From Nanobdellota archaeon (GTDB taxonomy: Archaea > Nanobdellota > Nanobdellia > Woesearchaeales > JBHPFW01), in NCBI GenBank assembly GCA_042571645.1, contig JBHPFW010000006.1, positions 4,131 to 68,130 of the forward strand: a DNA stretch of 64,000 nt. The letters are read 5' to 3'. Shown piece after piece: positions 1-64,000 of this stretch. How positions within the stretch are numbered: position 1 is the first letter of the stretch; each line of letters opens with the position of its first letter. The position numbers were made by a program, and so were the translations under genes. Under the pieces are notes generated by a model, which saw only the letters and a list, made by a program, of their open reading frames with translations, ran no database searches and had not been told where the DNA came from.

Positions 1-1
1 C

Positions 2-337
2 CATTCCAGGAGTAGTGAGGAACATCCTGATTCAGAGCATACTTCTGAGAAAGCTGAAACCAGCAAGAAAGCCAAAGAGCATCATGAGAAAGGACTAAAT
101 CCAAGAGCCAGAGACATAATGAAGACTCTGTCTGAAAGAGAGAATAAAGTTATAGAACATCTTTTAGCTAATAATAACAAGAGCACACAAGCTACATTAA
201 GGAACCATACAGGCATTCCAAAGACGTCTTTAGCCAGGATTTTCCAAAATTTGGAACAAAAGAACGTTTTAAAGGTAGAATCAGTAGGAAAACTTAAAAA
301 AGTGGAATTAACGGATTGGTTTATGGGAAAAGACTGA
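2..337 (+). CDS. 3' part of a CDS cut by the window edge; C-terminal winged-helix (MarR/TrmB-like) DNA-binding domain
   Basis: The frame of the 119..337 track ORF stays open back to nt 2 (HSRSSEEHPDSEHTSEKAETSKKAKEHHEKGLNPRARDIMKTL...), so the protein probably starts upstream of the window. The tail IPKTSLARIFQNLEQKNVLKVESVGKLKKVELT reads as an HTH recognition helix plus wing. Confidence 0.5.
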   Translation, partial: HSRSSEEHPDSEHTSEKAETSKKAKEHHEKGLNPRARDIMKTLSERENKVIEHLLANNNKSTQATLRNHTGIPKTSLARIFQNLEQKNVLKVESVGKLKKVELTDWFMGKD

Positions 338-455
338 TTGGTCTTATAATAAAGGTTTTTTCCTATTTTGGACCCTTATTTGGCCTTCTTATATGTTTAT
401 GGTCCACAAAAGATATTTAAATGGTACCTATCAGTTTATACTATGGCTATCTTAG

Positions 456-521
456 ATGTGCGAACCAAAGTTCCACATCAAAACCTATCCCTTTATTTTT
501 TCTTTTTTTTTTCAATCGAGA
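456..521 (+). terminator. Hairpin plus long T-tracts between convergent genes
   Basis: ATGTG-c-GAAC / GTTC-CACAT forms a 9-bp stem with a CAAA loop (456-478). It is followed by tttattttttcttttttttttc (about 494-521). Archaeal termination at oligo-T is established knowledge. Confidence 0.3.
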
Positions 522-537
522 AGTAGATGGGAGAATA

Positions 538-1251
538 TCATTTGATTATCTGAGCCAATAACTCATCCTTCTCAACATCCAATCCAGCCTTAGTAAAGAA
601 CCTTGCTATATTCTTGCAATCTCTTTCAAGTAATTCTTTGGCATTAGAACTGTCTAAAGGGGATGCCTGAGACATGTCAATGAAGACTGGCTTGTCATTG
701 AGATTAAGAATATTAAACTCTGACAGATCACCATGGACCATTTTGGCTTTATGGTATTTCTTCATATACTTAACAACTGATTCATAGAATTTCTTAATAT
801 CCGTCTTTTTGCTTGGAACAGAATCCTTAATCTTGGGAGCAGGTTGGTCATCTCCAATGAACTCCATGACTAGTATGTTGTGATAGCAGTTATAGACTGT
901 AGGGACCTTTATTCCCGCATCCCTTGCTTTTTGTAAATTCCTAAACTCACGCTGAGCCCAAGAAAAGATAACATCTCTGCGGCCTTTTTTCATGCCAATA
1001 TAACGCGTATCCATCTTAATGTAATCATACATCTTATTGAAATCACAGGTTTCAAGCCTGTAGATCTTGAGTATAACCCTTGAGCCGTCCTTTTTCAAGG
1101 CAGTAAATATATTGGCTTCCTTACCAATAGAAATTGGGCTTTCTAATTCCTCAAAGAATCCCTGGCTCTGGAGCTTGAATATATTCCTGAGTGTAAAATT
1201 GTCAAACACATTCTCCATGGTCTTGAATTTCTCGCGGGTTATACGTGCCAT
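538..1251 (-). CDS. rio1: RIO-type atypical serine protein kinase (Rio1-like; no N-terminal wHTH)
   Basis: 237 aa with RIO signatures: ISIGKEANIF (P-loop-like), MVHGDLSEFNIL (catalytic loop) and FIDMSQA (metal-binding loop). Confidence 0.85.
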   Translation of the reverse strand: MARITREKFKTMENVFDNFTLRNIFKLQSQGFFEELESPISIGKEANIFTALKKDGSRVILKIYRLETCDFNKMYDYIKMDTRYIGMKKGRRDVIFSWAQREFRNLQKARDAGIKVPTVYNCYHNILVMEFIGDDQPAPKIKDSVPSKKTDIKKFYESVVKYMKKYHKAKMVHGDLSEFNILNLNDKPVFIDMSQASPLDSSNAKELLERDCKNIARFFTKAGLDVEKDELLAQIIK

Positions 1252-1406
1252 ATAAGGCTCTAGATGAGCAGTTAGGTTTAAATAGTTATGCCAATCATTT
1301 ATTCACCACTTATAGATACTAAAATACCGAAAAGTTTATATACTAGTTATGCCTACTAAAGGGTAATAACATAAAAAAAGGTGGTTTATTTTTCAAAAAA
1401 AAGAGC

Positions 1407-1613
1407 TATTCAGAGCTAACTCATACTCATCTAAACACCCCTTTTAAAATCCTCCTCATGCCCCACAAGGGCATATCTGGAGGTATTTTACACTCCTACA
1501 CCCCCTAGAAAACCCCAAAAGAGGCCTTTATAATCACCTCTTTTTTCCCAGCGGCAGGCTCTCCTGAGCCTGCTGCCAGGGTTTTTTGATTTTAAATCGA
1601 TGAGTTCTGAATA
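1407..1613 (+). ncRNA. Candidate structured RNA (~205 nt) closed by a 5'/3' helix; identity unknown
   Basis: TATTCAGA...ACTCATC (1407-1431) pairs with GATGAGTTCTGAATA (1599-1613). Inside are a nested hairpin CCTCC..ATGCCC-CACAA-GGGCAT..GGAGG (1451-1483) and an 11-bp GC hairpin GCGGCAGGCTC-TCCT-GAGCCTGCTGC (1551-1576) followed by T6 (1582-1587). The segment is GC-rich relative to its surroundings. The strand is guessed from the T-tract. Confidence 0.3.
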
Positions 1614-1735
1614 ACTTGTAATTGGAAATAGCCATAAAATAATATTAAGAAAGCTTTAAAAAGGAGGAAAACACTCATAATCATAAGCATTTATGTCAAA
1701 ATTGACCCTCTAAGGGTTGAGTTTGTTCATAAATC

Positions 1736-1836
1736 CGCCCGCCACGAGAGTACTCAGGGGAGCTCACGATAAACTCAAGCTTTGAACCTGGGAGTTAGTG
1801 TTGCGGGCGACAAAACTCTCTAAAGAGAGATTTTGT
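1736..1836. ncRNA. Candidate small structured RNA: 74-nt GC-closed rod plus adjacent hairpin
   Basis: CGCCCGC (1736-1742) pairs with GCGGGCG (1803-1809). Inner helices are ACTC-AGG / CCT-gg-GAGT and GAGCT / AGCTT. A second hairpin follows, ACAAAACTCTCT-aaa-GAGAGaTTTTGT (1810-1836). A cloverleaf fold was tried and failed. Confidence 0.3.
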
Positions 1837-1862
1837 CAAACTAATAGTCAAAAAGTCACAGA

Positions 1863-2017
1863 AGAACTCAGAAAACAAGATAAATACTTTAAATTAAGAA
1901 TAAGACCTTAAAATCACGATCATTAATTAAATCATTTTAAGTGGGGTTTAATATTCATTTGAAATCACACTTAAATGATATTTAAAATAAAATTAAGAAA
2001 ATCTTGTTCTGAGTTCT
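1863..2017. repeat. Nested imperfect inverted repeat (~155 nt)
   Basis: The outer arms AGAACTCAGAAAACAAGAT (1863-1881) and ATCTTGTTCTGAGTTCT (2001-2017) form 17 bp with a 2-nt bulge. The inner arms are ATCATTTTAAGTG (1931-1943) and CACTTAAATGAT (1968-1979). Confidence 0.5.
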
Positions 2018-2267
2018 AAGAGAGAAAGAAGCAAAAAAGATTATTAACTTAATGTATATTCATTATTTAGCACTTAAATTTTAGTTGTGCAGATATTTAA
2101 TAGGCTTAAATAGTCTATTGGCATAAAGTAATACTTATGCTAAGAATATGCTCTTTCTCTATAGTGACTAGCTAGACTAATACTGAAGAAAATATAGTAG
2201 AAACAAAGGCAAAGAAAACCCACAGAAATCAAAGATTTCTGGGGTGTAAAAACAGGAGGTTTTTAAC

Positions 2268-3563
2268 ATGGCTAAAATAAGCCCAGTAACTTCAAAATAC
2301 ATTATTCATGCAACAATAGAAATTGAAGGCGTAGTTGATAAGCCTGATGTGATAGGCGCAATCTTCGGTCAAACAGAAGGTTTGCTCGGAGCTGATCTTG
2401 AATTAAGAGAGCTTCAGAGATCAGGAAGAATAGGAAGAATAGAAGTGAATGTTGATACTAGTTCTGGAAAAACAAAAGGCGAGATAGTGATACCTTCAAG
2501 CATGGATAAAGCAGAAACTGCTATTATCGGAGCAGCAATGGAGATAATCCAAAGAATTGGACCATGTAATGCAAAGATCAAGGTTGGAAATATAGAAGAT
2601 GTTAGAATTTCAAAGAGAAAGTTTGTTGTAGAAAGAGCTAAAGAACTACTTAAGAATATGATGGACGGAGTTATGCCAGATTCTCAAGAGATTGCAGATG
2701 AAGTTGCATACTCAGTAAGAGTAATGGAAATTCAGGAATACGGCAAAGACAGATGTCCAGCTGGTCCAGGTATAGACGAGAACGAAGAAGCAATTGTTGT
2801 AGAAGGTCGAGCAGATGTTATAACCATGCTGAAGCACGGCTTCAAAAACGTTATCGCAATTAATGGATCTAATGTTCCGCAAACAATAATTGATTTGAGC
2901 AAACAGAAAAGCATGATAGTTTTTGTTGATGGTGACCGAGGCGGAGATCTTAATGTTAAAGAACTATTGCAGGTTGCAGAGATTGACTTTGTAACAAAAG
3001 CTCCAGATGGAAAAGAAGTTGAGGAGCTAACTAAGAAAGAAATCCACAAAGCACTAAGAGCAAAAATAGCAGCTGAGCAGGTAAAATTGGATTTTGAAAC
3101 TAAATCAGGTAGTGATAATGAAAGCAGAAAAAGACCTTCTCAATACCAAGAAAGAAGACCTCCATTTCAGCAGAGAGACACTAGAGGCAGAGCACCACCA
3201 CCAGCTGGAAGAAGAGGACCTCCTTCAGCAGCAAGAGCTCCAGCACCAAGCAGAGCTCCATCTAAAGTAAGTCCTGAAAGTAAATCCAAATTCAAGTCAA
3301 TGCTTGAGGATCTTATAGGAACTAAAGGGGCGTTTCTTCTTGATGAAAAATTAAACTTGCTTGGAAAAGTTCCTGGAAGTGAGCTTACTTCTACTGTAAA
3401 AAGTTTAAGCACAGGCATACATGCAATAATTTTCGACGGTACAGTTGAAAAAGAACTCGTTGAAGTTGCAGAAAAAGCAAATGTAAAGATTGTAGTTGGT
3501 ATGGATTCAAAAGTAGATCCAAAATCAGCAAGAATTAATATTTTTACTGCCGAAACTTTATAG
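2268..3563 (+). CDS. dnaG: Archaeal DnaG primase-like protein (TOPRIM), with an Arg/Pro/Ala-rich disordered insert
   Basis: The N-terminus KYIIHATIEIEGVVDKPDVIGAIFGQTEGLLG...LQRSGRIGRIEV is typical of archaeal DnaG. The TOPRIM region is AIVVEGRADV...VDGDRGGD. An AGGAGGT Shine-Dalgarno-like motif lies about 8 nt upstream of the ATG. The insert RGRAPPPAGRRGPPSAARAPAPSRAPS maps to about 3120-3290. Confidence 0.93.
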   Translation: MAKISPVTSKYIIHATIEIEGVVDKPDVIGAIFGQTEGLLGADLELRELQRSGRIGRIEVNVDTSSGKTKGEIVIPSSMDKAETAIIGAAMEIIQRIGPCNAKIKVGNIEDVRISKRKFVVERAKELLKNMMDGVMPDSQEIADEVAYSVRVMEIQEYGKDRCPAGPGIDENEEAIVVEGRADVITMLKHGFKNVIAINGSNVPQTIIDLSKQKSMIVFVDGDRGGDLNVKELLQVAEIDFVTKAPDGKEVEELTKKEIHKALRAKIAAEQVKLDFETKSGSDNESRKRPSQYQERRPPFQQRDTRGRAPPPAGRRGPPSAARAPAPSRAPSKVSPESKSKFKSMLEDLIGTKGAFLLDEKLNLLGKVPGSELTSTVKSLSTGIHAIIFDGTVEKELVEVAEKANVKIVVGMDSKVDPKSARINIFTAETL

Positions 3564-3593
3564 ACAGTTAATAATTTTTGTTATTTAAAATTT

Positions 3594-5864
3594 TTATAAT
3601 TTTTTTATTTTATCCTTTTCTTTTTCTTTTTTTCTATCTTCTTTTTCTTTATCTCTTTTTTCTTTCTCCGCTTCTATAGTCTTTATATATCTGCATTTAG
3701 GATATTTACTGCAGCCTATGAATTTACCATATAAACTTTGTCTAAGGACTAATTCACTGCCGCACTTAGGGCAAGGATCTTTAAGATCTTCAGTAACTTC
3801 TTTTACTTCTTCTTTATCAGTGATTTTTTTGCTAGGACAATCAGGATTAATGCATACTTCTTGTGGTGAAGACCTAGGTCTTTTTATTGTGATGATTGGT
3901 GCTTTGCAGTCTGGGCATTCTTTTCTTGCAGACTTTACTACTCCAGCTTTTGGAAGGCTATAAGTTGTTTTACATTCAGGATATTTATCGCACGCTCCAA
4001 ACCTACCAAATTTGCCTCTGCGTAAATGTATTTCACCATCTTCACAGTTAGGGCATTTACCCAAATAACTTGCTTCATCTCTAGCTTCTTTAGTAGCGTC
4101 CATTAATTCCTTTCCTATATGCTTTTCATTTTTCTTGAAATCAGATAATATTTTTGTAAGAATAGTTTTTGCTGATTCTAGAACTTCTTCTGGTTTTTTC
4201 TTTTTTTCTCTTATTTTTTCCATTTCTTCTTCAAATTGTTTTGTTAATTCTTCATCAAGAATTCTAGGTGAGTATTTTTCTAATATCTCGCAAGTTCTTA
4301 TGCCTATTTCTGTTGCCTGTATGGATTTATCTAGAACATATCCCCTATTATATAATGCTTCAACAATTGAAGCTCTTGTTGCTTTAGTTCCAAGATTTCG
4401 TTTTTCTAGTTCTTTTATTATTGAAGCAGGTGTGTATCTTTTAGGAGGCTTAGTTTCTTTTTCTTGATGGTCTATTTTTTCAATTGGAACAATATCCTCT
4501 TTAACAACTGCAGGTAATTCTTCTTCTTCAAGCTTTACATGCCTTCCATAGAATTCAAACCATCCTTTTTCTACTGTTCTTGTGCCTTTTGCAATGAAAA
4601 TTTCTGTGTTGACATCAATATTTATCTTCACAGTTTCTCTGGTTGCAGGATCTCCAAATGTTGCCATAAATCTTCTTACAATAATATCATAAAGTTTTGT
4701 TTCTCTTTCGGGAATTGTGCTTGTTAATCCTGTAGGGTATATTGCTGGGTGGGCAGGATCTTTCTTCTTTCCATTATTTGGCAGGAGTTTGTCTTTTGGT
4801 TTAGTCAGGAGTTTTTCTGCTAGTTCTTTGTATGCTGTTTGTTTTTTGAGCTTGTCTAATATTGCAGCATAGCCTATTGTTTTCGGCAATTCTTGTGAAG
4901 ATGTTCTCGGATAAGAAATCATTCCCTTTATGTAAAGACTCTGAGCAAGTTCTAATGTTTGTCTTGGATCTATACCCATACTTCTGTATGCTTCTGTTTG
5001 GAGTGTTGTTAAATCAAATGGGTGGGGTGGAGCCTGATTGAATCTTCTTGCAGATACATCTGCAACTTTTCCTTCTTTAGCTCCATTAACTTTATTCATT
5101 ACTTCTTCTGATTCTTTTTTATCCCAGAATTTATCTTTTTCGTGCAACGCAGTTATATGTTTTTCTTTGGCTTTTCCAGTCAGTTCTATTTGCCAGTATG
5201 GTTCTGGTTTAAATGCGTCTATTTCTTTTTCTTTGTCTACAATTATTTTTAGTGCAGGACCTTGAACTCTTCCTGAACTAAGAAGTTTAAATCCGCCTGT
5301 AGTTTTTACAGCTGCTGTTAGTGCTCTAGAAAGATTTATGCCATAATACCAGTCAAGCTCGTGTCTTGTTACACCTGCATTTGCCTGGCCCCAGTCTAAA
5401 CTTGAAGAAGCGTGTTCATATGAATTAACAATCTCATCTTTTGTTAATGTTGAAAATTTCATTCTTTTAGCATCTTTTTGCTTGCAGGCATATTTTATTA
5501 CATTAAGTCCAATTACTTCTCCTTCTATATCATAATCTGTTGCTACAGTAAAGCTATCAGCATCTTTTGCAAGTTTTTTGATAGTAGAAAGATATTTTGA
5601 AGTAAATGCTGATCCTTTGCTAACTTTTGAAGAAGCTTCCCATTTAACATCAAAAACAGGATAAACCCATTTTCCTTTTTCTTTTTCAGCAACAGTATAT
5701 AGATGACCTACAGCTGAGGCAACAATTATATCCTTCTTATTATGAGTGATATCATAGTAAGGAACTCCCTTTTCATTTTTCTTTATTGCTTTGCCATCTG
5801 CTAAAGCATCAGCTATCTTTTTTGCTGCTGCAGGCTTTTCTGTTATTATTAATTCATATTTCAT
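3594..5864 (-). CDS. topA: Type IA DNA topoisomerase (TopA/Topo III-like) with C-terminal zinc ribbons and a Lys/Glu-rich tail
   Basis: 756 aa. The TOPRIM start is MKYELIITEKPAAAKKIA. The family IA core contains SYPRTSSQ with the catalytic Tyr context. There are three to four C4 zinc-ribbon motifs (CPNC...C..YPEC, CPDC, CPKCG...C.KYPKC). The tail is KEKRDKEKEDRKKEKEKDKIKKL. Confidence 0.93.
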   Translation of the reverse strand: MKYELIITEKPAAAKKIADALADGKAIKKNEKGVPYYDITHNKKDIIVASAVGHLYTVAEKEKGKWVYPVFDVKWEASSKVSKGSAFTSKYLSTIKKLAKDADSFTVATDYDIEGEVIGLNVIKYACKQKDAKRMKFSTLTKDEIVNSYEHASSSLDWGQANAGVTRHELDWYYGINLSRALTAAVKTTGGFKLLSSGRVQGPALKIIVDKEKEIDAFKPEPYWQIELTGKAKEKHITALHEKDKFWDKKESEEVMNKVNGAKEGKVADVSARRFNQAPPHPFDLTTLQTEAYRSMGIDPRQTLELAQSLYIKGMISYPRTSSQELPKTIGYAAILDKLKKQTAYKELAEKLLTKPKDKLLPNNGKKKDPAHPAIYPTGLTSTIPERETKLYDIIVRRFMATFGDPATRETVKINIDVNTEIFIAKGTRTVEKGWFEFYGRHVKLEEEELPAVVKEDIVPIEKIDHQEKETKPPKRYTPASIIKELEKRNLGTKATRASIVEALYNRGYVLDKSIQATEIGIRTCEILEKYSPRILDEELTKQFEEEMEKIREKKKKPEEVLESAKTILTKILSDFKKNEKHIGKELMDATKEARDEASYLGKCPNCEDGEIHLRRGKFGRFGACDKYPECKTTYSLPKAGVVKSARKECPDCKAPIITIKRPRSSPQEVCINPDCPSKKITDKEEVKEVTEDLKDPCPKCGSELVLRQSLYGKFIGCSKYPKCRYIKTIEAEKEKRDKEKEDRKKEKEKDKIKKL

Positions 5865-6114
5865 TTTGAAAATCTTTATTGAAAATCTTTACTTAAAACT
5901 TTAAGAATTTTGCATTTTATATAAAAAGCTTTGGGCAGAGAAAAAACACACCAAAAATAGCTCTACTTAGTGTTTTGCAGGGTCTTAGGTCTTAATAATG
6001 ATAAAAAGCTATTGTAAACAATATTATGAATGAGCTGCTTCTTTGTTTGTATTTGTTTGTACTACTTGTTATTCGCAAACAAAATATTTAAACACCGCGT
6101 TCCAAGACAATTTT

Positions 6115-6615
6115 ATGTTTGAAACCATATATCTAAATGAATATCTTGTTCAACTCGGGCAGTTGTTTATCGCAATAATATTAGGAGGCATTATTGGGTT
6201 AGAAAGGCAGGAAAGAGGTATTGCAGCAGGATTAAGGACTCATATGATAGTTAGTTTAGCTGGTTGTTTCATGATGATAATTGCCTCTGAGCTTTCTGGA
6301 ACAGATCCTAATGCAAGGATAATTGCTGGAATATTGACTGGAATTGGATTTTTAGGTGCCGGTACAATTATAAGCACAGCTGGGTCTGTTAAGGGTCTTA
6401 CTACTGCAGCAACAATATGGGCGACTGTAGGGATAGGTATTATTATTGGCTTAGAGAAATTCTTTTTAGGCATAGCAGCTGCTTTGTTGATATGGGGAAT
6501 ATTAAAGTTGAAGAGCTTTGAAGTTAGTTTGTTTTGTAAACCCCAATCCATTGAATCAGATGAATCTGAAGGTATCTATCATAAGACTGCTTCTAAGAAA
6601 AAGAAGAAAAGATAA
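6115..6615 (+). CDS. mgtC: MgtC/SapB family membrane protein
   Basis: LGGIIGLERQERGIAAGLRTHMIVSLAGCFMM and GIGFLGAGTII match MgtC family signatures. The track ORF opens at a TTG (6043). The ATG at 6115 sits about 25 nt after an AAATATTTAAA TATA-like box and is the more likely start. Confidence 0.8.
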   Translation: MFETIYLNEYLVQLGQLFIAIILGGIIGLERQERGIAAGLRTHMIVSLAGCFMMIIASELSGTDPNARIIAGILTGIGFLGAGTIISTAGSVKGLTTAATIWATVGIGIIIGLEKFFLGIAAALLIWGILKLKSFEVSLFCKPQSIESDESEGIYHKTASKKKKKR

Positions 6616-6676
6616 AGAAGTAGACTTTTAAATTAAACCAAAACAATTATTAATTTCTATTTTCTACCCTGTTTTC

Positions 6677-7789
6677 ATGGAAGAACTATTTAATAAACTG
6701 GCTGAAAGTCTTGTTTTTAGCACTCAGGCAGTAGAAGGCTCAAAAGTCTATTTTGCAAACAAGGAACTTTATGAAGCAATTGAATTAAACAATAATAATT
6801 TTCATCAAATAAATGCAGATATTGAGAAAAATATTGATCAAAATAAAAACAAAAAAATAGCGTTTATTGATGGTGGCAATGCAGAGATTCTCAGCACATC
6901 CAGTTTCACTTTGCATTTCTTGAGAATATATTGTGTTGTTTTTCAGAATAACAAGAAAACATCAGACATTAAATTTGAGGGTTTTGTTTTTGTTAATGAT
7001 GTTCCGAAAGAAAATAAAATTTCTCATAGCATTAGATTTTTCCCAGTGACAAAGAACTCATTTTATGAATATTTTAAAGAAATGTTTTCTAAGATAAAAT
7101 TTGAAGCAGATGGTTTAGGCATGAATATTGCTAAAGAAAGCCAGGAAGATTATAATGGAATTAACAGACTCATAATTATACCGTCATTGATAAGAAGATT
7201 TATGGAGCTTTCTTTGGCTGCTTTCGCAACCAGAAGTCTTGATAAGGATGATCTTATAGTTCTAGACGGTACACTGCAGGCATTCCACTCTGGAGAAGAC
7301 AAGTTTATGAATGAACTGTTCAATCAGGCAAGTCAGAAAGAAATAATTGTCTCAGCGTTATCAAAGACTTCAAGATTATTGACTGAACAAGGAAAACCCT
7401 TATTTTCTTCTTTGGATAAGATGACTGAACTCAATAATTGGTATTATAATCCTATTGTTAAAATCAGAAATCCAAAACACAATTCAGAGTTATTTGCTCT
7501 GAAATTGCATGATAAAGCAAAGTATGCATTTAGGTTTGAGTTATACAATGCTGTCAAAGATAAGATTGAACAAGTAACTTCTCTTTTGGCACTAAATTCT
7601 TCTGATCCGGTATTTTTGGGTTATCCTTATGGTTTGGTAGTTGCAGATAAGTTTGCCAGAGTCTCTAATCAAGAAGTTGATTATTTTAGAACATTAATAA
7701 AATCAAAATCAGGCAAAAACTGGCAGGACATTGAATCAGACCTAACTAGTCTAAATGCCCATAACATATTAGATAATATTGAGTTCTGA
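6677..7789 (+). CDS. NurA-like nuclease domain protein (no adjacent HerA)
   Basis: NurA-type motifs recognised from memory of the family: IAFIDGGNAEI, LIVLDGTLQA and the C-terminal GYPYGLVVADKFARVS. Not verified by search. Confidence 0.55.
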   Translation: MEELFNKLAESLVFSTQAVEGSKVYFANKELYEAIELNNNNFHQINADIEKNIDQNKNKKIAFIDGGNAEILSTSSFTLHFLRIYCVVFQNNKKTSDIKFEGFVFVNDVPKENKISHSIRFFPVTKNSFYEYFKEMFSKIKFEADGLGMNIAKESQEDYNGINRLIIIPSLIRRFMELSLAAFATRSLDKDDLIVLDGTLQAFHSGEDKFMNELFNQASQKEIIVSALSKTSRLLTEQGKPLFSSLDKMTELNNWYYNPIVKIRNPKHNSELFALKLHDKAKYAFRFELYNAVKDKIEQVTSLLALNSSDPVFLGYPYGLVVADKFARVSNQEVDYFRTLIKSKSGKNWQDIESDLTSLNAHNILDNIEF

Positions 7790-7793
7790 ATGC

Positions 7794-7957
7794 TAAGTTC
7801 GCCAGCGCCTAGAGTGCTAAGGATTTTCCTAATGATTTTGCGTCGATCAATCATGCTAAATTGAGCAAAGCTCAATTTGCATCCTAAAAATGTTGGCATT
7901 TTTATGATGATTGCGAGATATTACAATATTTGTTTGGCACTCGCCCTGGCGAACTTA
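7794..7957. ncRNA. 164-nt element closed by a GC-rich 12-bp terminal inverted repeat with three internal hairpins; candidate ncRNA (or MITE)
   Basis: TAAGTTCGCCAG (7794-7805) pairs with CTGGCGAACTTA (7946-7957), and AGTGC (7813-7817) with GCACT (7937-7941). Internal hairpins are ATGATT..AATCAT, AAATTGAGC-aaa-GCTCAATTT (9 bp perfect) and AAAAATG-ttgg-CATTTTT, plus AGGAT/ATCCT. The element starts 5 nt after the NurA-like stop codon. Confidence 0.3.
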
Positions 7958-8333
7958 AAATTATATGTTAAGTTCCTTTCCATTTTACAATTAATTCTTG
8001 GAATTATAGGTGAGGATTTTTTAGGCGGCATACTAATATCAATACAAAATAAGTATTTAATAACACAAATTAAGTATAATTGCCCTGAACATCATAACAT
8101 AAATTAATGAAATTTATATTCAAATTAAGTAAAAAACATATAAAATAATAAAAGATAGCAAAATTTATAAACATAGTAAGTATTTTCTATGAAATCAATA
8201 TGCTGATTATTGCATAATCTTCTGAAGTATATCATCTATTTTAGTAATAATTATATTCATTTTAAGTATTTTCTTATAAAAACAGCTATAAAATAGTAAT
8301 ATTTATAAATAAATTAAGTAGAAATCATCTTTA

Positions 8334-8885
8334 ATGAGTAATCTAGGCAAAAGTAGTCTTAAAAGTAGTGATTTTGTTAAAGAGGGAAGTAAAACAAAAG
8401 ACATTGAAGGTGTTTTTGATCTTCTTCTGAATCTTATGAAAGAAAAGGGCATGACTATGCAAGAACTTATTGCAAAGTATGAGGGTTCTCCAAAAGAAAT
8501 TTTTGTGCCATTATCAATATTCTCAACAAAACTAAGTCCTTCAGAATCTTTAAGTGTATATCTAAAAGAAGAACAAGATCTATCATACAGCGAAATTGGA
8601 GAACTGCTGAACAGAAATGAAAGAAGCATATGGACAAACTTCCACAATGCCAGAAAAAAAGCAAAAGAGAGATTACCTTTAGACAGCGAAATTTCTGCAC
8701 CATTAAGTATATTCAAAACAAGACAGCTAAGTATCTTTGAGAGCTTAATACTTTATCTGCGTGATACTTTGAAATTAAAGAACAGCAAAATAGCTCATGC
8801 TCTAAACAAACACACAAGTGTAACATATACTGTCTATAACAGAGCAAAACAAAAACTCGATTCAAAAAATAAAAAAATAAAATGA
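8334..8885 (+). CDS. Tandem-duplicated HTH protein (sigma-70 region 4 / LuxR-like), putative regulator at the head of the plus-strand surface operon
   Basis: There are two internal repeats. The first is VPLSIFSTKLSPSESLSVYLKEEQDLSYSEIGELLNRNERSIWTNFHNARKKAKE (nt 8505-8672). The second is APLSIFKTRQLSIFESLILYLRDTLKLKNSKIAHALNKHTSVTYTVYNRAKQKL (nt 8697-8858). The stop codon overlaps the next ATG (ATGA at 8882-8885). A TATA-like ATATTTATAAATAAA lies about 20 nt upstream. Confidence 0.6.
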   Translation: MSNLGKSSLKSSDFVKEGSKTKDIEGVFDLLLNLMKEKGMTMQELIAKYEGSPKEIFVPLSIFSTKLSPSESLSVYLKEEQDLSYSEIGELLNRNERSIWTNFHNARKKAKERLPLDSEISAPLSIFKTRQLSIFESLILYLRDTLKLKNSKIAHALNKHTSVTYTVYNRAKQKLDSKNKKIK

Positions 8886-11800
8886 AAGACAAGATAATGG
8901 TATTGATAGTGTTTGCAATCTTAATAGTTTTTGGTATGCTATTATCTAATTTAGGAAAACTTGCAATGACAGGTTATGTTGTATTTGAGCCAGATACTAT
9001 CGATGAACATACCGAAACTAATGTTGTTAATAATTATTCTGAAGAAATAATTGAAGATTTAGTAACTGAAGAGCTAGTAACTGATTTAGTAATTGAGGAC
9101 CCAGAAGAGCTAAATGAATCAATACCAAATAATCCCATACTAATTAATGAAACAATAAATCAAAGCAATAATCAGAGTGAAGAAACAGATGATGAAGAAA
9201 TAGGTGAAGAGATAGATGAAGTAATAGATGAACTTGATAATTATCTAGATGATTCAATAGATGAGCAAATCTTAAATGAATCATTAGATAAATCAGATTC
9301 TGATACAAACGAATCAGATTCTGGTACAAATGTGCCAGATTCAAACCAATCAACAATACCAAATCAATCAACAATAAATGAATCAAATCAGGATATTCCT
9401 GAGGATACAGTATATGTAAATTACACAGAAATTGATGACAGTAAAATTGATGTTATTATAACACTTAAACCAGAAAAAACAGAAGTTGAAAAAGAAGTAA
9501 TAGAAACTTTTGAATTTGAAGCAACAAAAGAAATAGCTCCAGAAACCCTTGAGCCAAAAAAAGTGAGAAAATGGTTAATATTATCTGAAGAATTACCACC
9601 TACAGAAGCAACATTTGAGCAAAAAGAAAAAATCCAGAAAGAAGTGCAGGAAAAAGTCCTTAAAGAGACACAAGAAAATATCAAAGAAGCTCAATCTGAC
9701 TTAGCAAACTCTCTGGACTCAGATATAAAAGAAAATTCAATAGAAATAGAACACAATTATACTTCTATCGGCTTGGTGCATGCTAAAGTTACACCTGAAG
9801 AACTTGAAAAATTAAATAATAATCCTGAGATAGAAAATATAGAAAAAAGCAAGACTTACAGTATTGTGCTTGATGCCAGCATACCTTATATTAATGCAGA
9901 TAGCGTATGGGGTACAAAAGTTAATGGAATTAATATTACCGGCGCAGGAGAAACAATCTGCATAATTGATACAGGAATTGATTACAGACATGATTCTTTG
10001 GGCAATTGCACACAAGCAGAATTTTTAGCTGGAGACTGCACAAAAGTTTTGAGTGGTTATGATTATGTAAATAATGATCCGAACCCAATGGATGATCATA
10101 GTCACGGCACTCATTGTGCTGGCATTGCTTCTTCCACACACACAACCTATAGGGGAGTTGCATTTGATGCTAATCTTGTTGCACTAAAGGCTTGTAATAG
10201 CGGCGGTGGCTGCGGTGACTCAGACATACTTGCAGGAATAGATTGGTGCATAACTAATGCATCAATCTTCAATATATCAGTTATCAGCATGAGTTTGGGT
10301 GATGATTCTTTCCATAATAGTTATTGCAGTGGAAGTATATTCAATACACCTGTAAGAACTGCAGTGGAAAATGGCATAACAGTTGCAATAGCAGCAGGAA
10401 ATGTTCCTGCAGGAGCAACAGGTGTTGCAGAACCTGCATGTGTAGAGAATGCCACAGTAGTTGGTGGCCTGAGAGATAGTGATAATGCAGTATTCTACAA
10501 GAGAGGTGCTTTAATGGATTTATTTGCACCAGGCATAGGCATTTATGCTCCTGTTTTGAATGAGGGTTTTGGAACAAAGTCAGGAACTTCTATGGCAACA
10601 CCTCATGTTGCAGGAGCTATTGCTGTAATGCAGCAATACAACAAACTTATTAATAATGCATCATTGGATCCTTATAATATTGAAGACTTGTTTGAGGAAA
10701 CTGGTGTAATGGTTTATGATTCTGGTTTAGGTTATTCAAAGCCAAGATTAGACTTGCAAGCAGCTATCGAAAGTGTTTTGGTAATAAACGAATCAGATAA
10801 TTCAACAGAAAACACTGATGCCAAGATTAAGTTCTCAAACACCACAGCATTTACAAATATAACAAAATGTGTTAATATCAAGAGAAATGCTGTTTCTGTA
10901 AATGCTAAAAAGTGCCCCGAATTAAATAAATCAGCCACTTTAACATTCAAATCCCAGATTTACAAAACAAATCCAGTAATTTTAATGGATGGCCAGATAT
11001 GCCCTGCTGAGATTTGCAGCTTTGTTTCCTATTCACAAAATAATGCCATATTTACAGTAGGTCACTTCACCAATTATTCTACAACTACAAATTCAAGATT
11101 AGAAATATGGGATGAGAATGATGTTTTGGGAGGAAATCAAAATAAAACAACTGGAGAAATAATAAGATTTTATGCAAACTACACAAATAAAACAAGCAAT
11201 AACCCAATTAATAATAATTCTGAGAATGGCAATTGTAATATAACAATTAACAGTACCCAATATGTAATGAGCTTTAATTCATCAGGACAACAATATTGGT
11301 CATATAGTAATATATTCAGTTCTTCTGCTAATTATTCTTGGAATGTGAGTTGTAATGCAACTGGTTATGAGCCATTAAATGTTTCTGATAATATCGAAGT
11401 AATAACCAACACACCTCCAAATCAGACTAAGCCAATATTAACCTCAACATTTGGCACAAACAGATCAAATGAAAATCTTACTGTGTATAATCAATCCACA
11501 AATGATGTTAATAATCAGGTTGTTAGCAATATAATTAATTGGTATGTTGATGGAGTAATTAATAATCAGCTTAAGAATCTGACAAGAATTGATTCAACAA
11601 ACATTTCAAGAGGGGAAGGCTGGCAAGCGTGTGTCACACCAAATGATGGTGTAGAGAATGGTACTACAAATTGTAGCAACAATATAACTGTTTTGAATTC
11701 TCCAGCAACCCAATCAACACCAATTCTTAACTCAAGCAATGGAACTAATACTCCAAATGAGAATCTGAGTGTTTATAATAAATCAACTTATGATGCTGAT

Positions 11801-12652
11801 GGAGATTCTGTAGATAATATAATTGATTGGTATGTAAATAATGCAGTAAGGCAGGAGTTCAAGAACTTCACCACTATTAACTCTAGTAATACTTCTTCAG
11901 GCCAGGATTGGAAAGCCTGCATAATTCCTTATGATGGCTATGAAAATGGCACAAGATTATGCAGCAACACAATTGCAATTCCATCAGAAAATAACAATGG
12001 TGGAAGTTCTGGCGGTGGAGGCGGTGGTGGCAGCAAAGAAACCTGTTTTGATGGAAAGAGAAATCAAGGTGAAACAGGAATAGACTGTGGTGGGATTTGT
12101 GCAGCATGCCCAAGTTGTTTTGACGGCAAACAAAATTGTCATGATAATAAATGCGAAGAAGGTGTTGATTGTGGGGGGCCGTGCGCTGCTAATTGTGCTC
12201 CTGCTCCAAGATGTGATGATGGCATAATGAATGGTTATGAAACAGGAATAGATTGCGGTGGGTATTGTGGGGCTTGTGAAGCTGAGATAAAAACAGAGCA
12301 AAGCATTGCAAAACCTCCTATTGTAAAAGAGACAAAAAAAGAACTTCCTCTTGGATTAACAGCCCAATCCGCAGAAGAGAAAGAAAAGAAGGGGTTATTG
12401 GAAGAATTAGAGGACATCAATATTGTTGGAAGAGCATTCCTTGCCAAGCAAGCTAATATGATAATGATGATTGTTATCATAGCTATGATACTGATACTGT
12501 CTTTGTTGTTTAGACCTATTTCCTATAGAAAACCTAGAGCAGCACCACTAGAGCAAAAAGAATTGCCCAAATCAAACAAATCAAAACTACAAAATATTAC
12601 TGAAACAGATAAAACAATCAAAGAATTAGACACTAGACTAAAGAAATTATAA
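8882..12652 (+). CDS. Membrane-anchored subtilisin-like (S8) serine protease fused to adhesin-type modules
   Basis: 1256 aa. From N to C: TM/signal, acidic low-complexity region, I9-like propeptide, S8 domain, Ig-like modules, two uninterrupted ~95-aa W-x-AC-x-TP-x-DG modules, poly-Gly, three Cys-rich repeats and a C-terminal TM (MIMMIVIIAMILILSLLF). Confidence 0.9.
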   Translation: MKDKIMVLIVFAILIVFGMLLSNLGKLAMTGYVVFEPDTIDEHTETNVVNNYSEEIIEDLVTEELVTDLVIEDPEELNESIPNNPILINETINQSNNQSEETDDEEIGEEIDEVIDELDNYLDDSIDEQILNESLDKSDSDTNESDSGTNVPDSNQSTIPNQSTINESNQDIPEDTVYVNYTEIDDSKIDVIITLKPEKTEVEKEVIETFEFEATKEIAPETLEPKKVRKWLILSEELPPTEATFEQKEKIQKEVQEKVLKETQENIKEAQSDLANSLDSDIKENSIEIEHNYTSIGLVHAKVTPEELEKLNNNPEIENIEKSKTYSIVLDASIPYINADSVWGTKVNGINITGAGETICIIDTGIDYRHDSLGNCTQAEFLAGDCTKVLSGYDYVNNDPNPMDDHSHGTHCAGIASSTHTTYRGVAFDANLVALKACNSGGGCGDSDILAGIDWCITNASIFNISVISMSLGDDSFHNSYCSGSIFNTPVRTAVENGITVAIAAGNVPAGATGVAEPACVENATVVGGLRDSDNAVFYKRGALMDLFAPGIGIYAPVLNEGFGTKSGTSMATPHVAGAIAVMQQYNKLINNASLDPYNIEDLFEETGVMVYDSGLGYSKPRLDLQAAIESVLVINESDNSTENTDAKIKFSNTTAFTNITKCVNIKRNAVSVNAKKCPELNKSATLTFKSQIYKTNPVILMDGQICPAEICSFVSYSQNNAIFTVGHFTNYSTTTNSRLEIWDENDVLGGNQNKTTGEIIRFYANYTNKTSNNPINNNSENGNCNITINSTQYVMSFNSSGQQYWSYSNIFSSSANYSWNVSCNATGYEPLNVSDNIEVITNTPPNQTKPILTSTFGTNRSNENLTVYNQSTNDVNNQVVSNIINWYVDGVINNQLKNLTRIDSTNISRGEGWQACVTPNDGVENGTTNCSNNITVLNSPATQSTPILNSSNGTNTPNENLSVYNKSTYDADGDSVDNIIDWYVNNAVRQEFKNFTTINSSNTSSGQDWKACIIPYDGYENGTRLCSNTIAIPSENNNGGSSGGGGGGGSKETCFDGKRNQGETGIDCGGICAACPSCFDGKQNCHDNKCEEGVDCGGPCAANCAPAPRCDDGIMNGYETGIDCGGYCGACEAEIKTEQSIAKPPIVKETKKELPLGLTAQSAEEKEKKGLLEELEDINIVGRAFLAKQANMIMMIVIIAMILILSLLFRPISYRKPRAAPLEQKELPKSNKSKLQNITETDKTIKELDTRLKKL
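9857..10780 (+). other. Peptidase S8 catalytic domain with an intact Asp/His/Ser triad
   Basis: Asp lies in ICIIDTGID (codon at 9968-9970), His in HSHGTHCAG (10103-10105) and Ser in SGTSMATPHVAG (10589-10591). All three codons are in frame with 8882. Confidence 0.85.
11413..11975 (+). repeat. Two uninterrupted copies of the ~95-aa module that is split by LamG elsewhere
   Basis: Copy 1 is PPNQTKPILTSTFGTNRSNENLTVYNQSTND..NIINWYVDGV..GEGWQACVTPNDGVENGTTNCSNNITV. Copy 2 is PATQSTPILNSSNGTNTPNENLSVYNKSTYD..NIIDWYVNN..GQDWKACIIPYDGYENGTRLCSNTIAI. Confidence 0.7.
12045..12277 (+). repeat. Cys-rich stalk: 3 x C-x-DG-x2-N-x2-E-x-G-x-DCGG-x-C-x2-C
   Basis: The sequence is CFDGKRNQGETGIDCGGICAAC / CFDGKQNCHDNKCEEGVDCGGPCAANC / CDDGIMNGYETGIDCGGYCGAC. 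It is preceded by GGSSGGGGGGGS and followed by a TM anchor. Confidence 0.7.
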
Positions 12653-12676
12653 TGAGGAAATAACAATAATAAATAG

Positions 12677-15600
12677 ATGAAAGCAATGGAAGCCTATAAA
12701 ATAAGAGGATTATTAGTGTTGGCGATTTCAGTACTTATGGGTATAGTGCTTGCTAATCTGGGCAATCTTTCTATTACAGGTTATTCTACAGTAGAATTAA
12801 ACAATACGATTTATGTTTATTCAGATACTATTATGGATGAGGATTTCTATAACTCTGATTACTCTTATTACCATGTTATTATTGAGAAGGATAATGTAAA
12901 ATTAGATTGTAATGATCTTCCTTTGATTGGAAATGAAACTGGAATAGGGATTTATTCAAATAAAAACAATATAACATTAGAGAATTGTTTTGTTGTTAAT
13001 TATGAGTATGGCATTGTACTTACTGGTAATGATTCTAATCTTATTAACACCAGAGCAGAGAATAATTTATTTGTGGATATAATGTATATGGAAGTTGAGG
13101 AATTTGAAATGGAAAATGCTGTGGCAGACAATGCTTCTAATGAAACACTAACTGAATCAGAAGCTAATTTAACACAAGATCCATTAGCAGAACCAAATAT
13201 TACAGATCCAGTGTCAGAGAGTGAACCTACTCAAGAAAATATTTCTACATCTGGAATACAAGAAGATCCTCAACCTCCACAAGATCCAATTACAATATTA
13301 TCAGGTAATGCACCAACACATTCACAGCCAATATTAAACTCAACAAATGGCTTATTCCATTCATCTGAGAATTTAACAGTCTATAACCAATCAACAAATG
13401 ATGGCGAAGGAGATAATGTTACTAATTCAATCTTATGGCTCAGGAATAAAAGAAGTTTCCCTGCAACACATGTAGATATAAATTATGATAATGTTATATT
13501 TAGGACTCCATTTGAGAATTATACTGTAAGTACAGATACTTATAAGGATTATTCTGTAAGTGACAGTACTATTACAGTATCAAATACTGTATGGAATGCA
13601 ACTGGAGGTCATGATGGTTATGGGGCTTATAAATTTACAGGTACTACTGGTTATTTGAAAACTACTGCAGATATAGGTGAAGGAGAAGCCAGTCTTACTG
13701 TTTTGGTTTGGGTAAAACCATCTCCTTCTCCTGCGCACATTGGTGATTTTGTAACAAAAAGAAATGTATACTATACTTTGCAGAACATAAGTAATAATGT
13801 ATGGGTTTATTTATCTGGTCTTAGCTCTGCTTGGACTCGATCTTCCTCAACTTTAAGCACAACCAATTGGAATCATGTTGCGTGGACTAAATCTGGATCA
13901 ACATTAAGACTATACATAAACGGTCAAGAAGATAGTGTATCTCCAGTTACTTTAACTTCAAGTAATCCATTAGCAAGCGGTATTCTTCATCCCTTAACTA
14001 TCGGAAATGTCGTCCTGAATACTGGCGCTATTGATGCTGACAGAGGATTTGACGGTCATATCGATGATGTGATGATATTAGATGTGGCTTTATCTGCTGA
14101 TCAAATTAAAGCAATGTATGATAGAACAAGCAATATTATTCGTTCTGATGAGACTGAAGTTAGCGATACTTGGCAGGCATGCATCACTCCTAACGACGGT
14201 ACAAGTGATGGTGCTACTAATTGCAGTGATACAAAAACAATTCTTTTGAGCAATCCGCCAACCCATTCTCAGCCAATATTAAGTTCAACTTCAGGAAATA
14301 ATCTTTACTCAGATAACTTGACTGTTTATAATCAATCAACCATTGATATTAACGGAGATTCTGTCAGCAATATTATTAATTGGTATAGGAACGATACGTC
14401 TATAGCAGTATTGAATATGCCGTTTGATTCTGCTGATTCTGCAGGTTCTGGAAAAACAAAAGATTACAGCGGTTCTGGTAATAATGGAACTCTTGCAGGA
14501 CATACTGTCTGGACAAGTGACGGTTATCTAGGCGGGGCTTATTATTTTGATGGTACAAATGATTATATTGATTTTGGTAATGATCCTGATCTAAGTTTTG
14601 AGAGAACAGATCCATTTTCTATTTCTGCGTGGGTTAAAATAGATGATGTTTCTTCAGTAAGACTGATATTTTCAAAATTAGCTGGCCCTACAGCTTATCC
14701 AGGTTATCAGTTTTTTGTACACACAAACGGACAGATTTATTTTGATTTATTCCGTGATTCTTCAACAACTAAATACATCAGGGTTTATGAAACTAGCAAT
14801 GAAGGTGTAGCTGATGGTGGTTGGCATCAGGTTACTGCAACTTATGATGGTTCAAGCACTGCTGCTGGTGTTAAAATATATTTAGATGGCGATGCAGTGT
14901 CAACCACTGTTGGTCAGGATACACTAGATGGTTCAATGCTTAACTCTGTCAGTGCGTATATTGGAACTAGAAGCGACGGCAGCTATGATTACAAAGGATA
15001 TGTTGACGAGGTTAATGTGTTTAATAGGGAATTATCTCCTGAGCAAATCAATGCTTTATACAATAACAGAACAGACTTAATTGTTTCACAAGAAACAGAA
15101 GTTAGCGATATCTGGAAAGCCTGCATAACACCAAATGATGGCTTTGTTGATGGTGTAACTAATTGCAGTACTAGTCTGACTATTGTTTCAAACATACCCC
15201 CAACACATAATCAGCCAATATTGAATTCTACTCTGGGAACAAATTTAACAACAGAAAACCTTACAGTTTATAATCAATCTACCAGTGATTTAGAAGGAGA
15301 TGGGGTAAATAATTCAATTAGATGGTTAAGAAACAGCAGAAGTTATCCTGCTACTCCAGAAAGTGTTTCTTATACAAATATGGTACTTAATATGCCCTTT
15401 GAGAATTATACAGGTTTATCAGACAATTCCGCTGATCATTCATTATATGGTAATAATGGTACGGTTTATGGAAATCCAGTCTGGAATTCAACAGGAGGCC
15501 ATGATGGTTATGCAGCTTATGATTTAGACGGAACAGGAGACTATATTGAGATAGCTGATGATGCTTCGTTAGAATCAACACAAATATCTCTTGGTGCTTG

Positions 15601-18600
15601 GGTAAAAAGAGAAGGTACAATGGGAACAGGAGTATGGCATAGAAGAATAATCAGTAAAAACTATCAAACTACATTTGTAGATCCATTTGATAGCTATGCG
15701 CTCTTAGTAGATAATTCAGTGAATTATTATATTGGTTTTAACATTGGTTGGGGAACAGGTGGAGGAAAGTATACTACTTATTGGACATCAACACCTCTTC
15801 CAGACGGAGAATGGACTCACTTATTCATGACAGTAAATCAAACGCAAGTTAAGTTATATATGAATGGAAATCTACTGACAACACAGACTGCAGGAGGAAA
15901 TCCAATATATAATAATGGTCCGTTGAGAATTGGTGCTATGGATCCGACACATGCAAGTGAAAGATTCTTTAATGGAAAAATTGATGATGTCAGAATATAT
16001 GATTTAAGTTTAACAGCAGATCAAATAAAAGAAATTTATCAAAACAAATCAGGAGTTATACAGTTTAATGAAACCTCTATAGATGATGTATGGCAGGCCT
16101 GTATTACTCCTTATGATGCTTATGGCGCAGGTAGTGAAAATTGCAGTAATAATCTGACTGTTTTAGCTCCTATTCCGAATTATGCTCCTGTTGTTTCAGA
16201 TATTGTTTTGAATGCAACTGATCATCCTAGCAATACCACCAATGCTAATCTTACTGTGTATTATAATTTGTCTGATTTAAATGATGACAACATTACTAAA
16301 GTAATTAATTGGTATAGGAATGATTCATCAATTACTGTTTTGAACATGCCATTTGATTCTAATAACTCTGCAGGTACTGGTAAGACTAAGGATTATTCTG
16401 GTTATGAAAATAATGGTACAGAAACTGGGGGAGTCGCTTGGACAAGTCAAGGTTATATCTCAGGGGCTTATGATTTTGCTGGTGATAATGATTACATCCA
16501 AATTGCAGACGATGATATTTTAAGTTTTGGTGATACATTAACAGATCAACCATTAACCATTTCTGCTTGGGTAAATATGGATGCTGCTACTTTATTCCCT
16601 ATTGTAGCTAAGGACGCTTCGACTTCAAATGTAGAGTATGTTTTCGGAACATCTTCAGCAGACTATCTTGTTTTAACGTTATATGATTTAAATTCAGCTA
16701 ATAGAATCCAAGCTTATACTGCTACAGGTGTAATGACTCCTTATGAGGGCATTTGGACTCAGTTAGTTGCAGTATATGATGGTTTTGGTAATGAGAGCGG
16801 TATAAATTTGTATATCGATGGAGTCCTTCAAACAGGTTTGACTAGAGGGGAAGTCGGAACTTATGAAGCAATGCATAATACTAATGCTGCTTTGTTTATC
16901 GGAAAAAGAGAAACTCCCAACCAGCGATATGCAAATAGCAGGATTGATGATGTAAGAGTGTTTAATAGAGAATTATCCACCGAACAAATCAAAGCTTTAT
17001 ACAATAACCGTACTAATTTAATTGTTTCACAAGAAACTAATGTAAATGATATCTGGAAAGCCTGCATAACACCAAATGATGGCCAAGTTGATGGCAGTAC
17101 TAATTGCAGTAATAATCTCACAGTTTTAGTTGGTAGTAATCAAGCTCCAACTCAAACCCAGCCAATATTAAACAGCAGTGATGCCACAAACAAATCAGCT
17201 TCAAACTTAACAGTTTATACTAGTATTTTTGATCCTAATGGAGATAATACAACTGCAATTATTAATTGGTATAAAGATAGTAGTAGTATTTCTGTATTGA
17301 ATATGCCGTTTGAAGGTGGCAGTACTTCTGGCAGCTCGACAGGACCAACAAACGGCACAACAAAAGATTATTCGGGCTATGGAAATAATGGAACTGCAAT
17401 TGCAAACTCATCAAACAATGGACCTCAATGGAGTTCGTCATCAGGATATATTGGTGGTGCTTATACATTTGATGGAGTGGATGATTATATTGAAGTAAAT
17501 CATTCCTCAAGTTTAAACATAGAGAATGAAATCACTTTGTCTGCTTGGGTAAAATCTAATGAAGAAGGTTATGTTGTTGTTAAGGATCCTTCTGCAGAAC
17601 AACAAACAGCATATTATATTAATAAGTCAGATTGTGATTATATACCAACTTGGGATGATGGCACTTGCGTTGGTCAAACTTTAACAGAGCCGCAATTTTT
17701 GACAATTGGACAAAACACTTTAACATGTAATTACACAGATACTCTATTAAACAATGTAGAAGTTACATCAGTCACACTTTACGGGGCGCATAATGTGGTT
17801 TGTACAAACGGTGTCCAATACTATTGGAATGGAACTTTATTAGGAACATCTGTTGATAGTTCTACTGCTTGTAATTTTTGTCTGCCTAGTCAAGATTTAA
17901 ATGCGCCTTATTACCATAATTTCACTCTTACAAATCCTAATTATTCTATTGGCGGCATTAACACATTCTCATTTACAAATTTAGCAGGAGGAAATGGTTA
18001 TGCGGGATTCATCGGCGGTCATCACACTCCAGCGTTAGGTTTAAGTGGATATGAGATGTTTAAAGTAACAGTAAACTATACTGTTTCTGGAAAATATACT
18101 CCCTTCTCATTAAGCACAATTAATGGAGGAGAGTTCTTAATTGGTAATGATAATTACAGAGCAATAAGTTCAGGTAGTATTAATGATGGTAATTGGCATC
18201 ACATTGCAGCAACATATAATGGTTCAGAAATGAGACTTTATGTAGATGGAAAACTAAATGCAACAAATACATCTTTTTCAGGTTCACTCCCAACAAATAC
18301 TGATCCTGTTTGGATCGGCAGGAATTATGATCCTGAAAACTCTACAGGTTATTTCAATGGAACAATAGATGAAGTTCAAATATACCCTGCAGCATTATCA
18401 GCACAACAGATAAAAGCTTTATACAACAACAGAACAGATTTAATAGTAAGTCAGGAGACATCTGGAGGAGAAAAATGGCAGGCTTGTGTAACACCAAATG
18501 ACGGTCAAGTTGATGGCAGCGAGAATTGCAGTAATAGTCTTACTGTAAGGGAAGTTGAATTAACTATTTGGGATGATAATGATTTAGCAGGAGGCAATCA

Positions 18601-21600
18601 GAACAAAACAAGAGGAGAATTAATTTCATTCTATGCCAATTATACTGAGAATGGCGGTATAGGACCAATAAATAACTCTATTGGCTGGTGCAATTTAACA
18701 ATTAATACAACTCCTGATGGACCATATGAAATGAGTTATAATTCTACATCTGGTTTGTGGTATCATAACAGGTCATTTAACAATGCAACAAATTATCAAT
18801 GGAATGTAACCTGTAATTCAACAGGTTATGAACAACTTACTAAAACAGATACAATTACAGTATATCCTGACTGTGTCACACCAGAGGATGAATACCAGTT
18901 TGAAAGTAACTCTCTTGTTAATTTCTGCAGCGGGTCTTATTCATTGGGTGCTACTGGTTCTTATTACCAGTTCGCTTATAGTTTCTATCTAGACAACACA
19001 CACAGTAATATCACTTTTATTTGTGATGATACTATACTTAATGGTCCGGGTGCAGGAAGCTTTAATTTCGCTTTCCTTATAATGGGTTCTCAAAACATTT
19101 CAATTATTGGATGTAATTTCTCTAATTTTGTAATAGCTACAGGATTATTAAATAATTTTGATACAATAAATCTTTCAAATAATTATTTCTCTAATGTATA
19201 TTCAAGCATATTTATTGCAAAAGGGAGAAATTTCCATATACTTAACAATACCTTGAATGGTGGAGCTGGAATTACATTGCGTGATGAATTTGGGGGGCCT
19301 GGAAATAATAGTGGAGGAAGGATAATTGGAAACACTATGATGAGTCCTTCTTCATCCATGGGTGGTTTAGCAGCTGGTGTTGTTTTTGATCTGGATCAAG
19401 AACAAACACTAACTGAAACAAGTGACATATACATAGCAAATAATACCATAATTAATTCAGGTGGTTTTGGAATTTCTTTAATGCAGGCAGATTCTAGGTC
19501 AACAATTAATAACATCACCATATCTAATAATAATATTTCAAATCCTAGTTCATATGGTATTTATATTGAAAACGCTTCAAATGTAATAGTAGATAACAAT
19601 CTAATTTCAGGAGCAACCTATGAAAGCATATATTCTGTTGCAGAAAATTCTGTTAAGATAAGAAACAATCAAATATATAATAACAATAATCGCCATGCAA
19701 TATATATGGGTTCTTCTGTTGAGGATAAATATGGTGTTTTAAATGGAGGCAGGGATTTTGTTATTTCAGGAAATACAATAAACAACAGCGGAGGTACTGG
19801 CACAAGAAATTCTTATTTTGCTTCATTATCACCTATAAGATTTAATGGCTATGACTTTAATGGTAATGGGGCAGGAATGATTGTGTTTGGTCTTGGGTCA
19901 GAAAGAAGAAGGAATGTTTTTGCTGATAATACTCCTTTTGAAAATATACTTTATGGGGTTCGGGGAGATAATTTCACTTTATCTTTGATTTATGACAATG
20001 TATTACAAAAGAACATAACCTTTTTCTATGAAGATGGTTTTAATGAAGATATCGAAAATTGCGCAGATCTTAGAAATGAGATAGGATCTGTAAATGTTTA
20101 TTATTGCCGTGAAAATACATTGATCTCTAATGGAGCTACAAGCGATTATACTTTTGATTCTTCTATTTTCAATTCAAGTTTTAATGTTACGCCAGGTTAT
20201 ACTAATCCTCCATATTTAAGATATGAATCCTGGTCTTATAATGCATCTGCAATTGAGATAGACAGTAACACAAATGTAACAATCAGTGATAATGTCTTGG
20301 ATAGAAATGATTATGGTATAACAATCTCCAATTCAACTACTGTTAACATAAGGAATATTACTGGAACCACAGTCACATCAGCATCTTATTATGGTTCTAA
20401 TAGTCCAAGAATATATGATGGCCAGAAATATCAAGATGTTCCATTACAAGATGGTGTAGGTAATGGTACAATATTATTTGTAGATACTACTGAATACAAG
20501 GTATATGGGGCTAATGATAAAGTTGAAATGCCTTTGGTTGACGGAACATTTAATTTCTCAGTGTGTCTTATTAATGCATTGGACACTTATTTCATAACAG
20601 GTTATTTTTATCCTCAATTAAATAAGACTGAATGCGAGGTGTTTGTGAATAATAGTTGTGGAGGCTGTAATCCAGTAGCAGAATATGTTGAATTCAATGT
20701 GTTTACAGCTCAAGGAGCAGGAAATAATTATGTTTGGGCTGGCAATTCAAGCACTACCGCTGTTTCAGGAACATATTATACAGATCCTCCATACATAAAT
20801 GTTGTTATTGCCAATAATGTGAAAAATTACATATCAATAGAAGCTCTTAATGGAGGAACTATCCAGAACATTAATCTTGATAATCCAGATAATGAAAATA
20901 TTGATGTGAAATCATCTTCTGATCTGATATTCAAAGACATAACAATAAATTCCGGAGGAAAAGGAATTATAATTGATCCTTCAAGCAATATAACAATAAG
21001 AGACAGCACAATTAATAGCACTTCAGGAGAAGGAATACTAATTTTCAATAATACAAATGCAATAATATACAATAACACAATAACATATAATTCAAGAAAC
21101 GGCATAAATATTTCCCTTAATGGTTCTGCCACAATTACAGAAAACACAATATGCTATAATAATTTGTTTGGAATTTACAGTCTTGATTCTGTGCTAAACC
21201 CAGATTATCCTTCTTTGATGAGCCAGAACAACTTTACTTGTGCAGGAGATAATCTGCAGGATGCAAAGCTCAAAAAAGAATGGTATGTGCAAGCCAGGAC
21301 AATCGACTCATACAGCCAGAATCTTTCATCTGCTTCTGTTAATCTTTATGAACCATCAACAAATTCAACTCCAAAATATACTGAAACAACAGATGTCAAT
21401 GGCTTGACACCATTATATGACCTGATAGCAACACAATATATTATTAATAACACTGACAGCCAATTGAATTCCACACCTCATAGAATCTATACAACAAAAT
21501 CAGGTTTCCAGAATGAATTAACATGGACAGTAACAGAATCAAATACCACTAGAGGAGATAATGAAATAATTCTTCTGTTAGGAAATGCTGCACTAAGAAT

Positions 21601-24600
21601 CTGGGATGATAAAGATCCAAGAGCTGGCAGCCAGAATAAAGGATCTACTGACAATATTTACTTCTATGCAAACTACACCAACTCAACAAGCAAAATACCA
21701 ATAGATGATAATACAGATGGCGGCTGGTGTAATATAACTATTAGTGATAATCCAGCAGATTCTTTTGCTATGAGTTATAATTCTTCAAATGGGTTATGGA
21801 ATCACAACAAAACCTTTGGAGCTGTGGGTTCTTATTCATGGAATGTAACCTGTAATGCAACAAATTATGAGAGCTTATATGCCATTGAGGCTATTTATGT
21901 TAATGCATTACCAACTCACAGCAGGCCATTGCTTATAGCATCTGATTATCCTGCTAACTCAACATATGCTAATTTGACTGTCTATAACCAATCAACTCAG
22001 GACAATGATGTTGGTTATGTGGCTAATATAATTAATTGGTTCAGAAATGGAAACTCATTAAATGTTTTGAACATGCCTTTTGAAGGAGGCTCAACTTCAG
22101 GTAATTCATCAGAAAATGGCACAGCAAGGGATTATTCAAATTACACAAATAATGGAATAGTAGTTAATGCTGCATGGAATAGAACTGCAGGCTATAATAA
22201 TTTTGGTGCTTATGAGTTTGATGGAGCAGGAGATTATATTGAACTGCCTCATTCATCTAGCCTGGATCTTACAGATGAAATAACAATATCTGTTTGGGTA
22301 AAATCAAATTCAGAAGGTTATGTTGTTGTTAAGGATCCTTATGAAACAGGACAGGCAATATATTATATAGAAAATGAAAGCTGTTCAGGTTGGGACGATG
22401 AAGGGTGCAACTCATATAATCCATATACTTATGAAGGCTTTTTAGGAAATAGTTCAGGTAGCACTCTTAAATGCAATTATACTGATACACTCCCAACAGA
22501 TGTAACAATAGATAGTATAGAAGTACAAGGTGCTATGGCGGCAAATTGTGCTCCAAATAATCCTATTAAATGGTGGTGGGGAAACACACTGATCGGACAA
22601 TTTGATGATACTGACGGCAGATGCGGCTGCAATCCTGATCCGCCTGCTATTATGAATTTCAGCCTCACTAATCCATCATATGATATCGGAGGTGAAAATT
22701 TTGTATACTTAAACAACTCTGGTAATTTTGCTAGTATTTTAGGAGGTTCTTATGCAGGATATAGTACAGGACAAATACTAAAAGTAACTGTGAACTATAC
22801 TGGCGGCAAGATAGTGCCGTTCTCTTTGAGCACAAGAAATGGCGGGGAGTTCTTCCTAAGAAACAATTCCTTCAAAGTTATTTCTACTAACAGCATAAAT
22901 GATGGTGATTGGCATCACTTGGCTGCTACTTATAATGGTTCAGAAATGAGATTGTATGTAGATGGGAAATTAAATGCAACTAGCACATCTTATTCTGGCA
23001 ATTTGCCAACAAATTCTGATCCAGTATGGATTGGCAGGCATTTTGATCCTAGAAACTTAACTGGATTTTTCAATGGCACTTTAGATGAAGTACAGATATA
23101 CCCTATAGCCTTATCTGCAGAACAAATTAAAGCCGTATATAATGATGGAACTTATGTAATAGTAAGCCAAGAAACATATGGTGGAGATACATGGAAAGCC
23201 TGCATAACAATAAATGATGGCTATACAGATGGTGCTACTAATTGCAGCAATGAAGTAACAATAGAAAACATAGCTCCTAATTTTACATTTACTAATATAA
23301 CTCCAAGTCCTGCTTACGCAAATGACACATTATTTGTAAATATAACGCCTCTAGATGAAGACAGCAGCACAATTACTGTTTGGATTAAATGGTTTGTCAA
23401 TGGCATTTTGAAATTCTGGGAGAGATTGACAGGAATATTTTCTGGACAGACTGTCCAGGCTAATCTTTCAAGCACTTATTTCAATAAGAGTGATAATGTA
23501 ACTGCAGAAGTTACTGTGGGTGACAATGTAGATAATGCTACAGCTCAAAATACTTCCGCTCTGACTATCGGAAATCTTGCTCCGTCTATTTCAGCTATTG
23601 GAATAAATTCAAGCAATAACTTAAATACATCAGCTGATACAATAACAGGATATTTTGTTTATAGTGATGCTGATTCAGATCTTCAGCAAAGCACAGAAAC
23701 AAAATGGTATATTGACGATTCATATGACTCTTCTTTTGATAATATTTTCGATATTGGGCCTGGAAACTTTACTAATACTCAACAAATTATATTCTCTGCA
23801 AGAGTTTCTGATGGAACTGCTTGGAGTAATTGGGCTAATTCATCAACTCTGGCAATAAGGAATAGTGCTCCATTCCAGGATAATCCATTACTGATATCTA
23901 TATTCGGAACAAATTTGACTACTGAGAATTTATCTGTGCAAAACATTTCAACACAAGATTATGATGGTGATAATGTTGAGAATATAATTAATTGGTATCT
24001 GAATGGCACTTCACTCACAACATTAAACCTGCCATTTGCTTCAAACCATTCTGCTGGAACAAATAAAACAAGGGATTATTCTGGCTATGGATTTAATGGC
24101 ACTGTTTATGGTGCTAATTGGAATCCCGGCAGATCAGGCTATTATGAATTTGATGGTGTAGATGATTATATTGAAACAAATGTTTCAGCTTTGAATAGTT
24201 CGATCTTTAGTATCGAATTATGGGCCAAATTTAATGATTATGAAGACAGAAGGCCTTTATTTGCTAAAGCAACCGCTTCAGACGATGTTTTAGCTATAGG
24301 TACAGACATTTTTGACGGAAGTACTAATATAGGACTTGGAATAAATAATGGTGGGTGGGATTATGTGGAATCCCAAACAAATCCAGTGCTGGGGCAATGG
24401 TATCATATAGTTGGAGTGCAGAACTCAACCTCGAAATTAATATATATTGATGGGGAATTGGAAAATACAGAATCAAATGTAATTCTTCCTGCAGGAAACA
24501 CAATTTTTATAGGCAAAAGGCGTTTCGGAGGAGCAATTCCAATAAACGGTTCTATTGCTGCTGTAAGAATATACAATAATTCTTTAACATCTGCTCAAAT

Positions 24601-27600
24601 CAAAGCATTATACAACAACAGAACAGATATGATTGTTTCTGAACAGACTTCTGATGGAGATATCTGGCAAGCATGCATGACTCCTAATGATGGTAGCATT
24701 GATGGAACTGAAAAATGCAGTAATAATATACTTGTATTGCCTCAAATTGGTGAGCAGCCTGTTGATACAGGATTTGGCGGAGGAAATACCACAAACTTTG
24801 ATACTGTTCCAAATTTATCAGATGTGGATACTGTGGTATTGCATAATGATAGTTATATGAAGCTTAATTGGACTAGTTCAGGATTAAATGTTTCTGGAGC
24901 AAACTTTTCTGAGACAGTTATATTTGGCGAAGGATGGGTTAATATTAATTTATCCACAATTAGTACTACTTTAAATTCCTCAGCTACAATTGAGTTGTAT
25001 AACCTGCCATTTGAAGAAACACCAATTGTTTATATTGATGGTGTGTTATGCACACAAGATTGTGATATTATTGGTTATTCTGGAACTACCTTGATTTTCA
25101 ATGTTAGCCACTTTACAAATTACAGCACAGGACCAAATTCTCAGCTAATGATTTGGGATGATACAGATCCAGAAGGAGGCAGCCAAAGCAAGATAATAAA
25201 TGACAGCATATTCTTTATTGCTAACTATACTAATGTAACCTCTGGCAAGTACATTGACAATGTGTCAAACAATGGCTGGTGTAATATTAGTTTCAGTTAT
25301 GATCCTATAGGTCCATTTGAGATGATATTTAATTACACAGGCAATAATACCTGGGCATATAACAGATCATTCAATGACAGTAATACTTATAATTGGAATG
25401 TCTCGTGTAATGCTACAAATTATGAATTATTTGAATTATCAGATCAAGTATATATCACTCCATTAGAAAACAGACCCCCAACTCATTCCAAGCCAATAAT
25501 AAGTTCAACTAATGGCTTTAATAGAACTACAGACAATATAACTGTTTATAATCAATCCACAAATGATCCTGATAGAAATAATTTAACTAATATTGTTGAC
25601 TGGAGAAAAGATGGAGGTACCTTTGCAATACTTAATGCTCCATTTGATACTAACAGTTCTAATGTTGTGAGAGATTATTCTAATAATGAGTCTAATTTAT
25701 CAGCATCTGCAGGAGTTCAATGGACACCAAATGGCTATATTGGAGGAGGTTATTATTTTGATGATATTGGTAATAATGATTATCTTAATTATTCCTTGAA
25801 TAAATATGATTTTGGATTTAGTGGATCTGATCAAATGACTGTCATGGCGTGGGTTTATGCTGACAGATTAGGAGGTGAGACTCATTATATTGTTGAAAAT
25901 GATGAAAATTGGATCTTTTATGTTAATGCTGATCGTAAAGTAGTTTTAACATTGATTTCATCTGGAGGAAGTTACTGGAATACTTACAGATGTGACTCAC
26001 CACTAGTACAAACAGGTAGGTGGTATCATATTACCGGAGTAGTTATAGATTCAACAAAAACAGGAACACAAAATGCAATGAAAATTTATTTTGATGGGCA
26101 AGAATGCATAACACCTTTTAAAAATCCTAACACTGGGTGGCAAAACTTAGGTAGTAAAGGATTAGCAATAGGTGCTAGATCTTTTATTGGTCTTTATGGA
26201 CAAAACTCTTGGAACGGAACAATCGATGAATTCAAGATATTCCCAACTGCTCTGACTGAAGAACAGATAAAAGCAATAGCTCAAAACAAAACAGACACAA
26301 TTGTCTCTCAAGAAACCTCTGTTGGAGATAAATGGCAGGCTTGTGTAACACCAAATGATGGAGAATATGATGGTTCAACCAAGTGCACTAATAATTTATC
26401 TGTTGTGTTAAGTCATGCTCCGACTCATTCTGAGCCAGTTCTTAATTCTACTTCAGGAAATGGCCTAAGTAGAGATAATCTTACTGTCTATAATGTTTCA
26501 ACCATTGACATTGAGCCAGACAATATTACAAATATCATTAACTGGAAAAAAGATGGCAGTAGTATTACTGTGTTGAATATGCCATTTGATTCTCCAGATA
26601 GTGCAGGTTCTGGAAAGACTAAGGATTATTCTGACAATGAAAATAATGGAACAAACTATGGCAGTATTGTTTGGTCTCCTGATGGATATTATGGCGGAGG
26701 ATATATTTTCGATGGAACAGATGATTATATTTATGTACCTAATACTAATAGCTTGACATCATTCCCTATTGGATTGACAGTTAGTGTTTGGGTTAAACAA
26801 ACTGGCAGTGATACAGGAGGAATTGTGTTATCAAGATGGGGTGTTAGTGGTGTTGAATCTGGTTATGGTCTTCACAGTAATGATAATTGGTATATGGGTG
26901 ATGGAACAAATTGGGGTTTTATTTCTGCAGGAAGGCTTAGAGACAGCAATTGGCATCATTATGTTCTTGTTTGGGATACTTCAACCATGACAAGTTACAG
27001 AGATGCAACTTATGTTGATTCAACCAATGCAGCTGGTGCTGTATTCAATAATCCTGGCAATAGCAGATTGGTAATTGGTGATGATAACAGGATAGCAAAT
27101 CCCGGTGCAAATATATTTAGTGGTCAGATAGATGAAGTAAGGATTTACAACAAAACATTATCAATAGAACAGATCAATGCTTTATACAATAACAGAACAG
27201 ATTTAATAGTAAGCCAGGAAACTTCTGTTGGAGATACTTGGCTGGCTTGTGTAACACCAAATGATGGTTTGGTAGATGGTGCAGAAAACTGCAGTAATAC
27301 AGTTAATATTATACTAAGCAATCCTCCAACACATTCAAAGCCAATAATAAATTCAACATCAGGATATAATAGAATAGAAGACAATCTAACTGTTATTAAT
27401 CAATCAACTGCAGATATTGATGGAGATGCAGTTAGAAATATTGTTAATTGGTATAGAAATGATTCTTCTATAATGGTTCTTAATATGCCGTTTGATTCAA
27501 ACAATAGTGCAGGAAGTGGCAAGACAAAGGATTATTCTGGTTATGGAAATAATGGCACTATTAATGGAGCAACTTGGACATCTAGTGGTTATACAGGTGG

Positions 27601-30600
27601 AGGTTATGATTTTGATGGAACTGAAGATTATATTGAAATACCAAATGATGCAAGCATAGATTTTTCAAACACAGATCCCTTCTCAATATCTGCATGGGTA
27701 AAAACCACTCAATATAGCGGAATGTTTGTAGCTAAAATAGATGGTTCGCCTTTTACAGGTTATGAATTTTTAGTATATGCTGACCAGCTGTCTGTTTGGT
27801 TGATAAATAATTATGGCGGTGGTAATTATTTATTTGTTCAGGAAACAGGGACAGGAGCAGTAAATGATGGAAATTGGCATCATGTTACAATGACTTATAA
27901 TGGTTCAAGCTCTGCTTCAGGTGTTAAGTTATATGTTGATGGAAGCAAAATAACAACGACTACTGAGGTGGATAGTTTATCTGCTTCAATCTCAAGTACA
28001 ACTCCCGTGAGAATAGGAGAAAGAGGAGATAATGAGCTTGATTATAATGGATTAATAGACGAAGTACTGATCTACAACCATACATTAACACCACAACAAA
28101 TTAAAGCAGTATACAACAACCGCACAGACTTAATTGTTTCTAATGAGACTTATCTGAATGATATCTGGAAAGCCTGCATTACTCCAACTGATGGTTTTGT
28201 TGATGGTGCTACCAATTGCAGTGACTCTGTGACAGTAGTTGATAATTTCCCGCCAACTCATTCACAGCCAATCCTAAACTCAACATTAGGAACAAACAAA
28301 ACAGATGAAGATTTAACTGTTTATAATAGATCTACATCTGATTTAGACAATGACCCTGTTACTAATATTATTGATTGGTATGTAAATAGCATAAACCAGC
28401 CAAGTCTCAAGAACCAATGGACAATAAATTCAGCAACTACCAGCAAAGGCCAGAGTTGGTATGCGTGCATAACACCAAATGATGGAACAATTAATGGATC
28501 AATAAATTGCAGTAACACATTAACAATAGAAAATACTGGCCCTGGATATACATTCACCAATATAACACCAGAAACAGCATACACTAATGACACATTGTCT
28601 GTTAATGTAACACCAACAGATATTGATAGTGATACTTTGACAGTTTGGATTAAATGGTTTGTCAATGGTATACTCAAATTCTGGGAGAAAATCACAGGAA
28701 TAATCTCTGGCTCTATAGTACAGCTAAATCTCTCAAGCAGCAACTTCACCAAAGGCGATAATGTAACTGCAGAAGTTACAATAGGTGATGCTGATGTAAA
28801 TCTTACTCCAACAAATACTTCAACAATAAGTATATTGAATTCTCTGCCTACGCATCAATTGCCATTCCTTAATTCAACAACACTATTGAACAGAACAGAT
28901 GAAAACTTGACTGTTTACAACAGATCAACTACAGATCCAGATGGAGACGAAATAAAAAACATCATTAATTGGAAACTCAACTCTAACAGTTTTGCAGAAT
29001 TGAATCTTCCATTTGAAGGAGGCAGTAATTCCACATATACAAAAGATTATGCACAAGACACAACAATATTAGTAAATAGTGCAACTTGGAATGCAGCAGG
29101 AGGTTATGATAATAATGGCGGTTATGAATTTGATGGTGCAGATGATTACATTGCTTTAGATATGAACTATAGTTCTGCTGGTGAAATCTCTGAACTTACG
29201 GTTTGTGCTTGGTATAAAACAGAGTATGCAGGCCTTGAGTGGAATGCCAATGGTGCTTTAGTTGATTTTGATAATACTGAATATTATGGCTTATTTGTAA
29301 ATGGTGTTAATGGAAATATTGTCTTCAGAACAACAAGCTCTACAGGTTATTCTAATTCCACAGTTGGTGCAACAAATACAAATGACGGCAGCTGGCATTT
29401 TGCCTGTGGAGTATTTGACAGTTCAGAAGAATATGATAAGAAAGTTTATTATGATGGTGCGCTTGGCAGCCAGCAAAATAATTATCCAACTGGTGTAAAT
29501 CTCGGAACCGGTACAACAAGATTTGGTTTTATTGGAGACACTTCAGAAGCAGTTTCATTTGACGGCATTAAAGGCAGCAAATATTTCAACGGCTCAATCG
29601 ATGAAGTAATGATTTATCACAAAGCTTTGTCTGCTGAGCAAATAAAAACTTTATACAACAGCAGAACTGATTTAATAGTATCTCAGGAAACTGCTGCTTA
29701 TGATGTATGGCAATCATGCATAACACCAAATGATGGCACAGCAGACAGCACAACATTATGCAGTAATGAAATAACTGTATGGGATATTCCTCCTGAAATC
29801 CATAATGTAACTATGAACTCAACTGACCATTTGAACAGAACAAATGCAACATTAAATGGATATTTTGATTATTATGAGCCATCAGGAGCATTGCAGCAGG
29901 AAAATGAAACTAAATGGTATAAGAATAATGCAGAGGTTTCTGCTTTAGCTAATAAAACAATCATCAGTCCAAGCAACACAACAAAAGGAGAAATATGGAA
30001 GTTCGGTGCAAGAGTTTATGATGGAACATCATGGAGTACATGGGATAATTCCTCGGAGTTGACAATTAATAATGCACTCCCGACTCAATCTTCACCATTG
30101 CTAAGTTCAAGCTCTGGAACAAACACTCCAACTGAGAACTTGACAGTTTATAATCAAAGCACTATTGATATTGATGGAGACACAGTAACAAATTATATTG
30201 ATTGGTATCTTGATGGAGTTTATAATTCAACCTTTGATGATAACAATACAATAAACTCTAACTATACAATACTTGGCCAAATTTGGAAAGCCTGCATAAC
30301 CCCGTATGATGGAACAATAAACGGAACAAAATTATGCAGTGCAAATTTAACAATAATTCCTCCTGCTCCTGCTCGTGTTGGTGGAGCTGCCGGTGGTGGT
30401 GGAGCTCCACCTATACCAGAATCTTGTTATGATGGTGTACAAAATAATGGAGAATCTGGAGTAGATTGTGGAGGAAAATGTCCAAGATGCCCATCATGTT
30501 CTGATGGAAAGATGAATTGTCATGACGACAAATGTGAAGAAGGCACAGACTGTGGAGGTCCGTGTGCTGTTGGTTGTGGACCAGCACCAAGATGTAATGA

Positions 30601-31567
30601 TGGAATAAAGAATGGTTTTGAAACAGGCATAGACTGTGGCGGGTATTGTAAATCTTGTATTCCAGTAATTAAGCCAGAGGAAATTAAGCCAGCAGATAAG
30701 GTTATTCCTCCTAAAGAACTTCCAGAGGAAAAAATCATAATAGAAGAAGTTTTCAGAAAAGTTAAAAAAGGAGTAACAGAAACAGTCCTTTTCCCCGGAA
30801 GAGTTTCAAGAAACTTGAAAACTTCGATAGAAAAATTCCTAAGTCGAAAATTCAATATAGGACTTCTTTCAATACTCACTTTAATCAGCATCCTGTTAAT
30901 CTTTGAAATGACAAGGGCAATCCGCATAGATGCTATAGAACAACTAATGGCCTCTAAGATAATCCAGAGATATGAAAAAGCTAAATATTATCTTGGAAAG
31001 ATCCTTGTGTTGGAGGAAGAAAGACATAATGCCAGAATTGCCTCGAGACTTAAGAGTTTCAATGAATCTTTGACTAAGTTTGAAGAAAGAAGAAAACTAA
31101 GAGATATAATAAGAGAAAAATTATCAGGCGGAAACAGTCAGAGAACAAAAGGATTATTAATGCTGATGATTCTGATAATTGCTGTTTTGATAATATCTAA
31201 TATTGGCGCTTTTTCAATAATAGGATATTCAACTACAGAAATTAATAGAGTTAATAGTGATCTTGCTGTTAATTCTGCTATTGATGCTGATAATGATGAA
31301 CAGGTTATTGCCGAGGCTGTAGAGGATGAAAATAATGATTCCCTAGGAATTGCATTAGCAATAGGAATGATTTTAATATCGTCATTTTTAGCATTACTAA
31401 TAGTGTTTAGACCGTCAGTATCTGCCTCAGCAAAGGTGATTGAAGATTCCAATAAAGATATCAATAAAGATTTAAATAACGATTCCAATAAAGATCAAAA
31501 GAAAGATCTGGAGATGAAAACCCCCCAGAGAATACATAAAGAAGACGAGGAAAAAAAGGATATTTAA
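12677..31567 (+). CDS. Giant (6296-aa) surface protein: 11 nested LamG modules, beta-helix region, Ig-like modules, Cys-rich stalk and a three-TM tail
   Basis: One uninterrupted 18.9-kb ORF in an AT-rich sequence. It has an N-terminal signal/TM and repeated LamG signatures (W..VAATY.GS...LYVDG....; IDEV.IYN..LS..QIKALYNNRTDLIV). PbH1-like repeats run from about 18870 to 21190. The stalk at 30425-30658 is homologous to that of the preceding gene. Confidence 0.9.
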   Translation: MKAMEAYKIRGLLVLAISVLMGIVLANLGNLSITGYSTVELNNTIYVYSDTIMDEDFYNSDYSYYHVIIEKDNVKLDCNDLPLIGNETGIGIYSNKNNITLENCFVVNYEYGIVLTGNDSNLINTRAENNLFVDIMYMEVEEFEMENAVADNASNETLTESEANLTQDPLAEPNITDPVSESEPTQENISTSGIQEDPQPPQDPITILSGNAPTHSQPILNSTNGLFHSSENLTVYNQSTNDGEGDNVTNSILWLRNKRSFPATHVDINYDNVIFRTPFENYTVSTDTYKDYSVSDSTITVSNTVWNATGGHDGYGAYKFTGTTGYLKTTADIGEGEASLTVLVWVKPSPSPAHIGDFVTKRNVYYTLQNISNNVWVYLSGLSSAWTRSSSTLSTTNWNHVAWTKSGSTLRLYINGQEDSVSPVTLTSSNPLASGILHPLTIGNVVLNTGAIDADRGFDGHIDDVMILDVALSADQIKAMYDRTSNIIRSDETEVSDTWQACITPNDGTSDGATNCSDTKTILLSNPPTHSQPILSSTSGNNLYSDNLTVYNQSTIDINGDSVSNIINWYRNDTSIAVLNMPFDSADSAGSGKTKDYSGSGNNGTLAGHTVWTSDGYLGGAYYFDGTNDYIDFGNDPDLSFERTDPFSISAWVKIDDVSSVRLIFSKLAGPTAYPGYQFFVHTNGQIYFDLFRDSSTTKYIRVYETSNEGVADGGWHQVTATYDGSSTAAGVKIYLDGDAVSTTVGQDTLDGSMLNSVSAYIGTRSDGSYDYKGYVDEVNVFNRELSPEQINALYNNRTDLIVSQETEVSDIWKACITPNDGFVDGVTNCSTSLTIVSNIPPTHNQPILNSTLGTNLTTENLTVYNQSTSDLEGDGVNNSIRWLRNSRSYPATPESVSYTNMVLNMPFENYTGLSDNSADHSLYGNNGTVYGNPVWNSTGGHDGYAAYDLDGTGDYIEIADDASLESTQISLGAWVKREGTMGTGVWHRRIISKNYQTTFVDPFDSYALLVDNSVNYYIGFNIGWGTGGGKYTTYWTSTPLPDGEWTHLFMTVNQTQVKLYMNGNLLTTQTAGGNPIYNNGPLRIGAMDPTHASERFFNGKIDDVRIYDLSLTADQIKEIYQNKSGVIQFNETSIDDVWQACITPYDAYGAGSENCSNNLTVLAPIPNYAPVVSDIVLNATDHPSNTTNANLTVYYNLSDLNDDNITKVINWYRNDSSITVLNMPFDSNNSAGTGKTKDYSGYENNGTETGGVAWTSQGYISGAYDFAGDNDYIQIADDDILSFGDTLTDQPLTISAWVNMDAATLFPIVAKDASTSNVEYVFGTSSADYLVLTLYDLNSANRIQAYTATGVMTPYEGIWTQLVAVYDGFGNESGINLYIDGVLQTGLTRGEVGTYEAMHNTNAALFIGKRETPNQRYANSRIDDVRVFNRELSTEQIKALYNNRTNLIVSQETNVNDIWKACITPNDGQVDGSTNCSNNLTVLVGSNQAPTQTQPILNSSDATNKSASNLTVYTSIFDPNGDNTTAIINWYKDSSSISVLNMPFEGGSTSGSSTGPTNGTTKDYSGYGNNGTAIANSSNNGPQWSSSSGYIGGAYTFDGVDDYIEVNHSSSLNIENEITLSAWVKSNEEGYVVVKDPSAEQQTAYYINKSDCDYIPTWDDGTCVGQTLTEPQFLTIGQNTLTCNYTDTLLNNVEVTSVTLYGAHNVVCTNGVQYYWNGTLLGTSVDSSTACNFCLPSQDLNAPYYHNFTLTNPNYSIGGINTFSFTNLAGGNGYAGFIGGHHTPALGLSGYEMFKVTVNYTVSGKYTPFSLSTINGGEFLIGNDNYRAISSGSINDGNWHHIAATYNGSEMRLYVDGKLNATNTSFSGSLPTNTDPVWIGRNYDPENSTGYFNGTIDEVQIYPAALSAQQIKALYNNRTDLIVSQETSGGEKWQACVTPNDGQVDGSENCSNSLTVREVELTIWDDNDLAGGNQNKTRGELISFYANYTENGGIGPINNSIGWCNLTINTTPDGPYEMSYNSTSGLWYHNRSFNNATNYQWNVTCNSTGYEQLTKTDTITVYPDCVTPEDEYQFESNSLVNFCSGSYSLGATGSYYQFAYSFYLDNTHSNITFICDDTILNGPGAGSFNFAFLIMGSQNISIIGCNFSNFVIATGLLNNFDTINLSNNYFSNVYSSIFIAKGRNFHILNNTLNGGAGITLRDEFGGPGNNSGGRIIGNTMMSPSSSMGGLAAGVVFDLDQEQTLTETSDIYIANNTIINSGGFGISLMQADSRSTINNITISNNNISNPSSYGIYIENASNVIVDNNLISGATYESIYSVAENSVKIRNNQIYNNNNRHAIYMGSSVEDKYGVLNGGRDFVISGNTINNSGGTGTRNSYFASLSPIRFNGYDFNGNGAGMIVFGLGSERRRNVFADNTPFENILYGVRGDNFTLSLIYDNVLQKNITFFYEDGFNEDIENCADLRNEIGSVNVYYCRENTLISNGATSDYTFDSSIFNSSFNVTPGYTNPPYLRYESWSYNASAIEIDSNTNVTISDNVLDRNDYGITISNSTTVNIRNITGTTVTSASYYGSNSPRIYDGQKYQDVPLQDGVGNGTILFVDTTEYKVYGANDKVEMPLVDGTFNFSVCLINALDTYFITGYFYPQLNKTECEVFVNNSCGGCNPVAEYVEFNVFTAQGAGNNYVWAGNSSTTAVSGTYYTDPPYINVVIANNVKNYISIEALNGGTIQNINLDNPDNENIDVKSSSDLIFKDITINSGGKGIIIDPSSNITIRDSTINSTSGEGILIFNNTNAIIYNNTITYNSRNGINISLNGSATITENTICYNNLFGIYSLDSVLNPDYPSLMSQNNFTCAGDNLQDAKLKKEWYVQARTIDSYSQNLSSASVNLYEPSTNSTPKYTETTDVNGLTPLYDLIATQYIINNTDSQLNSTPHRIYTTKSGFQNELTWTVTESNTTRGDNEIILLLGNAALRIWDDKDPRAGSQNKGSTDNIYFYANYTNSTSKIPIDDNTDGGWCNITISDNPADSFAMSYNSSNGLWNHNKTFGAVGSYSWNVTCNATNYESLYAIEAIYVNALPTHSRPLLIASDYPANSTYANLTVYNQSTQDNDVGYVANIINWFRNGNSLNVLNMPFEGGSTSGNSSENGTARDYSNYTNNGIVVNAAWNRTAGYNNFGAYEFDGAGDYIELPHSSSLDLTDEITISVWVKSNSEGYVVVKDPYETGQAIYYIENESCSGWDDEGCNSYNPYTYEGFLGNSSGSTLKCNYTDTLPTDVTIDSIEVQGAMAANCAPNNPIKWWWGNTLIGQFDDTDGRCGCNPDPPAIMNFSLTNPSYDIGGENFVYLNNSGNFASILGGSYAGYSTGQILKVTVNYTGGKIVPFSLSTRNGGEFFLRNNSFKVISTNSINDGDWHHLAATYNGSEMRLYVDGKLNATSTSYSGNLPTNSDPVWIGRHFDPRNLTGFFNGTLDEVQIYPIALSAEQIKAVYNDGTYVIVSQETYGGDTWKACITINDGYTDGATNCSNEVTIENIAPNFTFTNITPSPAYANDTLFVNITPLDEDSSTITVWIKWFVNGILKFWERLTGIFSGQTVQANLSSTYFNKSDNVTAEVTVGDNVDNATAQNTSALTIGNLAPSISAIGINSSNNLNTSADTITGYFVYSDADSDLQQSTETKWYIDDSYDSSFDNIFDIGPGNFTNTQQIIFSARVSDGTAWSNWANSSTLAIRNSAPFQDNPLLISIFGTNLTTENLSVQNISTQDYDGDNVENIINWYLNGTSLTTLNLPFASNHSAGTNKTRDYSGYGFNGTVYGANWNPGRSGYYEFDGVDDYIETNVSALNSSIFSIELWAKFNDYEDRRPLFAKATASDDVLAIGTDIFDGSTNIGLGINNGGWDYVESQTNPVLGQWYHIVGVQNSTSKLIYIDGELENTESNVILPAGNTIFIGKRRFGGAIPINGSIAAVRIYNNSLTSAQIKALYNNRTDMIVSEQTSDGDIWQACMTPNDGSIDGTEKCSNNILVLPQIGEQPVDTGFGGGNTTNFDTVPNLSDVDTVVLHNDSYMKLNWTSSGLNVSGANFSETVIFGEGWVNINLSTISTTLNSSATIELYNLPFEETPIVYIDGVLCTQDCDIIGYSGTTLIFNVSHFTNYSTGPNSQLMIWDDTDPEGGSQSKIINDSIFFIANYTNVTSGKYIDNVSNNGWCNISFSYDPIGPFEMIFNYTGNNTWAYNRSFNDSNTYNWNVSCNATNYELFELSDQVYITPLENRPPTHSKPIISSTNGFNRTTDNITVYNQSTNDPDRNNLTNIVDWRKDGGTFAILNAPFDTNSSNVVRDYSNNESNLSASAGVQWTPNGYIGGGYYFDDIGNNDYLNYSLNKYDFGFSGSDQMTVMAWVYADRLGGETHYIVENDENWIFYVNADRKVVLTLISSGGSYWNTYRCDSPLVQTGRWYHITGVVIDSTKTGTQNAMKIYFDGQECITPFKNPNTGWQNLGSKGLAIGARSFIGLYGQNSWNGTIDEFKIFPTALTEEQIKAIAQNKTDTIVSQETSVGDKWQACVTPNDGEYDGSTKCTNNLSVVLSHAPTHSEPVLNSTSGNGLSRDNLTVYNVSTIDIEPDNITNIINWKKDGSSITVLNMPFDSPDSAGSGKTKDYSDNENNGTNYGSIVWSPDGYYGGGYIFDGTDDYIYVPNTNSLTSFPIGLTVSVWVKQTGSDTGGIVLSRWGVSGVESGYGLHSNDNWYMGDGTNWGFISAGRLRDSNWHHYVLVWDTSTMTSYRDATYVDSTNAAGAVFNNPGNSRLVIGDDNRIANPGANIFSGQIDEVRIYNKTLSIEQINALYNNRTDLIVSQETSVGDTWLACVTPNDGLVDGAENCSNTVNIILSNPPTHSKPIINSTSGYNRIEDNLTVINQSTADIDGDAVRNIVNWYRNDSSIMVLNMPFDSNNSAGSGKTKDYSGYGNNGTINGATWTSSGYTGGGYDFDGTEDYIEIPNDASIDFSNTDPFSISAWVKTTQYSGMFVAKIDGSPFTGYEFLVYADQLSVWLINNYGGGNYLFVQETGTGAVNDGNWHHVTMTYNGSSSASGVKLYVDGSKITTTTEVDSLSASISSTTPVRIGERGDNELDYNGLIDEVLIYNHTLTPQQIKAVYNNRTDLIVSNETYLNDIWKACITPTDGFVDGATNCSDSVTVVDNFPPTHSQPILNSTLGTNKTDEDLTVYNRSTSDLDNDPVTNIIDWYVNSINQPSLKNQWTINSATTSKGQSWYACITPNDGTINGSINCSNTLTIENTGPGYTFTNITPETAYTNDTLSVNVTPTDIDSDTLTVWIKWFVNGILKFWEKITGIISGSIVQLNLSSSNFTKGDNVTAEVTIGDADVNLTPTNTSTISILNSLPTHQLPFLNSTTLLNRTDENLTVYNRSTTDPDGDEIKNIINWKLNSNSFAELNLPFEGGSNSTYTKDYAQDTTILVNSATWNAAGGYDNNGGYEFDGADDYIALDMNYSSAGEISELTVCAWYKTEYAGLEWNANGALVDFDNTEYYGLFVNGVNGNIVFRTTSSTGYSNSTVGATNTNDGSWHFACGVFDSSEEYDKKVYYDGALGSQQNNYPTGVNLGTGTTRFGFIGDTSEAVSFDGIKGSKYFNGSIDEVMIYHKALSAEQIKTLYNSRTDLIVSQETAAYDVWQSCITPNDGTADSTTLCSNEITVWDIPPEIHNVTMNSTDHLNRTNATLNGYFDYYEPSGALQQENETKWYKNNAEVSALANKTIISPSNTTKGEIWKFGARVYDGTSWSTWDNSSELTINNALPTQSSPLLSSSSGTNTPTENLTVYNQSTIDIDGDTVTNYIDWYLDGVYNSTFDDNNTINSNYTILGQIWKACITPYDGTINGTKLCSANLTIIPPAPARVGGAAGGGGAPPIPESCYDGVQNNGESGVDCGGKCPRCPSCSDGKMNCHDDKCEEGTDCGGPCAVGCGPAPRCNDGIKNGFETGIDCGGYCKSCIPVIKPEEIKPADKVIPPKELPEEKIIIEEVFRKVKKGVTETVLFPGRVSRNLKTSIEKFLSRKFNIGLLSILTLISILLIFEMTRAIRIDAIEQLMASKIIQRYEKAKYYLGKILVLEEERHNARIASRLKSFNESLTKFEERRKLRDIIREKLSGGNSQRTKGLLMLMILIIAVLIISNIGAFSIIGYSTTEINRVNSDLAVNSAIDADNDEQVIAEAVEDENNDSLGIALAIGMILISSFLALLIVFRPSVSASAKVIEDSNKDINKDLNNDSNKDQKKDLEMKTPQRIHKEDEEKKDI
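13306..18547 (+). repeat. Nested modules 1-5 (N-half of small domain + LamG + C-half)
   Basis: Each unit reads P-T-H-[SN]-Q-P-I-L-N-S..ENLTVYNQST.D..GD.V.N.I.W.RN, then a LamG of about 190-370 aa, then SQET...D.W.ACITPNDG..DG..NCS..LT. The LamG C-ends fall at about 14200, 15140, 16115, 17080 and 18500. Confidence 0.75.
18870..21190 (+). other. Right-handed parallel beta-helix (PbH1/NosD-like) region
   Basis: Periodic ~22-25-aa repeats rich in N/I/G, for example NISIIGCNFSNF, INLSNNYFSNV, HILNNTLNGG, ITISNNNISNPSSYGIYIENASNVIVDNNLISG, NITIRDSTINSTSGEGILIFNNTNAIIYNNTITYNSRNGINI. Confidence 0.6.
21904..30358 (+). repeat. Modules 6-13: six LamG-split copies, two uninterrupted copies and related small domains
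   Basis: The LamG C-ends fall at about 23220, 24690, 26360, 27265, 28195 and 29735. The uninterrupted copies are at about 28255-28530 and 30080-30358. Confidence 0.7.
30425..30658 (+). repeat. Cys-rich stalk, second copy (3 repeats)
   Basis: The sequence is CYDGVQNNGESGVDCGGKCPRC / CSDGKMNCHDDKCEEGTDCGGPCAVGC / CNDGIKNGFETGIDCGGYCKSC. It is preceded by VGGAAGGGGAPP. It aligns with 12045-12277 at both the protein and DNA level. Confidence 0.7.
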
Positions 31568-31581
31568 ATGAGGTGTAGGAT

Positions 31582-32568
31582 ATGTTTGATGTTATTACAA
31601 TTGGCAGTGCAACAGTTGATGTGTTTGCAAAAACCCATTCAGAACTTGTTAAGATAAAAACACCAAAAACAGAGGAAACTTTGATATGTTATCCTTCTGG
31701 AGCAAAGATTCTTATTAAGGATTTGCAGTTCATGACTGGCGGTGGAGGTACTAATACTGCAGTTGCTTTTTCTCGGCTAGGCCTAAAAACAGGTTATCTC
31801 GGTCATCTCGGAAAAGGCGAGAATGGCGACAAGATAATTTCCATGTTTAAAAAAGAGAAAATAAAATTTCTAGGCACAAGAGGAAATGAAATGACTAATT
31901 ATTCTATGGTGCTTGACAGCATAGAACATGACAGAACAATCCTTGCATATAAAGAAGCATCACAAAAGCTTAGTTATGAAAAAATAAACAAATCAACTCT
32001 TAAAACAAAATGGTTCTATATCTCTTCAACACTTGGCCAGACATTCAAGACAACTGAAAAGCTTGTTAGTTTTGCAGTTAAGAATGGGATAAAAATTGCT
32101 TTTAACCCAAGCAATTATCAGGCTGAGAAAGGAGCAAAATACCTGAAAAAAATACTGGATAACACTAATCTTTTGGTTTTAAACAAAGAAGAAGCTGAGC
32201 TTTTGCTTGGAAGAAGATATGGCACAGATTTAAATGAACTTCTTGAAGGATCGCATGAATTAGGCCCAAAAATTGTTGTGATAACTGACGGCAAAGAAGG
32301 TGCTTATTGTTCTGATGGAAAGAAAAAACTCAAAGTTATTCCAAGAAAAATCAATATTTTAGAGACTACTGGTGCAGGAGATGCCTTTGCATCAAGTTTT
32401 TTGTCTGGCTTGATTAAGAAGAAGGACATAAAATTTGCATTGCAGATGGCTGTTGTTAATGCACAATCTGTTATTCAGAATTATGGAGCAAAGAACATTT
32501 TGCTTAACTGGAAACAGGCAATAAAAGAAATGAAATTAAGGCCCAGAAAAATTATTGGGTTTAAGTAA
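31582..32568 (+). CDS. PfkB-family carbohydrate/nucleoside kinase (ribokinase-like)
   Basis: The N-terminus has the PfkB GG motif (FMTGGGGTNTAVAF). The C-terminal signature is ILETTGAGDAFASSFLSG. A GAGGTG Shine-Dalgarno-like motif lies 6 nt upstream, and the gene starts only 14 nt after the giant ORF stop. Confidence 0.85.
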   Translation: MFDVITIGSATVDVFAKTHSELVKIKTPKTEETLICYPSGAKILIKDLQFMTGGGGTNTAVAFSRLGLKTGYLGHLGKGENGDKIISMFKKEKIKFLGTRGNEMTNYSMVLDSIEHDRTILAYKEASQKLSYEKINKSTLKTKWFYISSTLGQTFKTTEKLVSFAVKNGIKIAFNPSNYQAEKGAKYLKKILDNTNLLVLNKEEAELLLGRRYGTDLNELLEGSHELGPKIVVITDGKEGAYCSDGKKKLKVIPRKINILETTGAGDAFASSFLSGLIKKKDIKFALQMAVVNAQSVIQNYGAKNILLNWKQAIKEMKLRPRKIIGFK

Positions 32569-32599
32569 TAACTTTATATAACTATGTTGAATACATCTG

Positions 32600-32746
32600 T
32601 TATTTTATATCTCTGCCTAGAATTTCTTTCCATGATCCTTCTTTTATAACTATATTATTCTTTTTAGGATCGACTATTGCGAACCTGTTTTCTCTGAGCT
32701 TTATTATATGATATTCCCCAGCAATCACTGCAATGATTTTTACCAT
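32600..32746 (-). CDS. Possible 48-aa small protein (below ORF-track cutoff)
   Basis: Hand translation gives MVKIIAVIAGEYHIIKLRENRFAIVDPKKNNIVIKEGSWKEILGRDIK. The sequence is not low complexity and no homology was recognised. It could be a chance ORF. Confidence 0.25.
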   Translation of the reverse strand: MVKIIAVIAGEYHIIKLRENRFAIVDPKKNNIVIKEGSWKEILGRDIK

Positions 32747-32791
32747 AAGGTTATTATTTGTCAGAACTGGTTAAATAACCTTACTGAGAAT

Positions 32792-32916
32792 TTGGGATAA
32801 CATCGTAATTGGGATAATATCTTAATAGCCTTTTATATCCCATCTTATCTTCAAAAAATTCCGAATTTCGTAGTTTTTTGGGTTTTGGGATAACTTTTTC
32901 GAATAAGGTTTATATA
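32792..32916 (+). promoter_or_regulatory. Promoter region of the 3367-aa gene: three TTGGGATAAY boxes plus a TATA box
   Basis: TTGGGATAAC is at 32792-32801, TTGGGATAAT at 32809-32818 and TTGGGATAAC at 32885-32894. The TATA-like TTTATATA is at 32909-32916. A GGGGGGTG Shine-Dalgarno-like motif is at 32938-32945. Confidence 0.4.
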
Positions 32917-32959
32917 TTCTGACGACTATATGCTATTTGGGGGGTGTCAAGTGGTATTT

Positions 32960-35900
32960 ATGGCATATAGGGGAAAGTCTCTAAAAATATATCTTGCACT
33001 ATTAACTGTATTATTTCTTTCTTGTGTATTTACATCCTCTGCTTCAACCGATGTAAAGATAATTACAGACAATGAGATATATACTCACCCTAATCAACAG
33101 GAAGTGATTATTAATTTAACTGCAGATAAAGATGTAGAGAATATAATTGCTTTTGTGGAATTGACAAAAGATGCAGATGCCAGAATAAAGGAAATTGTCG
33201 AAATTATTGAACCAGATGAAATCAATGAGACCAACATCACAGAAATTGCACTTGATAAACAAAACAAAGTCTACTTTAATAATGAAACTACATCAGATTC
33301 AGAATATGATGTTAGCGAAACATCTTTAATGGAAATTACTGATAACTTTAATGATGATGAGAATGATGATGGGAATTATGATTCAGCAAAAAGAGAACTA
33401 GAATTAAAAGCAGCAATACCTATTGATAATCTGCAAAAAGGTGATATAAAACAACTTAAGGTTGTGTTGGAGCATAAAGAGAATTATCACGGAAATATAG
33501 AATTAAGTGCAGAAGATGAAAATGGTAATCCTGTAGCAGAAACAAAAGAATTATCAATCAGGCCACAGAAATTATTTGCATTAAAACCTTCAGTGGATAC
33601 TTATGTTGATAAGGATTATCCAACCAAGTCTTTTTCTGATAAAAAATATTTGAAGTCTGATGACGACAAGATCTCCCTAATAAAATTCGATTTGAGAAAC
33701 TATACAATAGATCATATCAGATCCTCCTCATTATATTTGTATCCAAAAGAAGTAAGTTTTGAGGAAATTGAGGTGTATTATTTAGATGGTGATTGGGATG
33801 AAAATGTCAGCTATGAAACATTGCCAGAGATAGGAGCTTTTCTTAACTCCACTTTAAACAATGAAACAGGATATTTCCAAGTACATATTACTGAGATTGT
33901 AAATGAAACATATTATTCTGGAGATAGAGTTCTTTCATTAGCTGTTAGAACAGAAAATCCAGTAAGTTTCATGAGTTCTGAGAATAAAACTCACAGCCCA
34001 ATATTATATATTGACGATCCAATCGATTGTGTTAATTATACTACTGAAGATTCTGATAATGTTTATTTAACAGGAAATGTAACATGTAATTTCTTAACCA
34101 GCACAAAAAATATTGTGATTTATGATGCAGAGATACATGGTGAAGGAGAAGATGCTACAGCTCTAACTCCTTCTGATCCTGGTCAACCAGGTCAAATAAG
34201 TTTTATTTCAATAGGAAATATCACTGTAACTAACTCTACTTTGTATGGCTTTGGAGGAAGAGGCTTGCGTATTGCAACAGGTTGCAGAGATGATTGTGCA
34301 GAAGGAGGGCCAGGAAGTATTTATTTTAATGCTTTTGATACTTTATTGATAGAGAATTCTTCTACTATAGGGTATGGAGGTCCAGGTCAAAGATCTTCAT
34401 GTCAAGAATTTGGAGAGGGTGGCAAATCTCAAGGTTATTTTCTTGGTTCTGACGTAATAATAAATAATACCAGAATCAATAATATAGGTGGTGGTGGAAT
34501 GAACAATTCATGCTCCAAAGGTTACGGTGGCAGAGGAGGAGAAGGTTTTGTAAATTTAACAGCAATTGATAATTTGTTGATCTTTAATTCTGTTATAGGT
34601 GCTCAAGGAGGCAGAGGCGGTAATGGATTATATAGTGGTTATGGCGGCCATGGAAATATAAAAATAGGGACAAATAATAAAGCTGTAATTGATAATTCTT
34701 TCTTCTATTCTAATGGGGGCTTTAGTGGTAATGGTGGTGACGCTTGTTACAGAGCTGGAAGCGGCCGATTCAATGTTTATGGAAATAAAATAGTAATAGA
34801 TGATTCTTTAGTATATTCATATGGTGCTTCAACTTGTTCAGCAGATGTTTTTATAGGGGAAGCGGGTTTAGGCAGAATTTCTTTTAATACATTATATTCC
34901 ACTATCAACAATGTTAAGTTTTATGGTTATGGAGGTAGTGGAGGTTCTTCAACAAGGTCTGCAGGCGGTTCTCCTGGAAGTGGTTGGTTTAATTATCAAG
35001 GACTAAATTTATCAATTAGAGACACTTTTATCGATGTGCATGGTGGCAGAGGAGGTAAGAGTGAAGATCCTCAAGGTCCTGCAGGAGAGGATGCAAATTT
35101 TTCTATCAACTGTTCAGAAGCAATAAATGTATTTAACTTGACTTTAAATGCCAGAGGAGGTCTTGGAGGAGACAGTCATTATAGCAAAGGAGGTTCTGGA
35201 GGGGACAGTTTATGCAAAATTTTTGGTGACAGAGTTTTCTTTAATGAATCATCTCTTGATTGTATTGGGGGAGCTGCAAATGATGTTGGTTGTAAAAACT
35301 GTAGAGGAAACCCAGGAGGTCATGGAAATTTTATAGTAAACACAACTAATTCTTTTGATTTTTTTGGCAAATCTTATGTAAATGCCCAAGGAGGTATCGG
35401 AGGAGAGGGTTGGCGCGGCATAACTGGTAGGGGTGGAGACGGAAGAATAGAAATAAACTCTCCTATTGTGAGATTTGGGGATATAAGAGACCCTCTGCTT
35501 ATTTCTTCTGGAGGACTTTCACCTGCTAGTAGACCAGAAAGAGAGGGAAGAAAGGGAGATTCAAATTTTATCATAAATGCAGGACATGAAGTTACGTTCT
35601 ATAGAATAGTGCAAATTGACTCTGAACTATATCCTGGAACTAATTCAATAAATTTGATTAATTTTTCTTCTCAGAGACCAAAGCTTGGTTTGTTTAACAC
35701 TTCAATGCCAGACTTATTCTTGGTGGGGTCGCCTGCTAAGATTGCAGTGGGAAGATATGATAGATATGACCAAAATATTAATTTTTCACAGCTTGATTAT
35801 TATGAAGTTTCCAAAGAGGTTTATGAATATATTGTTGAGTCAATAGTTAATATAACCCCAACCGGTAGTTTGGTAGAATGTAATGATATTGAGATTATTG

Positions 35901-38900
35901 TCCAAGTCACAGATACCTCTTTTATTAAAAGAAACTTCTCTCTGTTTAATGATATTAATTTTAATGGAGAAATAGATGCGAATGATACCTTGGTGGGGAT
36001 AAATGAGATACAGCTTGAACCTAATATTATAAAGAATGCAACATTTACCTGGAGCGATAATACAGGAACATGCGGAATCATAGAGGGAAATTTAATAGCA
36101 AGAGACGAATTAATAAATTTCACAAAAACTAAATTTGTCAGCTTGAATAAAACTCAAGAGTTGAGCCAAGAAGATTTTGATGTGTTGATAGATGTCCAAA
36201 CCACAGGAATTACAAAAAATTTTACAATAATCAACAATGGAATGCAAACTCTTGATAATGTAACAAAGACTTTCAATTCAACAAAAATAAATAATTCTTG
36301 GGTTGGTTTTATTCCAGAAACAAATAATGATATTATTGATGCTGAAGATTTTGATATAACTGTGAATTTACCTAATAGCGCATCTCCGGATATTTATGAA
36401 GGAGTTATTAGTGTTTCTGGGCAGGATGAAAAGGGATATGATTATTTATCAAGCTCTTCAAATTTCAGTTTTACCCTCGATAATAGCTTTACTGGGGCAT
36501 TTCTTATAGGTAATGATGTCACTGACTTTGGCAGTGTTGTTGAAGGAGCCACCTCAACCAAGCTCGTTACATTATTTAATAATTATAATGAGAATATTAT
36601 CTCAATATCAGCAGATTATGGTGATTGTGTTGATGGTGAAAATATATCAACTGCAGCATTGTCAGAAGTTGTTAACACACCAATTTATTATGGTAATCAG
36701 GAGGATGGTAATTTCACAGTAAACTTGCCATTAGGAGAATCATTAGGAAATTATATGTGCATTGCTAATATCACAGCAATATTCGGGAACGGCTTAGAAT
36801 TAACCAATACTATTGCTTTTACTTTTTCAGTGGAAAAAGCAAGTGATTATGTTAGTATTACAGAATATCATGATTTGGGTGAGATTCCCCAAGGAGATTT
36901 AAGAGAATTTGATTCTGAAATAATAAATAATTATATATCTGATATTCAGTCGTTAGAGGTTATTCAAGAATCATGTTATGATTCTCCTTCTTTTTTACCT
37001 GATCTTTCACATGGCTTTAACCTGCCATTGCAAGCTTCTACTACGGTATCTGATTCACTTGTAATGCCTGTGTCAATTGATGCTGAACAAGGCATGTATA
37101 ATTGTTCTGCATTAGTAAAAATGAATTTTGAGAATGGTGCAGAGGTGAATAAATCATTTATCTTTGTCTTTGAGGTACTAGAAGCACAAGAATATGTAAA
37201 TATGACTGAGGAATATGATTTTGGGATTGGTGTTCAAGGAGAAAATAAACAAGCTAGTTCAGAAATAAATAATGCCTATATATCTGATTTGGTTTCTTTA
37301 GATATTGTTTCTGAATCATGCCAGGATCCTATGTTGAATTTTGTTCCTGATTTAACTAATGATTTTACTTTGCCTGTTATTTCCTCTAACTCAGAGAATG
37401 GAAATTTAATCTTTGATATATCTTTGGATGCAACTCCAGGATCATATAATTGTTCAGCAGAAGCAGAATTAGTATTCCAGAACAGTCTGGAAATGATAAA
37501 GAATATCTCATTTATTTTCACTGTTGATAATGCAGAGAATTACATTAATATAACAGAGTATTATGATTTCAGTTCAATAGTACAAGGCGATAACAAGGAA
37601 TTATTCTCTGAAATAACAAATAATTATATTTCTGATATTAACTCTTTGGATATTCTTTCAGGATTGTGTGAGGGTTCTTCTGTGGATTTCACTCCTGATT
37701 TAGCTTATGGTTTCAGCCTGCCGATAAGTTCTTCAAGCACTATTGGAAGTTATTTGTCATTGAATATACCAATTGACATAATGCCTGATGATTATGATTG
37801 TTCTGCTGAATTGGAATTAGGCTTTGAAAATGGTTTGAATCTTGTAAAGAATGTCTCTTTTATTGTAGCTGTAGATGATGCTGAAGATTATTTTAATATT
37901 ACTGATTATTATACCTTTGGTGTTTTAACACAAGGGTCTATTGAAGATGATGATGTTGAAATAATTAATGATTATATCTCAGATATCAGTTCTCTGAGTT
38001 TTATCTTAGGAACTTGTGATAATGCATTGTCTTTTTCACCTGCTCTAAGTCATGATTTTACTTTACCAATAAATTCTCCTGTTGAAAATGGCGTTTTATC
38101 AATTGAACTTCCTTTTGATGCTGTTTCTGGAGATTATGTTTGTTCTGTAGATGTGGATATTGAATTTGAAAATGGGGTGCAGATTACAAAGAATGCAGAT
38201 TTGGAATTTTCTGTAGAAAATGCAGAGAATTATTTTAATATTACTGATTATTATGATTTTGGGTTAGTAGTCCAGGGAGATTCAAAGCAGAGTACTTCTG
38301 TAATAGTCAATGATTATGTTGCCAGCATACAATCTTTAGCTATAATAGCTAAGTCTTGTGAAGGTTCTCCAGATATTCTGCCTGGATTATCTCTTCTCGG
38401 TTTTGGATTGCCTATTGGAGATTCTAGCATTGATGATGGTTCTTTGTTGGTTAGTGTGGATGCTGGCATGGTGCCAGGAGAATATAATTGTTCAGCAGAT
38501 ATCAGTTTTGCATTCAGCAATGGTTTGAATGCAGATAAGAGCATCAACTTTAACTTAGAGGTTGAGGAAGGGGAGTTTTATGTTGATATTGTTGATATTT
38601 ATTATTTTGGTTTAGTGGTTCATGATTCATCTTATCAGGTTTATTCCAATATAACAAATAATTATATTGCCAATATCACTTATTTGGATTTTGTTTTTGA
38701 TTCATGCGATAGTTCTCCAGGATTTGATCCTGTTCTGAATCATAATTTCAATCTGCCTATTAATTCTTTAGACTCAGAAGTCAGTTCGTTATCAATGGAC
38801 ATTCCTCTGATTGCAGATCCGGAGCATTATTCTTGTTCGGGTTTTGCTAATTTGAGTTTTGATAATGGATTTCAGTTTAATAAGCCAATTAGTTTTTCGT

Positions 38901-41900
38901 TTGATATAGACGATCCTGAAAATTATGTGGATGTTACAGATATTTATGATTTTGGATTAGCGGTCCATGATTCAACTAATCAAGTTTCTTCGAGCATAAC
39001 TAACAATTATTTATATGATCTTACTTATTTGGATTTTGTTTTTGATTCTTGTGACAATTCTCCAGGTTTTGATCCTGTCTTAAATAATAATTTTATATTG
39101 CCTATCAGTTCAATGGTTTCTTTAGATAGAAACTTATCTGTTGACATACCCTTATTTGCCACTCCAGGAAGTTATGTGTGCAGTGCGATTGTTAATTTTG
39201 GTTTTGAGAACACATTAAATTTTAATGAAACAGTCTCATTCACATTCCAGGTAGAATCTCCCTCAAACTATGTTGAAGTTACTGACACTTATGATTTTGG
39301 CAGTATTGTGCAGGGTTCATACGGAGAAGTTTCCTCTAATATTACAAATAATTACATCTCTGATATTGTCTTTTTGGAGTTTGATTTTGATTCATGCCAA
39401 CAACAGCCTTCTTTCACACCGATTTTGGAGCATAGTTTCCCGTCTTCAATACAGTCATTTGATATAGCAAGCAGTTCTTTAGTAATGAATGTGCCTCCTG
39501 ATACTGCTAATGGAAGTTATGTCTGCTATAATAATATAGAAATTGAATTCGCAAATACCCTCGAGGTTAATAAAACTGTTAATTTCTTGTTTGATATAGA
39601 GAATACAGAGGATTATGTTGATATTACTCCATATCATAATTTTGGTTCAATAAGAAAAGGATCTTTTAAGCAAAGCAATTCTATTATTACAAATAACTAT
39701 GTCTCTGCTATTGATTTCTTAAATATTAGTGATAGCTTATGCGAGGCAGATAATAATTCTTTTGTTCCTGACCTGACATATGATATTGTTTTGCCTGTTA
39801 ATTCCTCTACCAATAGCTCTGATATTCTAGAACTCAGTATTAGCACAGCAGTTCCAGAAGGAACATTTGAATGTTATGCTGATTTTGATTTTGGGTTTGA
39901 GAATACTGCACAAGCCTATAAGCAGGTGTTGTTTGATGTCACTGTTTATAAGAAAGCATCTACAGGCGGCAATGGTGGAGGAGGCAATGAACCGCCAGTA
40001 ATACCGCCTATTATACCTCCGGAAGTAAATAATACAAACACAACAGTAAACATAACTGCAAATGTAACAGTTAATATATCTGTTAATATCTCAGTAAACA
40101 TAACTGAAAACATGTCAACTTGCAGAATTTTAGAATGCCATGAAGAAGAGATTTTCGCAGCAGATGATTGTGAGAAATGCGGCCAAGTAGACACTTGCAG
40201 AAGGTGCCTAGCTTCATTCTTCCAGCCAGATTGTGAGAAATGCGGTTATGAATGCAGAGAATGTTTACATGAAGAAGTTCAATATACTGAGGAGAGAGTT
40301 ACTGATGGTGAGAGATGTGGTCAGGAAGAAGTTTGTACAGAATGCCATCACAGAAAGTGTATTCAGTTGCCTTTTGGAATAAATATCAAAAACTGCCAGG
40401 ACTGCGGCATAGGAACTTTCTGCAATTCATGTCTGCATAATGAGACTTTTTATAGAAAAAGGGAAGACGCAAATTGTGATACAGTAAATAGTTCTAGATA
40501 TATAAATTGTATTTTCAAAAAACCATTTGATTATTTAGAAGACTGCTCAATGTGCGGCAGAGAGGTTTATGATGATGTTTTTGTAGAGTGTGAGGAATGC
40601 GTTTATGGCATTGATTTTACTGCAGAAGTTATTATTCCAAATTGTGAATCTTGCGGCAGTTATACTGATTGTAATGCCTGCAACAAGTTCTGCTGGAACA
40701 GAACTGCTGTGAGCTGCGCTTATTGTCCTAAGAATATTACTCAAAATACCTGTACTGTCAGAACTCCAACAAAAGTGAATGTTACTTCTGCTAGCTGCGA
40801 TGCTTGCGGTCGTGATGGTGTCTGCAATAGCTGCAGTTATGATCGGATGGTATGCGAATATAAGGAAGTTGAGCAGGAAGTTTGCGAAATAAAGAAAGAA
40901 ATGGATGTTGCTATAAGAGGCAGTATAGTGGGGAAAAATATTACTGTCGAGGTTACAGAGGGTAATATTAGTGTTGCTGATGCTTTTGTAGCAGTCCAAA
41001 AGAAAGACTTCGAGATTATGGTTCAGGGAACAACAGATGAAGAAGGAGTTTACACTTTTGTTTTGAGTGAAGCTGGAGAGTATGAGTTTGTGATTAATAA
41101 GGCAGGTTACATGCCAACAATAAAAGAAAAAGATGTTAAGTTAATGGGAGAAACAATTGCTACAGGAGATTATGAAGTGATAATAAGCAGAGATCCCTAT
41201 GAACCCTCATGGGTTGATGAAGATGACAAGGACAGAGAGTGCAGAAGTTTATTTGGATCTAACTGTTATTTTGATGATGAAGCACAAGAATGCCATTGTG
41301 CAGAGATTATATGCATAGAGAATTATTCAGTCTCGCATGAATGTGAAAAAGAAGTTGGATGTAATGAAAATTGTGATGCATGCAAAATAGTACAAAATTG
41401 TCAATCAGACAATAAAAAAGACGAAGACTGTTATATTGATGATGGTTGCGAAACTTGTACAGTAACAAAATTCGAAACTAAAACAGATTGCGAAATTTTG
41501 GAAGATAATTGTGATGAAAAAAAGGTTTTAGAATGCGGAACTAATACAGAATATGTAAATGAATGCCATGATGAATACTCTCAAGTGTGTGAATATGTTC
41601 CATTCTGTAATGATCATTGTGAGTGGTGGCAAGTCTGGTGCATAGTTGGATGTTGGCTAAAAGAAAAATGTAATTGGGTTGCAGAGACTATTTGTGAATT
41701 AAAAAGTGTTGAAGTAGAAGACTGCCAGGAAGTAATCGAAAAGGATTGTCTAGATAGTAACGACTGTTCAGGAAAGGAAATTGAAGTGCCTTATGAAGAA
41801 AGCATCACAGATTGCGATATTTGCGATGTTAAAACTAAGAAAGTGAATTGTGCTTCTGAAGAAATTTGTAAGAATATAGATGGATTCAAAAAAGAATGCG

Positions 41901-43033
41901 AGAAATGCAAAGATTGTGAGCCACGAATAGTTAAATATCCTTGTGAACAACATGTAGAAATTACCTATCCCTGTAATACAGAAGTTAGCGGCTCACATCA
42001 TGTAGTTGATTTTGCAGTGGAATCAATCGAGTTTTCCCCGACAAATATCGCTGTCGGAGACAATGTGGAAGTGACAGTGACAGTAGAAAATCTCATAGAT
42101 AGTGAAGCTGAAAATGTTGTTGTACACATTCTCATAAATGATGAACTGACAGAAAGGCAAGTCGAATTTGCAGGTAATGAAAAAAAATCTTTCACATTAG
42201 TTGTAAGTGATATTGGAGAAGGAATCACTTCAATAAAAGTCGAGATTGATCCTGAAGAACAATTTACAGATCTAGCAAAATATAATAATAAAAAAGAGGA
42301 AGGTATGGCAGCAGGATCTTGTATAGCAGTACTAAACAACGAAAATCCCTCTAGAAATCTCGATATTGTTGTAGTTGGAACTGGATTTGACAACATAGCT
42401 GAGCTACAACACACTACACAAGATCTCTTTAATGGAGAAGAAGGCTTTTTTGATGAGATTTATCCTTTTACTGAATATCAAGATAACATAAACATATGGT
42501 TGGTAACAGAAATTGGAACTTTTACTCACGAAAATTACAAAGACCAAACAGCAATTTTTTCACTATATTGCAATAATCCGGATAAAGTCGTATTACTTTC
42601 TCAAGATATTAACTTCAGATCAAACGCAAATATAGAGGGGGATTATGCATATAATTATATAGGTCTAGACTATTTAAACAACAACAGGCCTGTTACTTGC
42701 ATAGGAGGATTCAGAATAGCTAACAATAAAATAGATATTAGAAGGATGATTGTTCACGAATTCTCTCACTCAATTGGGGGCTTAAGAGATGAATACATTG
42801 CTGAAGAACAAACAAACGAAAGAATATCAAACTTTCCCAATTGTGATGATAGTGCTACTTGCACAAAATGGCAAAGTTTAAATAATATTGAATGTAAAAA
42901 GGAATGTTATACACCAAACTGGTATAGGCCATATGATGAAAGCCTAATGAGAAGCCACATGGACTCTTCCTATGTGGGTGAAGTACATATAAGTCAACTC
43001 AGAACTAAATTAAACGAATTAACAAGGAGATAA
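32960..43033 (+). CDS. Giant (~3357-aa) secreted protein: DNRLRE-like domain, Gly-rich solenoid, 9-11 tandem 115-aa repeats, CxxCG clusters, CARDB-like domain and a C-terminal M64-like metalloprotease
   Basis: The ORF is open from 32930. The ATG at 32960 follows the TATA box and Shine-Dalgarno-like motif and yields a signal peptide (MAYRGKSLKIYLALLTVLFLSCVFTSSAS). Domain evidence is given in the sub-features. Confidence 0.9.
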   Translation: MAYRGKSLKIYLALLTVLFLSCVFTSSASTDVKIITDNEIYTHPNQQEVIINLTADKDVENIIAFVELTKDADARIKEIVEIIEPDEINETNITEIALDKQNKVYFNNETTSDSEYDVSETSLMEITDNFNDDENDDGNYDSAKRELELKAAIPIDNLQKGDIKQLKVVLEHKENYHGNIELSAEDENGNPVAETKELSIRPQKLFALKPSVDTYVDKDYPTKSFSDKKYLKSDDDKISLIKFDLRNYTIDHIRSSSLYLYPKEVSFEEIEVYYLDGDWDENVSYETLPEIGAFLNSTLNNETGYFQVHITEIVNETYYSGDRVLSLAVRTENPVSFMSSENKTHSPILYIDDPIDCVNYTTEDSDNVYLTGNVTCNFLTSTKNIVIYDAEIHGEGEDATALTPSDPGQPGQISFISIGNITVTNSTLYGFGGRGLRIATGCRDDCAEGGPGSIYFNAFDTLLIENSSTIGYGGPGQRSSCQEFGEGGKSQGYFLGSDVIINNTRINNIGGGGMNNSCSKGYGGRGGEGFVNLTAIDNLLIFNSVIGAQGGRGGNGLYSGYGGHGNIKIGTNNKAVIDNSFFYSNGGFSGNGGDACYRAGSGRFNVYGNKIVIDDSLVYSYGASTCSADVFIGEAGLGRISFNTLYSTINNVKFYGYGGSGGSSTRSAGGSPGSGWFNYQGLNLSIRDTFIDVHGGRGGKSEDPQGPAGEDANFSINCSEAINVFNLTLNARGGLGGDSHYSKGGSGGDSLCKIFGDRVFFNESSLDCIGGAANDVGCKNCRGNPGGHGNFIVNTTNSFDFFGKSYVNAQGGIGGEGWRGITGRGGDGRIEINSPIVRFGDIRDPLLISSGGLSPASRPEREGRKGDSNFIINAGHEVTFYRIVQIDSELYPGTNSINLINFSSQRPKLGLFNTSMPDLFLVGSPAKIAVGRYDRYDQNINFSQLDYYEVSKEVYEYIVESIVNITPTGSLVECNDIEIIVQVTDTSFIKRNFSLFNDINFNGEIDANDTLVGINEIQLEPNIIKNATFTWSDNTGTCGIIEGNLIARDELINFTKTKFVSLNKTQELSQEDFDVLIDVQTTGITKNFTIINNGMQTLDNVTKTFNSTKINNSWVGFIPETNNDIIDAEDFDITVNLPNSASPDIYEGVISVSGQDEKGYDYLSSSSNFSFTLDNSFTGAFLIGNDVTDFGSVVEGATSTKLVTLFNNYNENIISISADYGDCVDGENISTAALSEVVNTPIYYGNQEDGNFTVNLPLGESLGNYMCIANITAIFGNGLELTNTIAFTFSVEKASDYVSITEYHDLGEIPQGDLREFDSEIINNYISDIQSLEVIQESCYDSPSFLPDLSHGFNLPLQASTTVSDSLVMPVSIDAEQGMYNCSALVKMNFENGAEVNKSFIFVFEVLEAQEYVNMTEEYDFGIGVQGENKQASSEINNAYISDLVSLDIVSESCQDPMLNFVPDLTNDFTLPVISSNSENGNLIFDISLDATPGSYNCSAEAELVFQNSLEMIKNISFIFTVDNAENYINITEYYDFSSIVQGDNKELFSEITNNYISDINSLDILSGLCEGSSVDFTPDLAYGFSLPISSSSTIGSYLSLNIPIDIMPDDYDCSAELELGFENGLNLVKNVSFIVAVDDAEDYFNITDYYTFGVLTQGSIEDDDVEIINDYISDISSLSFILGTCDNALSFSPALSHDFTLPINSPVENGVLSIELPFDAVSGDYVCSVDVDIEFENGVQITKNADLEFSVENAENYFNITDYYDFGLVVQGDSKQSTSVIVNDYVASIQSLAIIAKSCEGSPDILPGLSLLGFGLPIGDSSIDDGSLLVSVDAGMVPGEYNCSADISFAFSNGLNADKSINFNLEVEEGEFYVDIVDIYYFGLVVHDSSYQVYSNITNNYIANITYLDFVFDSCDSSPGFDPVLNHNFNLPINSLDSEVSSLSMDIPLIADPEHYSCSGFANLSFDNGFQFNKPISFSFDIDDPENYVDVTDIYDFGLAVHDSTNQVSSSITNNYLYDLTYLDFVFDSCDNSPGFDPVLNNNFILPISSMVSLDRNLSVDIPLFATPGSYVCSAIVNFGFENTLNFNETVSFTFQVESPSNYVEVTDTYDFGSIVQGSYGEVSSNITNNYISDIVFLEFDFDSCQQQPSFTPILEHSFPSSIQSFDIASSSLVMNVPPDTANGSYVCYNNIEIEFANTLEVNKTVNFLFDIENTEDYVDITPYHNFGSIRKGSFKQSNSIITNNYVSAIDFLNISDSLCEADNNSFVPDLTYDIVLPVNSSTNSSDILELSISTAVPEGTFECYADFDFGFENTAQAYKQVLFDVTVYKKASTGGNGGGGNEPPVIPPIIPPEVNNTNTTVNITANVTVNISVNISVNITENMSTCRILECHEEEIFAADDCEKCGQVDTCRRCLASFFQPDCEKCGYECRECLHEEVQYTEERVTDGERCGQEEVCTECHHRKCIQLPFGINIKNCQDCGIGTFCNSCLHNETFYRKREDANCDTVNSSRYINCIFKKPFDYLEDCSMCGREVYDDVFVECEECVYGIDFTAEVIIPNCESCGSYTDCNACNKFCWNRTAVSCAYCPKNITQNTCTVRTPTKVNVTSASCDACGRDGVCNSCSYDRMVCEYKEVEQEVCEIKKEMDVAIRGSIVGKNITVEVTEGNISVADAFVAVQKKDFEIMVQGTTDEEGVYTFVLSEAGEYEFVINKAGYMPTIKEKDVKLMGETIATGDYEVIISRDPYEPSWVDEDDKDRECRSLFGSNCYFDDEAQECHCAEIICIENYSVSHECEKEVGCNENCDACKIVQNCQSDNKKDEDCYIDDGCETCTVTKFETKTDCEILEDNCDEKKVLECGTNTEYVNECHDEYSQVCEYVPFCNDHCEWWQVWCIVGCWLKEKCNWVAETICELKSVEVEDCQEVIEKDCLDSNDCSGKEIEVPYEESITDCDICDVKTKKVNCASEEICKNIDGFKKECEKCKDCEPRIVKYPCEQHVEITYPCNTEVSGSHHVVDFAVESIEFSPTNIAVGDNVEVTVTVENLIDSEAENVVVHILINDELTERQVEFAGNEKKSFTLVVSDIGEGITSIKVEIDPEEQFTDLAKYNNKKEEGMAAGSCIAVLNNENPSRNLDIVVVGTGFDNIAELQHTTQDLFNGEEGFFDEIYPFTEYQDNINIWLVTEIGTFTHENYKDQTAIFSLYCNNPDKVVLLSQDINFRSNANIEGDYAYNYIGLDYLNNNRPVTCIGGFRIANNKIDIRRMIVHEFSHSIGGLRDEYIAEEQTNERISNFPNCDDSATCTKWQSLNNIECKKECYTPNWYRPYDESLMRSHMDSSYVGEVHISQLRTKLNELTRR
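33581..33835 (+). other. DNRLRE-like domain
   Basis: LKPSVDTYVDKDYPTKSF...ISLIKFDLRNYTIDHIRSSSLYLYP...IEVYYLDGDWDENVSYETLP follows the remembered pattern (D.y.......l.FDL....i.sA.L.ly...v..v...W.E..vty...P). Confidence 0.4.
34240..35470 (+). repeat. Gly-rich periodic region (putative beta-solenoid)
   Basis: Hydrophobic strands (LLIENSSTIGYGG, LLIFNSVIGAQGG, VIDNSFFYSNGG, VIDDSLVYSYG) alternate with G-rich turns (GGRGGEG, GGRGGNG, GGSGGSS, GGRGGKS, GGLGGDS, GGIGGEG). Confidence 0.5.
36839..39950 (+). repeat. Nine in-frame tandem repeats of 342-348 nt (~115 aa; Ig/ASH-like, two conserved Cys), preceded by about two degenerate copies
   Basis: The units start at 36839, 37184, 37532, 37880, 38222, 38570, 38915, 39260 and 39605. 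The consensus is AE.Y.NIT.YYDFG.VVQGD....S.I.NNYISDI.SL......C......F.P.L...F.LPI.S...........I......G.Y.CSA.....F.NG......SF.F.V. Confidence 0.85.
40167..40835 (+). repeat. Cluster of about seven C-x2-C-G-x(4-11)-C-x2-C knuckle motifs
   Basis: The motifs are CEKCGQVDTCRRC, CEKCGYECREC, (R)CGQEEVCTEC, CQDCGIGTFCNSC, CSMCGREVYDDVFVECEEC, CESCGSYTDCNAC and CDACGRDGVCNSC. Confidence 0.7.
42303..43030 (+). other. Peptidase M64 (IgA-peptidase)-like zinc metalloprotease domain
   Basis: The HExxH motif lies in MIVHEFSHSIGGLRDEY (HEFSH at 42755-42769), which resembles the remembered M64 signature HEFGHSFGGLADEY. The preceding LDIVVVGTGF is typical of the family N-terminal strand. Confidence 0.6.
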
Positions 43034-43035
43034 TA

Positions 43036-44073
43036 ATGAAAAAAATAATACTCATAACTATATCAATTCTTTTGCTAATTTGTTTCCACACAAATGCCTA
43101 TGAAGACCCTTATAAATCAGACTTAAACCTTAGTTATGTTTTTTCAGCAACATATTATAGAAATGGAACACTCAAATTAGAATCAATTAACATAATAAAC
43201 CATAAACCATCTGATCGAATCGGACTTAATAATGGGGACTTCAAGACAGAAATAATTGATAAAAAAGGCAAGGTACTTGAAACTTTTCATTTAAAATACC
43301 CATTAAATGAAGGCACAGTTCCTGCAGCAGAATGGTTTGACGAAGAAGGAAACTTCATAGGGCCATTAATGGAATTTCCAAACCACACAAAAAGAACATA
43401 TTATTTACCTTATTATAGAAATGCTTCAAAATTGATAGTCTATGATGCAGAAGATAAAGTGTTATTAAATGTAGACCTTTCTGAGATTAGCAGCTGTAAC
43501 TTTAATAATGTCTGCGATGCTTCAGCAAAAGAAAGCTATTTAGTATGTCCAGAAGACTGTGAACCTTGGGCAAATGACGGTTACTGTAATGCAAAACCAG
43601 ATAAGCATTGCGATCTTGATTGTGAAGAAGAATATAATGAAGAGCCTCATTGGTCAAATCATGATAGGAATTGTGATCCCGCGATACTAAGGATTACTGT
43701 TTTGGATGAAGAAGGATTGCCTATTCAAAATTCTACTGTAATTGTCACAGACTCAACAGATAAATTAAGAGAATTAACAAATGCTACAGGAAATGTAATT
43801 CTGGAGTTGTTAGATTTAGAAAATTTCCAAAGAGATGTCCAAATTGTGTCGTACAAAAATAGTTTCAGCAAAAGAGTTGTCAATAAAACTGTAATGAATG
43901 GCGGTGATTTGATTCAATTAATCAAATTAGAAAAGGAACCAGGCAAAATATGGGAGCAATTGCCCCCTTCAGATGTTGAACCAATTAACACTACTCTTAT
44001 TGTTACTGCCATTATCATATTATTTATTGGAGCAATTTCATATGTAGTGACTCGGTGGATTAAGAGAAAATGA
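43036..44073 (+). CDS. Secreted, C-terminally TM-anchored Cys-rich protein with a carboxypeptidase-regulatory-like beta-sandwich
   Basis: Signal peptide MKKIILITISILLLICFHTNA. The Cys cluster is CNFNNVCD..CPEDCEPWANDGYCNAKPDKHCDLDCEEE. ILRITVLDEEGLPIQNSTVIVTDS...TGNVILE is CarboxypepD_reg-like. The C-terminal TM is LIVTAIIILFIGAISYVV followed by RWIKRK. Confidence 0.6.
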   Translation: MKKIILITISILLLICFHTNAYEDPYKSDLNLSYVFSATYYRNGTLKLESINIINHKPSDRIGLNNGDFKTEIIDKKGKVLETFHLKYPLNEGTVPAAEWFDEEGNFIGPLMEFPNHTKRTYYLPYYRNASKLIVYDAEDKVLLNVDLSEISSCNFNNVCDASAKESYLVCPEDCEPWANDGYCNAKPDKHCDLDCEEEYNEEPHWSNHDRNCDPAILRITVLDEEGLPIQNSTVIVTDSTDKLRELTNATGNVILELLDLENFQRDVQIVSYKNSFSKRVVNKTVMNGGDLIQLIKLEKEPGKIWEQLPPSDVEPINTTLIVTAIIILFIGAISYVVTRWIKRK

Positions 44074-45389
44074 TATGTAATGAAAAAAATAAATTTATTA
44101 AGAGTTTATTATTACTTTTTTTTATTATATCTATATTTATGATTAGTGGTTGTTCTGTGACAAATTTAATAAGTGGTTTGTTGACTGATAAATTCATAAA
44201 AGAGGTTTCTTTGAGCAAAACAGATTTATCGCCTCTTGATGATTCAGTTAATATTTCATTCAAAATTCATAATCCCACTAATGTTAATATAACTAGAGAT
44301 AAATTTGGAATAGGAATTGGTGCTAAGAAAAATGATGCTGATGAAGATTATTCTATTGTAGATCTTCCAATAGATTTACCTCCAGGCTCTTTTTATGAAG
44401 GATCTTTTAAGTGGAACTTAAAGAAGGGTGAACTAACCCCTGGTGAATATGTTGTTGTAGTTGTCTTAGCTGAAAAGTATTCTGAAAGGTTAGCTAATCA
44501 GGGCGGTTCAGATGTCTTCGATATATCTAGTGTAGACTTCAATTTTAATGATATCGATAAGGAAGATATGTCAGATACTTTATCGGAAGACGTAATTGAG
44601 GCAAGTAAATTAAATTTAGACCTAGAATTTCAAGATAGATTCTATGAAAAACCTGACGTGTTAGATATAACTTACACTATAGAAAACCCAACTAATGTTG
44701 ATTTTGTTGACTCTGAATTTGAGGCATACATATTATATAGGCTTGATGACTCAGATAGAGACGTGCTTATTCATGAGATTGGAGCAATTAACTTACCTGC
44801 AGGAAAAAAGATAGAAAAAGTGTTTATTTGGGACGGCCCTTGCAGTAAGAGTTGTGATGTGATATTATTAACAGCATTAAATGAATTGCTTGCAAAAGAG
44901 AAATTTGAAATTTTAGGAGAGGACGCCTATTCTAAAGTTTTAAAGAATGTAACTAAGAAACTTACAGTGAAACCTAAAGAACCAATAAAAGATGGCTTAA
45001 TTAAACTCAATTTTTTAGTAAAACCAGAAGAGGATTTTAAAGAAAAAATTGAAACTTATGAATTACCTTATGGCAGCAAGTTTAAAGTGCTGCTTAATTT
45101 GACTAGTGGTTTTAAAAGACCTTTCCCTGCTGATAAGTATTTTTATTTCCTTTATGTTGTGGGGGATAAAGAGGATGCTAAGATTATTGACAAAGGAGCA
45201 CTTTATTTGTCTCCTGGGAAGATAATGACACAAAAGTATGATCTTTGGATTACAAAACAGTTTGGTTTTAAGGAAGGGGCAATTCCTTATCAAGTGGCGG
45301 TGATGTTTACTGAAGAGGATATTGAGACTTCACAAAATGCAAAAATTCTAAATGCCTTGTCTATTCTCATAAATGTAACTGAATCCTAA
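44070..45389 (+). CDS. Putative lipoprotein with three beta-sandwich (LEA_2/Ig-like) repeats
   Basis: The ATGA start overlaps the previous stop. The signal carries a lipobox-like ISGC. Three repeats share the pattern ..I.F.I.NPTNV.......... (SVNISFKIHNPTNVNI, VLDITYTIENPTNVDF, and a third that is degenerate). Confidence 0.5.
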   Translation: MICNEKNKFIKSLLLLFFIISIFMISGCSVTNLISGLLTDKFIKEVSLSKTDLSPLDDSVNISFKIHNPTNVNITRDKFGIGIGAKKNDADEDYSIVDLPIDLPPGSFYEGSFKWNLKKGELTPGEYVVVVVLAEKYSERLANQGGSDVFDISSVDFNFNDIDKEDMSDTLSEDVIEASKLNLDLEFQDRFYEKPDVLDITYTIENPTNVDFVDSEFEAYILYRLDDSDRDVLIHEIGAINLPAGKKIEKVFIWDGPCSKSCDVILLTALNELLAKEKFEILGEDAYSKVLKNVTKKLTVKPKEPIKDGLIKLNFLVKPEEDFKEKIETYELPYGSKFKVLLNLTSGFKRPFPADKYFYFLYVVGDKEDAKIIDKGALYLSPGKIMTQKYDLWITKQFGFKEGAIPYQVAVMFTEEDIETSQNAKILNALSILINVTES

Positions 45390-45457
45390 TTTCCAAAACA
45401 TTTAAAAATACCCCCTGGAAATTCTGTTCAGGTGATATATTGAAAGCATATAACAGA

Positions 45458-45571
45458 ATGCCTGCCAGAGACACATTGGAAGAGCAACCTAAAAAGCCTC
45501 ATAAGGATGACTTGCTTAGGGGGATAGTGTTTACTCTTATTATTCTTGCTGGTTTATTGGCTATTTTGTAA
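45458..45571 (+). CDS. Possible 37-aa tail-anchored micro-protein
   Basis: Hand translation gives MPARDTLEEQPKKPHKDDLLRGIVFTLIILAGLLAIL, a charged N-terminus followed by one TM. It overlaps the convergent THUMP gene 3' end by 11 nt. It could be a chance ORF. Confidence 0.25.
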   Translation: MPARDTLEEQPKKPHKDDLLRGIVFTLIILAGLLAIL

Positions 45572-46514
45572 GAAGTAATATCCTTTTGGATAGACTTTTG
45601 TGTATATATTGCTCAAATTCCTGGTTTTTCTTCCATTTTGTGTTTTTTAGAATTTTTTTATAGTTTAGATTACTTGGTATGATTATGGTTATTTTCTTTT
45701 TTATTTTATTATAGGCATTATTTAAGAAATCAGTGACTAATTCCTCAACATTTATCTTTTTTGAAGTGTTTCTTGCATAAGGTACGTCTGTAACAACATA
45801 ATCATATTTTTTCTTTATATCTAAAGCATTGTTTTTTATCAGATTAATTCTCACACCCATTTTCTCTGCATTTGATTTAGCTTTCTTTATTATTGTTTCA
45901 TCAAGATCATACCCTTCTGCTTTCAAGCCCATTAATTTTGCTTCTATTAGTGTTGTTCCAAACCCCGCAAATGGATCCAAAATAACTTCATTTCCAGAAA
46001 TACCAGTCAGATTAATGCACGCTCTTGTCAGTTTTGGAGAAGTTATGATTGGTCTGGATTCAGGCAATAGCCTCCCAAATCTCTGCAGATAGCTCTTATC
46101 TGTTTCACATATGAACCTGCCGCATAACCATCTTTCACCAAATTTAAAGAAAAATATCTTAGTAGAAGCATTCTTGAGATTGACTTCTGGATTTTTAAGT
46201 TTTTTCCAGATTATTTTTGAAAATTCCTTTTCTTTTGATAATGAGCTTTTTGGTGTATAGACTTTTACAGAAAAATCTTTTCTATACGCTCTTTGCCAAT
46301 CAAAAGTTTCAATCTTTTTCTCAAGATTTTTTGTCATAAACAGAAACTCAAAGATATTATGAGTATAAGCTAGTTTAGCTAATTTTTTTAAATCTTTATT
46401 TGTTTCCAATACAACATATTTATCAAATCTTTTAATGGTGCTTTTTGTAGTTGCTTTGATTTCTTCAACACCTAACAAAGGATTGTCAAGGCTTAATTCA
46501 AGAATTAGTTTCAT
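45561..46514 (-). CDS. THUMP-domain SAM-dependent RNA methyltransferase (Trm11/Trm-G10-like tRNA guanine-N2 methyltransferase)
   Basis: An N-terminal THUMP-like region is followed by class I MTase motif I (VILDPFAGFGTTLIEA) and motif IV (VVTDVPYA). The gene begins 2 nt after the 1043-aa gene stop. Confidence 0.65.
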   Translation of the reverse strand: MKLILELSLDNPLLGVEEIKATTKSTIKRFDKYVVLETNKDLKKLAKLAYTHNIFEFLFMTKNLEKKIETFDWQRAYRKDFSVKVYTPKSSLSKEKEFSKIIWKKLKNPEVNLKNASTKIFFFKFGERWLCGRFICETDKSYLQRFGRLLPESRPIITSPKLTRACINLTGISGNEVILDPFAGFGTTLIEAKLMGLKAEGYDLDETIIKKAKSNAEKMGVRINLIKNNALDIKKKYDYVVTDVPYARNTSKKINVEELVTDFLNNAYNKIKKKITIIIPSNLNYKKILKNTKWKKNQEFEQYIHKSLSKRILLLTK

Positions 46515-46516
46515 TC

Positions 46517-49500
46517 TTACAGCCTCTTTATTTGCTGTTCAAGCCTTCTTATTTCTCTGTCTGCTCGGGATAATGACATTGCTCTTTTTATTTTTAGAAA
46601 GAAGTTGTTTGTTTTCTTTGGTTTTTCTGTTGTTTCTAAGTCTTCACATGATTGTTCTTTTTTTCTTTTCTGAATGGTTTTTTGTTTTTTAATCATAATT
46701 TTTTTTGAGTCTTTTCTGATTGGCTTGTCTTTCTCATTCAGGACTTTTGAAGGTTTTTCTGGTAAACGAGTTATTTCTGGTTCTGTTTTCTCTCTGATTA
46801 ACATAAGTTCATGATCTGCTTCTACAGGTATGTAGCTTTCTGCAGCAATTTCAGGCATTATTGATATTTCTTGGTCTATCTTATTTGTCATTGCTTCTGT
46901 TAAAGCTGGTTCTGCTTCATATAATGATTCTCTGTGGTGCTCAAATTTGCCAAAGTAAATCAGTATAAAGCCCAAAATAGGAACTATGAGGAATGGCAGG
47001 ATCATATTAAACCAGTTTATAGGACTTAACAAGTCCTCTCCGAGATATTCTGCTATTGGCAAAGTTTTTATCTGTTTCAGACAGTCTTCATCAATCTTTC
47101 CCTCTACTTCATATTGAAGATCTATTTTGTCTGTTAGTTCTGCATAATGCCACACCACTATAGGGTCATCTTTTACTACTTCGAATTTTTGATTGTTGAA
47201 TTTGATGTCTTTAATGTGTTTTGCCAAACATTTGGGTATTTCAAGATAGACTCTTACATCCTTCATTGCTTTTTTAGGCCTGATTTGTGTTTCGATCTTG
47301 GTTTTTTCATCCTCGTAAATGCTTTTGATTCTTACTGATGTGGCGTTTTGTGTTGCAAGTGTTTTTTCTGTTAGTTCTTGAAGTTCTTTTTCAGATATTT
47401 GAGAATCAATATCCCACTTTATTTGCTTAAGCATGTCTTCTGTCATTTCTTTGTTTATTTTGTATGAAAACATTACAGACTTTCCTGCTGGTATTTTTGG
47501 TATGTAGAATCTTATTACAGGATCTGAGTTTATCACTTCAAAATTTCCTTCTATTTCATCTGTGGATTGAGCTATTGATTTTGGGATTATTACAGTTACT
47601 GATACATTGTATAGGCTGATTAGTTTTTCATTGCCTAATCTGTATCTTATCTCGGATTTTCCATTGCTGACATAAAGTTCTGTTGTTACTTTTAATCCAA
47701 GCTGTTCTAATATTTCATCAACAGTAGCCATGTATTGGGTGCTTAGATCTGTTGGGAATGGAAGTCTTTCTGATTTTGGGATTTCCTCTTTTGGTTTTTC
47801 TTCTTTTTCATAATCACAATAAGCTTCACAACTACCTTGTTCCTTGCATTCATCATTTGTTTCTTCTTTGTCATCATCACAGTCAGAGTCTGACTTGCAT
47901 TGCGGCTCACAATGCTCATATTCACAGCAATTGTTTGTGCAGGACCTGCTTATGGTGTATGCATTTTGTTCCTTAACACACTCTAATTCCGTTACACATG
48001 GTTCTGTGCAGAATTGACATAATGATCCTAATGTTCTCGGGTTTAGGCAGCTATCTGTTGTTAAAGGATTCTCATCATCACAGCTTGTGTCTGCTATACA
48101 ATTAACAATAGTGAATTTAACACTATCTGTATCAGTCATATCTAAGATATCTGTCACTGTTAATGATACTTCTTCCTCACCAATATCCTCATAAGCTTTG
48201 GTTGTTTCTATGCCATATTCCCCAAAACTCCAGTAGTAATCTGTTATTCCTTTTTCTGAACTACTTGCCTGAGTAAAAGGTATGTTAAACCCAACTGTAA
48301 AGAAGTCTCCCTCTTCTGGATTAGTTATCTTTGCAGTCGGTCCTGTGTATAGGGTTGAGGATCCACTCCCGCCGGAAGATCTTTCTTGTGTTTTCAGATT
48401 TCCTATGTAATTATAACAGACACTTGTGTTAATAGCTCCATTCATACACGGAAAAGTACCATAAGTTGAACAAATATGTGTATTAGGACAACAAGATTGA
48501 CTTGTAAACTCATCCACAACAGTATCTCCATCATTATCTACTCCATCACATGTTTCTGTTGAAGAGTTTTGAACATATAAGGTTATATAATCAGAGTCTG
48601 TAACATTTACTGGATCAGTAATATTGAAAGTTATATTCTTTACGCCCAGATAATTAATATCGGGAGTTATATTTGTTTCATAGGGAGTAGTTTGGTTTAT
48701 CATAATATTCATATTTGCTGCAGGAGTATAATTATACATTATTTGTGATTTATCCTGATCCCACAACACACAAGTATCCATATCAAATATTAAACTGCTG
48801 TTAACTAGTATCGAGGATTCTTTTAAATCACATAAAGTATTAGAAAAATCAAGATCAGGACCACCATATATAGAGAAATTAACCTCTCCCTCGGTGATGT
48901 AGAAGTTTGGAGTATTAGCATAAATAGTAAAGCCATCTTCTTTAAGGTATTTTTCAGTATTTGTAGAAATAATCATATCTGTATTTGACTCATTTAATAC
49001 AAATAAAGAAAAATTATATATTGCAACAGTCATATTGCTAACATTTGGTAATGTTAAATACAGATCTTCGTCATTTCCTCCTGTGAAGTTTATTATACCT
49101 TGACGATCCGACATTAAAAGGACACTAATATTATAAGCACTTCCATTACCAGTATTATTCAATGTTAAATTAAATGTAAAATTCATCCCAACAATTAATT
49201 CAGCATTATTTGGCTGTATAGTAATTGTAATATTAGGATCAGCTACTTGAGAGGTGATATTAACAGTTACATTATTTGTAGTATTAGCTGTTCCATTATT
49301 GAGAGTAATATTGAGTTGATAAACTCCAGTTACATTGTATGTTAAATACCAGTCATAGATAGTCATTCCTCCATTTAATCCTTGTGGATTCAAAGCTGAA
49401 ACAGCAGTTTTTATTGAAAAATTATAAGGGAAAGTCACTGTTGCACTCCCATCTTTATAAGCACCCCAACAATTACTTCCAATAAAACAGACTGGAGTGG

Positions 49501-49648
49501 TATCTGATAATTCTAGGTGTATATCTGTACCAAAAGATACTTGAGTCGGAGTACCAATATAAGTTAAACTAGCAGGCCAATCTGCACCATAAGCATAACT
49601 AAGAAGAACTATTAATCCAATAATCCAAATTAATATCTTATTTTTCAT
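46517..49648 (-). CDS. 1043-aa surface protein: signal, CWG-motif N-domain, CARDB-like and PKD-like domains, Cys-rich regions, TM and a Lys-rich cytoplasmic tail
   Basis: The signal is MKNKILIWIIGLIVLLSYAYG. Other elements are NCWGAYKDGSATVTF, FNLTLNNTGNGSAYNISV (CARDB-like), CDGVDNDGDTVVDE (metal-binding-like Cys motif), YYWSFGEYG (PKD-like) and the TM MILPFLIVPILGFILIYF. Confidence 0.8.
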   Translation of the reverse strand: MKNKILIWIIGLIVLLSYAYGADWPASLTYIGTPTQVSFGTDIHLELSDTTPVCFIGSNCWGAYKDGSATVTFPYNFSIKTAVSALNPQGLNGGMTIYDWYLTYNVTGVYQLNITLNNGTANTTNNVTVNITSQVADPNITITIQPNNAELIVGMNFTFNLTLNNTGNGSAYNISVLLMSDRQGIINFTGGNDEDLYLTLPNVSNMTVAIYNFSLFVLNESNTDMIISTNTEKYLKEDGFTIYANTPNFYITEGEVNFSIYGGPDLDFSNTLCDLKESSILVNSSLIFDMDTCVLWDQDKSQIMYNYTPAANMNIMINQTTPYETNITPDINYLGVKNITFNITDPVNVTDSDYITLYVQNSSTETCDGVDNDGDTVVDEFTSQSCCPNTHICSTYGTFPCMNGAINTSVCYNYIGNLKTQERSSGGSGSSTLYTGPTAKITNPEEGDFFTVGFNIPFTQASSSEKGITDYYWSFGEYGIETTKAYEDIGEEEVSLTVTDILDMTDTDSVKFTIVNCIADTSCDDENPLTTDSCLNPRTLGSLCQFCTEPCVTELECVKEQNAYTISRSCTNNCCEYEHCEPQCKSDSDCDDDKEETNDECKEQGSCEAYCDYEKEEKPKEEIPKSERLPFPTDLSTQYMATVDEILEQLGLKVTTELYVSNGKSEIRYRLGNEKLISLYNVSVTVIIPKSIAQSTDEIEGNFEVINSDPVIRFYIPKIPAGKSVMFSYKINKEMTEDMLKQIKWDIDSQISEKELQELTEKTLATQNATSVRIKSIYEDEKTKIETQIRPKKAMKDVRVYLEIPKCLAKHIKDIKFNNQKFEVVKDDPIVVWHYAELTDKIDLQYEVEGKIDEDCLKQIKTLPIAEYLGEDLLSPINWFNMILPFLIVPILGFILIYFGKFEHHRESLYEAEPALTEAMTNKIDQEISIMPEIAAESYIPVEADHELMLIREKTEPEITRLPEKPSKVLNEKDKPIRKDSKKIMIKKQKTIQKRKKEQSCEDLETTEKPKKTNNFFLKIKRAMSLSRADREIRRLEQQIKRL

Positions 49649-49790
49649 TCTTACCTTTTTTGATATAGTATTCCAATAGGTTTGATAGCTTCATCATTCT
49701 TTCATCTGCTTCTTTCTGTAATTTTGCCAGTAGTTTCTTATCTATAGAAATTGAGACTTTAGACTTAGTAATTTGGCCTTTTTTGGTCAT
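49638..49790 (-). CDS. 50-aa ribbon-helix-helix (CopG/Arc/MetJ-like) DNA-binding protein; not in the ORF track
   Basis: Hand translation gives MTKKGQITKSKVSISIDKKLLAKLQKEADERMMKLSNLLEYYIKKGKNEK. This reads as a beta-strand (KVSISID) followed by two helices. The 3' end overlaps the 1043-aa gene start (49648) by 11 nt. Confidence 0.6.
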   Translation of the reverse strand: MTKKGQITKSKVSISIDKKLLAKLQKEADERMMKLSNLLEYYIKKGKNEK

Positions 49791-49815
49791 TTCCTACTTT
49801 TATTACTTTTCCTAC

Positions 49816-49878
49816 TTTATAAATGTTTTGCTTAGAATCAGCTAATATGGGCTTTATAGATTAGTTTCTATAGAAATT
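49816..49878 (-). promoter_or_regulatory. TATA box and palindromic box upstream of the RHH gene
   Basis: TTTATAAA is at 49816-49823, about 26-33 nt upstream of the ATG at 49790. The perfect palindrome TTTCTATAGAAA is at 49865-49876. A 12-mer TCTATAGAAATT is repeated at 49741-49752 (inside the RHH gene) and 49867-49878. Confidence 0.35.
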
Positions 49879-49901
49879 AAAAACATAAGAAATAAAAAAA
49901 T

Positions 49902-50939
49902 TTAATCCTGAGTAATAAAAATAGCCACTAATAAAGCCACAATAATTGCTATTAAAATAACTATTACTGCAATCAAACCAAAACTAACATCCCATTCCCA
50001 GTCTATTAAAGGAGGCTGATCTGTTGTGTTTGTTTCATTGTCTGTTGTAGTAGGAGGTGGTGTAGTAACTGGTGGTGGAGTTGGTGGTTTAGGTGGCTCG
50101 GTAGTTGTTTCATTTTCTTCAGGATCTGGTATATTAGGTCCAGGTACAGGTGGCAATGGCCCACCTTGAGAATTCTCAAGAACATCATATGTTAAAACAT
50201 TTGATGTTACATCATAATTATCCTTGTTTCTCAGAATTATTGTTCCATCATCTAGTTCATAACTATTTACAATAACAGTTATCTCTGTGTTTTGACCCAT
50301 TTTTAGAGGCGTTATTGTATAGCCAAACTTTTTTCTTTCTCCAGGTCCTAATTCATCAACATCTCCTTCATTATTTGGAGAGAAATCAGTATCTAAACCA
50401 TAACTAACAAATGCATCAATATTCTTAGCAGTTCTTTCTCCTGTGTTTTTTATAATAAAACCCAGGTCATATTCTTTCTCTAAAAACAATTCGTCACCTA
50501 TGTCCTTTAATGTGATTTCAAGTTTTGGATAAGATGTTGTTGTAGGGGGTTCTGACATATTAATTTCTGAACTACTCTCACACTGGCTTTCAGCATTGGA
50601 TAAATCTATTGTAACTTCATAATTAGCTTCTTCTGTACATTCAAGTTCCCAATAATATTGATTTTTTGTATTTGACAAAGTAACAGTTTCAGAATTAGCT
50701 GTAGTTAATCCATCTGGAAGAACTATTGTTGCATTTCCATCTGCATACTGCCCCCAGCAGGTTTTTGCAGGGAAAGCACATGTTAAGGGTTGATATTCTA
50801 AGAAATACATAATCAATTCGTCACAAGTAGCATCTGGAGTAGTTGTATAAAAATCAACATTCTCACATGCTTCTGCCAAAACAATATTAATACTAATTAT
50901 AAACAAAACTAAGAATAAAACATATTTTTCTATTTTCAT
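49902..50939 (-). CDS. 345-aa surface protein: signal, CWG-motif N-domain, CARDB-like domain, Pro/Thr stalk and C-terminal TM
   Basis: Key elements are KTCWGQYADGNATIVLP (paralogous to the 1043-aa N-domain) and FIIKNTGERTAKNIDAFV. The stalk is PPKPPTPPPVTTPPPTTT. The TM is FGLIAVIVILIAIIVALLVAIFI. Confidence 0.75.
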   Translation of the reverse strand: MKIEKYVLFLVLFIISINIVLAEACENVDFYTTTPDATCDELIMYFLEYQPLTCAFPAKTCWGQYADGNATIVLPDGLTTANSETVTLSNTKNQYYWELECTEEANYEVTIDLSNAESQCESSSEINMSEPPTTTSYPKLEITLKDIGDELFLEKEYDLGFIIKNTGERTAKNIDAFVSYGLDTDFSPNNEGDVDELGPGERKKFGYTITPLKMGQNTEITVIVNSYELDDGTIILRNKDNYDVTSNVLTYDVLENSQGGPLPPVPGPNIPDPEENETTTEPPKPPTPPPVTTPPPTTTDNETNTTDQPPLIDWEWDVSFGLIAVIVILIAIIVALLVAIFITQD

Positions 50940-50949
50940 TTTCCAACCC

Positions 50950-53900
50950 TCATGATATTGTTACTGTTCTTTGTACTGTTAATTGATCACCAGGATGAGC
51001 TCCTGCTGTGACGGTGATATTATATTTTCCAGGTGTATCTATCTGATTTTCCCATGATTGAAGATTTGTACTTGTAGCTAGTGCATTATAAAAGCATTCT
51101 GAGTTTGTGCCGCAATCTTCTCCATTATTGTTCCAGGTACTGATAATATTATAAGTACCATTTATACTTATGGTTATTGGCATTCTGTATAAAAATGCAG
51201 TTGTAGGATTATTGATCTGTGGAATAACATAAAATGATGTGCTTACTGGTTCGTTTGCATTAGGATAATCAACAGGATCATACCATGTGAAAATAATACT
51301 ATCAACAATACTTCTTATCCAGATATTAGTATCACTACCTGTATTACTCGCATTCATGTCTCCAGGTGAATCATCATAGGCAGAGCTTGAATACATTCCA
51401 ACTAATGGATATATTGTAACAGTAGGGGTATAATTCATATAAACAGTTTTTGTTTCTCCAATTGAAAGATTAATATATTTGATATGTTTAGTATCGCCAT
51501 TTTCCCTAATTCTTACATCCAAATCTGTCTCATTAACATTTCCATAATTTGTAACATTGCCCCATACCAATACAGTATCATACTTGTATATTGTGTGGCT
51601 ATCATTGCCTTCCCATTCATAGTGGAAGGAATCTACACCAACATCATAGAAGCCTGTTTCTGCACCTGGTGAATTAGAGATTGGACTAGTATTTCCCCAG
51701 TTGTCTGTTGCATTGATAGCAGCATACCACAGAACTTCAGAAGCACCTAATCCTGTAATTGTGCAGGTTTCATTTGAGCCGCCCCAATCTGGATTAAGAT
51801 TGCTGCATAATGACCATTGTGCATTATCCCAGTCAGTTTGTGTTAATATAGGTGTTTGTGCATATCTTATTTCATAAGCAGTTGCTTTACCTACTTGGTC
51901 ATTATCTCCAGGAGCTGTCCAGAACAAATCAATACTTCCTTGACTACGTCCTGTTTTAACAACTAAGTTAGTTACCTGACCAGGACCTTCATTGTCAATT
52001 TCTATAGTTCCTTCAGCCACTTCTGTTTCTCTTCCTGCATCATCAAAACCAACAGCAAAAAAGGTTGTGCCATAAAAAGTATTATTTATTTTTGGCGAAT
52101 TCCAAGTATAAGAAAAGTAATTGCCGGGTGTATTATTTTGTCCTATGAATTCATAGTAAACATCAGTTTCATTTCCATTTAAGAACCAAAACTCCATATA
52201 TACAACATCATCACTAGTTGTAGAGGCATTCAAAACATATATTCCTTTGATTTCAGTGCCGAAAGTTGGATTAACCAAACTAACTTGAGGATTTAAAGTA
52301 TCAACCTTAAATGGATAAACATAATCAATAACTCCATCACAGTCAACTGTTAAATTATAATCATCATCCAAACCTGAGACATTTATTGATTTGTACCATT
52401 CCAAATTATCAACAGTATCTAAAGTACCATTTAGTGCTGTTCCAATAAGGTCATATGAGCAACTGGCTGCAGTATCATTGGTTGTTGCATTTATCCATAC
52501 AGAATCATTCAAGTAGAAAGTATCTGCTATTGGTGAAGTAATCTCTAAGCTGAGTGAGGAATTAGACGTTTCTTGAGGTATATGATGTTGTTCTGTACTC
52601 CAGTTACTAGGTTTGAGTTGTGCATCAATTGTTTGTATTGACCAGTAATATTCTTGGTCTGGGATATTTAATGAAAAATTCTTTAATTGCCTTACATTTC
52701 CAAATGCTTCTTCACCGGAAAGTTTTCCTGAAAAAATATCCTGTGAATCTGGACTTGTTCCAATTCTAAGATTGTATGTCAATAAGGTAGTAAGTGTTTC
52801 ATTATCAAAACCATCATTCCAACTTAAGGTTAACTTTCCATCGGAATATGTTGAATTAAATGATATTGGCGGAATAGGCATCGTATTTTGTATTGTAAAA
52901 TGATTTTCAAACATCTTGAATTCTTGTCTTACTGATTGTTTGTATTGAGAAACAAGAATGTCTTGATCATAATCTCCATCAAAATCATGGATTGAAACTG
53001 CTGAGGTAGAAAAAGTGTTTGGCAGCACTTGCAGGAAATTAAAATTTCCTAAGCCGTCGTTCAGATAGACATAATCATTTCCACTTTCAGATCCTGTGAC
53101 TATGTCTAAATAACCGTCGCTATTGAGATCTGATGTTTCTATATCCCTGGATATTCCATTATCAATAGATAAAGTTGAAGATAAAGTAAATATTCCTGTT
53201 CCGTCATTTTCAAATATCTTAACTGCACCTATAGTATCATAAATAATTGCCACATCTATGAATCCATCATTATTAAAGTCTCCTGATGCTACTCCCTCAG
53301 ACGTATCTCCTGAGTCAGTAAAATTATAAAATACTGTGAAGTGACCAGTTCCATCATTTTTCAAAAGATTTCTAGATTTAATGGTTTCATAATTGCTGAC
53401 GACAACATCTAAATCCCCATCATTATCCGCATCAAACGCATTAACAAATATAACATTTAAGGGTAACTCTTCATGGAATTCAAAATAACCTGATCCATTA
53501 TTTTTGTAAACAACTCCTTTATGATAATTTGCGCCTCCCGCAATAATATCTAAATCCCCATCATTGTCAAGATCTCTTAATGCAGGTTCATATAATGTCT
53601 TTCCAGCCCCAAAATTTTGGTAAACTGAGAAACCCCCCCCATCATTTTTGTATATGAAATGAGGATTTCCATTTCCATTTGCGTTAAAAAGATCCAGATC
53701 CCCATCATTATCAACATCACCAAATTTAACAGCGTTGGTGGTGTTTGGATCAGCATTATTAAGGCTTTGTTTCAGGGTAAAATAACCTGTTCCGTCATTT
53801 TCATATATCGCTGATCCTGTAGTTCCCCAATCGTATCCTCCGACTACAAAATCGTAGTCGTTATCTCCATCAACATCACCAATGTCCATTGAATTGGAAA

Positions 53901-56900
53901 AGGGACCATTTAGGCCTATGAATGATTTTGTTTGAGCTACTGTGAATTCAGGGAATTCAACTTGTGTTGTCGTAGTATTTTGATTATTCACTCCATCAAT
54001 TATCCAATATTTGATTTCATATGTTCCTGGAACATCATAAGTTATAGTTATTGTTTCAGTAGTGCCGGGGAAAACATAATCCTGATCATTATCAGTTATG
54101 CTATCATTATCGGAGTCAAAAGATGTATCTTTATCTATTATTATAGTTAGGAATTCACGGTCATATCCAGAATAGTTTATTTCTATCTCTCTGATAGTGC
54201 CATTAACTGTATTATCTGTTGCAGATATGTTTATTAATATTGTCTCATTCTCCGTGATTGTAACATTTTTAGGCACTATTAAGACAGGTGTTGCTGTATC
54301 ATTCACTATAAAGAAATTACCGATCTTATGAATTTTTCCCCATTGTTGGTTGTAGATATGGATGTCATATTTGCCTTCAGGGTATTCACAGGGTACACTA
54401 AATTCAAAATTCTTAAAATATTTGGTATGGTCATTTGGTATTACTAATGTTTCAGACGGATCTGAATCATTTCCGCTGTAAATTATGTTTCCTTGATTTC
54501 CTTGTGTATGATTCTCAACTACAAAAGTTATGTTGACTGTTGAGGCACCAGAATTTTTCCCAAAAGCTGTAAAATAAACTATGTCTCCGCAGGAATATTT
54601 ATTGTTGTTTTCGTGCTTGCCAGAATATATTATGTGCCCTTCCGAATTGAATGTTCCCATATATGTTCCGTCTTCATCTATAAATGCATCATGGCCTGTT
54701 TCAGATACTTTTATTGGATTTATGTTAAAGTCTTTTTCATCAGAATGCTGATAGATTAGGTGGTATGAACCATCATCAACGAACACAATATAATTTCCGT
54801 TTACATCTGTAACTGCATCCGGAACTTCTTTAGGTAGAAGGTTAGCATAATCTCCTGAATCAGATACGGGATCATAGACTGAAGAAGGATATACTGAAAT
54901 ATTTACATTCATTATAGGATTTCCAGTGTCTGTATCATAAACAGTTCCAGTTATGGAAGTTGTATAAGTCTTTGTTTCATTAATTACATCAGAATCATTT
55001 ACATTATTATCGATATCTTTCGTATGTACATTAATTGTGTATGTAGTATTAGGCAATAATCCAACTGCATGGTAGAATTCTTCTGTTGTGTTAATTATAT
55101 TCACTCCATCAAGATATATAATATGTTCTGAAAAATCAGTATCGTTTGGTTTAGTCCAAGACCAATTTATTGAAGAATTTGTTTTAGAAATCACATTAAG
55201 ATCAGTAATCTGAGCAGGAGGGTCATCTGAAACTATTGTTGTGTTATCTACTAATATTAATATTTCATTTGAACATAATTCAGCTCCATCTTCTTTGCCG
55301 TCATTTGGAATTAAACAAGCTTTCCATCTGTCTCCAACAGAAGTTTCCTGTTCGAGAATAACATCAGGAGGGTTTTTATTATACAAATAATTAATCTCGT
55401 CAGCTGATAAAGCTCTGTTAAAGATCATTGGATCGTCAATTGTGCCATTAGAAAAACAACTAAGAGTTGCAAAAGAACCAATATAAAGATCATTAATAAC
55501 ACCATCTCCGAGCATACCTGTCCAGTCAGCTATTTGTGAAATTGCAAGAACTCCATCAACATATATTTTCATTTCTCCATTAACATAAGTTGCAGCAACA
55601 TGGTGGAAGCCATTATTGTTTAAATCTACAACTGCTCTTAGGTCAAAATAATCCTTTGATGCATTCCAGACCCTGAACAATAGTGCATTATTGAGGGGGT
55701 TATACGCAAAAAGATAAGAGACTTTATTGCTAAATATTCTATGAGACGCTTCATTCCAAACACTTCCTGTTTTTCCTCCGAAATCCACCCAAGCAGATAA
55801 AGTTAATTCATCAACATTGGTCAGTTCACTGCTTCCAGGAACAATTATGCTATCATCCAGTCCATCAAATACATAAGCTCCGAAACCATCATGACCTGCA
55901 TCACTAACCCAATTTGCACCAAGAACTATTCCTTCATGATTATAGTCTGAATAATCTGAAGTAATTGAATCTGTGCTTCCACCTTCAAAAGGCATATTAA
56001 GCAACAATATTGGAGTGTCATTTATATACCAGTTGATTATGTTTTTAACAGGATCTCCTTCATCATCATATGTTGATTGATTATAAACCTGTAAACTTTC
56101 TGTTGTTTGATTTTTTCCAAGAGCTGATTCCAGAAGAGGTGCACTATGTTGAGGCGGAGTATTTGGTATTGGAATACTCTCAAGTATTGTAATTGTATTT
56201 GAGCATTTTTCCTGACCATCATCTTTACCATCATTTGGAGTTACACAAGCCACCCACTGATCATTTGTGTCTGTTTCAGCTGAAGAGAGTTTATCAAGAT
56301 TTGATTGATATAACAAATTAATTTGGTCTTGACTCAAAGCTCTGCTATAAATCATTACCTCATCAATAGTTCCGTTCAAAAAACCATTAACACCATAATA
56401 AGATCCCAAATAAACATCACGAACCTGATTATCTCCAACCGGCCCTGACCAATCTATTCTTTGAGATTTAACACGTAACCCATCAACATAAATATTCATC
56501 ATACCATTAGAATAAGTAGCTGCAATATGATGAAAACCATCATCAATTAAATTTACTTTGTATCTTGTATCGAATAATTTACTTTCATTCAAAATCCTAA
56601 ACCCGATAACCTGTGCTCCTGAATTATACCAAAGCAGATAAGAGCCAGTATTACTTATAATTTGCTGATTCAATTCCTGCCAAGTAGATCCTGTCTTGTC
56701 ACCAAATGAAACCCACGCAGATAATGTCAACTCATCAAAACCACTCAACTCACTATTACCAGGAATAATAATTGAATCATCCACACCATCAAAAGCATAA
56801 GCACCTTTTCCATCATAACCATAACTTTCATTCCAAACAGCACCCACAGCAAGGTTGATAGAATTATTATAGCTTGAATAATCCCGAGTTGAAACACCAC

Positions 56901-58143
56901 TCCCACCTTCAAAAGGCATATTCAAAACAGCAATAGAACTTCCATTGACATACCAATCAATTATGTTTTTTACAGGATCACTATCATTATCATTAGTGTT
57001 CTGAGCTGAAACAGTCAGCTCATCATCTGTTTTATTCTGGCCTGAAGAGGAACTTAATATTGGTTCATCATGAGTAGGAACATTATTTGCAGGAGAACTA
57101 CTGCTTAATATTGTAATTTCACTCGAGCATTTCTCTAAACCCTCTTCTATGCTATCAGTTGGTATTATACATGACTTCCAAACATCATTCTCCATAGTTT
57201 CCTGACTAACAAGTACATCTTCTTTATTATTGTACAAACTCGAGATCTGAGCAGAACTCAAAGCACGATTATAAATCTTAAGATCGCTGATACTTCCATT
57301 CAAATAAGACTTAGAGCCAGCATTTGCACCTATCAATAAAGGTTTCATATTATCTCTACCAATTACGCCCTGCCAACCAGTATACCTACTTTTCATATTC
57401 TGTCCATTAACATACAAATTCATCCAGCCATCCTTGTATGTAGCTGCAATATGGACATAACCAATATTTGAAATATTTGATCTAAGCCTTAAATCAAAAT
57501 GTTCACTCTCATTATTAATCCTAAACAAAATATTACCATATTGTTCATAAGTCAGAATAAAATAACCACCAATGCTTACAACCTGCTGATTCAATTCCTG
57601 CCAGGTTGTTCCATTTTTGCTCCTAAAACTAACCCAACTAGAAATAGTAATCTCATCCAAATTATTAAACTCATTCCCTGCATTAACCTCAATAAAATCA
57701 TCAACACCATCAAAAGTATAAGATCCAAAACCATCATGGCCAGAACTCTCATTCCAAACGGCACCATTCACAATTCCATTATTATTATGGCTTGAATAAT
57801 CTTTAGTATTTATTACTTCAGTGCCATTGTTAGCTTCAAAAGGCATATTAAGAAGTGTAATTGAGTTAGTGTCCTTATACCAATTAATTATGTTCTTGAC
57901 TGGATCTCCTTCAGGATCATTAGTAGTTTGGTTAGTTACTATTATATTCTCATCTGTAGTATTTGTGTCTAATTCAGAATCTAATATTGGATCATCATGA
58001 GTTGGCGGTTGATTTGGGCTATCAGCATATACTGAACTGGTTGCCAATATAAGTATAAGAATTAAGAAGATTGTTTTTTTGAGCTGCAACTTTTGCAGTG
58101 CAGAGCATAATTTAGTATTTAAGATATTATCCACCATTTTCAT
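50950..58143 (-). CDS. Giant (~2397-aa) surface protein: 3 nested LamG modules, Fn3, CarboxypepD_reg-like, FG-GAP beta-propeller, Fn3-like and CARDB-like domains
   Basis: The track ORF starts at a TTG (58152); ATGs occur at 58143 and 58137. The signal is TIFLILILILATSSVYA. The modules are identical in plan to those of the 6296-aa protein (PTHDDPILDS..ENIIVTNQTTNDPEGDPVKNIINWYKD...LamG...SQETMENDVWKSCIIPTDS). Confidence 0.9.
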   Translation of the reverse strand: MKMVDNILNTKLCSALQKLQLKKTIFLILILILATSSVYADSPNQPPTHDDPILDSELDTNTTDENIIVTNQTTNDPEGDPVKNIINWYKDTNSITLLNMPFEANNGTEVINTKDYSSHNNNGIVNGAVWNESSGHDGFGSYTFDGVDDFIEVNAGNEFNNLDEITISSWVSFRSKNGTTWQELNQQVVSIGGYFILTYEQYGNILFRINNESEHFDLRLRSNISNIGYVHIAATYKDGWMNLYVNGQNMKSRYTGWQGVIGRDNMKPLLIGANAGSKSYLNGSISDLKIYNRALSSAQISSLYNNKEDVLVSQETMENDVWKSCIIPTDSIEEGLEKCSSEITILSSSSPANNVPTHDEPILSSSSGQNKTDDELTVSAQNTNDNDSDPVKNIIDWYVNGSSIAVLNMPFEGGSGVSTRDYSSYNNSINLAVGAVWNESYGYDGKGAYAFDGVDDSIIIPGNSELSGFDELTLSAWVSFGDKTGSTWQELNQQIISNTGSYLLWYNSGAQVIGFRILNESKLFDTRYKVNLIDDGFHHIAATYSNGMMNIYVDGLRVKSQRIDWSGPVGDNQVRDVYLGSYYGVNGFLNGTIDEVMIYSRALSQDQINLLYQSNLDKLSSAETDTNDQWVACVTPNDGKDDGQEKCSNTITILESIPIPNTPPQHSAPLLESALGKNQTTESLQVYNQSTYDDEGDPVKNIINWYINDTPILLLNMPFEGGSTDSITSDYSDYNHEGIVLGANWVSDAGHDGFGAYVFDGLDDSIIVPGSSELTNVDELTLSAWVDFGGKTGSVWNEASHRIFSNKVSYLFAYNPLNNALLFRVWNASKDYFDLRAVVDLNNNGFHHVAATYVNGEMKIYVDGVLAISQIADWTGMLGDGVINDLYIGSFATLSCFSNGTIDDPMIFNRALSADEINYLYNKNPPDVILEQETSVGDRWKACLIPNDGKEDGAELCSNEILILVDNTTIVSDDPPAQITDLNVISKTNSSINWSWTKPNDTDFSEHIIYLDGVNIINTTEEFYHAVGLLPNTTYTINVHTKDIDNNVNDSDVINETKTYTTSITGTVYDTDTGNPIMNVNISVYPSSVYDPVSDSGDYANLLPKEVPDAVTDVNGNYIVFVDDGSYHLIYQHSDEKDFNINPIKVSETGHDAFIDEDGTYMGTFNSEGHIIYSGKHENNNKYSCGDIVYFTAFGKNSGASTVNITFVVENHTQGNQGNIIYSGNDSDPSETLVIPNDHTKYFKNFEFSVPCEYPEGKYDIHIYNQQWGKIHKIGNFFIVNDTATPVLIVPKNVTITENETILINISATDNTVNGTIREIEINYSGYDREFLTIIIDKDTSFDSDNDSITDNDQDYVFPGTTETITITYDVPGTYEIKYWIIDGVNNQNTTTTQVEFPEFTVAQTKSFIGLNGPFSNSMDIGDVDGDNDYDFVVGGYDWGTTGSAIYENDGTGYFTLKQSLNNADPNTTNAVKFGDVDNDGDLDLFNANGNGNPHFIYKNDGGGFSVYQNFGAGKTLYEPALRDLDNDGDLDIIAGGANYHKGVVYKNNGSGYFEFHEELPLNVIFVNAFDADNDGDLDVVVSNYETIKSRNLLKNDGTGHFTVFYNFTDSGDTSEGVASGDFNNDGFIDVAIIYDTIGAVKIFENDGTGIFTLSSTLSIDNGISRDIETSDLNSDGYLDIVTGSESGNDYVYLNDGLGNFNFLQVLPNTFSTSAVSIHDFDGDYDQDILVSQYKQSVRQEFKMFENHFTIQNTMPIPPISFNSTYSDGKLTLSWNDGFDNETLTTLLTYNLRIGTSPDSQDIFSGKLSGEEAFGNVRQLKNFSLNIPDQEYYWSIQTIDAQLKPSNWSTEQHHIPQETSNSSLSLEITSPIADTFYLNDSVWINATTNDTAASCSYDLIGTALNGTLDTVDNLEWYKSINVSGLDDDYNLTVDCDGVIDYVYPFKVDTLNPQVSLVNPTFGTEIKGIYVLNASTTSDDVVYMEFWFLNGNETDVYYEFIGQNNTPGNYFSYTWNSPKINNTFYGTTFFAVGFDDAGRETEVAEGTIEIDNEGPGQVTNLVVKTGRSQGSIDLFWTAPGDNDQVGKATAYEIRYAQTPILTQTDWDNAQWSLCSNLNPDWGGSNETCTITGLGASEVLWYAAINATDNWGNTSPISNSPGAETGFYDVGVDSFHYEWEGNDSHTIYKYDTVLVWGNVTNYGNVNETDLDVRIRENGDTKHIKYINLSIGETKTVYMNYTPTVTIYPLVGMYSSSAYDDSPGDMNASNTGSDTNIWIRSIVDSIIFTWYDPVDYPNANEPVSTSFYVIPQINNPTTAFLYRMPITISINGTYNIISTWNNNGEDCGTNSECFYNALATSTNLQSWENQIDTPGKYNITVTAGAHPGDQLTVQRTVTIS
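52900..53935 (-). other. Seven FG-GAP/VCBS repeats (integrin-alpha-like beta-propeller)
   Basis: The repeats are GDVDGDNDYDFVVGG, FGDVDNDGDLDLF, RDLDNDGDLDIIAGG, FDADNDGDLDVVVSN, GDFNNDGFIDVAI, SDLNSDGYLDIVTG and HDFDGDYDQDILVS. Each is followed by Y.N.G.G.F. Confidence 0.75.
55262..58020 (-). repeat. Three LamG-split modules in the 2400-aa protein
   Basis: The C-halves are SQETMENDVWKSCIIPTDS, SAETDTNDQWVACVTPNDG and EQETSVGDRWKACLIPNDG. The LamG cores contain FHHIAATY..G.M.IYVDG. Confidence 0.75.
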
Positions 58144-58188
58144 TTTTCCCAACCACAGACACCCCCACTAAATCACTGTAGATAGGAT

Positions 58189-58217
58189 CCCCTATTAGGG
58201 GTTTATATTTATAAAAG
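58189..58217 (-). promoter_or_regulatory. TATA-like box followed immediately by a 13-nt palindrome upstream of the 2400-aa gene
   Basis: The minus strand reads cTTTTATAAATATAAA-CCCCTAATAGGGG. The palindrome occupies 58189-58201 and the TATA 58202-58217. They lie about 45-75 nt upstream of the ATG at 58143, with a GTGGGGGTG Shine-Dalgarno-like motif in between. Confidence 0.4.
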
Positions 58218-58362
58218 AAGTATCTTCTAATATAAAAACTTTGCGAAGGGTATTTATAAAGGGTTTATAAAAGTCCATTTTTGGCCTTTTTTAAGAGCAT
58301 ATTGCACAATATTTAAAAAAGACACCTCTACCTAAAATATTCAATTAATAGGGGGTGCTAAA

Positions 58363-59115
58363 ATGTTAGGTTTTTCAATCAGTTTGATTATTTTCTTGGT
58401 GATAGTTCTATTATCAAGCCTTAAAGTTGTTAATGAATATGAACGTGGTGTAAAATTCACACTTGGTAAGTATTCTGGGGTAATGGAACCTGGTTTGAAG
58501 ATTGTTATTCCAATATTGCAATCATGGCGAAGAGTGGATATGAGAGTTAAAGCTGTAGATGTTCCAAGTCAAGAATGCATCAGTAAAGATAATATTTCTA
58601 TCAAGGTTAATGCTGTTTTGTATTATAAGATTGAGGTTGCTAACAAAGCAATTATTGAAGTTGAACATTTCAATTATGCTGTTTCTCAGTTAGCTCAGAC
58701 AACAATGAGAAATATTGTTGGGGAATTTGAATTAGATGAAATTTTGCAGCAAAGAGATCAGATTTCAAATAAAATTCAAGAGATTGTTGATAAAGAGACT
58801 GATCCGTGGGGAATTGATGTTAGTAAGATTGAGATAAAAGATATTGAATTACCTCAAGACATGAAAAGGGTTATTGGTAAAGAAGCTGAAGCTGAGCGTG
58901 AGAAAAGAGCAGTTATTGTCAAAGCAAAAGGAGAAGTTATTGCAGCTGACAATATGGCTAAAGCAGCTCATACTTTAGCATCTGCAGATGGTGCTTTGCA
59001 TCTTAGAACTTTGCAGTCACTGAATGACTTAAGCTCTGATCAATCTAATACAGTAATCTTTGCAATTCCATTAGAAGTGCTTAGAGCAGTTGAAGGTTTG
59101 GGGAAGAAGAAATAG
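58363..59115 (+). CDS. SPFH/Band 7 (stomatin/prohibitin-like) membrane protein
   Basis: An N-terminal TM is followed by VNEYERGVKFTLGKY...PGLKIVIP...VDMRV...QECISKDN..I.VNAVLYYKI, the canonical SPFH pattern. A GGGGGTG Shine-Dalgarno-like motif lies upstream. Confidence 0.85.
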   Translation: MLGFSISLIIFLVIVLLSSLKVVNEYERGVKFTLGKYSGVMEPGLKIVIPILQSWRRVDMRVKAVDVPSQECISKDNISIKVNAVLYYKIEVANKAIIEVEHFNYAVSQLAQTTMRNIVGEFELDEILQQRDQISNKIQEIVDKETDPWGIDVSKIEIKDIELPQDMKRVIGKEAEAEREKRAVIVKAKGEVIAADNMAKAAHTLASADGALHLRTLQSLNDLSSDQSNTVIFAIPLEVLRAVEGLGKKK

Positions 59116-59217
59116 TTTTATAAACCCTTTTTTTATTATTTTAATTGCTGAGACACCCTAAATGGGTAGTTTTTACAGATAATAAAGAAGAAAACGTGGT
59201 CTCGGGGAGAAAAGAAA

Positions 59218-59880
59218 ATGGCTGAATACAAAATAGTTCTAAATGACCCTAAAACAGGGAAATCTTATCAAAAAGAGCTTAAAGAGCAGGCTGCAGATCA
59301 ATTAAAAGGTAAAAAGATCGGCGATGCAGTAAAAGGAGACCTACTTGGGCTTTCAGGTTATGAATTTAAGATAACTGGCGGCTCAGATTCTGCTGGTTTT
59401 CCTATGAGGGCAGATAATCCTGGAATAAACCGTAAGAGAGTCTTGATTATGAAAGGTTCTGTTGGGCTAAGAAAAGCTCCAAAAGGAATAAAGAAAAGAA
59501 GAACTGTCTGTGGCAATATTATTACTGAAACTATGGCTCAGGTTAATATGAAGATTACAAAGCATGGCTCAGGTCCTATAGCAGAAGAAGCACCTAAAGA
59601 GGAAGCTGCTAAGGAAGGTGAAGCTCCTAAAGAAGAGAAAGCTGAAGCTCCTAAGGAAGAGAAGTCTGAACCTCCAAAAGAGGAGAAGAAGGAAGCTCCT
59701 AAGGAAGAACCTTCAAAAGAAGAGAAGAAAGAAGAAGCTCCTAAAGAAGAGAAGAAGGAAAAAGTAAAGGAAGAAAAACCAGAAGAGCCTAAGGAAGAGA
59801 AAAAAGAAGAAGCTCCTAAGGAAGAAGCCCCTTCTGAAGAGAAGAAGGAAGAAGCTCCTAAAGAAGAAAAAGCGAATTAA
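59218..59880 (+). CDS. rps6e: Ribosomal protein S6e with a ~90-aa Lys/Glu/Pro/Ala repeat extension
   Basis: The S6e core is ITGGSDSAGFPMRADNPGINRKRVLI..GSVGLRK..KGIKKRRTVCGN. The C-terminal tail is EAPKEEKK-type repeats. Confidence 0.9.
   Translation: MAEYKIVLNDPKTGKSYQKELKEQAADQLKGKKIGDAVKGDLLGLSGYEFKITGGSDSAGFPMRADNPGINRKRVLIMKGSVGLRKAPKGIKKRRTVCGNIITETMAQVNMKITKHGSGPIAEEAPKEEAAKEGEAPKEEKAEAPKEEKSEPPKEEKKEAPKEEPSKEEKKEEAPKEEKKEKVKEEKPEEPKEEKKEEAPKEEAPSEEKKEEAPKEEKAN
59587..59874 (+). repeat. In-frame degenerate tandem repeat GAAGCTCCTAARGAAGA(GAAG) encoding (E)APKEEK
   Basis: At least seven copies of GAAGC(T/A)CCTAA(A/G)GA(A/G)GA are visible between 59587 and 59874. Confidence 0.8.
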
Positions 59881-59922
59881 TTTTTTTCTTATTCTATTGA
59901 ATTTTTTATTATTTAGAGTTAA

Positions 59923-60088
59923 AGCTATGTAGAAAATCTTTGCTTCGCAAGTTACTGCCGGCTTCACCTGTAGCATGCAGTTATTGTATTAGCGGGCATC
60001 CCCGTAAGGGACATCCCCCTACCCTCATACAACACTATTTTAACAGTAGGTTCAGAAATTGGCAGTAACTTCGATTTTCTACATAGCT
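59923..60088. ncRNA. 166-nt element closed by 16-bp + 11-bp terminal helices around a GC-enriched core; candidate ncRNA (or MITE)
   Basis: AGCTATGTAGAAAATC (59923-59938) pairs with GATTTTCTACATAGCT (60073-60088). AAGTTACTGCC pairs with GGCAGTAACTT. The core contains CCC-GTAA-GGG (a GNRA-type loop) and C-rich runs. No ORF is present. Confidence 0.35.
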
Positions 60089-60133
60089 TATATTTAAGAA
60101 AACTATATAAAACAAAACTTATAGTGAGTTATT

Positions 60134-60430
60134 ATGCCAGCACAACCTACTCAAACTAAAGCACCTGGATTTAATATTGATTTTAAGAAGATTATGAAGC
60201 AGATTCAGGATTTTATCAATAATCTTCCAGTTATCTTTGGCAATCTTGTTGAAGCATATCAGAATTTCTTCAAAGATGTACCAAGAATTTCAAGAAACAT
60301 AGGGCCGATATTGCAGGCATTTCCTGATATGCTGAAAAAAGCTCCAAGAAATTTACAAATAGGCTGGGGTGTATTGTTTAGCAGCATGCTTCTTTTTATA
60401 ATCTCAATAGTTCTTATTATAATATTTTGA
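60134..60430 (+). CDS. Small hypothetical protein with a C-terminal TM
   Basis: 98 aa. The C-terminus is GWGVLFSSMLLFIISIVLIIIF. No family was recognised. The gene abuts the next gene. Confidence 0.4.
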   Translation: MPAQPTQTKAPGFNIDFKKIMKQIQDFINNLPVIFGNLVEAYQNFFKDVPRISRNIGPILQAFPDMLKKAPRNLQIGWGVLFSSMLLFIISIVLIIIF

Positions 60431-61015
60431 GTGAGTGATATTATGGATGTAAACTCTGAGTTGGTCAATCAAACTTCGCAATTTGTTGGATGGGTTTACA
60501 ATGAAGTATATTTTAAGATAATTGTTGCTTTGATAATTCTTCTTATCGGTTTTATTGTTGGAAAATTAGTTAGCAGAACATTAGCTAGGTTGCTTAATGA
60601 GTTTGATATTGATAAGATATTAAAAAGTTCAGCAGGAATAGAATTATCAATTGAAAAATTGTTTTCCTCTTTTGTAGCTTATTGTATTTATTTTATAGCT
60701 ATTATAATGGCATTAAATCAATTTAATATAACTACCACAATACTTCAAATGTTATTGGGTGCAGTATTAATAATCCTAATTGTTTCTGCTGTTCTTGCTA
60801 TGAAAGATTTCCTGCCAAATGTTTTTGCAGGGTTATCTTTGTATAAAAGCCGCGATATTAAAGAAGGGGATGTTATAAAATATAAGGATATTAAAGGCAA
60901 GATAACTGAGATGAAACTTACAGAGACCAGATTAACAACTAAATCTGGAGACACAATTTATATTCCTAATTCTGTTCTTAAGAAAAACGAGATCATAAAG
61001 GTTAAGAAGAAATAA
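60431..61015 (+). CDS. Short MscS-like mechanosensitive channel family protein
   Basis: TM helices are followed by the beta-domain pattern GDVIKYKDIKGKITEMKLTETRLTTKSGDTIYIPNSVLKKNEI (MscS: GD.I....G.V..i....T........v.iPN). The GTG at 60431 or the ATG at 60443 could be the start. Confidence 0.6.
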   Translation: MSDIMDVNSELVNQTSQFVGWVYNEVYFKIIVALIILLIGFIVGKLVSRTLARLLNEFDIDKILKSSAGIELSIEKLFSSFVAYCIYFIAIIMALNQFNITTTILQMLLGAVLIILIVSAVLAMKDFLPNVFAGLSLYKSRDIKEGDVIKYKDIKGKITEMKLTETRLTTKSGDTIYIPNSVLKKNEIIKVKKK

Positions 61016-61018
61016 TAA

Positions 61019-61276
61019 TCAGTAAGGAATTGCCTCTAACATACTTGCTATATTCCATAGCTGGGTTCTTGTGTATGACTGGACATTTACATCATCAGAG
61101 ATTTCATCTAGTTCATTTAATGCTTTGTTAAGTTTTAAAGAAAGTTCTTCTTGTTGTTGTAATATTTCTTTTATATTACCGAGTTTAGTCTTAACATTTT
61201 TGGGTATAGTGTTGTCTTCTTGAAGCTCCTCAAGAGCTTGGACAATGTTTTGAAGTGCTTCTTCACTGCTTGCCAT
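61019..61276 (-). CDS. UPF0147-family small archaeal protein
   Basis: The helical 85-aa protein ...NTIPKNVKTKLGNIKEIL...LNELDEISDDVNVQSYTRTQLWNIASMLE matches the remembered UPF0147 pattern (P.NvR.....i..L.......a...LdeisdDpN.p...Rt.iw.i...LE). The ATG at 61276 is preferred over 61300. Confidence 0.6.
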   Translation of the reverse strand: MASSEEALQNIVQALEELQEDNTIPKNVKTKLGNIKEILQQQEELSLKLNKALNELDEISDDVNVQSYTRTQLWNIASMLEAIPY

Positions 61277-61305
61277 TATTTTCACCTCATTATGAAACAA
61301 ATAAA

Positions 61306-61650
61306 TTATTTATCCTTTTTCTTCATCTCATCAAGAACTTCTTGTTGAGTTTTCTTGGCTCTCTCTTTTAATTTTTCTTCCTGCTTTTCAATAGCTTTCA
61401 GCCTTAAATCTATTTTTTCTTTTGAGTCATTTAGATCCTTTTTCAGGGATTCTTTTTCTGAAGCAACCATTATGTTGCCTATGATCTTATATGCTTTATC
61501 TGTTTTTTCCAATTCGCTCAGTGCTGATTCTATTTCCATTAGCTGAGCTTGAAAATTCTGTTTTTGCATAAGAGTATTCTGCATACTTTGCTCCATTAAT
61601 TGAAGTTGATTTATTTTTTCCTGAGAATTTATTGTTTCTTTTTCAGACAT
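61306..61650 (-). CDS. pfdB: Prefoldin beta subunit
   Basis: 114 aa with two coiled-coil arms flanking the beta-hairpin region (YKIIGNIMV). Archaeal gene context (rpl37ae-rpoP-pcc1-pfdB) supports the call. Confidence 0.85.
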   Translation of the reverse strand: MSEKETINSQEKINQLQLMEQSMQNTLMQKQNFQAQLMEIESALSELEKTDKAYKIIGNIMVASEKESLKKDLNDSKEKIDLRLKAIEKQEEKLKERAKKTQQEVLDEMKKKDK

Positions 61651-61682
61651 TTTTAATCCCCTTTTTTTGCTTTTAATTTTGT

Positions 61683-61916
61683 TTATTCAACCTTAGCAGT
61701 CTTTTCGTAGACTGTTAGAAGCTGGGTGAGTCCATTAAGTGTTGCCCTTAATGCAACAGAATCAGTTGCGGTAATTTTAAGCAGCACACCTTTTTTTGTT
61801 TTTTTTATGATTATTGTTGAACGTTTTCTTTTTGTAATTTGAGGGAGCAGGAGATCATAAAGTTTTTTTGATTGGCCTTCAACCAAAATTTCAGCAGCAT
61901 ATTTGATTTGACTCAT
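61683..61916 (-). CDS. pcc1: KEOPS complex subunit Pcc1
   Basis: The 77-aa protein AEILVEG.SKKLYDLLLPQ....RSTIIIKKTKKGVLLKITATDSVALRATLNGLTQLLTVYEK fits the Pcc1/CTAG pattern (..i.A.D..alRaslns.lrll.v). Confidence 0.75.
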   Translation of the reverse strand: MSQIKYAAEILVEGQSKKLYDLLLPQITKRKRSTIIIKKTKKGVLLKITATDSVALRATLNGLTQLLTVYEKTAKVE

Positions 61917-62050
61917 CTTGCCTTTATTTTTGTTGTTACAGTTCTTGGCTTAAACAACATTTTACTTCCGCAGTATGGACATCTCACTCTTTTTCTTAGG
62001 TATTCTTCGCCTACTTTTTTTAGACAATCAAAGCATTTGTACTCAACCAT
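61913..62050 (-). CDS. rpoP: DNA-directed RNA polymerase subunit P (Rpo12/RpoP); below the ORF-track cutoff
   Basis: Hand translation gives MVEYKCFDCLKKVGEEYLRKRVRCPYCGSKMLFKPRTVTTKIKAR. This is a C-x2-C...C-x2-C zinc ribbon with the RpoP pattern (YKC..C.......vRCPYCG.k.lfK.R). The TGA overlaps the pcc1 ATG (ATGA at 61913-61916). Confidence 0.85.
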   Translation of the reverse strand: MVEYKCFDCLKKVGEEYLRKRVRCPYCGSKMLFKPRTVTTKIKAR

Positions 62051-62061
62051 TTTAATACCTC

Positions 62062-62454
62062 TTAAGTTTGAATTTCTTGATTAGGATTTTCTTCTGGCTC
62101 TTCTTTTTTCTCAGGTATTTTTTGATATTCTACTTCTTCTTCCTCTTCACCAGCAGAAAGAATATTTTCCTCATCTTCGATCTCTTCTTCTGGAATTTCT
62201 TCTGCAATGCCTTCTTCAACTACTTTAGTTCTTTTTTTAGCTACAGAATATGCTTTTGAAGTAAATTTAGCCAAGCATTTTTTGCAGTGCCAAATGCCTG
62301 ATGAGATCCTTTTAACCTGTATATAATTGCAATAAGGGCAGCTTTGTTTTTTGTGATAATAAGAAGATTCTGCTGCGCCAAGTTTTTCTTTGACTGTTCG
62401 TCCATATCTTGCGCCAAAGCGTTTTATTGAAGGATAAGTAGTCTTTGTAACCAT
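62062..62454 (-). CDS. rpl37ae: Ribosomal protein L37ae (eL43) with a ~45-aa acidic C-terminal extension
   Basis: The core is KRFGARYGRTVKEK...CPYCNYIQVKRISSGIWHCKKCLAKFTSKAYS. The tail is EEGIAEEIPEEEIEDEENILSAGEEEEEVEYQKIPEKKEEPEE. Confidence 0.9.
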   Translation of the reverse strand: MVTKTTYPSIKRFGARYGRTVKEKLGAAESSYYHKKQSCPYCNYIQVKRISSGIWHCKKCLAKFTSKAYSVAKKRTKVVEEGIAEEIPEEEIEDEENILSAGEEEEEVEYQKIPEKKEEPEENPNQEIQT

Positions 62455-62619
62455 TTTAGATCATTATTTGTTCTTTATTTTGATTTTTAAGCTTTATTTG
62501 TTGTTTTTAAGCCCTTTTAAGCTTTATTTATTCTTTTTTACCCCTTTTTAGCTGTTTTCTAAGAAAAATAAGCGGTTTATAAAAGTTTTGCAGTATTTCT
62601 CCCTATTTTGATCATAAAA

Positions 62620-62797
62620 TGGGGCTACCCAGATTCGAACTGGGGTCTTCTGGCTTTTTTGTATAAGCTCAGTTGAGCCTAACACCCAAACCAGAGAGGA
62701 TAGATTGCCTCCCGTAATTCCAGCAATTCACTAGAATTGTGCAGGACCAGGCTACCCCATAGCTTAATGCTGAATAACCTTTAGGTTATAAAGTCCC
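62620..62797 (-). tRNA. tRNA-Pro(UGG) candidate interrupted by a canonical 37/38 intron and two putative non-canonical introns (3/4 and D-loop)
   Basis: The minus strand carries a T-arm CCCAG-TTCGAAT-CTGGG and a 3' acceptor TAGCCCC followed by A and then a T-run. The anticodon arm is TCTGG-TTTGGG[30-nt insert]G-CCAGA. The D-arm is T-G-GGGT-AGCCTGGTCC[42-nt insert]A-TCCT. The 5' acceptor GCTA is preceded by a 31-nt hairpin-containing insert and then GGG (62795-62797). The exons sum to 75 nt. No CCA is encoded. Confidence 0.65.
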
Positions 62798-62898
62798 ATC
62801 GTATGGAATAGCATTATATGCGGGTTAATCTCTGCTTTTTAAATGTATCGCTGATTCAAGTATTATAATAGAATAAGAAAAAATAAGTTAAAAAGATT

Positions 62899-64000
62899 TT
62901 AATTTACTGGCCAAGTTTGGTAGGTTCCTCCTTTGCAAGCACCATCTTCACATCCCATTGGGCATCTTACTATTTTGGTCTTGTAGGTGCCTCCACAGTA
63001 AAACTCTATTAATCTGTCGGTACCGTCAGAATCAGCTCCCCAGCAATGGTCATAAACTCTGTCATAGTTTGAGTTAGTATCTAATCCTGCAGATGTTATC
63101 CTCTTGTTAAGAACTTTGATGTATCCCTTCTTAAAGAAGTTTGTTTGAGGGTGCTGACCATCTACATCGCTTTTGAAATAGCAAGCTCCTGGTTCATAAC
63201 CTGAGCCAGTATCTCTTCCGCACACTCCTAATCCACAAATAGTTGGTTTTGGGCAGTCATATACTTCTCTTTGCAACATGCCTGTGTTTTTATTACAGAC
63301 TAATTTATTGACTTGAAGTATATTTTCGCAGTTATCATACTCAGTGACCCATTTCCATCCAGCCCATACTCTAACAGATCTTAGATTACTTTTTTTATCA
63401 TTACTGTCTGGAATTTTAGTCAAGTAATTTTTTGTGTCCATATCAATCGGATTACACTGTCCTTCTTTGTATTCAGAAGCTACACTGTCACTAGTGTCTA
63501 CTTGTGTTGTGAAGCTTACTTGGGATGATGCCAACTCACCTATTTTGTATTCAGAAAAATAGGTTTTTGAATTAATATTGTAGAATCCGATTTGGCCTTG
63601 TGTTCTTTTTAATGGCATTGTTCCAATCTTCACAGCATTTACTCTAATTTCTGCTTCATTAGGACTAATCACTTTGATGTGTATTGTGGCTTCTTCTGCG
63701 TTTTTGGTATTCACTCCTTTGCCAGCTAATGATATTGTTTTCACATAATTTTCGTTTCTATCAGCACAAGAACCTCCCCATCCATATTGCAAGAATCCAA
63801 GGTCGAATTTTATATTTACATAATGATAACCTGCAAGAGGTCTGACGCCTGAGAGTGTTAAAGGTTGATTGCAATCAGGCCATTGCATTCCAAATGTAAT
63901 TCCTCCACTACGATCTCTGCCTACTTTTTGAGGTCTTATTCTAACCAGAATCTCTTTCCCTAACGCATCAAAATAAGGTTGAGATTTGGTTGCATCATAT
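62899..64000 (-). CDS. 3' part of a Cys-rich secreted-type protein whose 5' end lies beyond the window
   Basis: The frame of the 62899..63888 track ORF remains open to nt 63999 (...YDATKSQPYFDALGKEILVRIRPQKVGRDRSGGITFGMQWPDCNQ...). The C-terminal half has many Cys (CPKPTICGLGVCG, CPMGCEDGACKGG). No family was recognised. Confidence 0.55.
   Translation of the reverse strand, partial: YDATKSQPYFDALGKEILVRIRPQKVGRDRSGGITFGMQWPDCNQPLTLSGVRPLAGYHYVNIKFDLGFLQYGWGGSCADRNENYVKTISLAGKGVNTKNAEEATIHIKVISPNEAEIRVNAVKIGTMPLKRTQGQIGFYNINSKTYFSEYKIGELASSQVSFTTQVDTSDSVASEYKEGQCNPIDMDTKNYLTKIPDSNDKKSNLRSVRVWAGWKWVTEYDNCENILQVNKLVCNKNTGMLQREVYDCPKPTICGLGVCGRDTGSGYEPGACYFKSDVDGQHPQTNFFKKGYIKVLNKRITSAGLDTNSNYDRVYDHCWGADSDGTDRLIEFYCGGTYKTKIVRCPMGCEDGACKGGTYQTWPVN

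Follow-up and report, generated by a model that had tools for sequence, protein, structure and literature searches.

Our alignments show that, in two modules of a giant archaeal protein, a predicted guest domain sits in one loop of a lectin-like LamG (concanavalin-A-like) domain without loss of host residues, and that this LamG sits in turn in a loop of an outer bracket domain. A guest in a LamG loop and a LamG in a bracket loop together give the architecture A1-B1-C-B2-A2. Both modules are encoded by a single ORF of 6,296 aa (NCBI MFC1691007.1, entitled 'LamG-like jellyroll fold domain-containing protein [Nanoarchaeota archaeon]') within the window, the 64,000-nt stretch of DNA that was analysed, in which Rfam and tRNA scans were empty. 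The predicted protein has a hydrophobic N-terminal segment, 11 modules in which a bracket encloses a LamG, a beta-helix region, and C-terminal Cys-rich repeats and hydrophobic segments.

Pfam found Laminin_G_3 (PF13385) 11 times in the ORF (5 + 6 stretches). When the 11 modules were aligned with MAFFT, modules 5 (aa 1543-1921) and 6 (aa 3133-3493) measured 361-379 aa versus 200-224 aa for the other nine, and the extra length was a single block between '..SAWVKSN.EGYVVVKDP' and 'PFSLST.NGGEF'. The first-pass annotation had placed this block at 17590-18100 and 22340-22815, in the LamGs of modules 5 and 6 only, with its two copies on either side of the beta-helix region. Those coordinates (aa 1638-1808 and 3222-3380) proved accurate, and the copies flank the best Pfam Beta_helix stretch (Table 1).

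Table 1. Giant ORF and predicted nested domains of modules 5 and 6, in window coordinates
Feature	Residues (aa)	Position (nt)	Strand	Basis or remark
Giant ORF	6,296 aa	12677..31567	+	NCBI MFC1691007.1
Module 5 outer bracket domain, N-terminal part	1488-1542	17138..17302	+	Bracket profile positions 1-56
Module 5 host LamG, N-terminal part	1543-1641	17303..17599	+	Ends in ITLSAWVKSNEEGYVVVKDP
Guest copy 1	1642-1806 (165 aa)	17600..18094	+	Family profile; 'TAYYINK' to 'KVTVNYT'
Module 5 host LamG, C-terminal part	1807-1921	18095..18439	+	Begins (Y)TPFSLSTINGGEFLI
Module 5 outer bracket, C-terminal part	1916-1958	18422..18550	+	Bracket profile positions 53-95; LIVSQET..W.AC.TPNDG..C
Best Pfam Beta_helix (PF13229) stretch, between guest-bearing modules	2707-2837	20795..21187	+	
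Module 6 outer bracket domain, N-terminal part	3076-3132	21902..22072	+	Bracket profile
Module 6 host LamG, N-terminal part	3133-3224	22073..22348	+	Plain-LamG profile positions 1-93
Guest copy 2	3225-3378 (154 aa)	22349..22810	+	Family profile
Module 6 host LamG, C-terminal part	3379-3493	22811..23155	+	Plain-LamG profile positions 121-220
Module 6 outer bracket domain, C-terminal part	3492-3530	23150..23266	+	Bracket profile

We examined whether the sequences on either side of the block correspond to one LamG. Laminin_G_3 matched modules 5 and 6 at 75.4 and 77.6 bits (cut-off 27.6), each in two stretches, and Pfam reported nothing within the insert between them. In the nine plain LamGs, nothing but a short variable stretch occupies the insertion point. 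A profile of those nine modules aligned to module 6 over positions 1-93 (aa 3133-3226) and 121-220 (aa 3401-3492), with nothing between, and like Pfam it skipped the insert, which has no counterpart in an ordinary LamG loop. On relative L007 the same profile split into positions 1-94 and 96-221, indicating that no host residues were lost. After deletion of the guest, module 5 aligned end to end with the solved single-domain LamG 4qvs_A (residues 17-210 of 214, E 3.7e-12), and the host/guest junction fell in a short loop of that alignment. The AlphaFold2 model of module 5, a prediction proposed in the first-pass annotation, had a pLDDT of 84, and both LamG halves were mostly above 90 (block pLDDT mostly 91-98). 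Foldseek with the whole model returned pentraxin and LamG structures at the top (probability 1.0), at TMt 0.49 or less and an rmsd of ~20 Å. The alignments support the interpretation that the halves are complementary and together make up a full LamG in which nothing is duplicated or missing. That both halves would form a single sandwich in three dimensions is suggested indirectly, by alignment, pLDDT and Foldseek class. Neither of the two refuting checks named in the first-pass annotation went against the nesting.

The outer level was analyzed with a 96-position profile built from concatenated bracket halves. This profile detected two uninterrupted, full-length copies (aa 5191-5285, 97.5 bits; aa 5799-5894, 95.5 bits) as well as split copies, broken at positions ~53-57, around all 11 LamGs. 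Since the ~95-aa bracket also exists without interruption, the three-level nest of bracket, LamG and insert described in the first-pass annotation holds at the sequence level.

The two guest copies are 40-42% identical (41% over 176 alignment columns). Pairwise alignment revealed six Cys that are invariant between them, in keeping with the conserved Cys first noted in the block. Each copy reproduces the reported motifs F.LTNP.Y.IGG.N and KVTVNYT without deviation, while L.CNYTDTL....V.S....GA....C contained a trivial slip, the true columns being V...S. A word-indexed homology search with the insert alone, as had been suggested, yielded no relatives; an exhaustive profile scan of 1.84 billion proteins was needed to recover any, and it found both stand-alone and nested ones. 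Because the two-copy profile detected independent relatives at E 7.6e-14 to 8.2e-09, the sequence similarity of the two copies is far beyond chance. Relatives are rare, numbering ~10 in the 1.84 billion representative proteins. The family profile matched copy 1 over aa 1642-1805 (153 bits) and copy 2 over aa 3226-3378 (192 bits), giving guest limits of aa 1642-1805/6 and 3225/6-3378, and L004, which is absent from the 8-sequence profile, scored 151 bits against it.

Profile searches revealed no sequence match of the guest to any CBM, Pfam or PDB entry. With single guest copies, Pfam gave no match up to E 1, and a search with all 8 members at E up to 10 returned only a stray Neisseria_TspB hit for one member (E 0.043). 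Against the PDB, matches were at E 0.2 or worse (best RsgI5, E 0.21; cGAS, E 2.4). The sole curated profile giving any signal was the choice-of-anchor Z repeating domain CoaZ_rpt_PGGG (NCBIfam NF058597), a partial match in which residues 57-126 of copy 1 aligned to profile positions 21-87 of 88 (E 6e-5) at 23 bits (21 bits in whole-module context), below the curated cut-off of 30 and in 1 of 8 guest members. The six-Cys guest family appears to be undescribed.

Several relatives carry the guest outside any LamG. The exhaustive profile search placed it directly behind the signal peptide in P0123 (aa 26-172 of 1,917), P0124 and P0127, and it is also present outside any LamG in P0128. In L004 the guest lies in line (aa 1203-1344) after a segment that looks Ig-like (unscanned), and a separate, plain LamG follows ~290 aa downstream. 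The copies in L004 and P0123 are not fragments of split LamGs. When copy 1 was folded alone with AlphaFold2, the model had a pLDDT of 79, a pTM of 0.80 and ten strands, with two loops below 50; its first and last elements are both strands (E2-8, E152-162). As the guest occurs outside any LamG and folds alone, these data and the model show it to be an autonomous domain, predicted to be a complete, independently folding all-beta sandwich of ~150-165 aa and not a long loop.

Foldseek searches of the PDB with this model gave the BcsB carbohydrate-binding domain as the top match (E 1.5e-4, TMq 0.51). Other matches were the GH2 N-terminal sugar-binding domain, Xyn30D, a PA14-containing beta-glucosidase, the rhamnogalacturonan lyase C-terminal module and the xylan-binding module MiXBM. 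All had a probability of 1.0, but E-values were 1.5e-4 or weaker and TMq values 0.29-0.51, for a model of pLDDT 79. In the viral library, the guest matched phage tail-fibre and host-specificity jelly rolls. At TM 0.3-0.5 and E ~1e-4 these matches are weak and indicate nothing more specific than a generic jelly roll, a fold common to many non-lectin domains.

Comparison of relatives showed the host to be a distinct LamG subfamily, as defined by its conserved junctions, ..GYVVVKDP before the guest and ..(K)xxVP[FY][SA]LST.NGGEF.. after it. A guest was present in 10/10 loci bearing the LSTxNGGEF motif, and no empty-site member of the subfamily was found among the relatives recovered. The same Cys guest occupies the hosts of P0001 and L009. 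In P0004 a weak, just sub-threshold match to a NedA-like F5/8 type C domain (26.1 bits versus a cut-off of 27.8) lies directly upstream of the C-terminal half of the host, and hhalign detected no relationship between it and the six-Cys family. The guest of L006 comprises a choice-of-anchor-J/InhA-MAM-like domain (sub-threshold match) and a distant relative of the Cys guest; the reading frame of this locus shifts precisely where host and guest meet. Further guests, 160-350 aa long, were found in L007, L008 (two sites), L010-L014 and L016, and Pfam gave just two weak hints for seven other guests (GH130-like, E 1e-5; Fibrinogen_C, E 0.011). Guest types at the loop include F5/8-type-C-like, choice-of-anchor-J/MAM-like, propeller-like, fibrinogen-like, Cys-rich and Gly-rich, and sequence comparison shows guests at this loop to be unrelated to one another. 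This guest hot spot in a LamG loop appears to be undescribed.

Similarity among hosts does not run parallel to similarity among guests, a mismatch that suggests cassette exchange of guests between hosts. In identity matrices of ~108 and ~150 columns, the guests of P0001 and L009 are 64% identical and their hosts only 56%, while the P0001 host is closest (67%) to that of L010, which carries an unrelated guest. The nested guest of P0122 is closest to the in-line copies of L004 and P0124 (47-49%). Downstream of the P0122 guest, C-terminal LamG motifs cannot be seen, and Pfam reports no family in that protein. Comparison of modules 5 and 6 gives 63-73% identity for the hosts and 42% for the guests, and in 20-codon windows nucleotide identity is higher in the host than in the guest, with counts at synonymous sites that are too low to tell gene conversion from guest swapping. 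The higher host identity of these modules could reflect faster guest evolution or host gene conversion and not exchange.

An explanation that combines this nested architecture with an adhesin function, a binding head, disulfides and guest exchange is, taken as a whole, probably correct. The protein would serve a DPANN (Nanoarchaeota) archaeon as an extracellular adhesin with heavy N-glycosylation; it contains 258 N-X-S/T sequons, versus 128 expected from composition. LamG-rich surface proteins of DPANN are predicted to mediate host attachment (PMC10266531). The LamG would act as a rigid pedestal and the guest as a ligand-binding head, most likely for a glycan, since the weak fold matches are carbohydrate-binding-type jelly rolls. 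The head would project from the rim where LNS/LG and pentraxin domains have their Ca2+/ligand site. When aligned to neurexin-1alpha LNS2, the junction falls between 'GKSAD' and 'YVNLAL', a loop that we take to hold the Ca2+-ligand Asp of LNS domains. D137 of neurexin-1beta coordinates Ca2+ where the protein contacts neuroligin (PMC2570956). The six Cys may form three disulfides, C1-C3, C2-C6 and C4-C5, that would stabilise the guest outside the cell; C4 and C5 are jointly missing in P0123, as are C1 and C3 in P0127 and P0128. The two guest-bearing LamGs, which bracket the beta-helix region, may position it on the target surface, and recombination in or near the conserved junctions may exchange guests between hosts and so diversify binding specificity.

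We considered other explanations for the block. It could be an expanded, fast-evolving LamG loop of this paralogue pair and not an independent domain. In favor of this, the block lacks any sequence match in Pfam or the PDB, and its conservation (42%) is below that of its flanks (63-73%). The expanded-loop reading is very improbable and was rejected, as it is contradicted by the stand-alone guest copies, which lie behind a signal peptide (P0123, P0124, P0127) or after a non-LamG segment (L004); the block also folds alone (pTM 0.80), and close relatives of the host hold unrelated sequences in the same loop. Least probable of all is an artefact or selfish element, be it an assembly chimera, an intein or an in-frame read-through mobile element. 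The junction frameshift in L006 and the P0122 protein, in which neither C-terminal LamG motifs nor a Pfam family can be seen, would fit such an origin. However, the two copies are in frame within one 18.9-kb ORF, the same architecture recurs in independent metagenomes (Logan, JGI, ENA, GTDB), and Pfam detected no Hint/intein or transposase family in the insert (two window copies and all 8 members); on these grounds, intein, mobile-element and assembly-artefact origins were rejected. There is also no overlapping ORF of at least 100 aa on either strand.

A more serious alternative, though still an unlikely one, concerns what the guest does. It could be a protein-binding or purely structural module, such as a spacer, rigidifier or glycosylation platform, with the LamG loop a tolerant site that plays no role in specificity. 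Consistent with this, the fold matches of the guest are generic jelly rolls at TM 0.51 or less, the Gly-rich and propeller-like guests at the same site are not obvious lectins, and conserved sequons (CNYTDTL, VNYT, NFT/NFS) lie inside the guest of a protein whose sequons are overall twice the number expected. However, both junctions are strictly conserved across hosts with unrelated guests, so the loop looks like a specialised display site and not a place of random tolerance. Moreover, the site aligns with what we take, partly by assumption, to be the ligand-rim loop of LNS domains, and the weakly identified guests (F5/8 type C, MAM/choice-of-anchor-J and fibrinogen-like, all sub-threshold) are classic binding modules. 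We consider the most likely role of the guest to be that of a ligand-binding head, borne on the LamG pedestal of an archaeal adhesin.

Domain nesting itself is already known. Nested insertions have been documented, for example in NdhH, and reach six levels in cyanobacterial RNA polymerase (Protein Sci 2026, PMC13114784). Like the ECOD-surveyed cases, the nest described here has a domain within a domain within a third, a guest smaller than its host, and host halves that would stay a single fold. It differs in that the host is a LamG jelly roll, all three levels are predicted beta-sandwiches, the protein is a putative extracellular archaeal adhesin, and the same loop holds many unrelated guests. 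The terms concanavalin, laminin, galactose-binding and jelly are all absent from the main text of PMC13114784. With the DPANN surface LamG/Laminin_G_3 domains (PF13385), the host shares a clear family score (75-78 bits) and its setting in a giant, sequon-rich, predicted surface protein (PMC10266531). Unlike ordinary LamGs, nine of which lie uninterrupted in the same protein, the host subfamily has VVKDP / VPFSLST.NGGEF junctions and a guest in every case seen. The guest resembles galactose-binding-domain-like/CBM-type jelly rolls (BcsB, GH2, CBM35, PA14, F5/8 type C) in its size and predicted all-beta sandwich, but it has no detectable sequence relationship to them, the TM-scores are just 0.3-0.5, and the six-Cys pattern, CNYTDTL, C.C, LTNP.Y.IGG.N and KVTVNYT are specific to the guest family.

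The exchange of phage receptor-binding tips offers another parallel. In both systems, conserved scaffold junctions flank interchangeable heads and host and guest similarities are incongruent, and in the viral library the guest model matches jelly rolls of phage tail fibres and host-specificity proteins. Here, in contrast, the head is nested in the loop of a globular domain and is not a terminal fusion, the setting is archaeal and cellular, and exchange is read solely from identity matrices. A bolder proposal, which we offer tentatively and consider doubtful, is that the VVKDP/VPFSLST.NGGEF LamG subfamily is a dedicated display scaffold whose junctions serve as recombination arms, swapping unrelated heads between DPANN-type giant adhesin genes. 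If so, cells would have an equivalent of the tip exchange of phage receptor-binding proteins, one that would determine the host range of the symbiont. The swapped heads would include the six-Cys domain as well as F5/8C-, MAM/CoaJ-, fibrinogen-, propeller-like and Gly-rich modules.

For protein evolution and design, the LamG host would represent a natural beta-sandwich scaffold in which one fixed loop accommodates guests of 150-350 residues, at a nesting depth of three levels. Episymbiotic DPANN archaea need to attach to specific hosts, and giant surface proteins are prime candidates for recognition. To our knowledge, almost nothing is known of which parts of these proteins confer specificity. 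A rare, small six-Cys domain, together with a LamG loop that holds a different guest in each relative examined, would provide concrete pieces for ligand-binding tests.

The giant protein (NCBI MFC1691007.1 by exact-sequence look-up, 'LamG-like jellyroll fold domain-containing protein [Nanoarchaeota archaeon]', on a 76-kb contig) contains 11 Laminin_G_3 (LamG) modules and one Beta_helix region by Pfam. The LamG modules, delimited by conserved terminal motifs ([MLTA]PF[DEA] ... YNNRT), were aligned. Lengths are 200-224 aa in the nine plain modules, 379 aa in module 5 and 361 aa in module 6; in both long modules the excess forms a single uninterrupted block, flanked by '..ITLSAWVKSNEEGYVVVKDP' and 'PFSLSTINGGEF..', where the plain modules show just a short, variable stretch. 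The first-pass annotation had placed paralogous Cys-containing inserts here, and the alignment agrees with its coordinates: the two blocks (hereafter guests) are 41% identical over 176 columns, have six invariant Cys, and both contain the motifs it quoted. As it also described, the two copies flank the Beta_helix region assigned by Pfam. Pfam reported no family for the inserted block of modules 5 and 6, and no overlapping ORF of sizeable length was present at the insert on either strand.

Pfam matched each long module as two stretches. Against a profile of the nine plain modules (221 positions), module 6 splits around its guest, aligning at positions 1-93 (aa 3133-3226) and 121-220 (aa 3401-3492), and the metagenomic locus L007 breaks into 1-94 and 96-221, indicating that the host LamG loses nothing. 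When the module-5 flanks were joined without the block and searched against the PDB, residues 17-210 of 214 aligned to 4qvs_A, the solved structure of a single LamG-type domain from an S-layer protein (E 3.7e-12), with the junction in a short loop. The flanks thus match one LamG end to end. Modelled whole with AlphaFold2 (71-row alignment), module 5 reached pLDDT 84 and pTM 0.68; in both LamG halves, 10-residue blocks mostly exceeded 90. In Foldseek, pentraxin and LamG domains ranked first, in alignments with high rmsd. Together, these models and matches suggest, indirectly, that the two halves would form a single sandwich.

Each LamG in turn lies within an outer bracket domain. A 96-position profile made from the concatenated flanks of the 11 LamGs detected three uninterrupted bracket copies in the giant protein, as well as copies around every LamG that are split at positions ~53-57. 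Since both forms occur, the three levels that had been proposed, bracket > LamG > guest, hold at the sequence level and support a real three-level domain nest. Comparable nesting is on record in other proteins, with cyanobacterial RNA polymerase reaching six levels (PMC13114784); thus, depth by itself is not new.

A word-indexed homology search with the block alone returned nothing. Scanning 1.84 billion representative proteins exhaustively with a HMMER profile built from both window copies (E up to 0.001) yielded eight proteins in all, the giant protein included. P0125 and P0126, which are repeat-rich, were regarded as spurious; P0128 was added by a further search. In P0123 (1,917 aa), which has no LamG, the guest domain directly follows the signal peptide, and in the small proteins P0124 and P0127 it follows an N-terminal hydrophobic leader. 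L004, a contig from a GTDB genome scan binned as Methanosarcinales, is a single 2,005-codon open frame in which the domain is in line, preceded by a segment that looks Ig-like by eye and followed ~290 aa downstream by a separate plain LamG. It scored 151 bits against an eight-sequence guest profile that was built without it. With this profile, the window contains two copies only, and none in its other three very large ORFs. The inserted block is an autonomous domain family. Its most distant members, P0127 (hydrophobic at both ends) and P0128, are small proteins on contigs L002 and L003, whose bacterial-looking genes (RND efflux, FtsX, restriction-modification) mean that the family may extend beyond archaea. 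Like the giant protein, P0122 shows by eye beta-helix-like repeats, here ahead of a LamG N-part that carries the guest; beyond 'VPYALGT' we recognised no C-terminal LamG motifs, and Pfam assigns no family to any part of this protein.

Modelled alone (AlphaFold2, eight-sequence alignment; pLDDT 79, pTM 0.80), the guest has ten strands, with a strand as both first and last element. Foldseek matches in the PDB included BcsB carbohydrate-binding domains (E 1.5e-4, TMq 0.51), GH2 N-terminal sugar-binding domains, Xyn30D with CBM35, a PA14-containing beta-glucosidase, a rhamnogalacturonan lyase C-terminal module and the xylan-binding module MiXBM; the viral library gave phage tail-fibre and host-specificity jelly rolls. 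As weak matches (TM 0.3-0.5), they lend some support to a galactose-binding-domain-like jelly roll, nothing more specific. At the sequence level, the guest matched nothing in Pfam, PDB or NCBIfam profiles except a sub-threshold choice-of-anchor Z repeat (copy 1, one of eight members; 23 bits, cut-off 30). Because Cys are lost in pairs (C4 and C5 in P0123; C1 and C3 in P0127 and P0128), we infer disulfides C1-C3, C4-C5 and C2-C6. Our data support a rare, undescribed six-Cys family, probably of jelly-roll fold.

Searching with whole module 5 recovered relatives in which a module-5-like LamG C-half (65-73% identity) is preceded by other sequence. In P0004, a weak match to F5/8 type C (NedA-like; 26.1 bits against a cut-off of 27.8) ends ~25 residues before '..GKTNVPYSLSTMNGGEFLI'. 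Locus L006 encodes, in order, a LamG N-half ('..GYVIVKED'), a frameshift, a choice-of-anchor-J/InhA-MAM-like domain, a distant Cys-guest relative (17 bits, detectable only with HMMER filters off) and '..KDVPFSLSTINGGEFLI'. The frameshift, of one base, coincides exactly with the boundary between host and guest: the predicted gene stops at 'GYVIVKEDTSCNIL*', and the +1 frame runs on as 'PPATFYDNMESGMDGW...'. Either the assembly is wrong here or the gene is decaying. In a metagenome scan with an alignment of the LamG C-half, all ten loci with the LSTxNGGEF motif carried a guest, and the junction residues on both sides were conserved in every case. Pfam recognised almost none of the guests at these loci. 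The insertion site is fixed and the guests are diverse, supporting the view that this LamG subfamily is an insertion hot spot. Glycine-rich sequence recurs, both as a guest within LamG (L013, L014 and L016) and at the P0001 C-terminus (ALK/LTK glycine-rich-domain match, 24.7 bits).

Identity comparisons, made on short alignments without support values, suggest cassette shuffling of guests between hosts. P0001 and L009 share 64% identity in their guests but only 56% in their host C-halves. In its host, P0001 is most similar (67%) to L010, whose guest is unrelated. In P0122, the nested guest most resembles in-line copies, those of L004 and P0124 (47-49%), rather than other nested ones. Modules 5 and 6 are 63% and 73% identical in their hosts and 42% in the guest. 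Their nucleotide identity is 82% in 20 junction-straddling codons, compared to 39-60% inside the guest, and third positions of identical codons in this stretch are 86% identical, which could stem from host gene conversion or a homology arm.

The giant protein has 258 N-X-S/T sequons, double the 128.5 (~128) expected from composition, pointing to heavy N-glycosylation; several of them are conserved within the guest (CNYTDTL, NFT/NFS, VNYT). Together with the Cys-rich repeats (C.DG..N..E.G.DCGG.C) and hydrophobic segments at its C-terminal end, where Pfam reports no family, this excess fits a glycosylated, membrane-anchored surface protein. DPANN archaea are predicted to attach to their hosts through LamG-rich surface proteins of this kind (PMC10266531). 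Three copies are present of a ~110-aa domain that starts 'IWDD.D..GG.QNK' and ends 'W.V.CN.T.YE'. Two of them flank the beta-helix region, each just inside a guest-bearing module, so that the layout is roughly mirror-symmetric. Only 25 bases separate the giant ORF from an upstream S8 subtilase, an arrangement reminiscent of nanohaloarchaeal SPEARE proteins, for which a protease component was once proposed (PMC10266531). Other neighbours in the window (G+C ~34%) include a RIO1 kinase, a Toprim-domain protein, a topoisomerase and a NurA-domain protein.

Features of the window and of guest-bearing proteins and loci elsewhere
Feature	Position (nt)	Residues (aa)	Remark
S8 subtilase with I9 inhibitor propeptide	8882-12652 (+)	1,256 in all	directly upstream of giant ORF
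Giant ORF	12677-31567 (+)	6,296 in all	single frame
Module 5		1543-1921
Module 6		3133-3493
Guest, module 5	17590-18100	1638-1808	first-pass coordinates
Guest, module 6	22340-22815	3222-3380	first-pass coordinates
Junction 20 codons	17549-17608 vs 22295-22354	1625-1644 (module 5)	mostly host, upstream junction
Uninterrupted bracket		5191-5285	97.5 bits
Uninterrupted bracket		5706-5798	20.8 bits
Uninterrupted bracket		5799-5894	95.5 bits
IWDD domain	18566-~18900	~1964
IWDD domain	21599-~21900	~2975
IWDD domain	25151-~25480	~4159
Cys-rich repeats	30425-30660	5917-5994	three
Hydrophobic, membrane-like segments	~30854-31400	~6060, ~6160, ~6223	at least three
Very large ORF	32930-43033 (+)	3,367 in all
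Very large ORF	46517-49648 (-)	1,043 in all
Very large ORF	50950-58152 (-)	2,400 in all
P0001			E 7.6e-14; Gly-rich C-terminus, aa 561-620
P0122		574-760	E 6.5e-12; LamG N-part and guest
P0123		26-172	E 3.2e-09
P0124			E 8.2e-09
P0127			E 9.1e-04
P0127/P0128 loci	L002 4014-4631; L003 8001-8789
L004 guest domain		1203-1344
L006 frameshift	~1040-1080
L007 guest			different 160-aa domain
L008 guests			two split LamGs: ~285 aa; ~350-aa propeller-like repeat (weak GH130 match)
L009 guest			same Cys domain, 158 bits
L010 guest			fibrinogen-like (weak match)
L011, L012 guest			Cys-rich domain unlike window guest
L013, L014 guest		~380-680	Gly-rich
L016 guest			Gly-rich

In the nested architecture of the giant protein, LamG would serve as a pedestal and the guest as a candidate ligand-binding head, probably for glycan. 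When the host is aligned with neurexin-1alpha LNS2, the junction falls between 'GKSAD' and 'YVNLAL', in what we take to be the loop bearing the Ca2+-ligand Asp (D137 of neurexin-1beta). If this loop equivalence holds, the guest would sit on the canonical binding rim of the LamG fold. D137 of neurexin-1beta is a Ca2+ ligand at the neuroligin interface (PMC2570956). The two guest-bearing modules, which flank the beta-helix region, may hold it against a target surface.

Follow-up and report, generated by a model that had tools for sequence, protein, structure and literature searches.

A proline tRNA gene in four collinear pieces

The window analyzed here is a 64,000-nucleotide stretch of the genome of a Nanobdellota archaeon of the order Woesearchaeales (DPANN), represented by a 1.49-Mb assembly that is 82% complete. 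The minus strand of the window, from 62797 to 62620, holds a genuine proline tRNA gene, apparently a working one, that is interrupted by three short introns of the protein-spliced type. The whole gene is 178 nt long, and its four exons (Table 1) follow one another collinearly on one strand, on which ground a split or permuted tRNA gene, of the type known from N. equitans, C. maquilingensis, and T. pendens, was rejected. Joined, the four pieces make 75 nt, which ARAGORN folds into a clean tRNA-Pro(tgg) cloverleaf. Its acceptor stem has seven pairs and its anticodon and T stems have five each, the D-arm is normal, and U33 and G37 are in place. The T-loop of the product is GTTCGAATC, and its G+C content is 61%, versus 34% for the genome. 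The last exon supplies the 3' side of the anticodon stem, the variable region, an intact T-arm, the 3' acceptor strand, and the discriminator A; the CCA end is not encoded. Read directly, the stretch between the 42-nt and the 30-nt inserts is ...ATCCTCTCTGGTTTGGG. A first-pass annotation of this DNA had described a GGG, a 31-nt insert with a hairpin of its own, a GCTA, and further inserts of 42 and 30 nt, with exons adding up to 75 nt. All of these elements lie where it had put them, the total agrees, and ARAGORN assigns the joined pieces to tRNA-Pro(tgg); the observation was therefore correct.

TABLE 1 Features of the interrupted tRNA-Pro(UGG) locus, in window coordinates
Feature	Position	Strand	Basis
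Putative TATA box, TTTAAAAA	62836..62843	-	Sequence reading; 38 nt upstream of G1
5' leader	62798..62812	-	Fold; central-helix covariation in 22 genomes
Exon 1, GGG, tRNA positions 1-3	62795..62797	-	
Intron 1, 31 nt, position 3/4	62764..62794	-	BHB geometry, shuffles, relatives, folds
Exon 2, GCTATGGGGTAGCCTGG, positions 4-19	62747..62763	-	
Intron 2, 42 nt, D-loop 19/20	62705..62746	-	BHB geometry, shuffles, relatives, fold
Exon 3, TCTATCCTCTCTGGTTTGGG, positions 20-37, anticodon UGG, G37	62685..62704	-	
Intron 3, 30 nt, canonical 37/38 site	62655..62684	-	BHB geometry, shuffles, relatives, folds
Exon 4, GCCAGAAGACCCCAGTTCGAATCTGGGTAGCCCCA, positions 38-73	62620..62654	-	
TTTT, immediately 3' of the discriminator, likely terminator	62616..62619	-	Sequence reading; presumed role
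rpl37ae (ribosomal protein L37Ae)	62062..62454	-	Pfam PF01780; downstream neighbor

Neither ARAGORN nor Rfam at the gathering threshold made a call anywhere in the window. ARAGORN also passed over the gene in the whole genome, with and without its one-intron search, and relaxing it to -ps80 or -ps90 returned only noise. The first-pass annotation had allowed that a separate, intact tRNA-Pro(UGG) elsewhere would make this locus a pseudogene; the 1.49-Mb, 82%-complete assembly has no further copy of the mature sequence. Searches of the genome likewise yielded no paralogues of any of the three introns.

The locus was compared by BLAST with 60 relatives, all from the same order, and ten of these carry an uninterrupted tRNA-Pro(UGG). 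The spliced product and the uninterrupted G006 gene agree at about 93% of positions and differ at some five. When it is aligned with all ten intact genes, mean column identity is 87% and every invariant column is shared, in keeping with the annotated match of the segments to archaeal tRNA-Pro. Position 38 is a G, where A is the commoner base; G38 is also found in G053 and G034.

Promoter, leader, and neighboring gene

The putative TATA box has counterparts in the relatives. A GATAGATTTAAAAAGC-type element stands 37 to 38 nt before G1 in the orthologous loci, and the TTTAAAAA element is conserved in most of those with a readable upstream region; its spacing to G1 was measured as 37 to 38 nt in the window, G097, and G209. 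From the usual archaeal distance between TATA box and start, transcription is predicted to begin about 15 to 16 nt before G1, so that the precursor would carry a leader of about 15 nt. A leader of that length holds exactly the strands that a splicing motif at 3/4 needs. Its GCTATTCCATA (62812-62802) pairs with exon bases U6 to C16 to form an outer helix, and the same strand, given as GCUAUUCCAUA, pairs with U6 to C16 after one C.C mismatch. The leader bases GAT (62800-62798), together with G1, form the 5' strand of the 4-bp central helix of intron 1.

On the 3' side, some of the orthologous loci likewise have a T-rich stretch after the gene. The order tRNA-Pro then rpl37ae is kept in nearly all of them, and by this synteny the downstream rpl37ae marks the locus in the window as the orthologous tRNA-Pro locus.

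Bulge-helix-bulge geometry at the three junctions

Each junction was examined for the bulge-helix-bulge (BHB) geometry, that is, an outer helix, a 3-nt bulge, a 4-bp helix, a 3-nt bulge on the opposite strand, and an inner helix, with cleavage taken after the second bulge base. Scores were compared with those of 300 shuffles of each intron. The local folds, too, were set against shuffles, and by their z-scores all three are far more stable. BHB motifs that beat the shuffled introns were found at 3/4 and 19/20, and a candidate motif at 37/38. As modeled, both non-canonical junctions make good BHBs, and the canonical 37/38 site has a relaxed one. The first-pass annotation had made its reading depend on such motifs at the 3/4 and D-loop junctions, and both are present. 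The BHBs do not appear in the minimum free energy (MFE) fold of the whole precursor, because nearest-neighbor energies disfavor two bulges around a 4-bp helix; for this reason, the explicit tests of geometry were used.

Intron 1 forms an hBHBh' motif with the central helix GAUG/CAUU and the bulges GG|A and AA|G. Its inner helix, CU/AG, leads into a 6-bp hairpin (AUAACC-uaaa-GGUUAU), and its outer helix is the 11-bp pairing between leader and exon. The one departure from the ideal form is a C.C mismatch after the 3' bulge. The BHB score exceeds that of shuffled introns at a P of about 0.01, the local fold has a z-score of -3.8, and the fold that contains the BHB lies 0.9 kcal/mol above the MFE.

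The 3' junction of this intron, ATTAA|GCTRTRGGGTAGCYTGG, was used as a pattern with up to 2 mismatches to scan about 400 genomes of the order. It was present in 22 of 401, spread over 16 genera, and a reversed-pattern control gave 0 matches. All 22 of these genomes have a fully paired (4/4) central helix, and all 22 have bulges of the form GG|A(U) and AA(AU)|G with the inner helix directly next to them. The central helix is GATG/CATT in the window and AATG/CATT, CATG/CATG, TACG/CGTA, CACG/CGTG, TGTG/CACA, or AGCG/CGTT elsewhere, which amounts to double substitutions at three of the four pairs. Together with the strands present in the predicted leader, this covariation is strong evidence that the 3/4 insert is a selected, leader-dependent BHB intron. 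The annotation had proposed that an insert at 3/4 is spliced out, and the near-canonical motif, its score against shuffles, and its covariation in the 22 genomes all speak for that. Since the motif needs the 5' leader, splicing here would precede removal of the leader by RNase P.

Intron 2 has the central helix GCCU/AGGC, the bulges GG|U and AA|U, a 4-bp inner helix (CCUG/CGGG), and a 6-bp outer helix between G9-A14 and U..U25. It departs from the ideal BHB only by one extra C in the 3' bulge. Its score against 300 shuffles corresponds to a P of about 0.003, the z-score of the local fold is -2.8, and the BHB-containing fold is 1.9 kcal/mol above the MFE. A search of the 401 genomes for 20 to 50 extra bases between GGGTAGCYTGG and ATCCTYTCTGGTTTGGG identified a D-loop intron in 8, including the window genome, and in 0 with the control. 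In all 8, the central helix is paired 4/4, the bulges measure 3 nt, and the inner helix spans 3 to 9 bp. The junction is at 19/20 in the window, G347, and G007, and at 20/20a in G144, G274, G186, G292, and G153. A compensatory pair distinguishes the first three: C17:G in the window (GCCU/AGGC) versus U17:A in G347 and G007 (GCUU/GAGC).

The D-loop is also where the first-pass annotation was right only in part. The 42-nt length that it gave for the insert stands, and the site that it gave, 20b/21, is not the favored one; by BHB geometry, the junction is best placed at 19/20, 3 nt to the 5' side. With this junction, exon 2 ends in ...AGCCTGG and exon 3 begins with TCTATCC..., and the mature D-loop reads ...GGUCUA, against ...GGUCCA with the annotated junction. 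The borders of the insert share repeated bases, such that several junction pairs yield a 75-nt product, and the intron could in principle be cut 1 to 3 nt from the favored site. A functional three-intron gene whose D-loop is cut at 20b/21, or 1 to 2 nt off 19/20, would fit the five relatives with a junction one base later, at 20/20a, and the occurrence of the D-loop form ...GGTCCATCC in G006, G040, G186, and G292. We consider it improbable. Only the 19/20 register has the 4/4 central helix GCCU/AGGC, 3-nt bulges, and inner and outer helices of 4 and 6 bp, and the annotated register, when its sequence was checked by hand, had no central helix. The D-loop form that follows from 19/20, ...GGTCTATCC, is natural as well, being present in G059 and G067.

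Intron 3, at the 37/38 site, has a relaxed BHB. When the register is set to give a 7-nt anticodon loop, the central helix UUUG/AAAA has three of its four pairs, with a G35.A mismatch, and the bulges are GG|U and AA|G. Outside the bulges, the anticodon stem serves as outer helix, and the inner helix is a 6-bp hairpin (AGGCUC-aacu-GAGCUU). Read by hand, the central helix reaches 4/4 only with a 4-nt 3' bulge. Shuffles are not clearly beaten (300 shuffles, P of about 0.13), and the z-score of the local fold is -4.4. The BHB conformer lies 8.5 kcal/mol above the MFE, which instead has a symmetric GGG/AAA internal loop; the gap arises because the MFE slips on a poly-A tract, the poly-A 3' end of the intron permitting a slip of register. 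An extra A in the same tract accounts for the G35.A mismatch, and this variant is common to the window, G097, and G262. In seven relatives, the central helix at 37/38 is 4/4 and ends in YAAR; this comparison sets aside the script rows for G000, G024, G161, and G007, and G000, the window genome, was judged by the geometry and shuffle tests and by hand.

Splicing enzymes and a proposed pathway

The genome carries a single EndA gene (G000:C5, about 34.9 to 35.5 kb) for a 177-amino-acid protein with N-terminal and catalytic domains, which matches PF01974, PF02778, and TIGR00324. Its best PDB matches are the catalytic subunit of Nanoarchaeum equitans EndA (3IEY_A) and the alpha4 EndA of Methanocaldococcus jannaschii (1A79). 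It aligns without gaps to 1A79 over residues 38 to 177, and the Tyr, His, and Lys residues coincide. In the window genome (82% complete as assembled), no second EndA-like open reading frame or subunit was found, and there is no three-unit EndA fusion. Exactly one EndA is present in each of eight closed or near-closed relatives, carriers of 3/4 and D-loop introns among them. Judged by its sequence, the EndA of the window genome would thus be alpha4-like in architecture, which answers the annotation's call to establish the subunit type. RtcB is also encoded (C2:16808-18100, 571 bits, no stops).

The first-pass annotation had further held that a three-intron gene of this kind would require an endonuclease of broad specificity. 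That expectation is not borne out: such an enzyme is not demanded, because the motifs at 3/4 and 19/20 are near-canonical, and the genome has a single EndA of about 180 residues and alpha4 type. Canonical BHBs at 3/4 and in the D-loop, together with one alpha4-like EndA, bear on what limits non-canonical splicing, the type of subunit or the quality of the motif.

The locus is very probably a single functional tRNA-Pro(UGG) gene with three BHB introns that is processed by an EndA/RtcB pathway. The annotation's central claim, that a tRNA-Pro(UGG) results once three inserts are removed, has held up under in silico splicing, homology, BHB geometry, covariation, and the genome-wide context. In the pathway that we propose, the promoter about 40 nt upstream would give rise to a precursor that begins with about 15 nt of leader. 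Pairing of this leader with exon bases 6 to 16, and of leader plus G1 with the 3'-terminal part of intron 1, would build the hBHBh' motif at 3/4. The D-arm region and intron 2 would form a second motif, at 19/20, and the anticodon arm and intron 3 a third, relaxed motif at 37/38. A single alpha4-type EndA would then cut in each 3-nt bulge, and RtcB would join the four exons. The leader would be kept until intron 1 has been cut, then be removed by RNase P, and CCA would be added after leader removal.

An alternative is that the inserts are removed or tolerated without EndA and RtcB, for example by self-splicing or as an unspliced RNA with extra arms, and we assign it almost no probability. At 30 to 42 nt, the inserts are much too short to be group I or group II introns, they carry the exact motif that EndA recognizes, and their helices covary in a way that keeps this motif; self-splicing introns were rejected on these grounds. 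Left unspliced, the RNA would be unable to take up a tRNA fold, because the inserts break the acceptor stem, the D-loop, and the anticodon loop. EndA and RtcB, moreover, are both encoded.

Interruption of tRNA genes throughout the genome

ARAGORN found no intron-free tRNA gene in the 1.49-Mb assembly and just three to four genes with one anticodon-loop intron. One RF00005 hit is above the cutoff in the window genome, versus 33 in G006, and among 151 genomes of the order, this is the sole one without an RF00005 hit at an E value of ≤1e-6. Many Woesearchaeales genomes that are more than 90% complete have only 2 to 9 Rfam tRNA hits. With tRNAs thus hidden from standard finders, quality criteria that count tRNAs and inferences from codon usage are both biased for DPANN bins. 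Spliced alignment of the genome, guided by the tRNAs of G006 (guides are missing for several isoacceptors), recovered about 17 tRNA loci with one to three inserts each. For 11 of the roughly 17, the ARAGORN call after raw splicing had the tRNA identity and anticodon that were expected. It did not for iMet, Cys, Gly-UCC, Ser-GCU, Thr-CGU, and a locus on C1; the guide-based alignment misplaces some junctions by a few bases, which explains these failures and makes the BHB scores of the same genes unreliable.

In most of the recovered tRNAs, the T-loop is interrupted at 59/60, and the intron there forms a clear BHB in which the T-stem is the outer helix, U54-R57 pair with YGAA, and the bulges are AA|N and AR|U60. 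One family of T-loop introns, about 40 nt long, is common to six tRNAs. Of 40 introns, 18 beat their shuffles at a P of <0.05, where about 2 would be expected. A simple genome-wide scan for T-arms gave only about four real ones, and it is because of the T-loop introns that finders based on the T-arm fail. Interruption is the normal state of tRNA genes in this genome, since every other tRNA gene that was recovered is interrupted in the same manner.

This context bears on whether the locus could be a decayed tRNA-Pro pseudogene that holds the debris of insertions, with a working tRNA-Pro(UGG) elsewhere, for instance in unassembled DNA. ARAGORN and Rfam leave the locus uncalled, its BHB at 37/38 is imperfect, and with an assembly only 82% complete, another copy of tRNA-Pro(UGG), or a further EndA subunit, could sit on the missing part. 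Against this stand the invariant and near-invariant tRNA-Pro positions, all of which are kept, and the stems, which are perfect once the inserts are removed. The inserts show BHB geometry, in relaxed form at 37/38, and in 22 and 8 genomes, respectively, the junctions at 3/4 and in the D-loop are conserved and covary. Promoter, terminator, and synteny with rpl37ae are retained, the 1.49 Mb contain no other copy of tRNA-Pro(UGG), and the other recovered tRNA genes are interrupted likewise. We regard decay as very unlikely and rejected a pseudogene in favor of a functional gene, given the intact invariant bases, stems, and expression signals and the lack of a functional copy elsewhere in the assembly.

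A broader interpretation can be offered only tentatively. It is possible that the genome represents an extreme of tRNA disruption, in which all genes are interrupted, an alpha4-type EndA without known specificity loops suffices, and saturation with introns is selected. Near-canonical hBHBh' motifs may be what allows introns at any position, some of them helped by purpose-built 5' leaders, and the spread of the T-loop intron family across unrelated tRNAs may likewise be a selected state. If this is true, intron saturation might benefit the cell by shielding tRNA genes from integrases and homing endonucleases, and the tRNA counts by which DPANN genome bins are graded would be systematically too low.

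Comparison with known interrupted tRNA genes

The canonical archaeal tRNA intron lies at 37/38 and has an hBHBh' motif (Marck and Grosjean 2003, as cited in PMC4090602). Intron 3 resembles it in that the anticodon stem is the outer helix and positions 32 to 35 pair with the 3' end of the intron, and differs from it in the G35.A mismatch of the central helix. Non-canonical positions, including 20/21 and 59/60, are known from Crenarchaeota and Nanoarchaeota; introns at 3/4 are described as an "extreme case" in Thermoproteales, and both genes with three introns and similar introns that recur as families in unrelated tRNAs are already on record (Yoshihisa 2014, PMC4090602). Multi-intron tRNA genes, with rare 3/4 introns, have been reported from Pyrobaculum, Thermofilum, and Caldivirga (Sugahara et al. 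2008, as cited in PMC4090602).

The window genome is like the Thermoproteales in having up to three BHB introns per gene and in their positions (3/4, D-loop, and 59/60). Its near-identical T-loop introns of about 40 nt, in six unrelated tRNAs, also resemble the "intron transposition" of that group (PMC4090602). It is unlike them in lineage (Woesearchaeales, DPANN), with a mesophile-type genome of 34% GC and 1.5 Mb, and in having, by ARAGORN, no intron-free tRNA gene at all. Its 3/4 intron, unlike theirs, is conserved in one orthologous gene across many genera. Finally, the EndA of Thermoproteales is an (alpha-beta)2 enzyme with a Crenarchaea-specific loop, whereas the window genome has a single alpha4-like gene.

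Closer in descent are the DPANN systems. The L1/CSL loop has not been found in DPANN, DPANN alpha4 EndAs with an "L3" loop accompany increased tRNA disruption, and incomplete tRNA sets in DPANN hint at undetected disrupted genes (Kaneta 2018, PMC5829648). N. equitans has split tRNAs, and ARMAN-1 and ARMAN-2 combine non-canonical introns with an epsilon2 EndA (Fujishima 2011, PMC3239211; Kaneta 2018, PMC5829648). The window genome shares with these organisms the superphylum and tRNA genes that are hidden from standard finders, and the best PDB match of its EndA is the catalytic subunit of N. equitans. Unlike the split tRNAs of N. equitans, its exons are collinear in one gene and call for no trans-splicing. 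Unlike the ARMAN and N. equitans enzymes, its EndA comes with neither a second subunit nor a three-unit fusion; it lacks two small insertions that the N. equitans subunit has, and its gapless alignment is with the strict alpha4 enzyme of M. jannaschii instead. Full-text searches turned up nothing on multi-intron tRNA genes in Woesearchaeota other than what Kaneta et al. hint at. The gene is thus of a known kind, in a little-studied lineage in which nearly all tRNA genes, being interrupted in this way, escape standard tools.

Introns of tRNA-Pro(UGG) across the order

Three relatives whose sequences match across intron 3 (G009, G024, and G040) proved to have interrupted tRNA-Pro genes, with introns at 3/4, 37/38, and 59/60 in G009 and at 37/38 and 59/60 in G024 and G040. 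Across the order, the tRNA-Pro(UGG) upstream of rpl37ae has from zero to three introns at a minimum of four positions (3/4, 19/20-20/20a, 37/38, and 59/60), a range that provides a natural series for the study of intron gain and loss. Metagenomes were scanned twice. The first scan, for the exact pattern, gave no match, and the second gave one contig, Ga0209976_10033803. Its introns differ in sequence from those of the window, it has no T-loop intron, and its tRNA-Pro(UGG), upstream of rpl37ae, is interrupted at the same three positions as the gene in the window.

tRNA genes across the genome

An ARAGORN search of the 1.49-Mb assembly did not find any intron-free tRNA gene. About 17 tRNA genes could be recovered from this genome only once one to three inserts apiece were taken out, and the genes for iMet, Ile-GAU, Trp, Val-UAC, Arg-CCU, Gly-UCC, and Ser-GCU each carry three. 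Example loci are listed in the table below, together with the genes flanking the tRNA-Pro of the window.

Some of the introns in different tRNA genes are related. One homologous intron of ∼40 nucleotides at position 59/60 in the T-loop, TATTGGCGCCTGAAGCAAATGCTTCGAACGTCAGTGAGAAAG, is common to six unrelated tRNAs, namely, iMet (contig C3), Ile-GAU (C15), Ile-UAU and Glu-UUC (both C22), Leu-UAG (C9), and Cys-GCA (C7). Five of the six copies share 93 to 100% mutual identity across 18 to 44 nucleotides, and the resemblance of the sixth, in Cys-GCA, was judged by eye only. Sequence identity of this kind suggests an intron that spread from tRNA gene to tRNA gene, like the spread of introns among tRNA genes described for Thermoproteales. 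The D-arm introns of Arg-CCU and of a locus on contig C1 are likewise 91% identical across 34 nucleotides.

Example interrupted tRNA loci and genes flanking the window tRNA-Pro (C, contigs of the same genome; coordinates of minus-strand tRNA loci are counted along the reverse-complemented contig)
Feature	Location	Strand	Remarks
Interrupted tRNA locus	C3 2889-3059	-	
Interrupted tRNA locus	C15 6434-6601	-	
Interrupted tRNA locus	C10 20229-20372	-	
Interrupted tRNA locus	C19 11326-11564	+	
Interrupted tRNA locus	C22 337-482	+	
Interrupted tRNA locus	C22 702-863	+	
Interrupted tRNA locus	C22 924-1037	+	
Interrupted tRNA locus	C9 15257-15428	+	
Ribosomal protein L37Ae, 130 aa	window 62062-62454	-	Pfam domain, residues 9-84
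Cys-rich protein, at least 366 aa	window 62899-63999	-	upstream neighbor of tRNA-Pro; open at window end

tRNA detectability in Woesearchaeales

Scanning 151 genomes of the order with the Rfam tRNA family RF00005, with at most 30 candidates scored per genome, revealed a gradient in the number of detectable tRNAs. The genome studied here was alone in having no match at an E value of ≤1e-6, and several genomes that are >90% complete showed just 2 to 9 matches (G137, 2; G077 and G126, 4 each; G129, 5; G011, 7; G071, 9). Cryptic tRNA genes are probably widespread in Woesearchaeales, and quality grading by tRNA count would score such bins too low.

Orthologous tRNA-Pro genes and their surroundings

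In the orthologous tRNA-Pro genes of relatives (L134 to L165), introns at 3/4, 19/20 or 20/20a, 37/38, and 59/60 are present or absent in many combinations; the gene from G186 has an additional 12-nucleotide insert, apparently at 53/54 (CCCCGG-aaaccaggggaa-TTCAAATCCGGG). In several relatives, the leader repeats the acceptor 5' strand (GGGGCT..., AGGCTGTA...) at a more upstream position. This "surrogate acceptor strand" occurs in L139 (G379), L155 (G262), L154 (G026), and L150 to L153 (family f26) and is absent from the leader of the window tRNA-Pro.

The Cys-rich protein encoded upstream of the window tRNA-Pro has no Pfam match. Its gene is neither a LAGLIDADG nor an integrase gene, in contrast to the neighbors reported for some other tRNA genes in this genome. 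The L37Ae protein bears a strongly acidic C-terminal tail of ∼45 residues (EE..EEIEDEE..EEEEEVE..) after its Pfam domain. In G292, the tRNA 3' end (TCCGGGCGGCCCCA) recurs ∼190 nucleotides downstream of tRNA-Pro (L162), and this repeat resembles the attachment-site duplication of an element that integrated into the tRNA gene.
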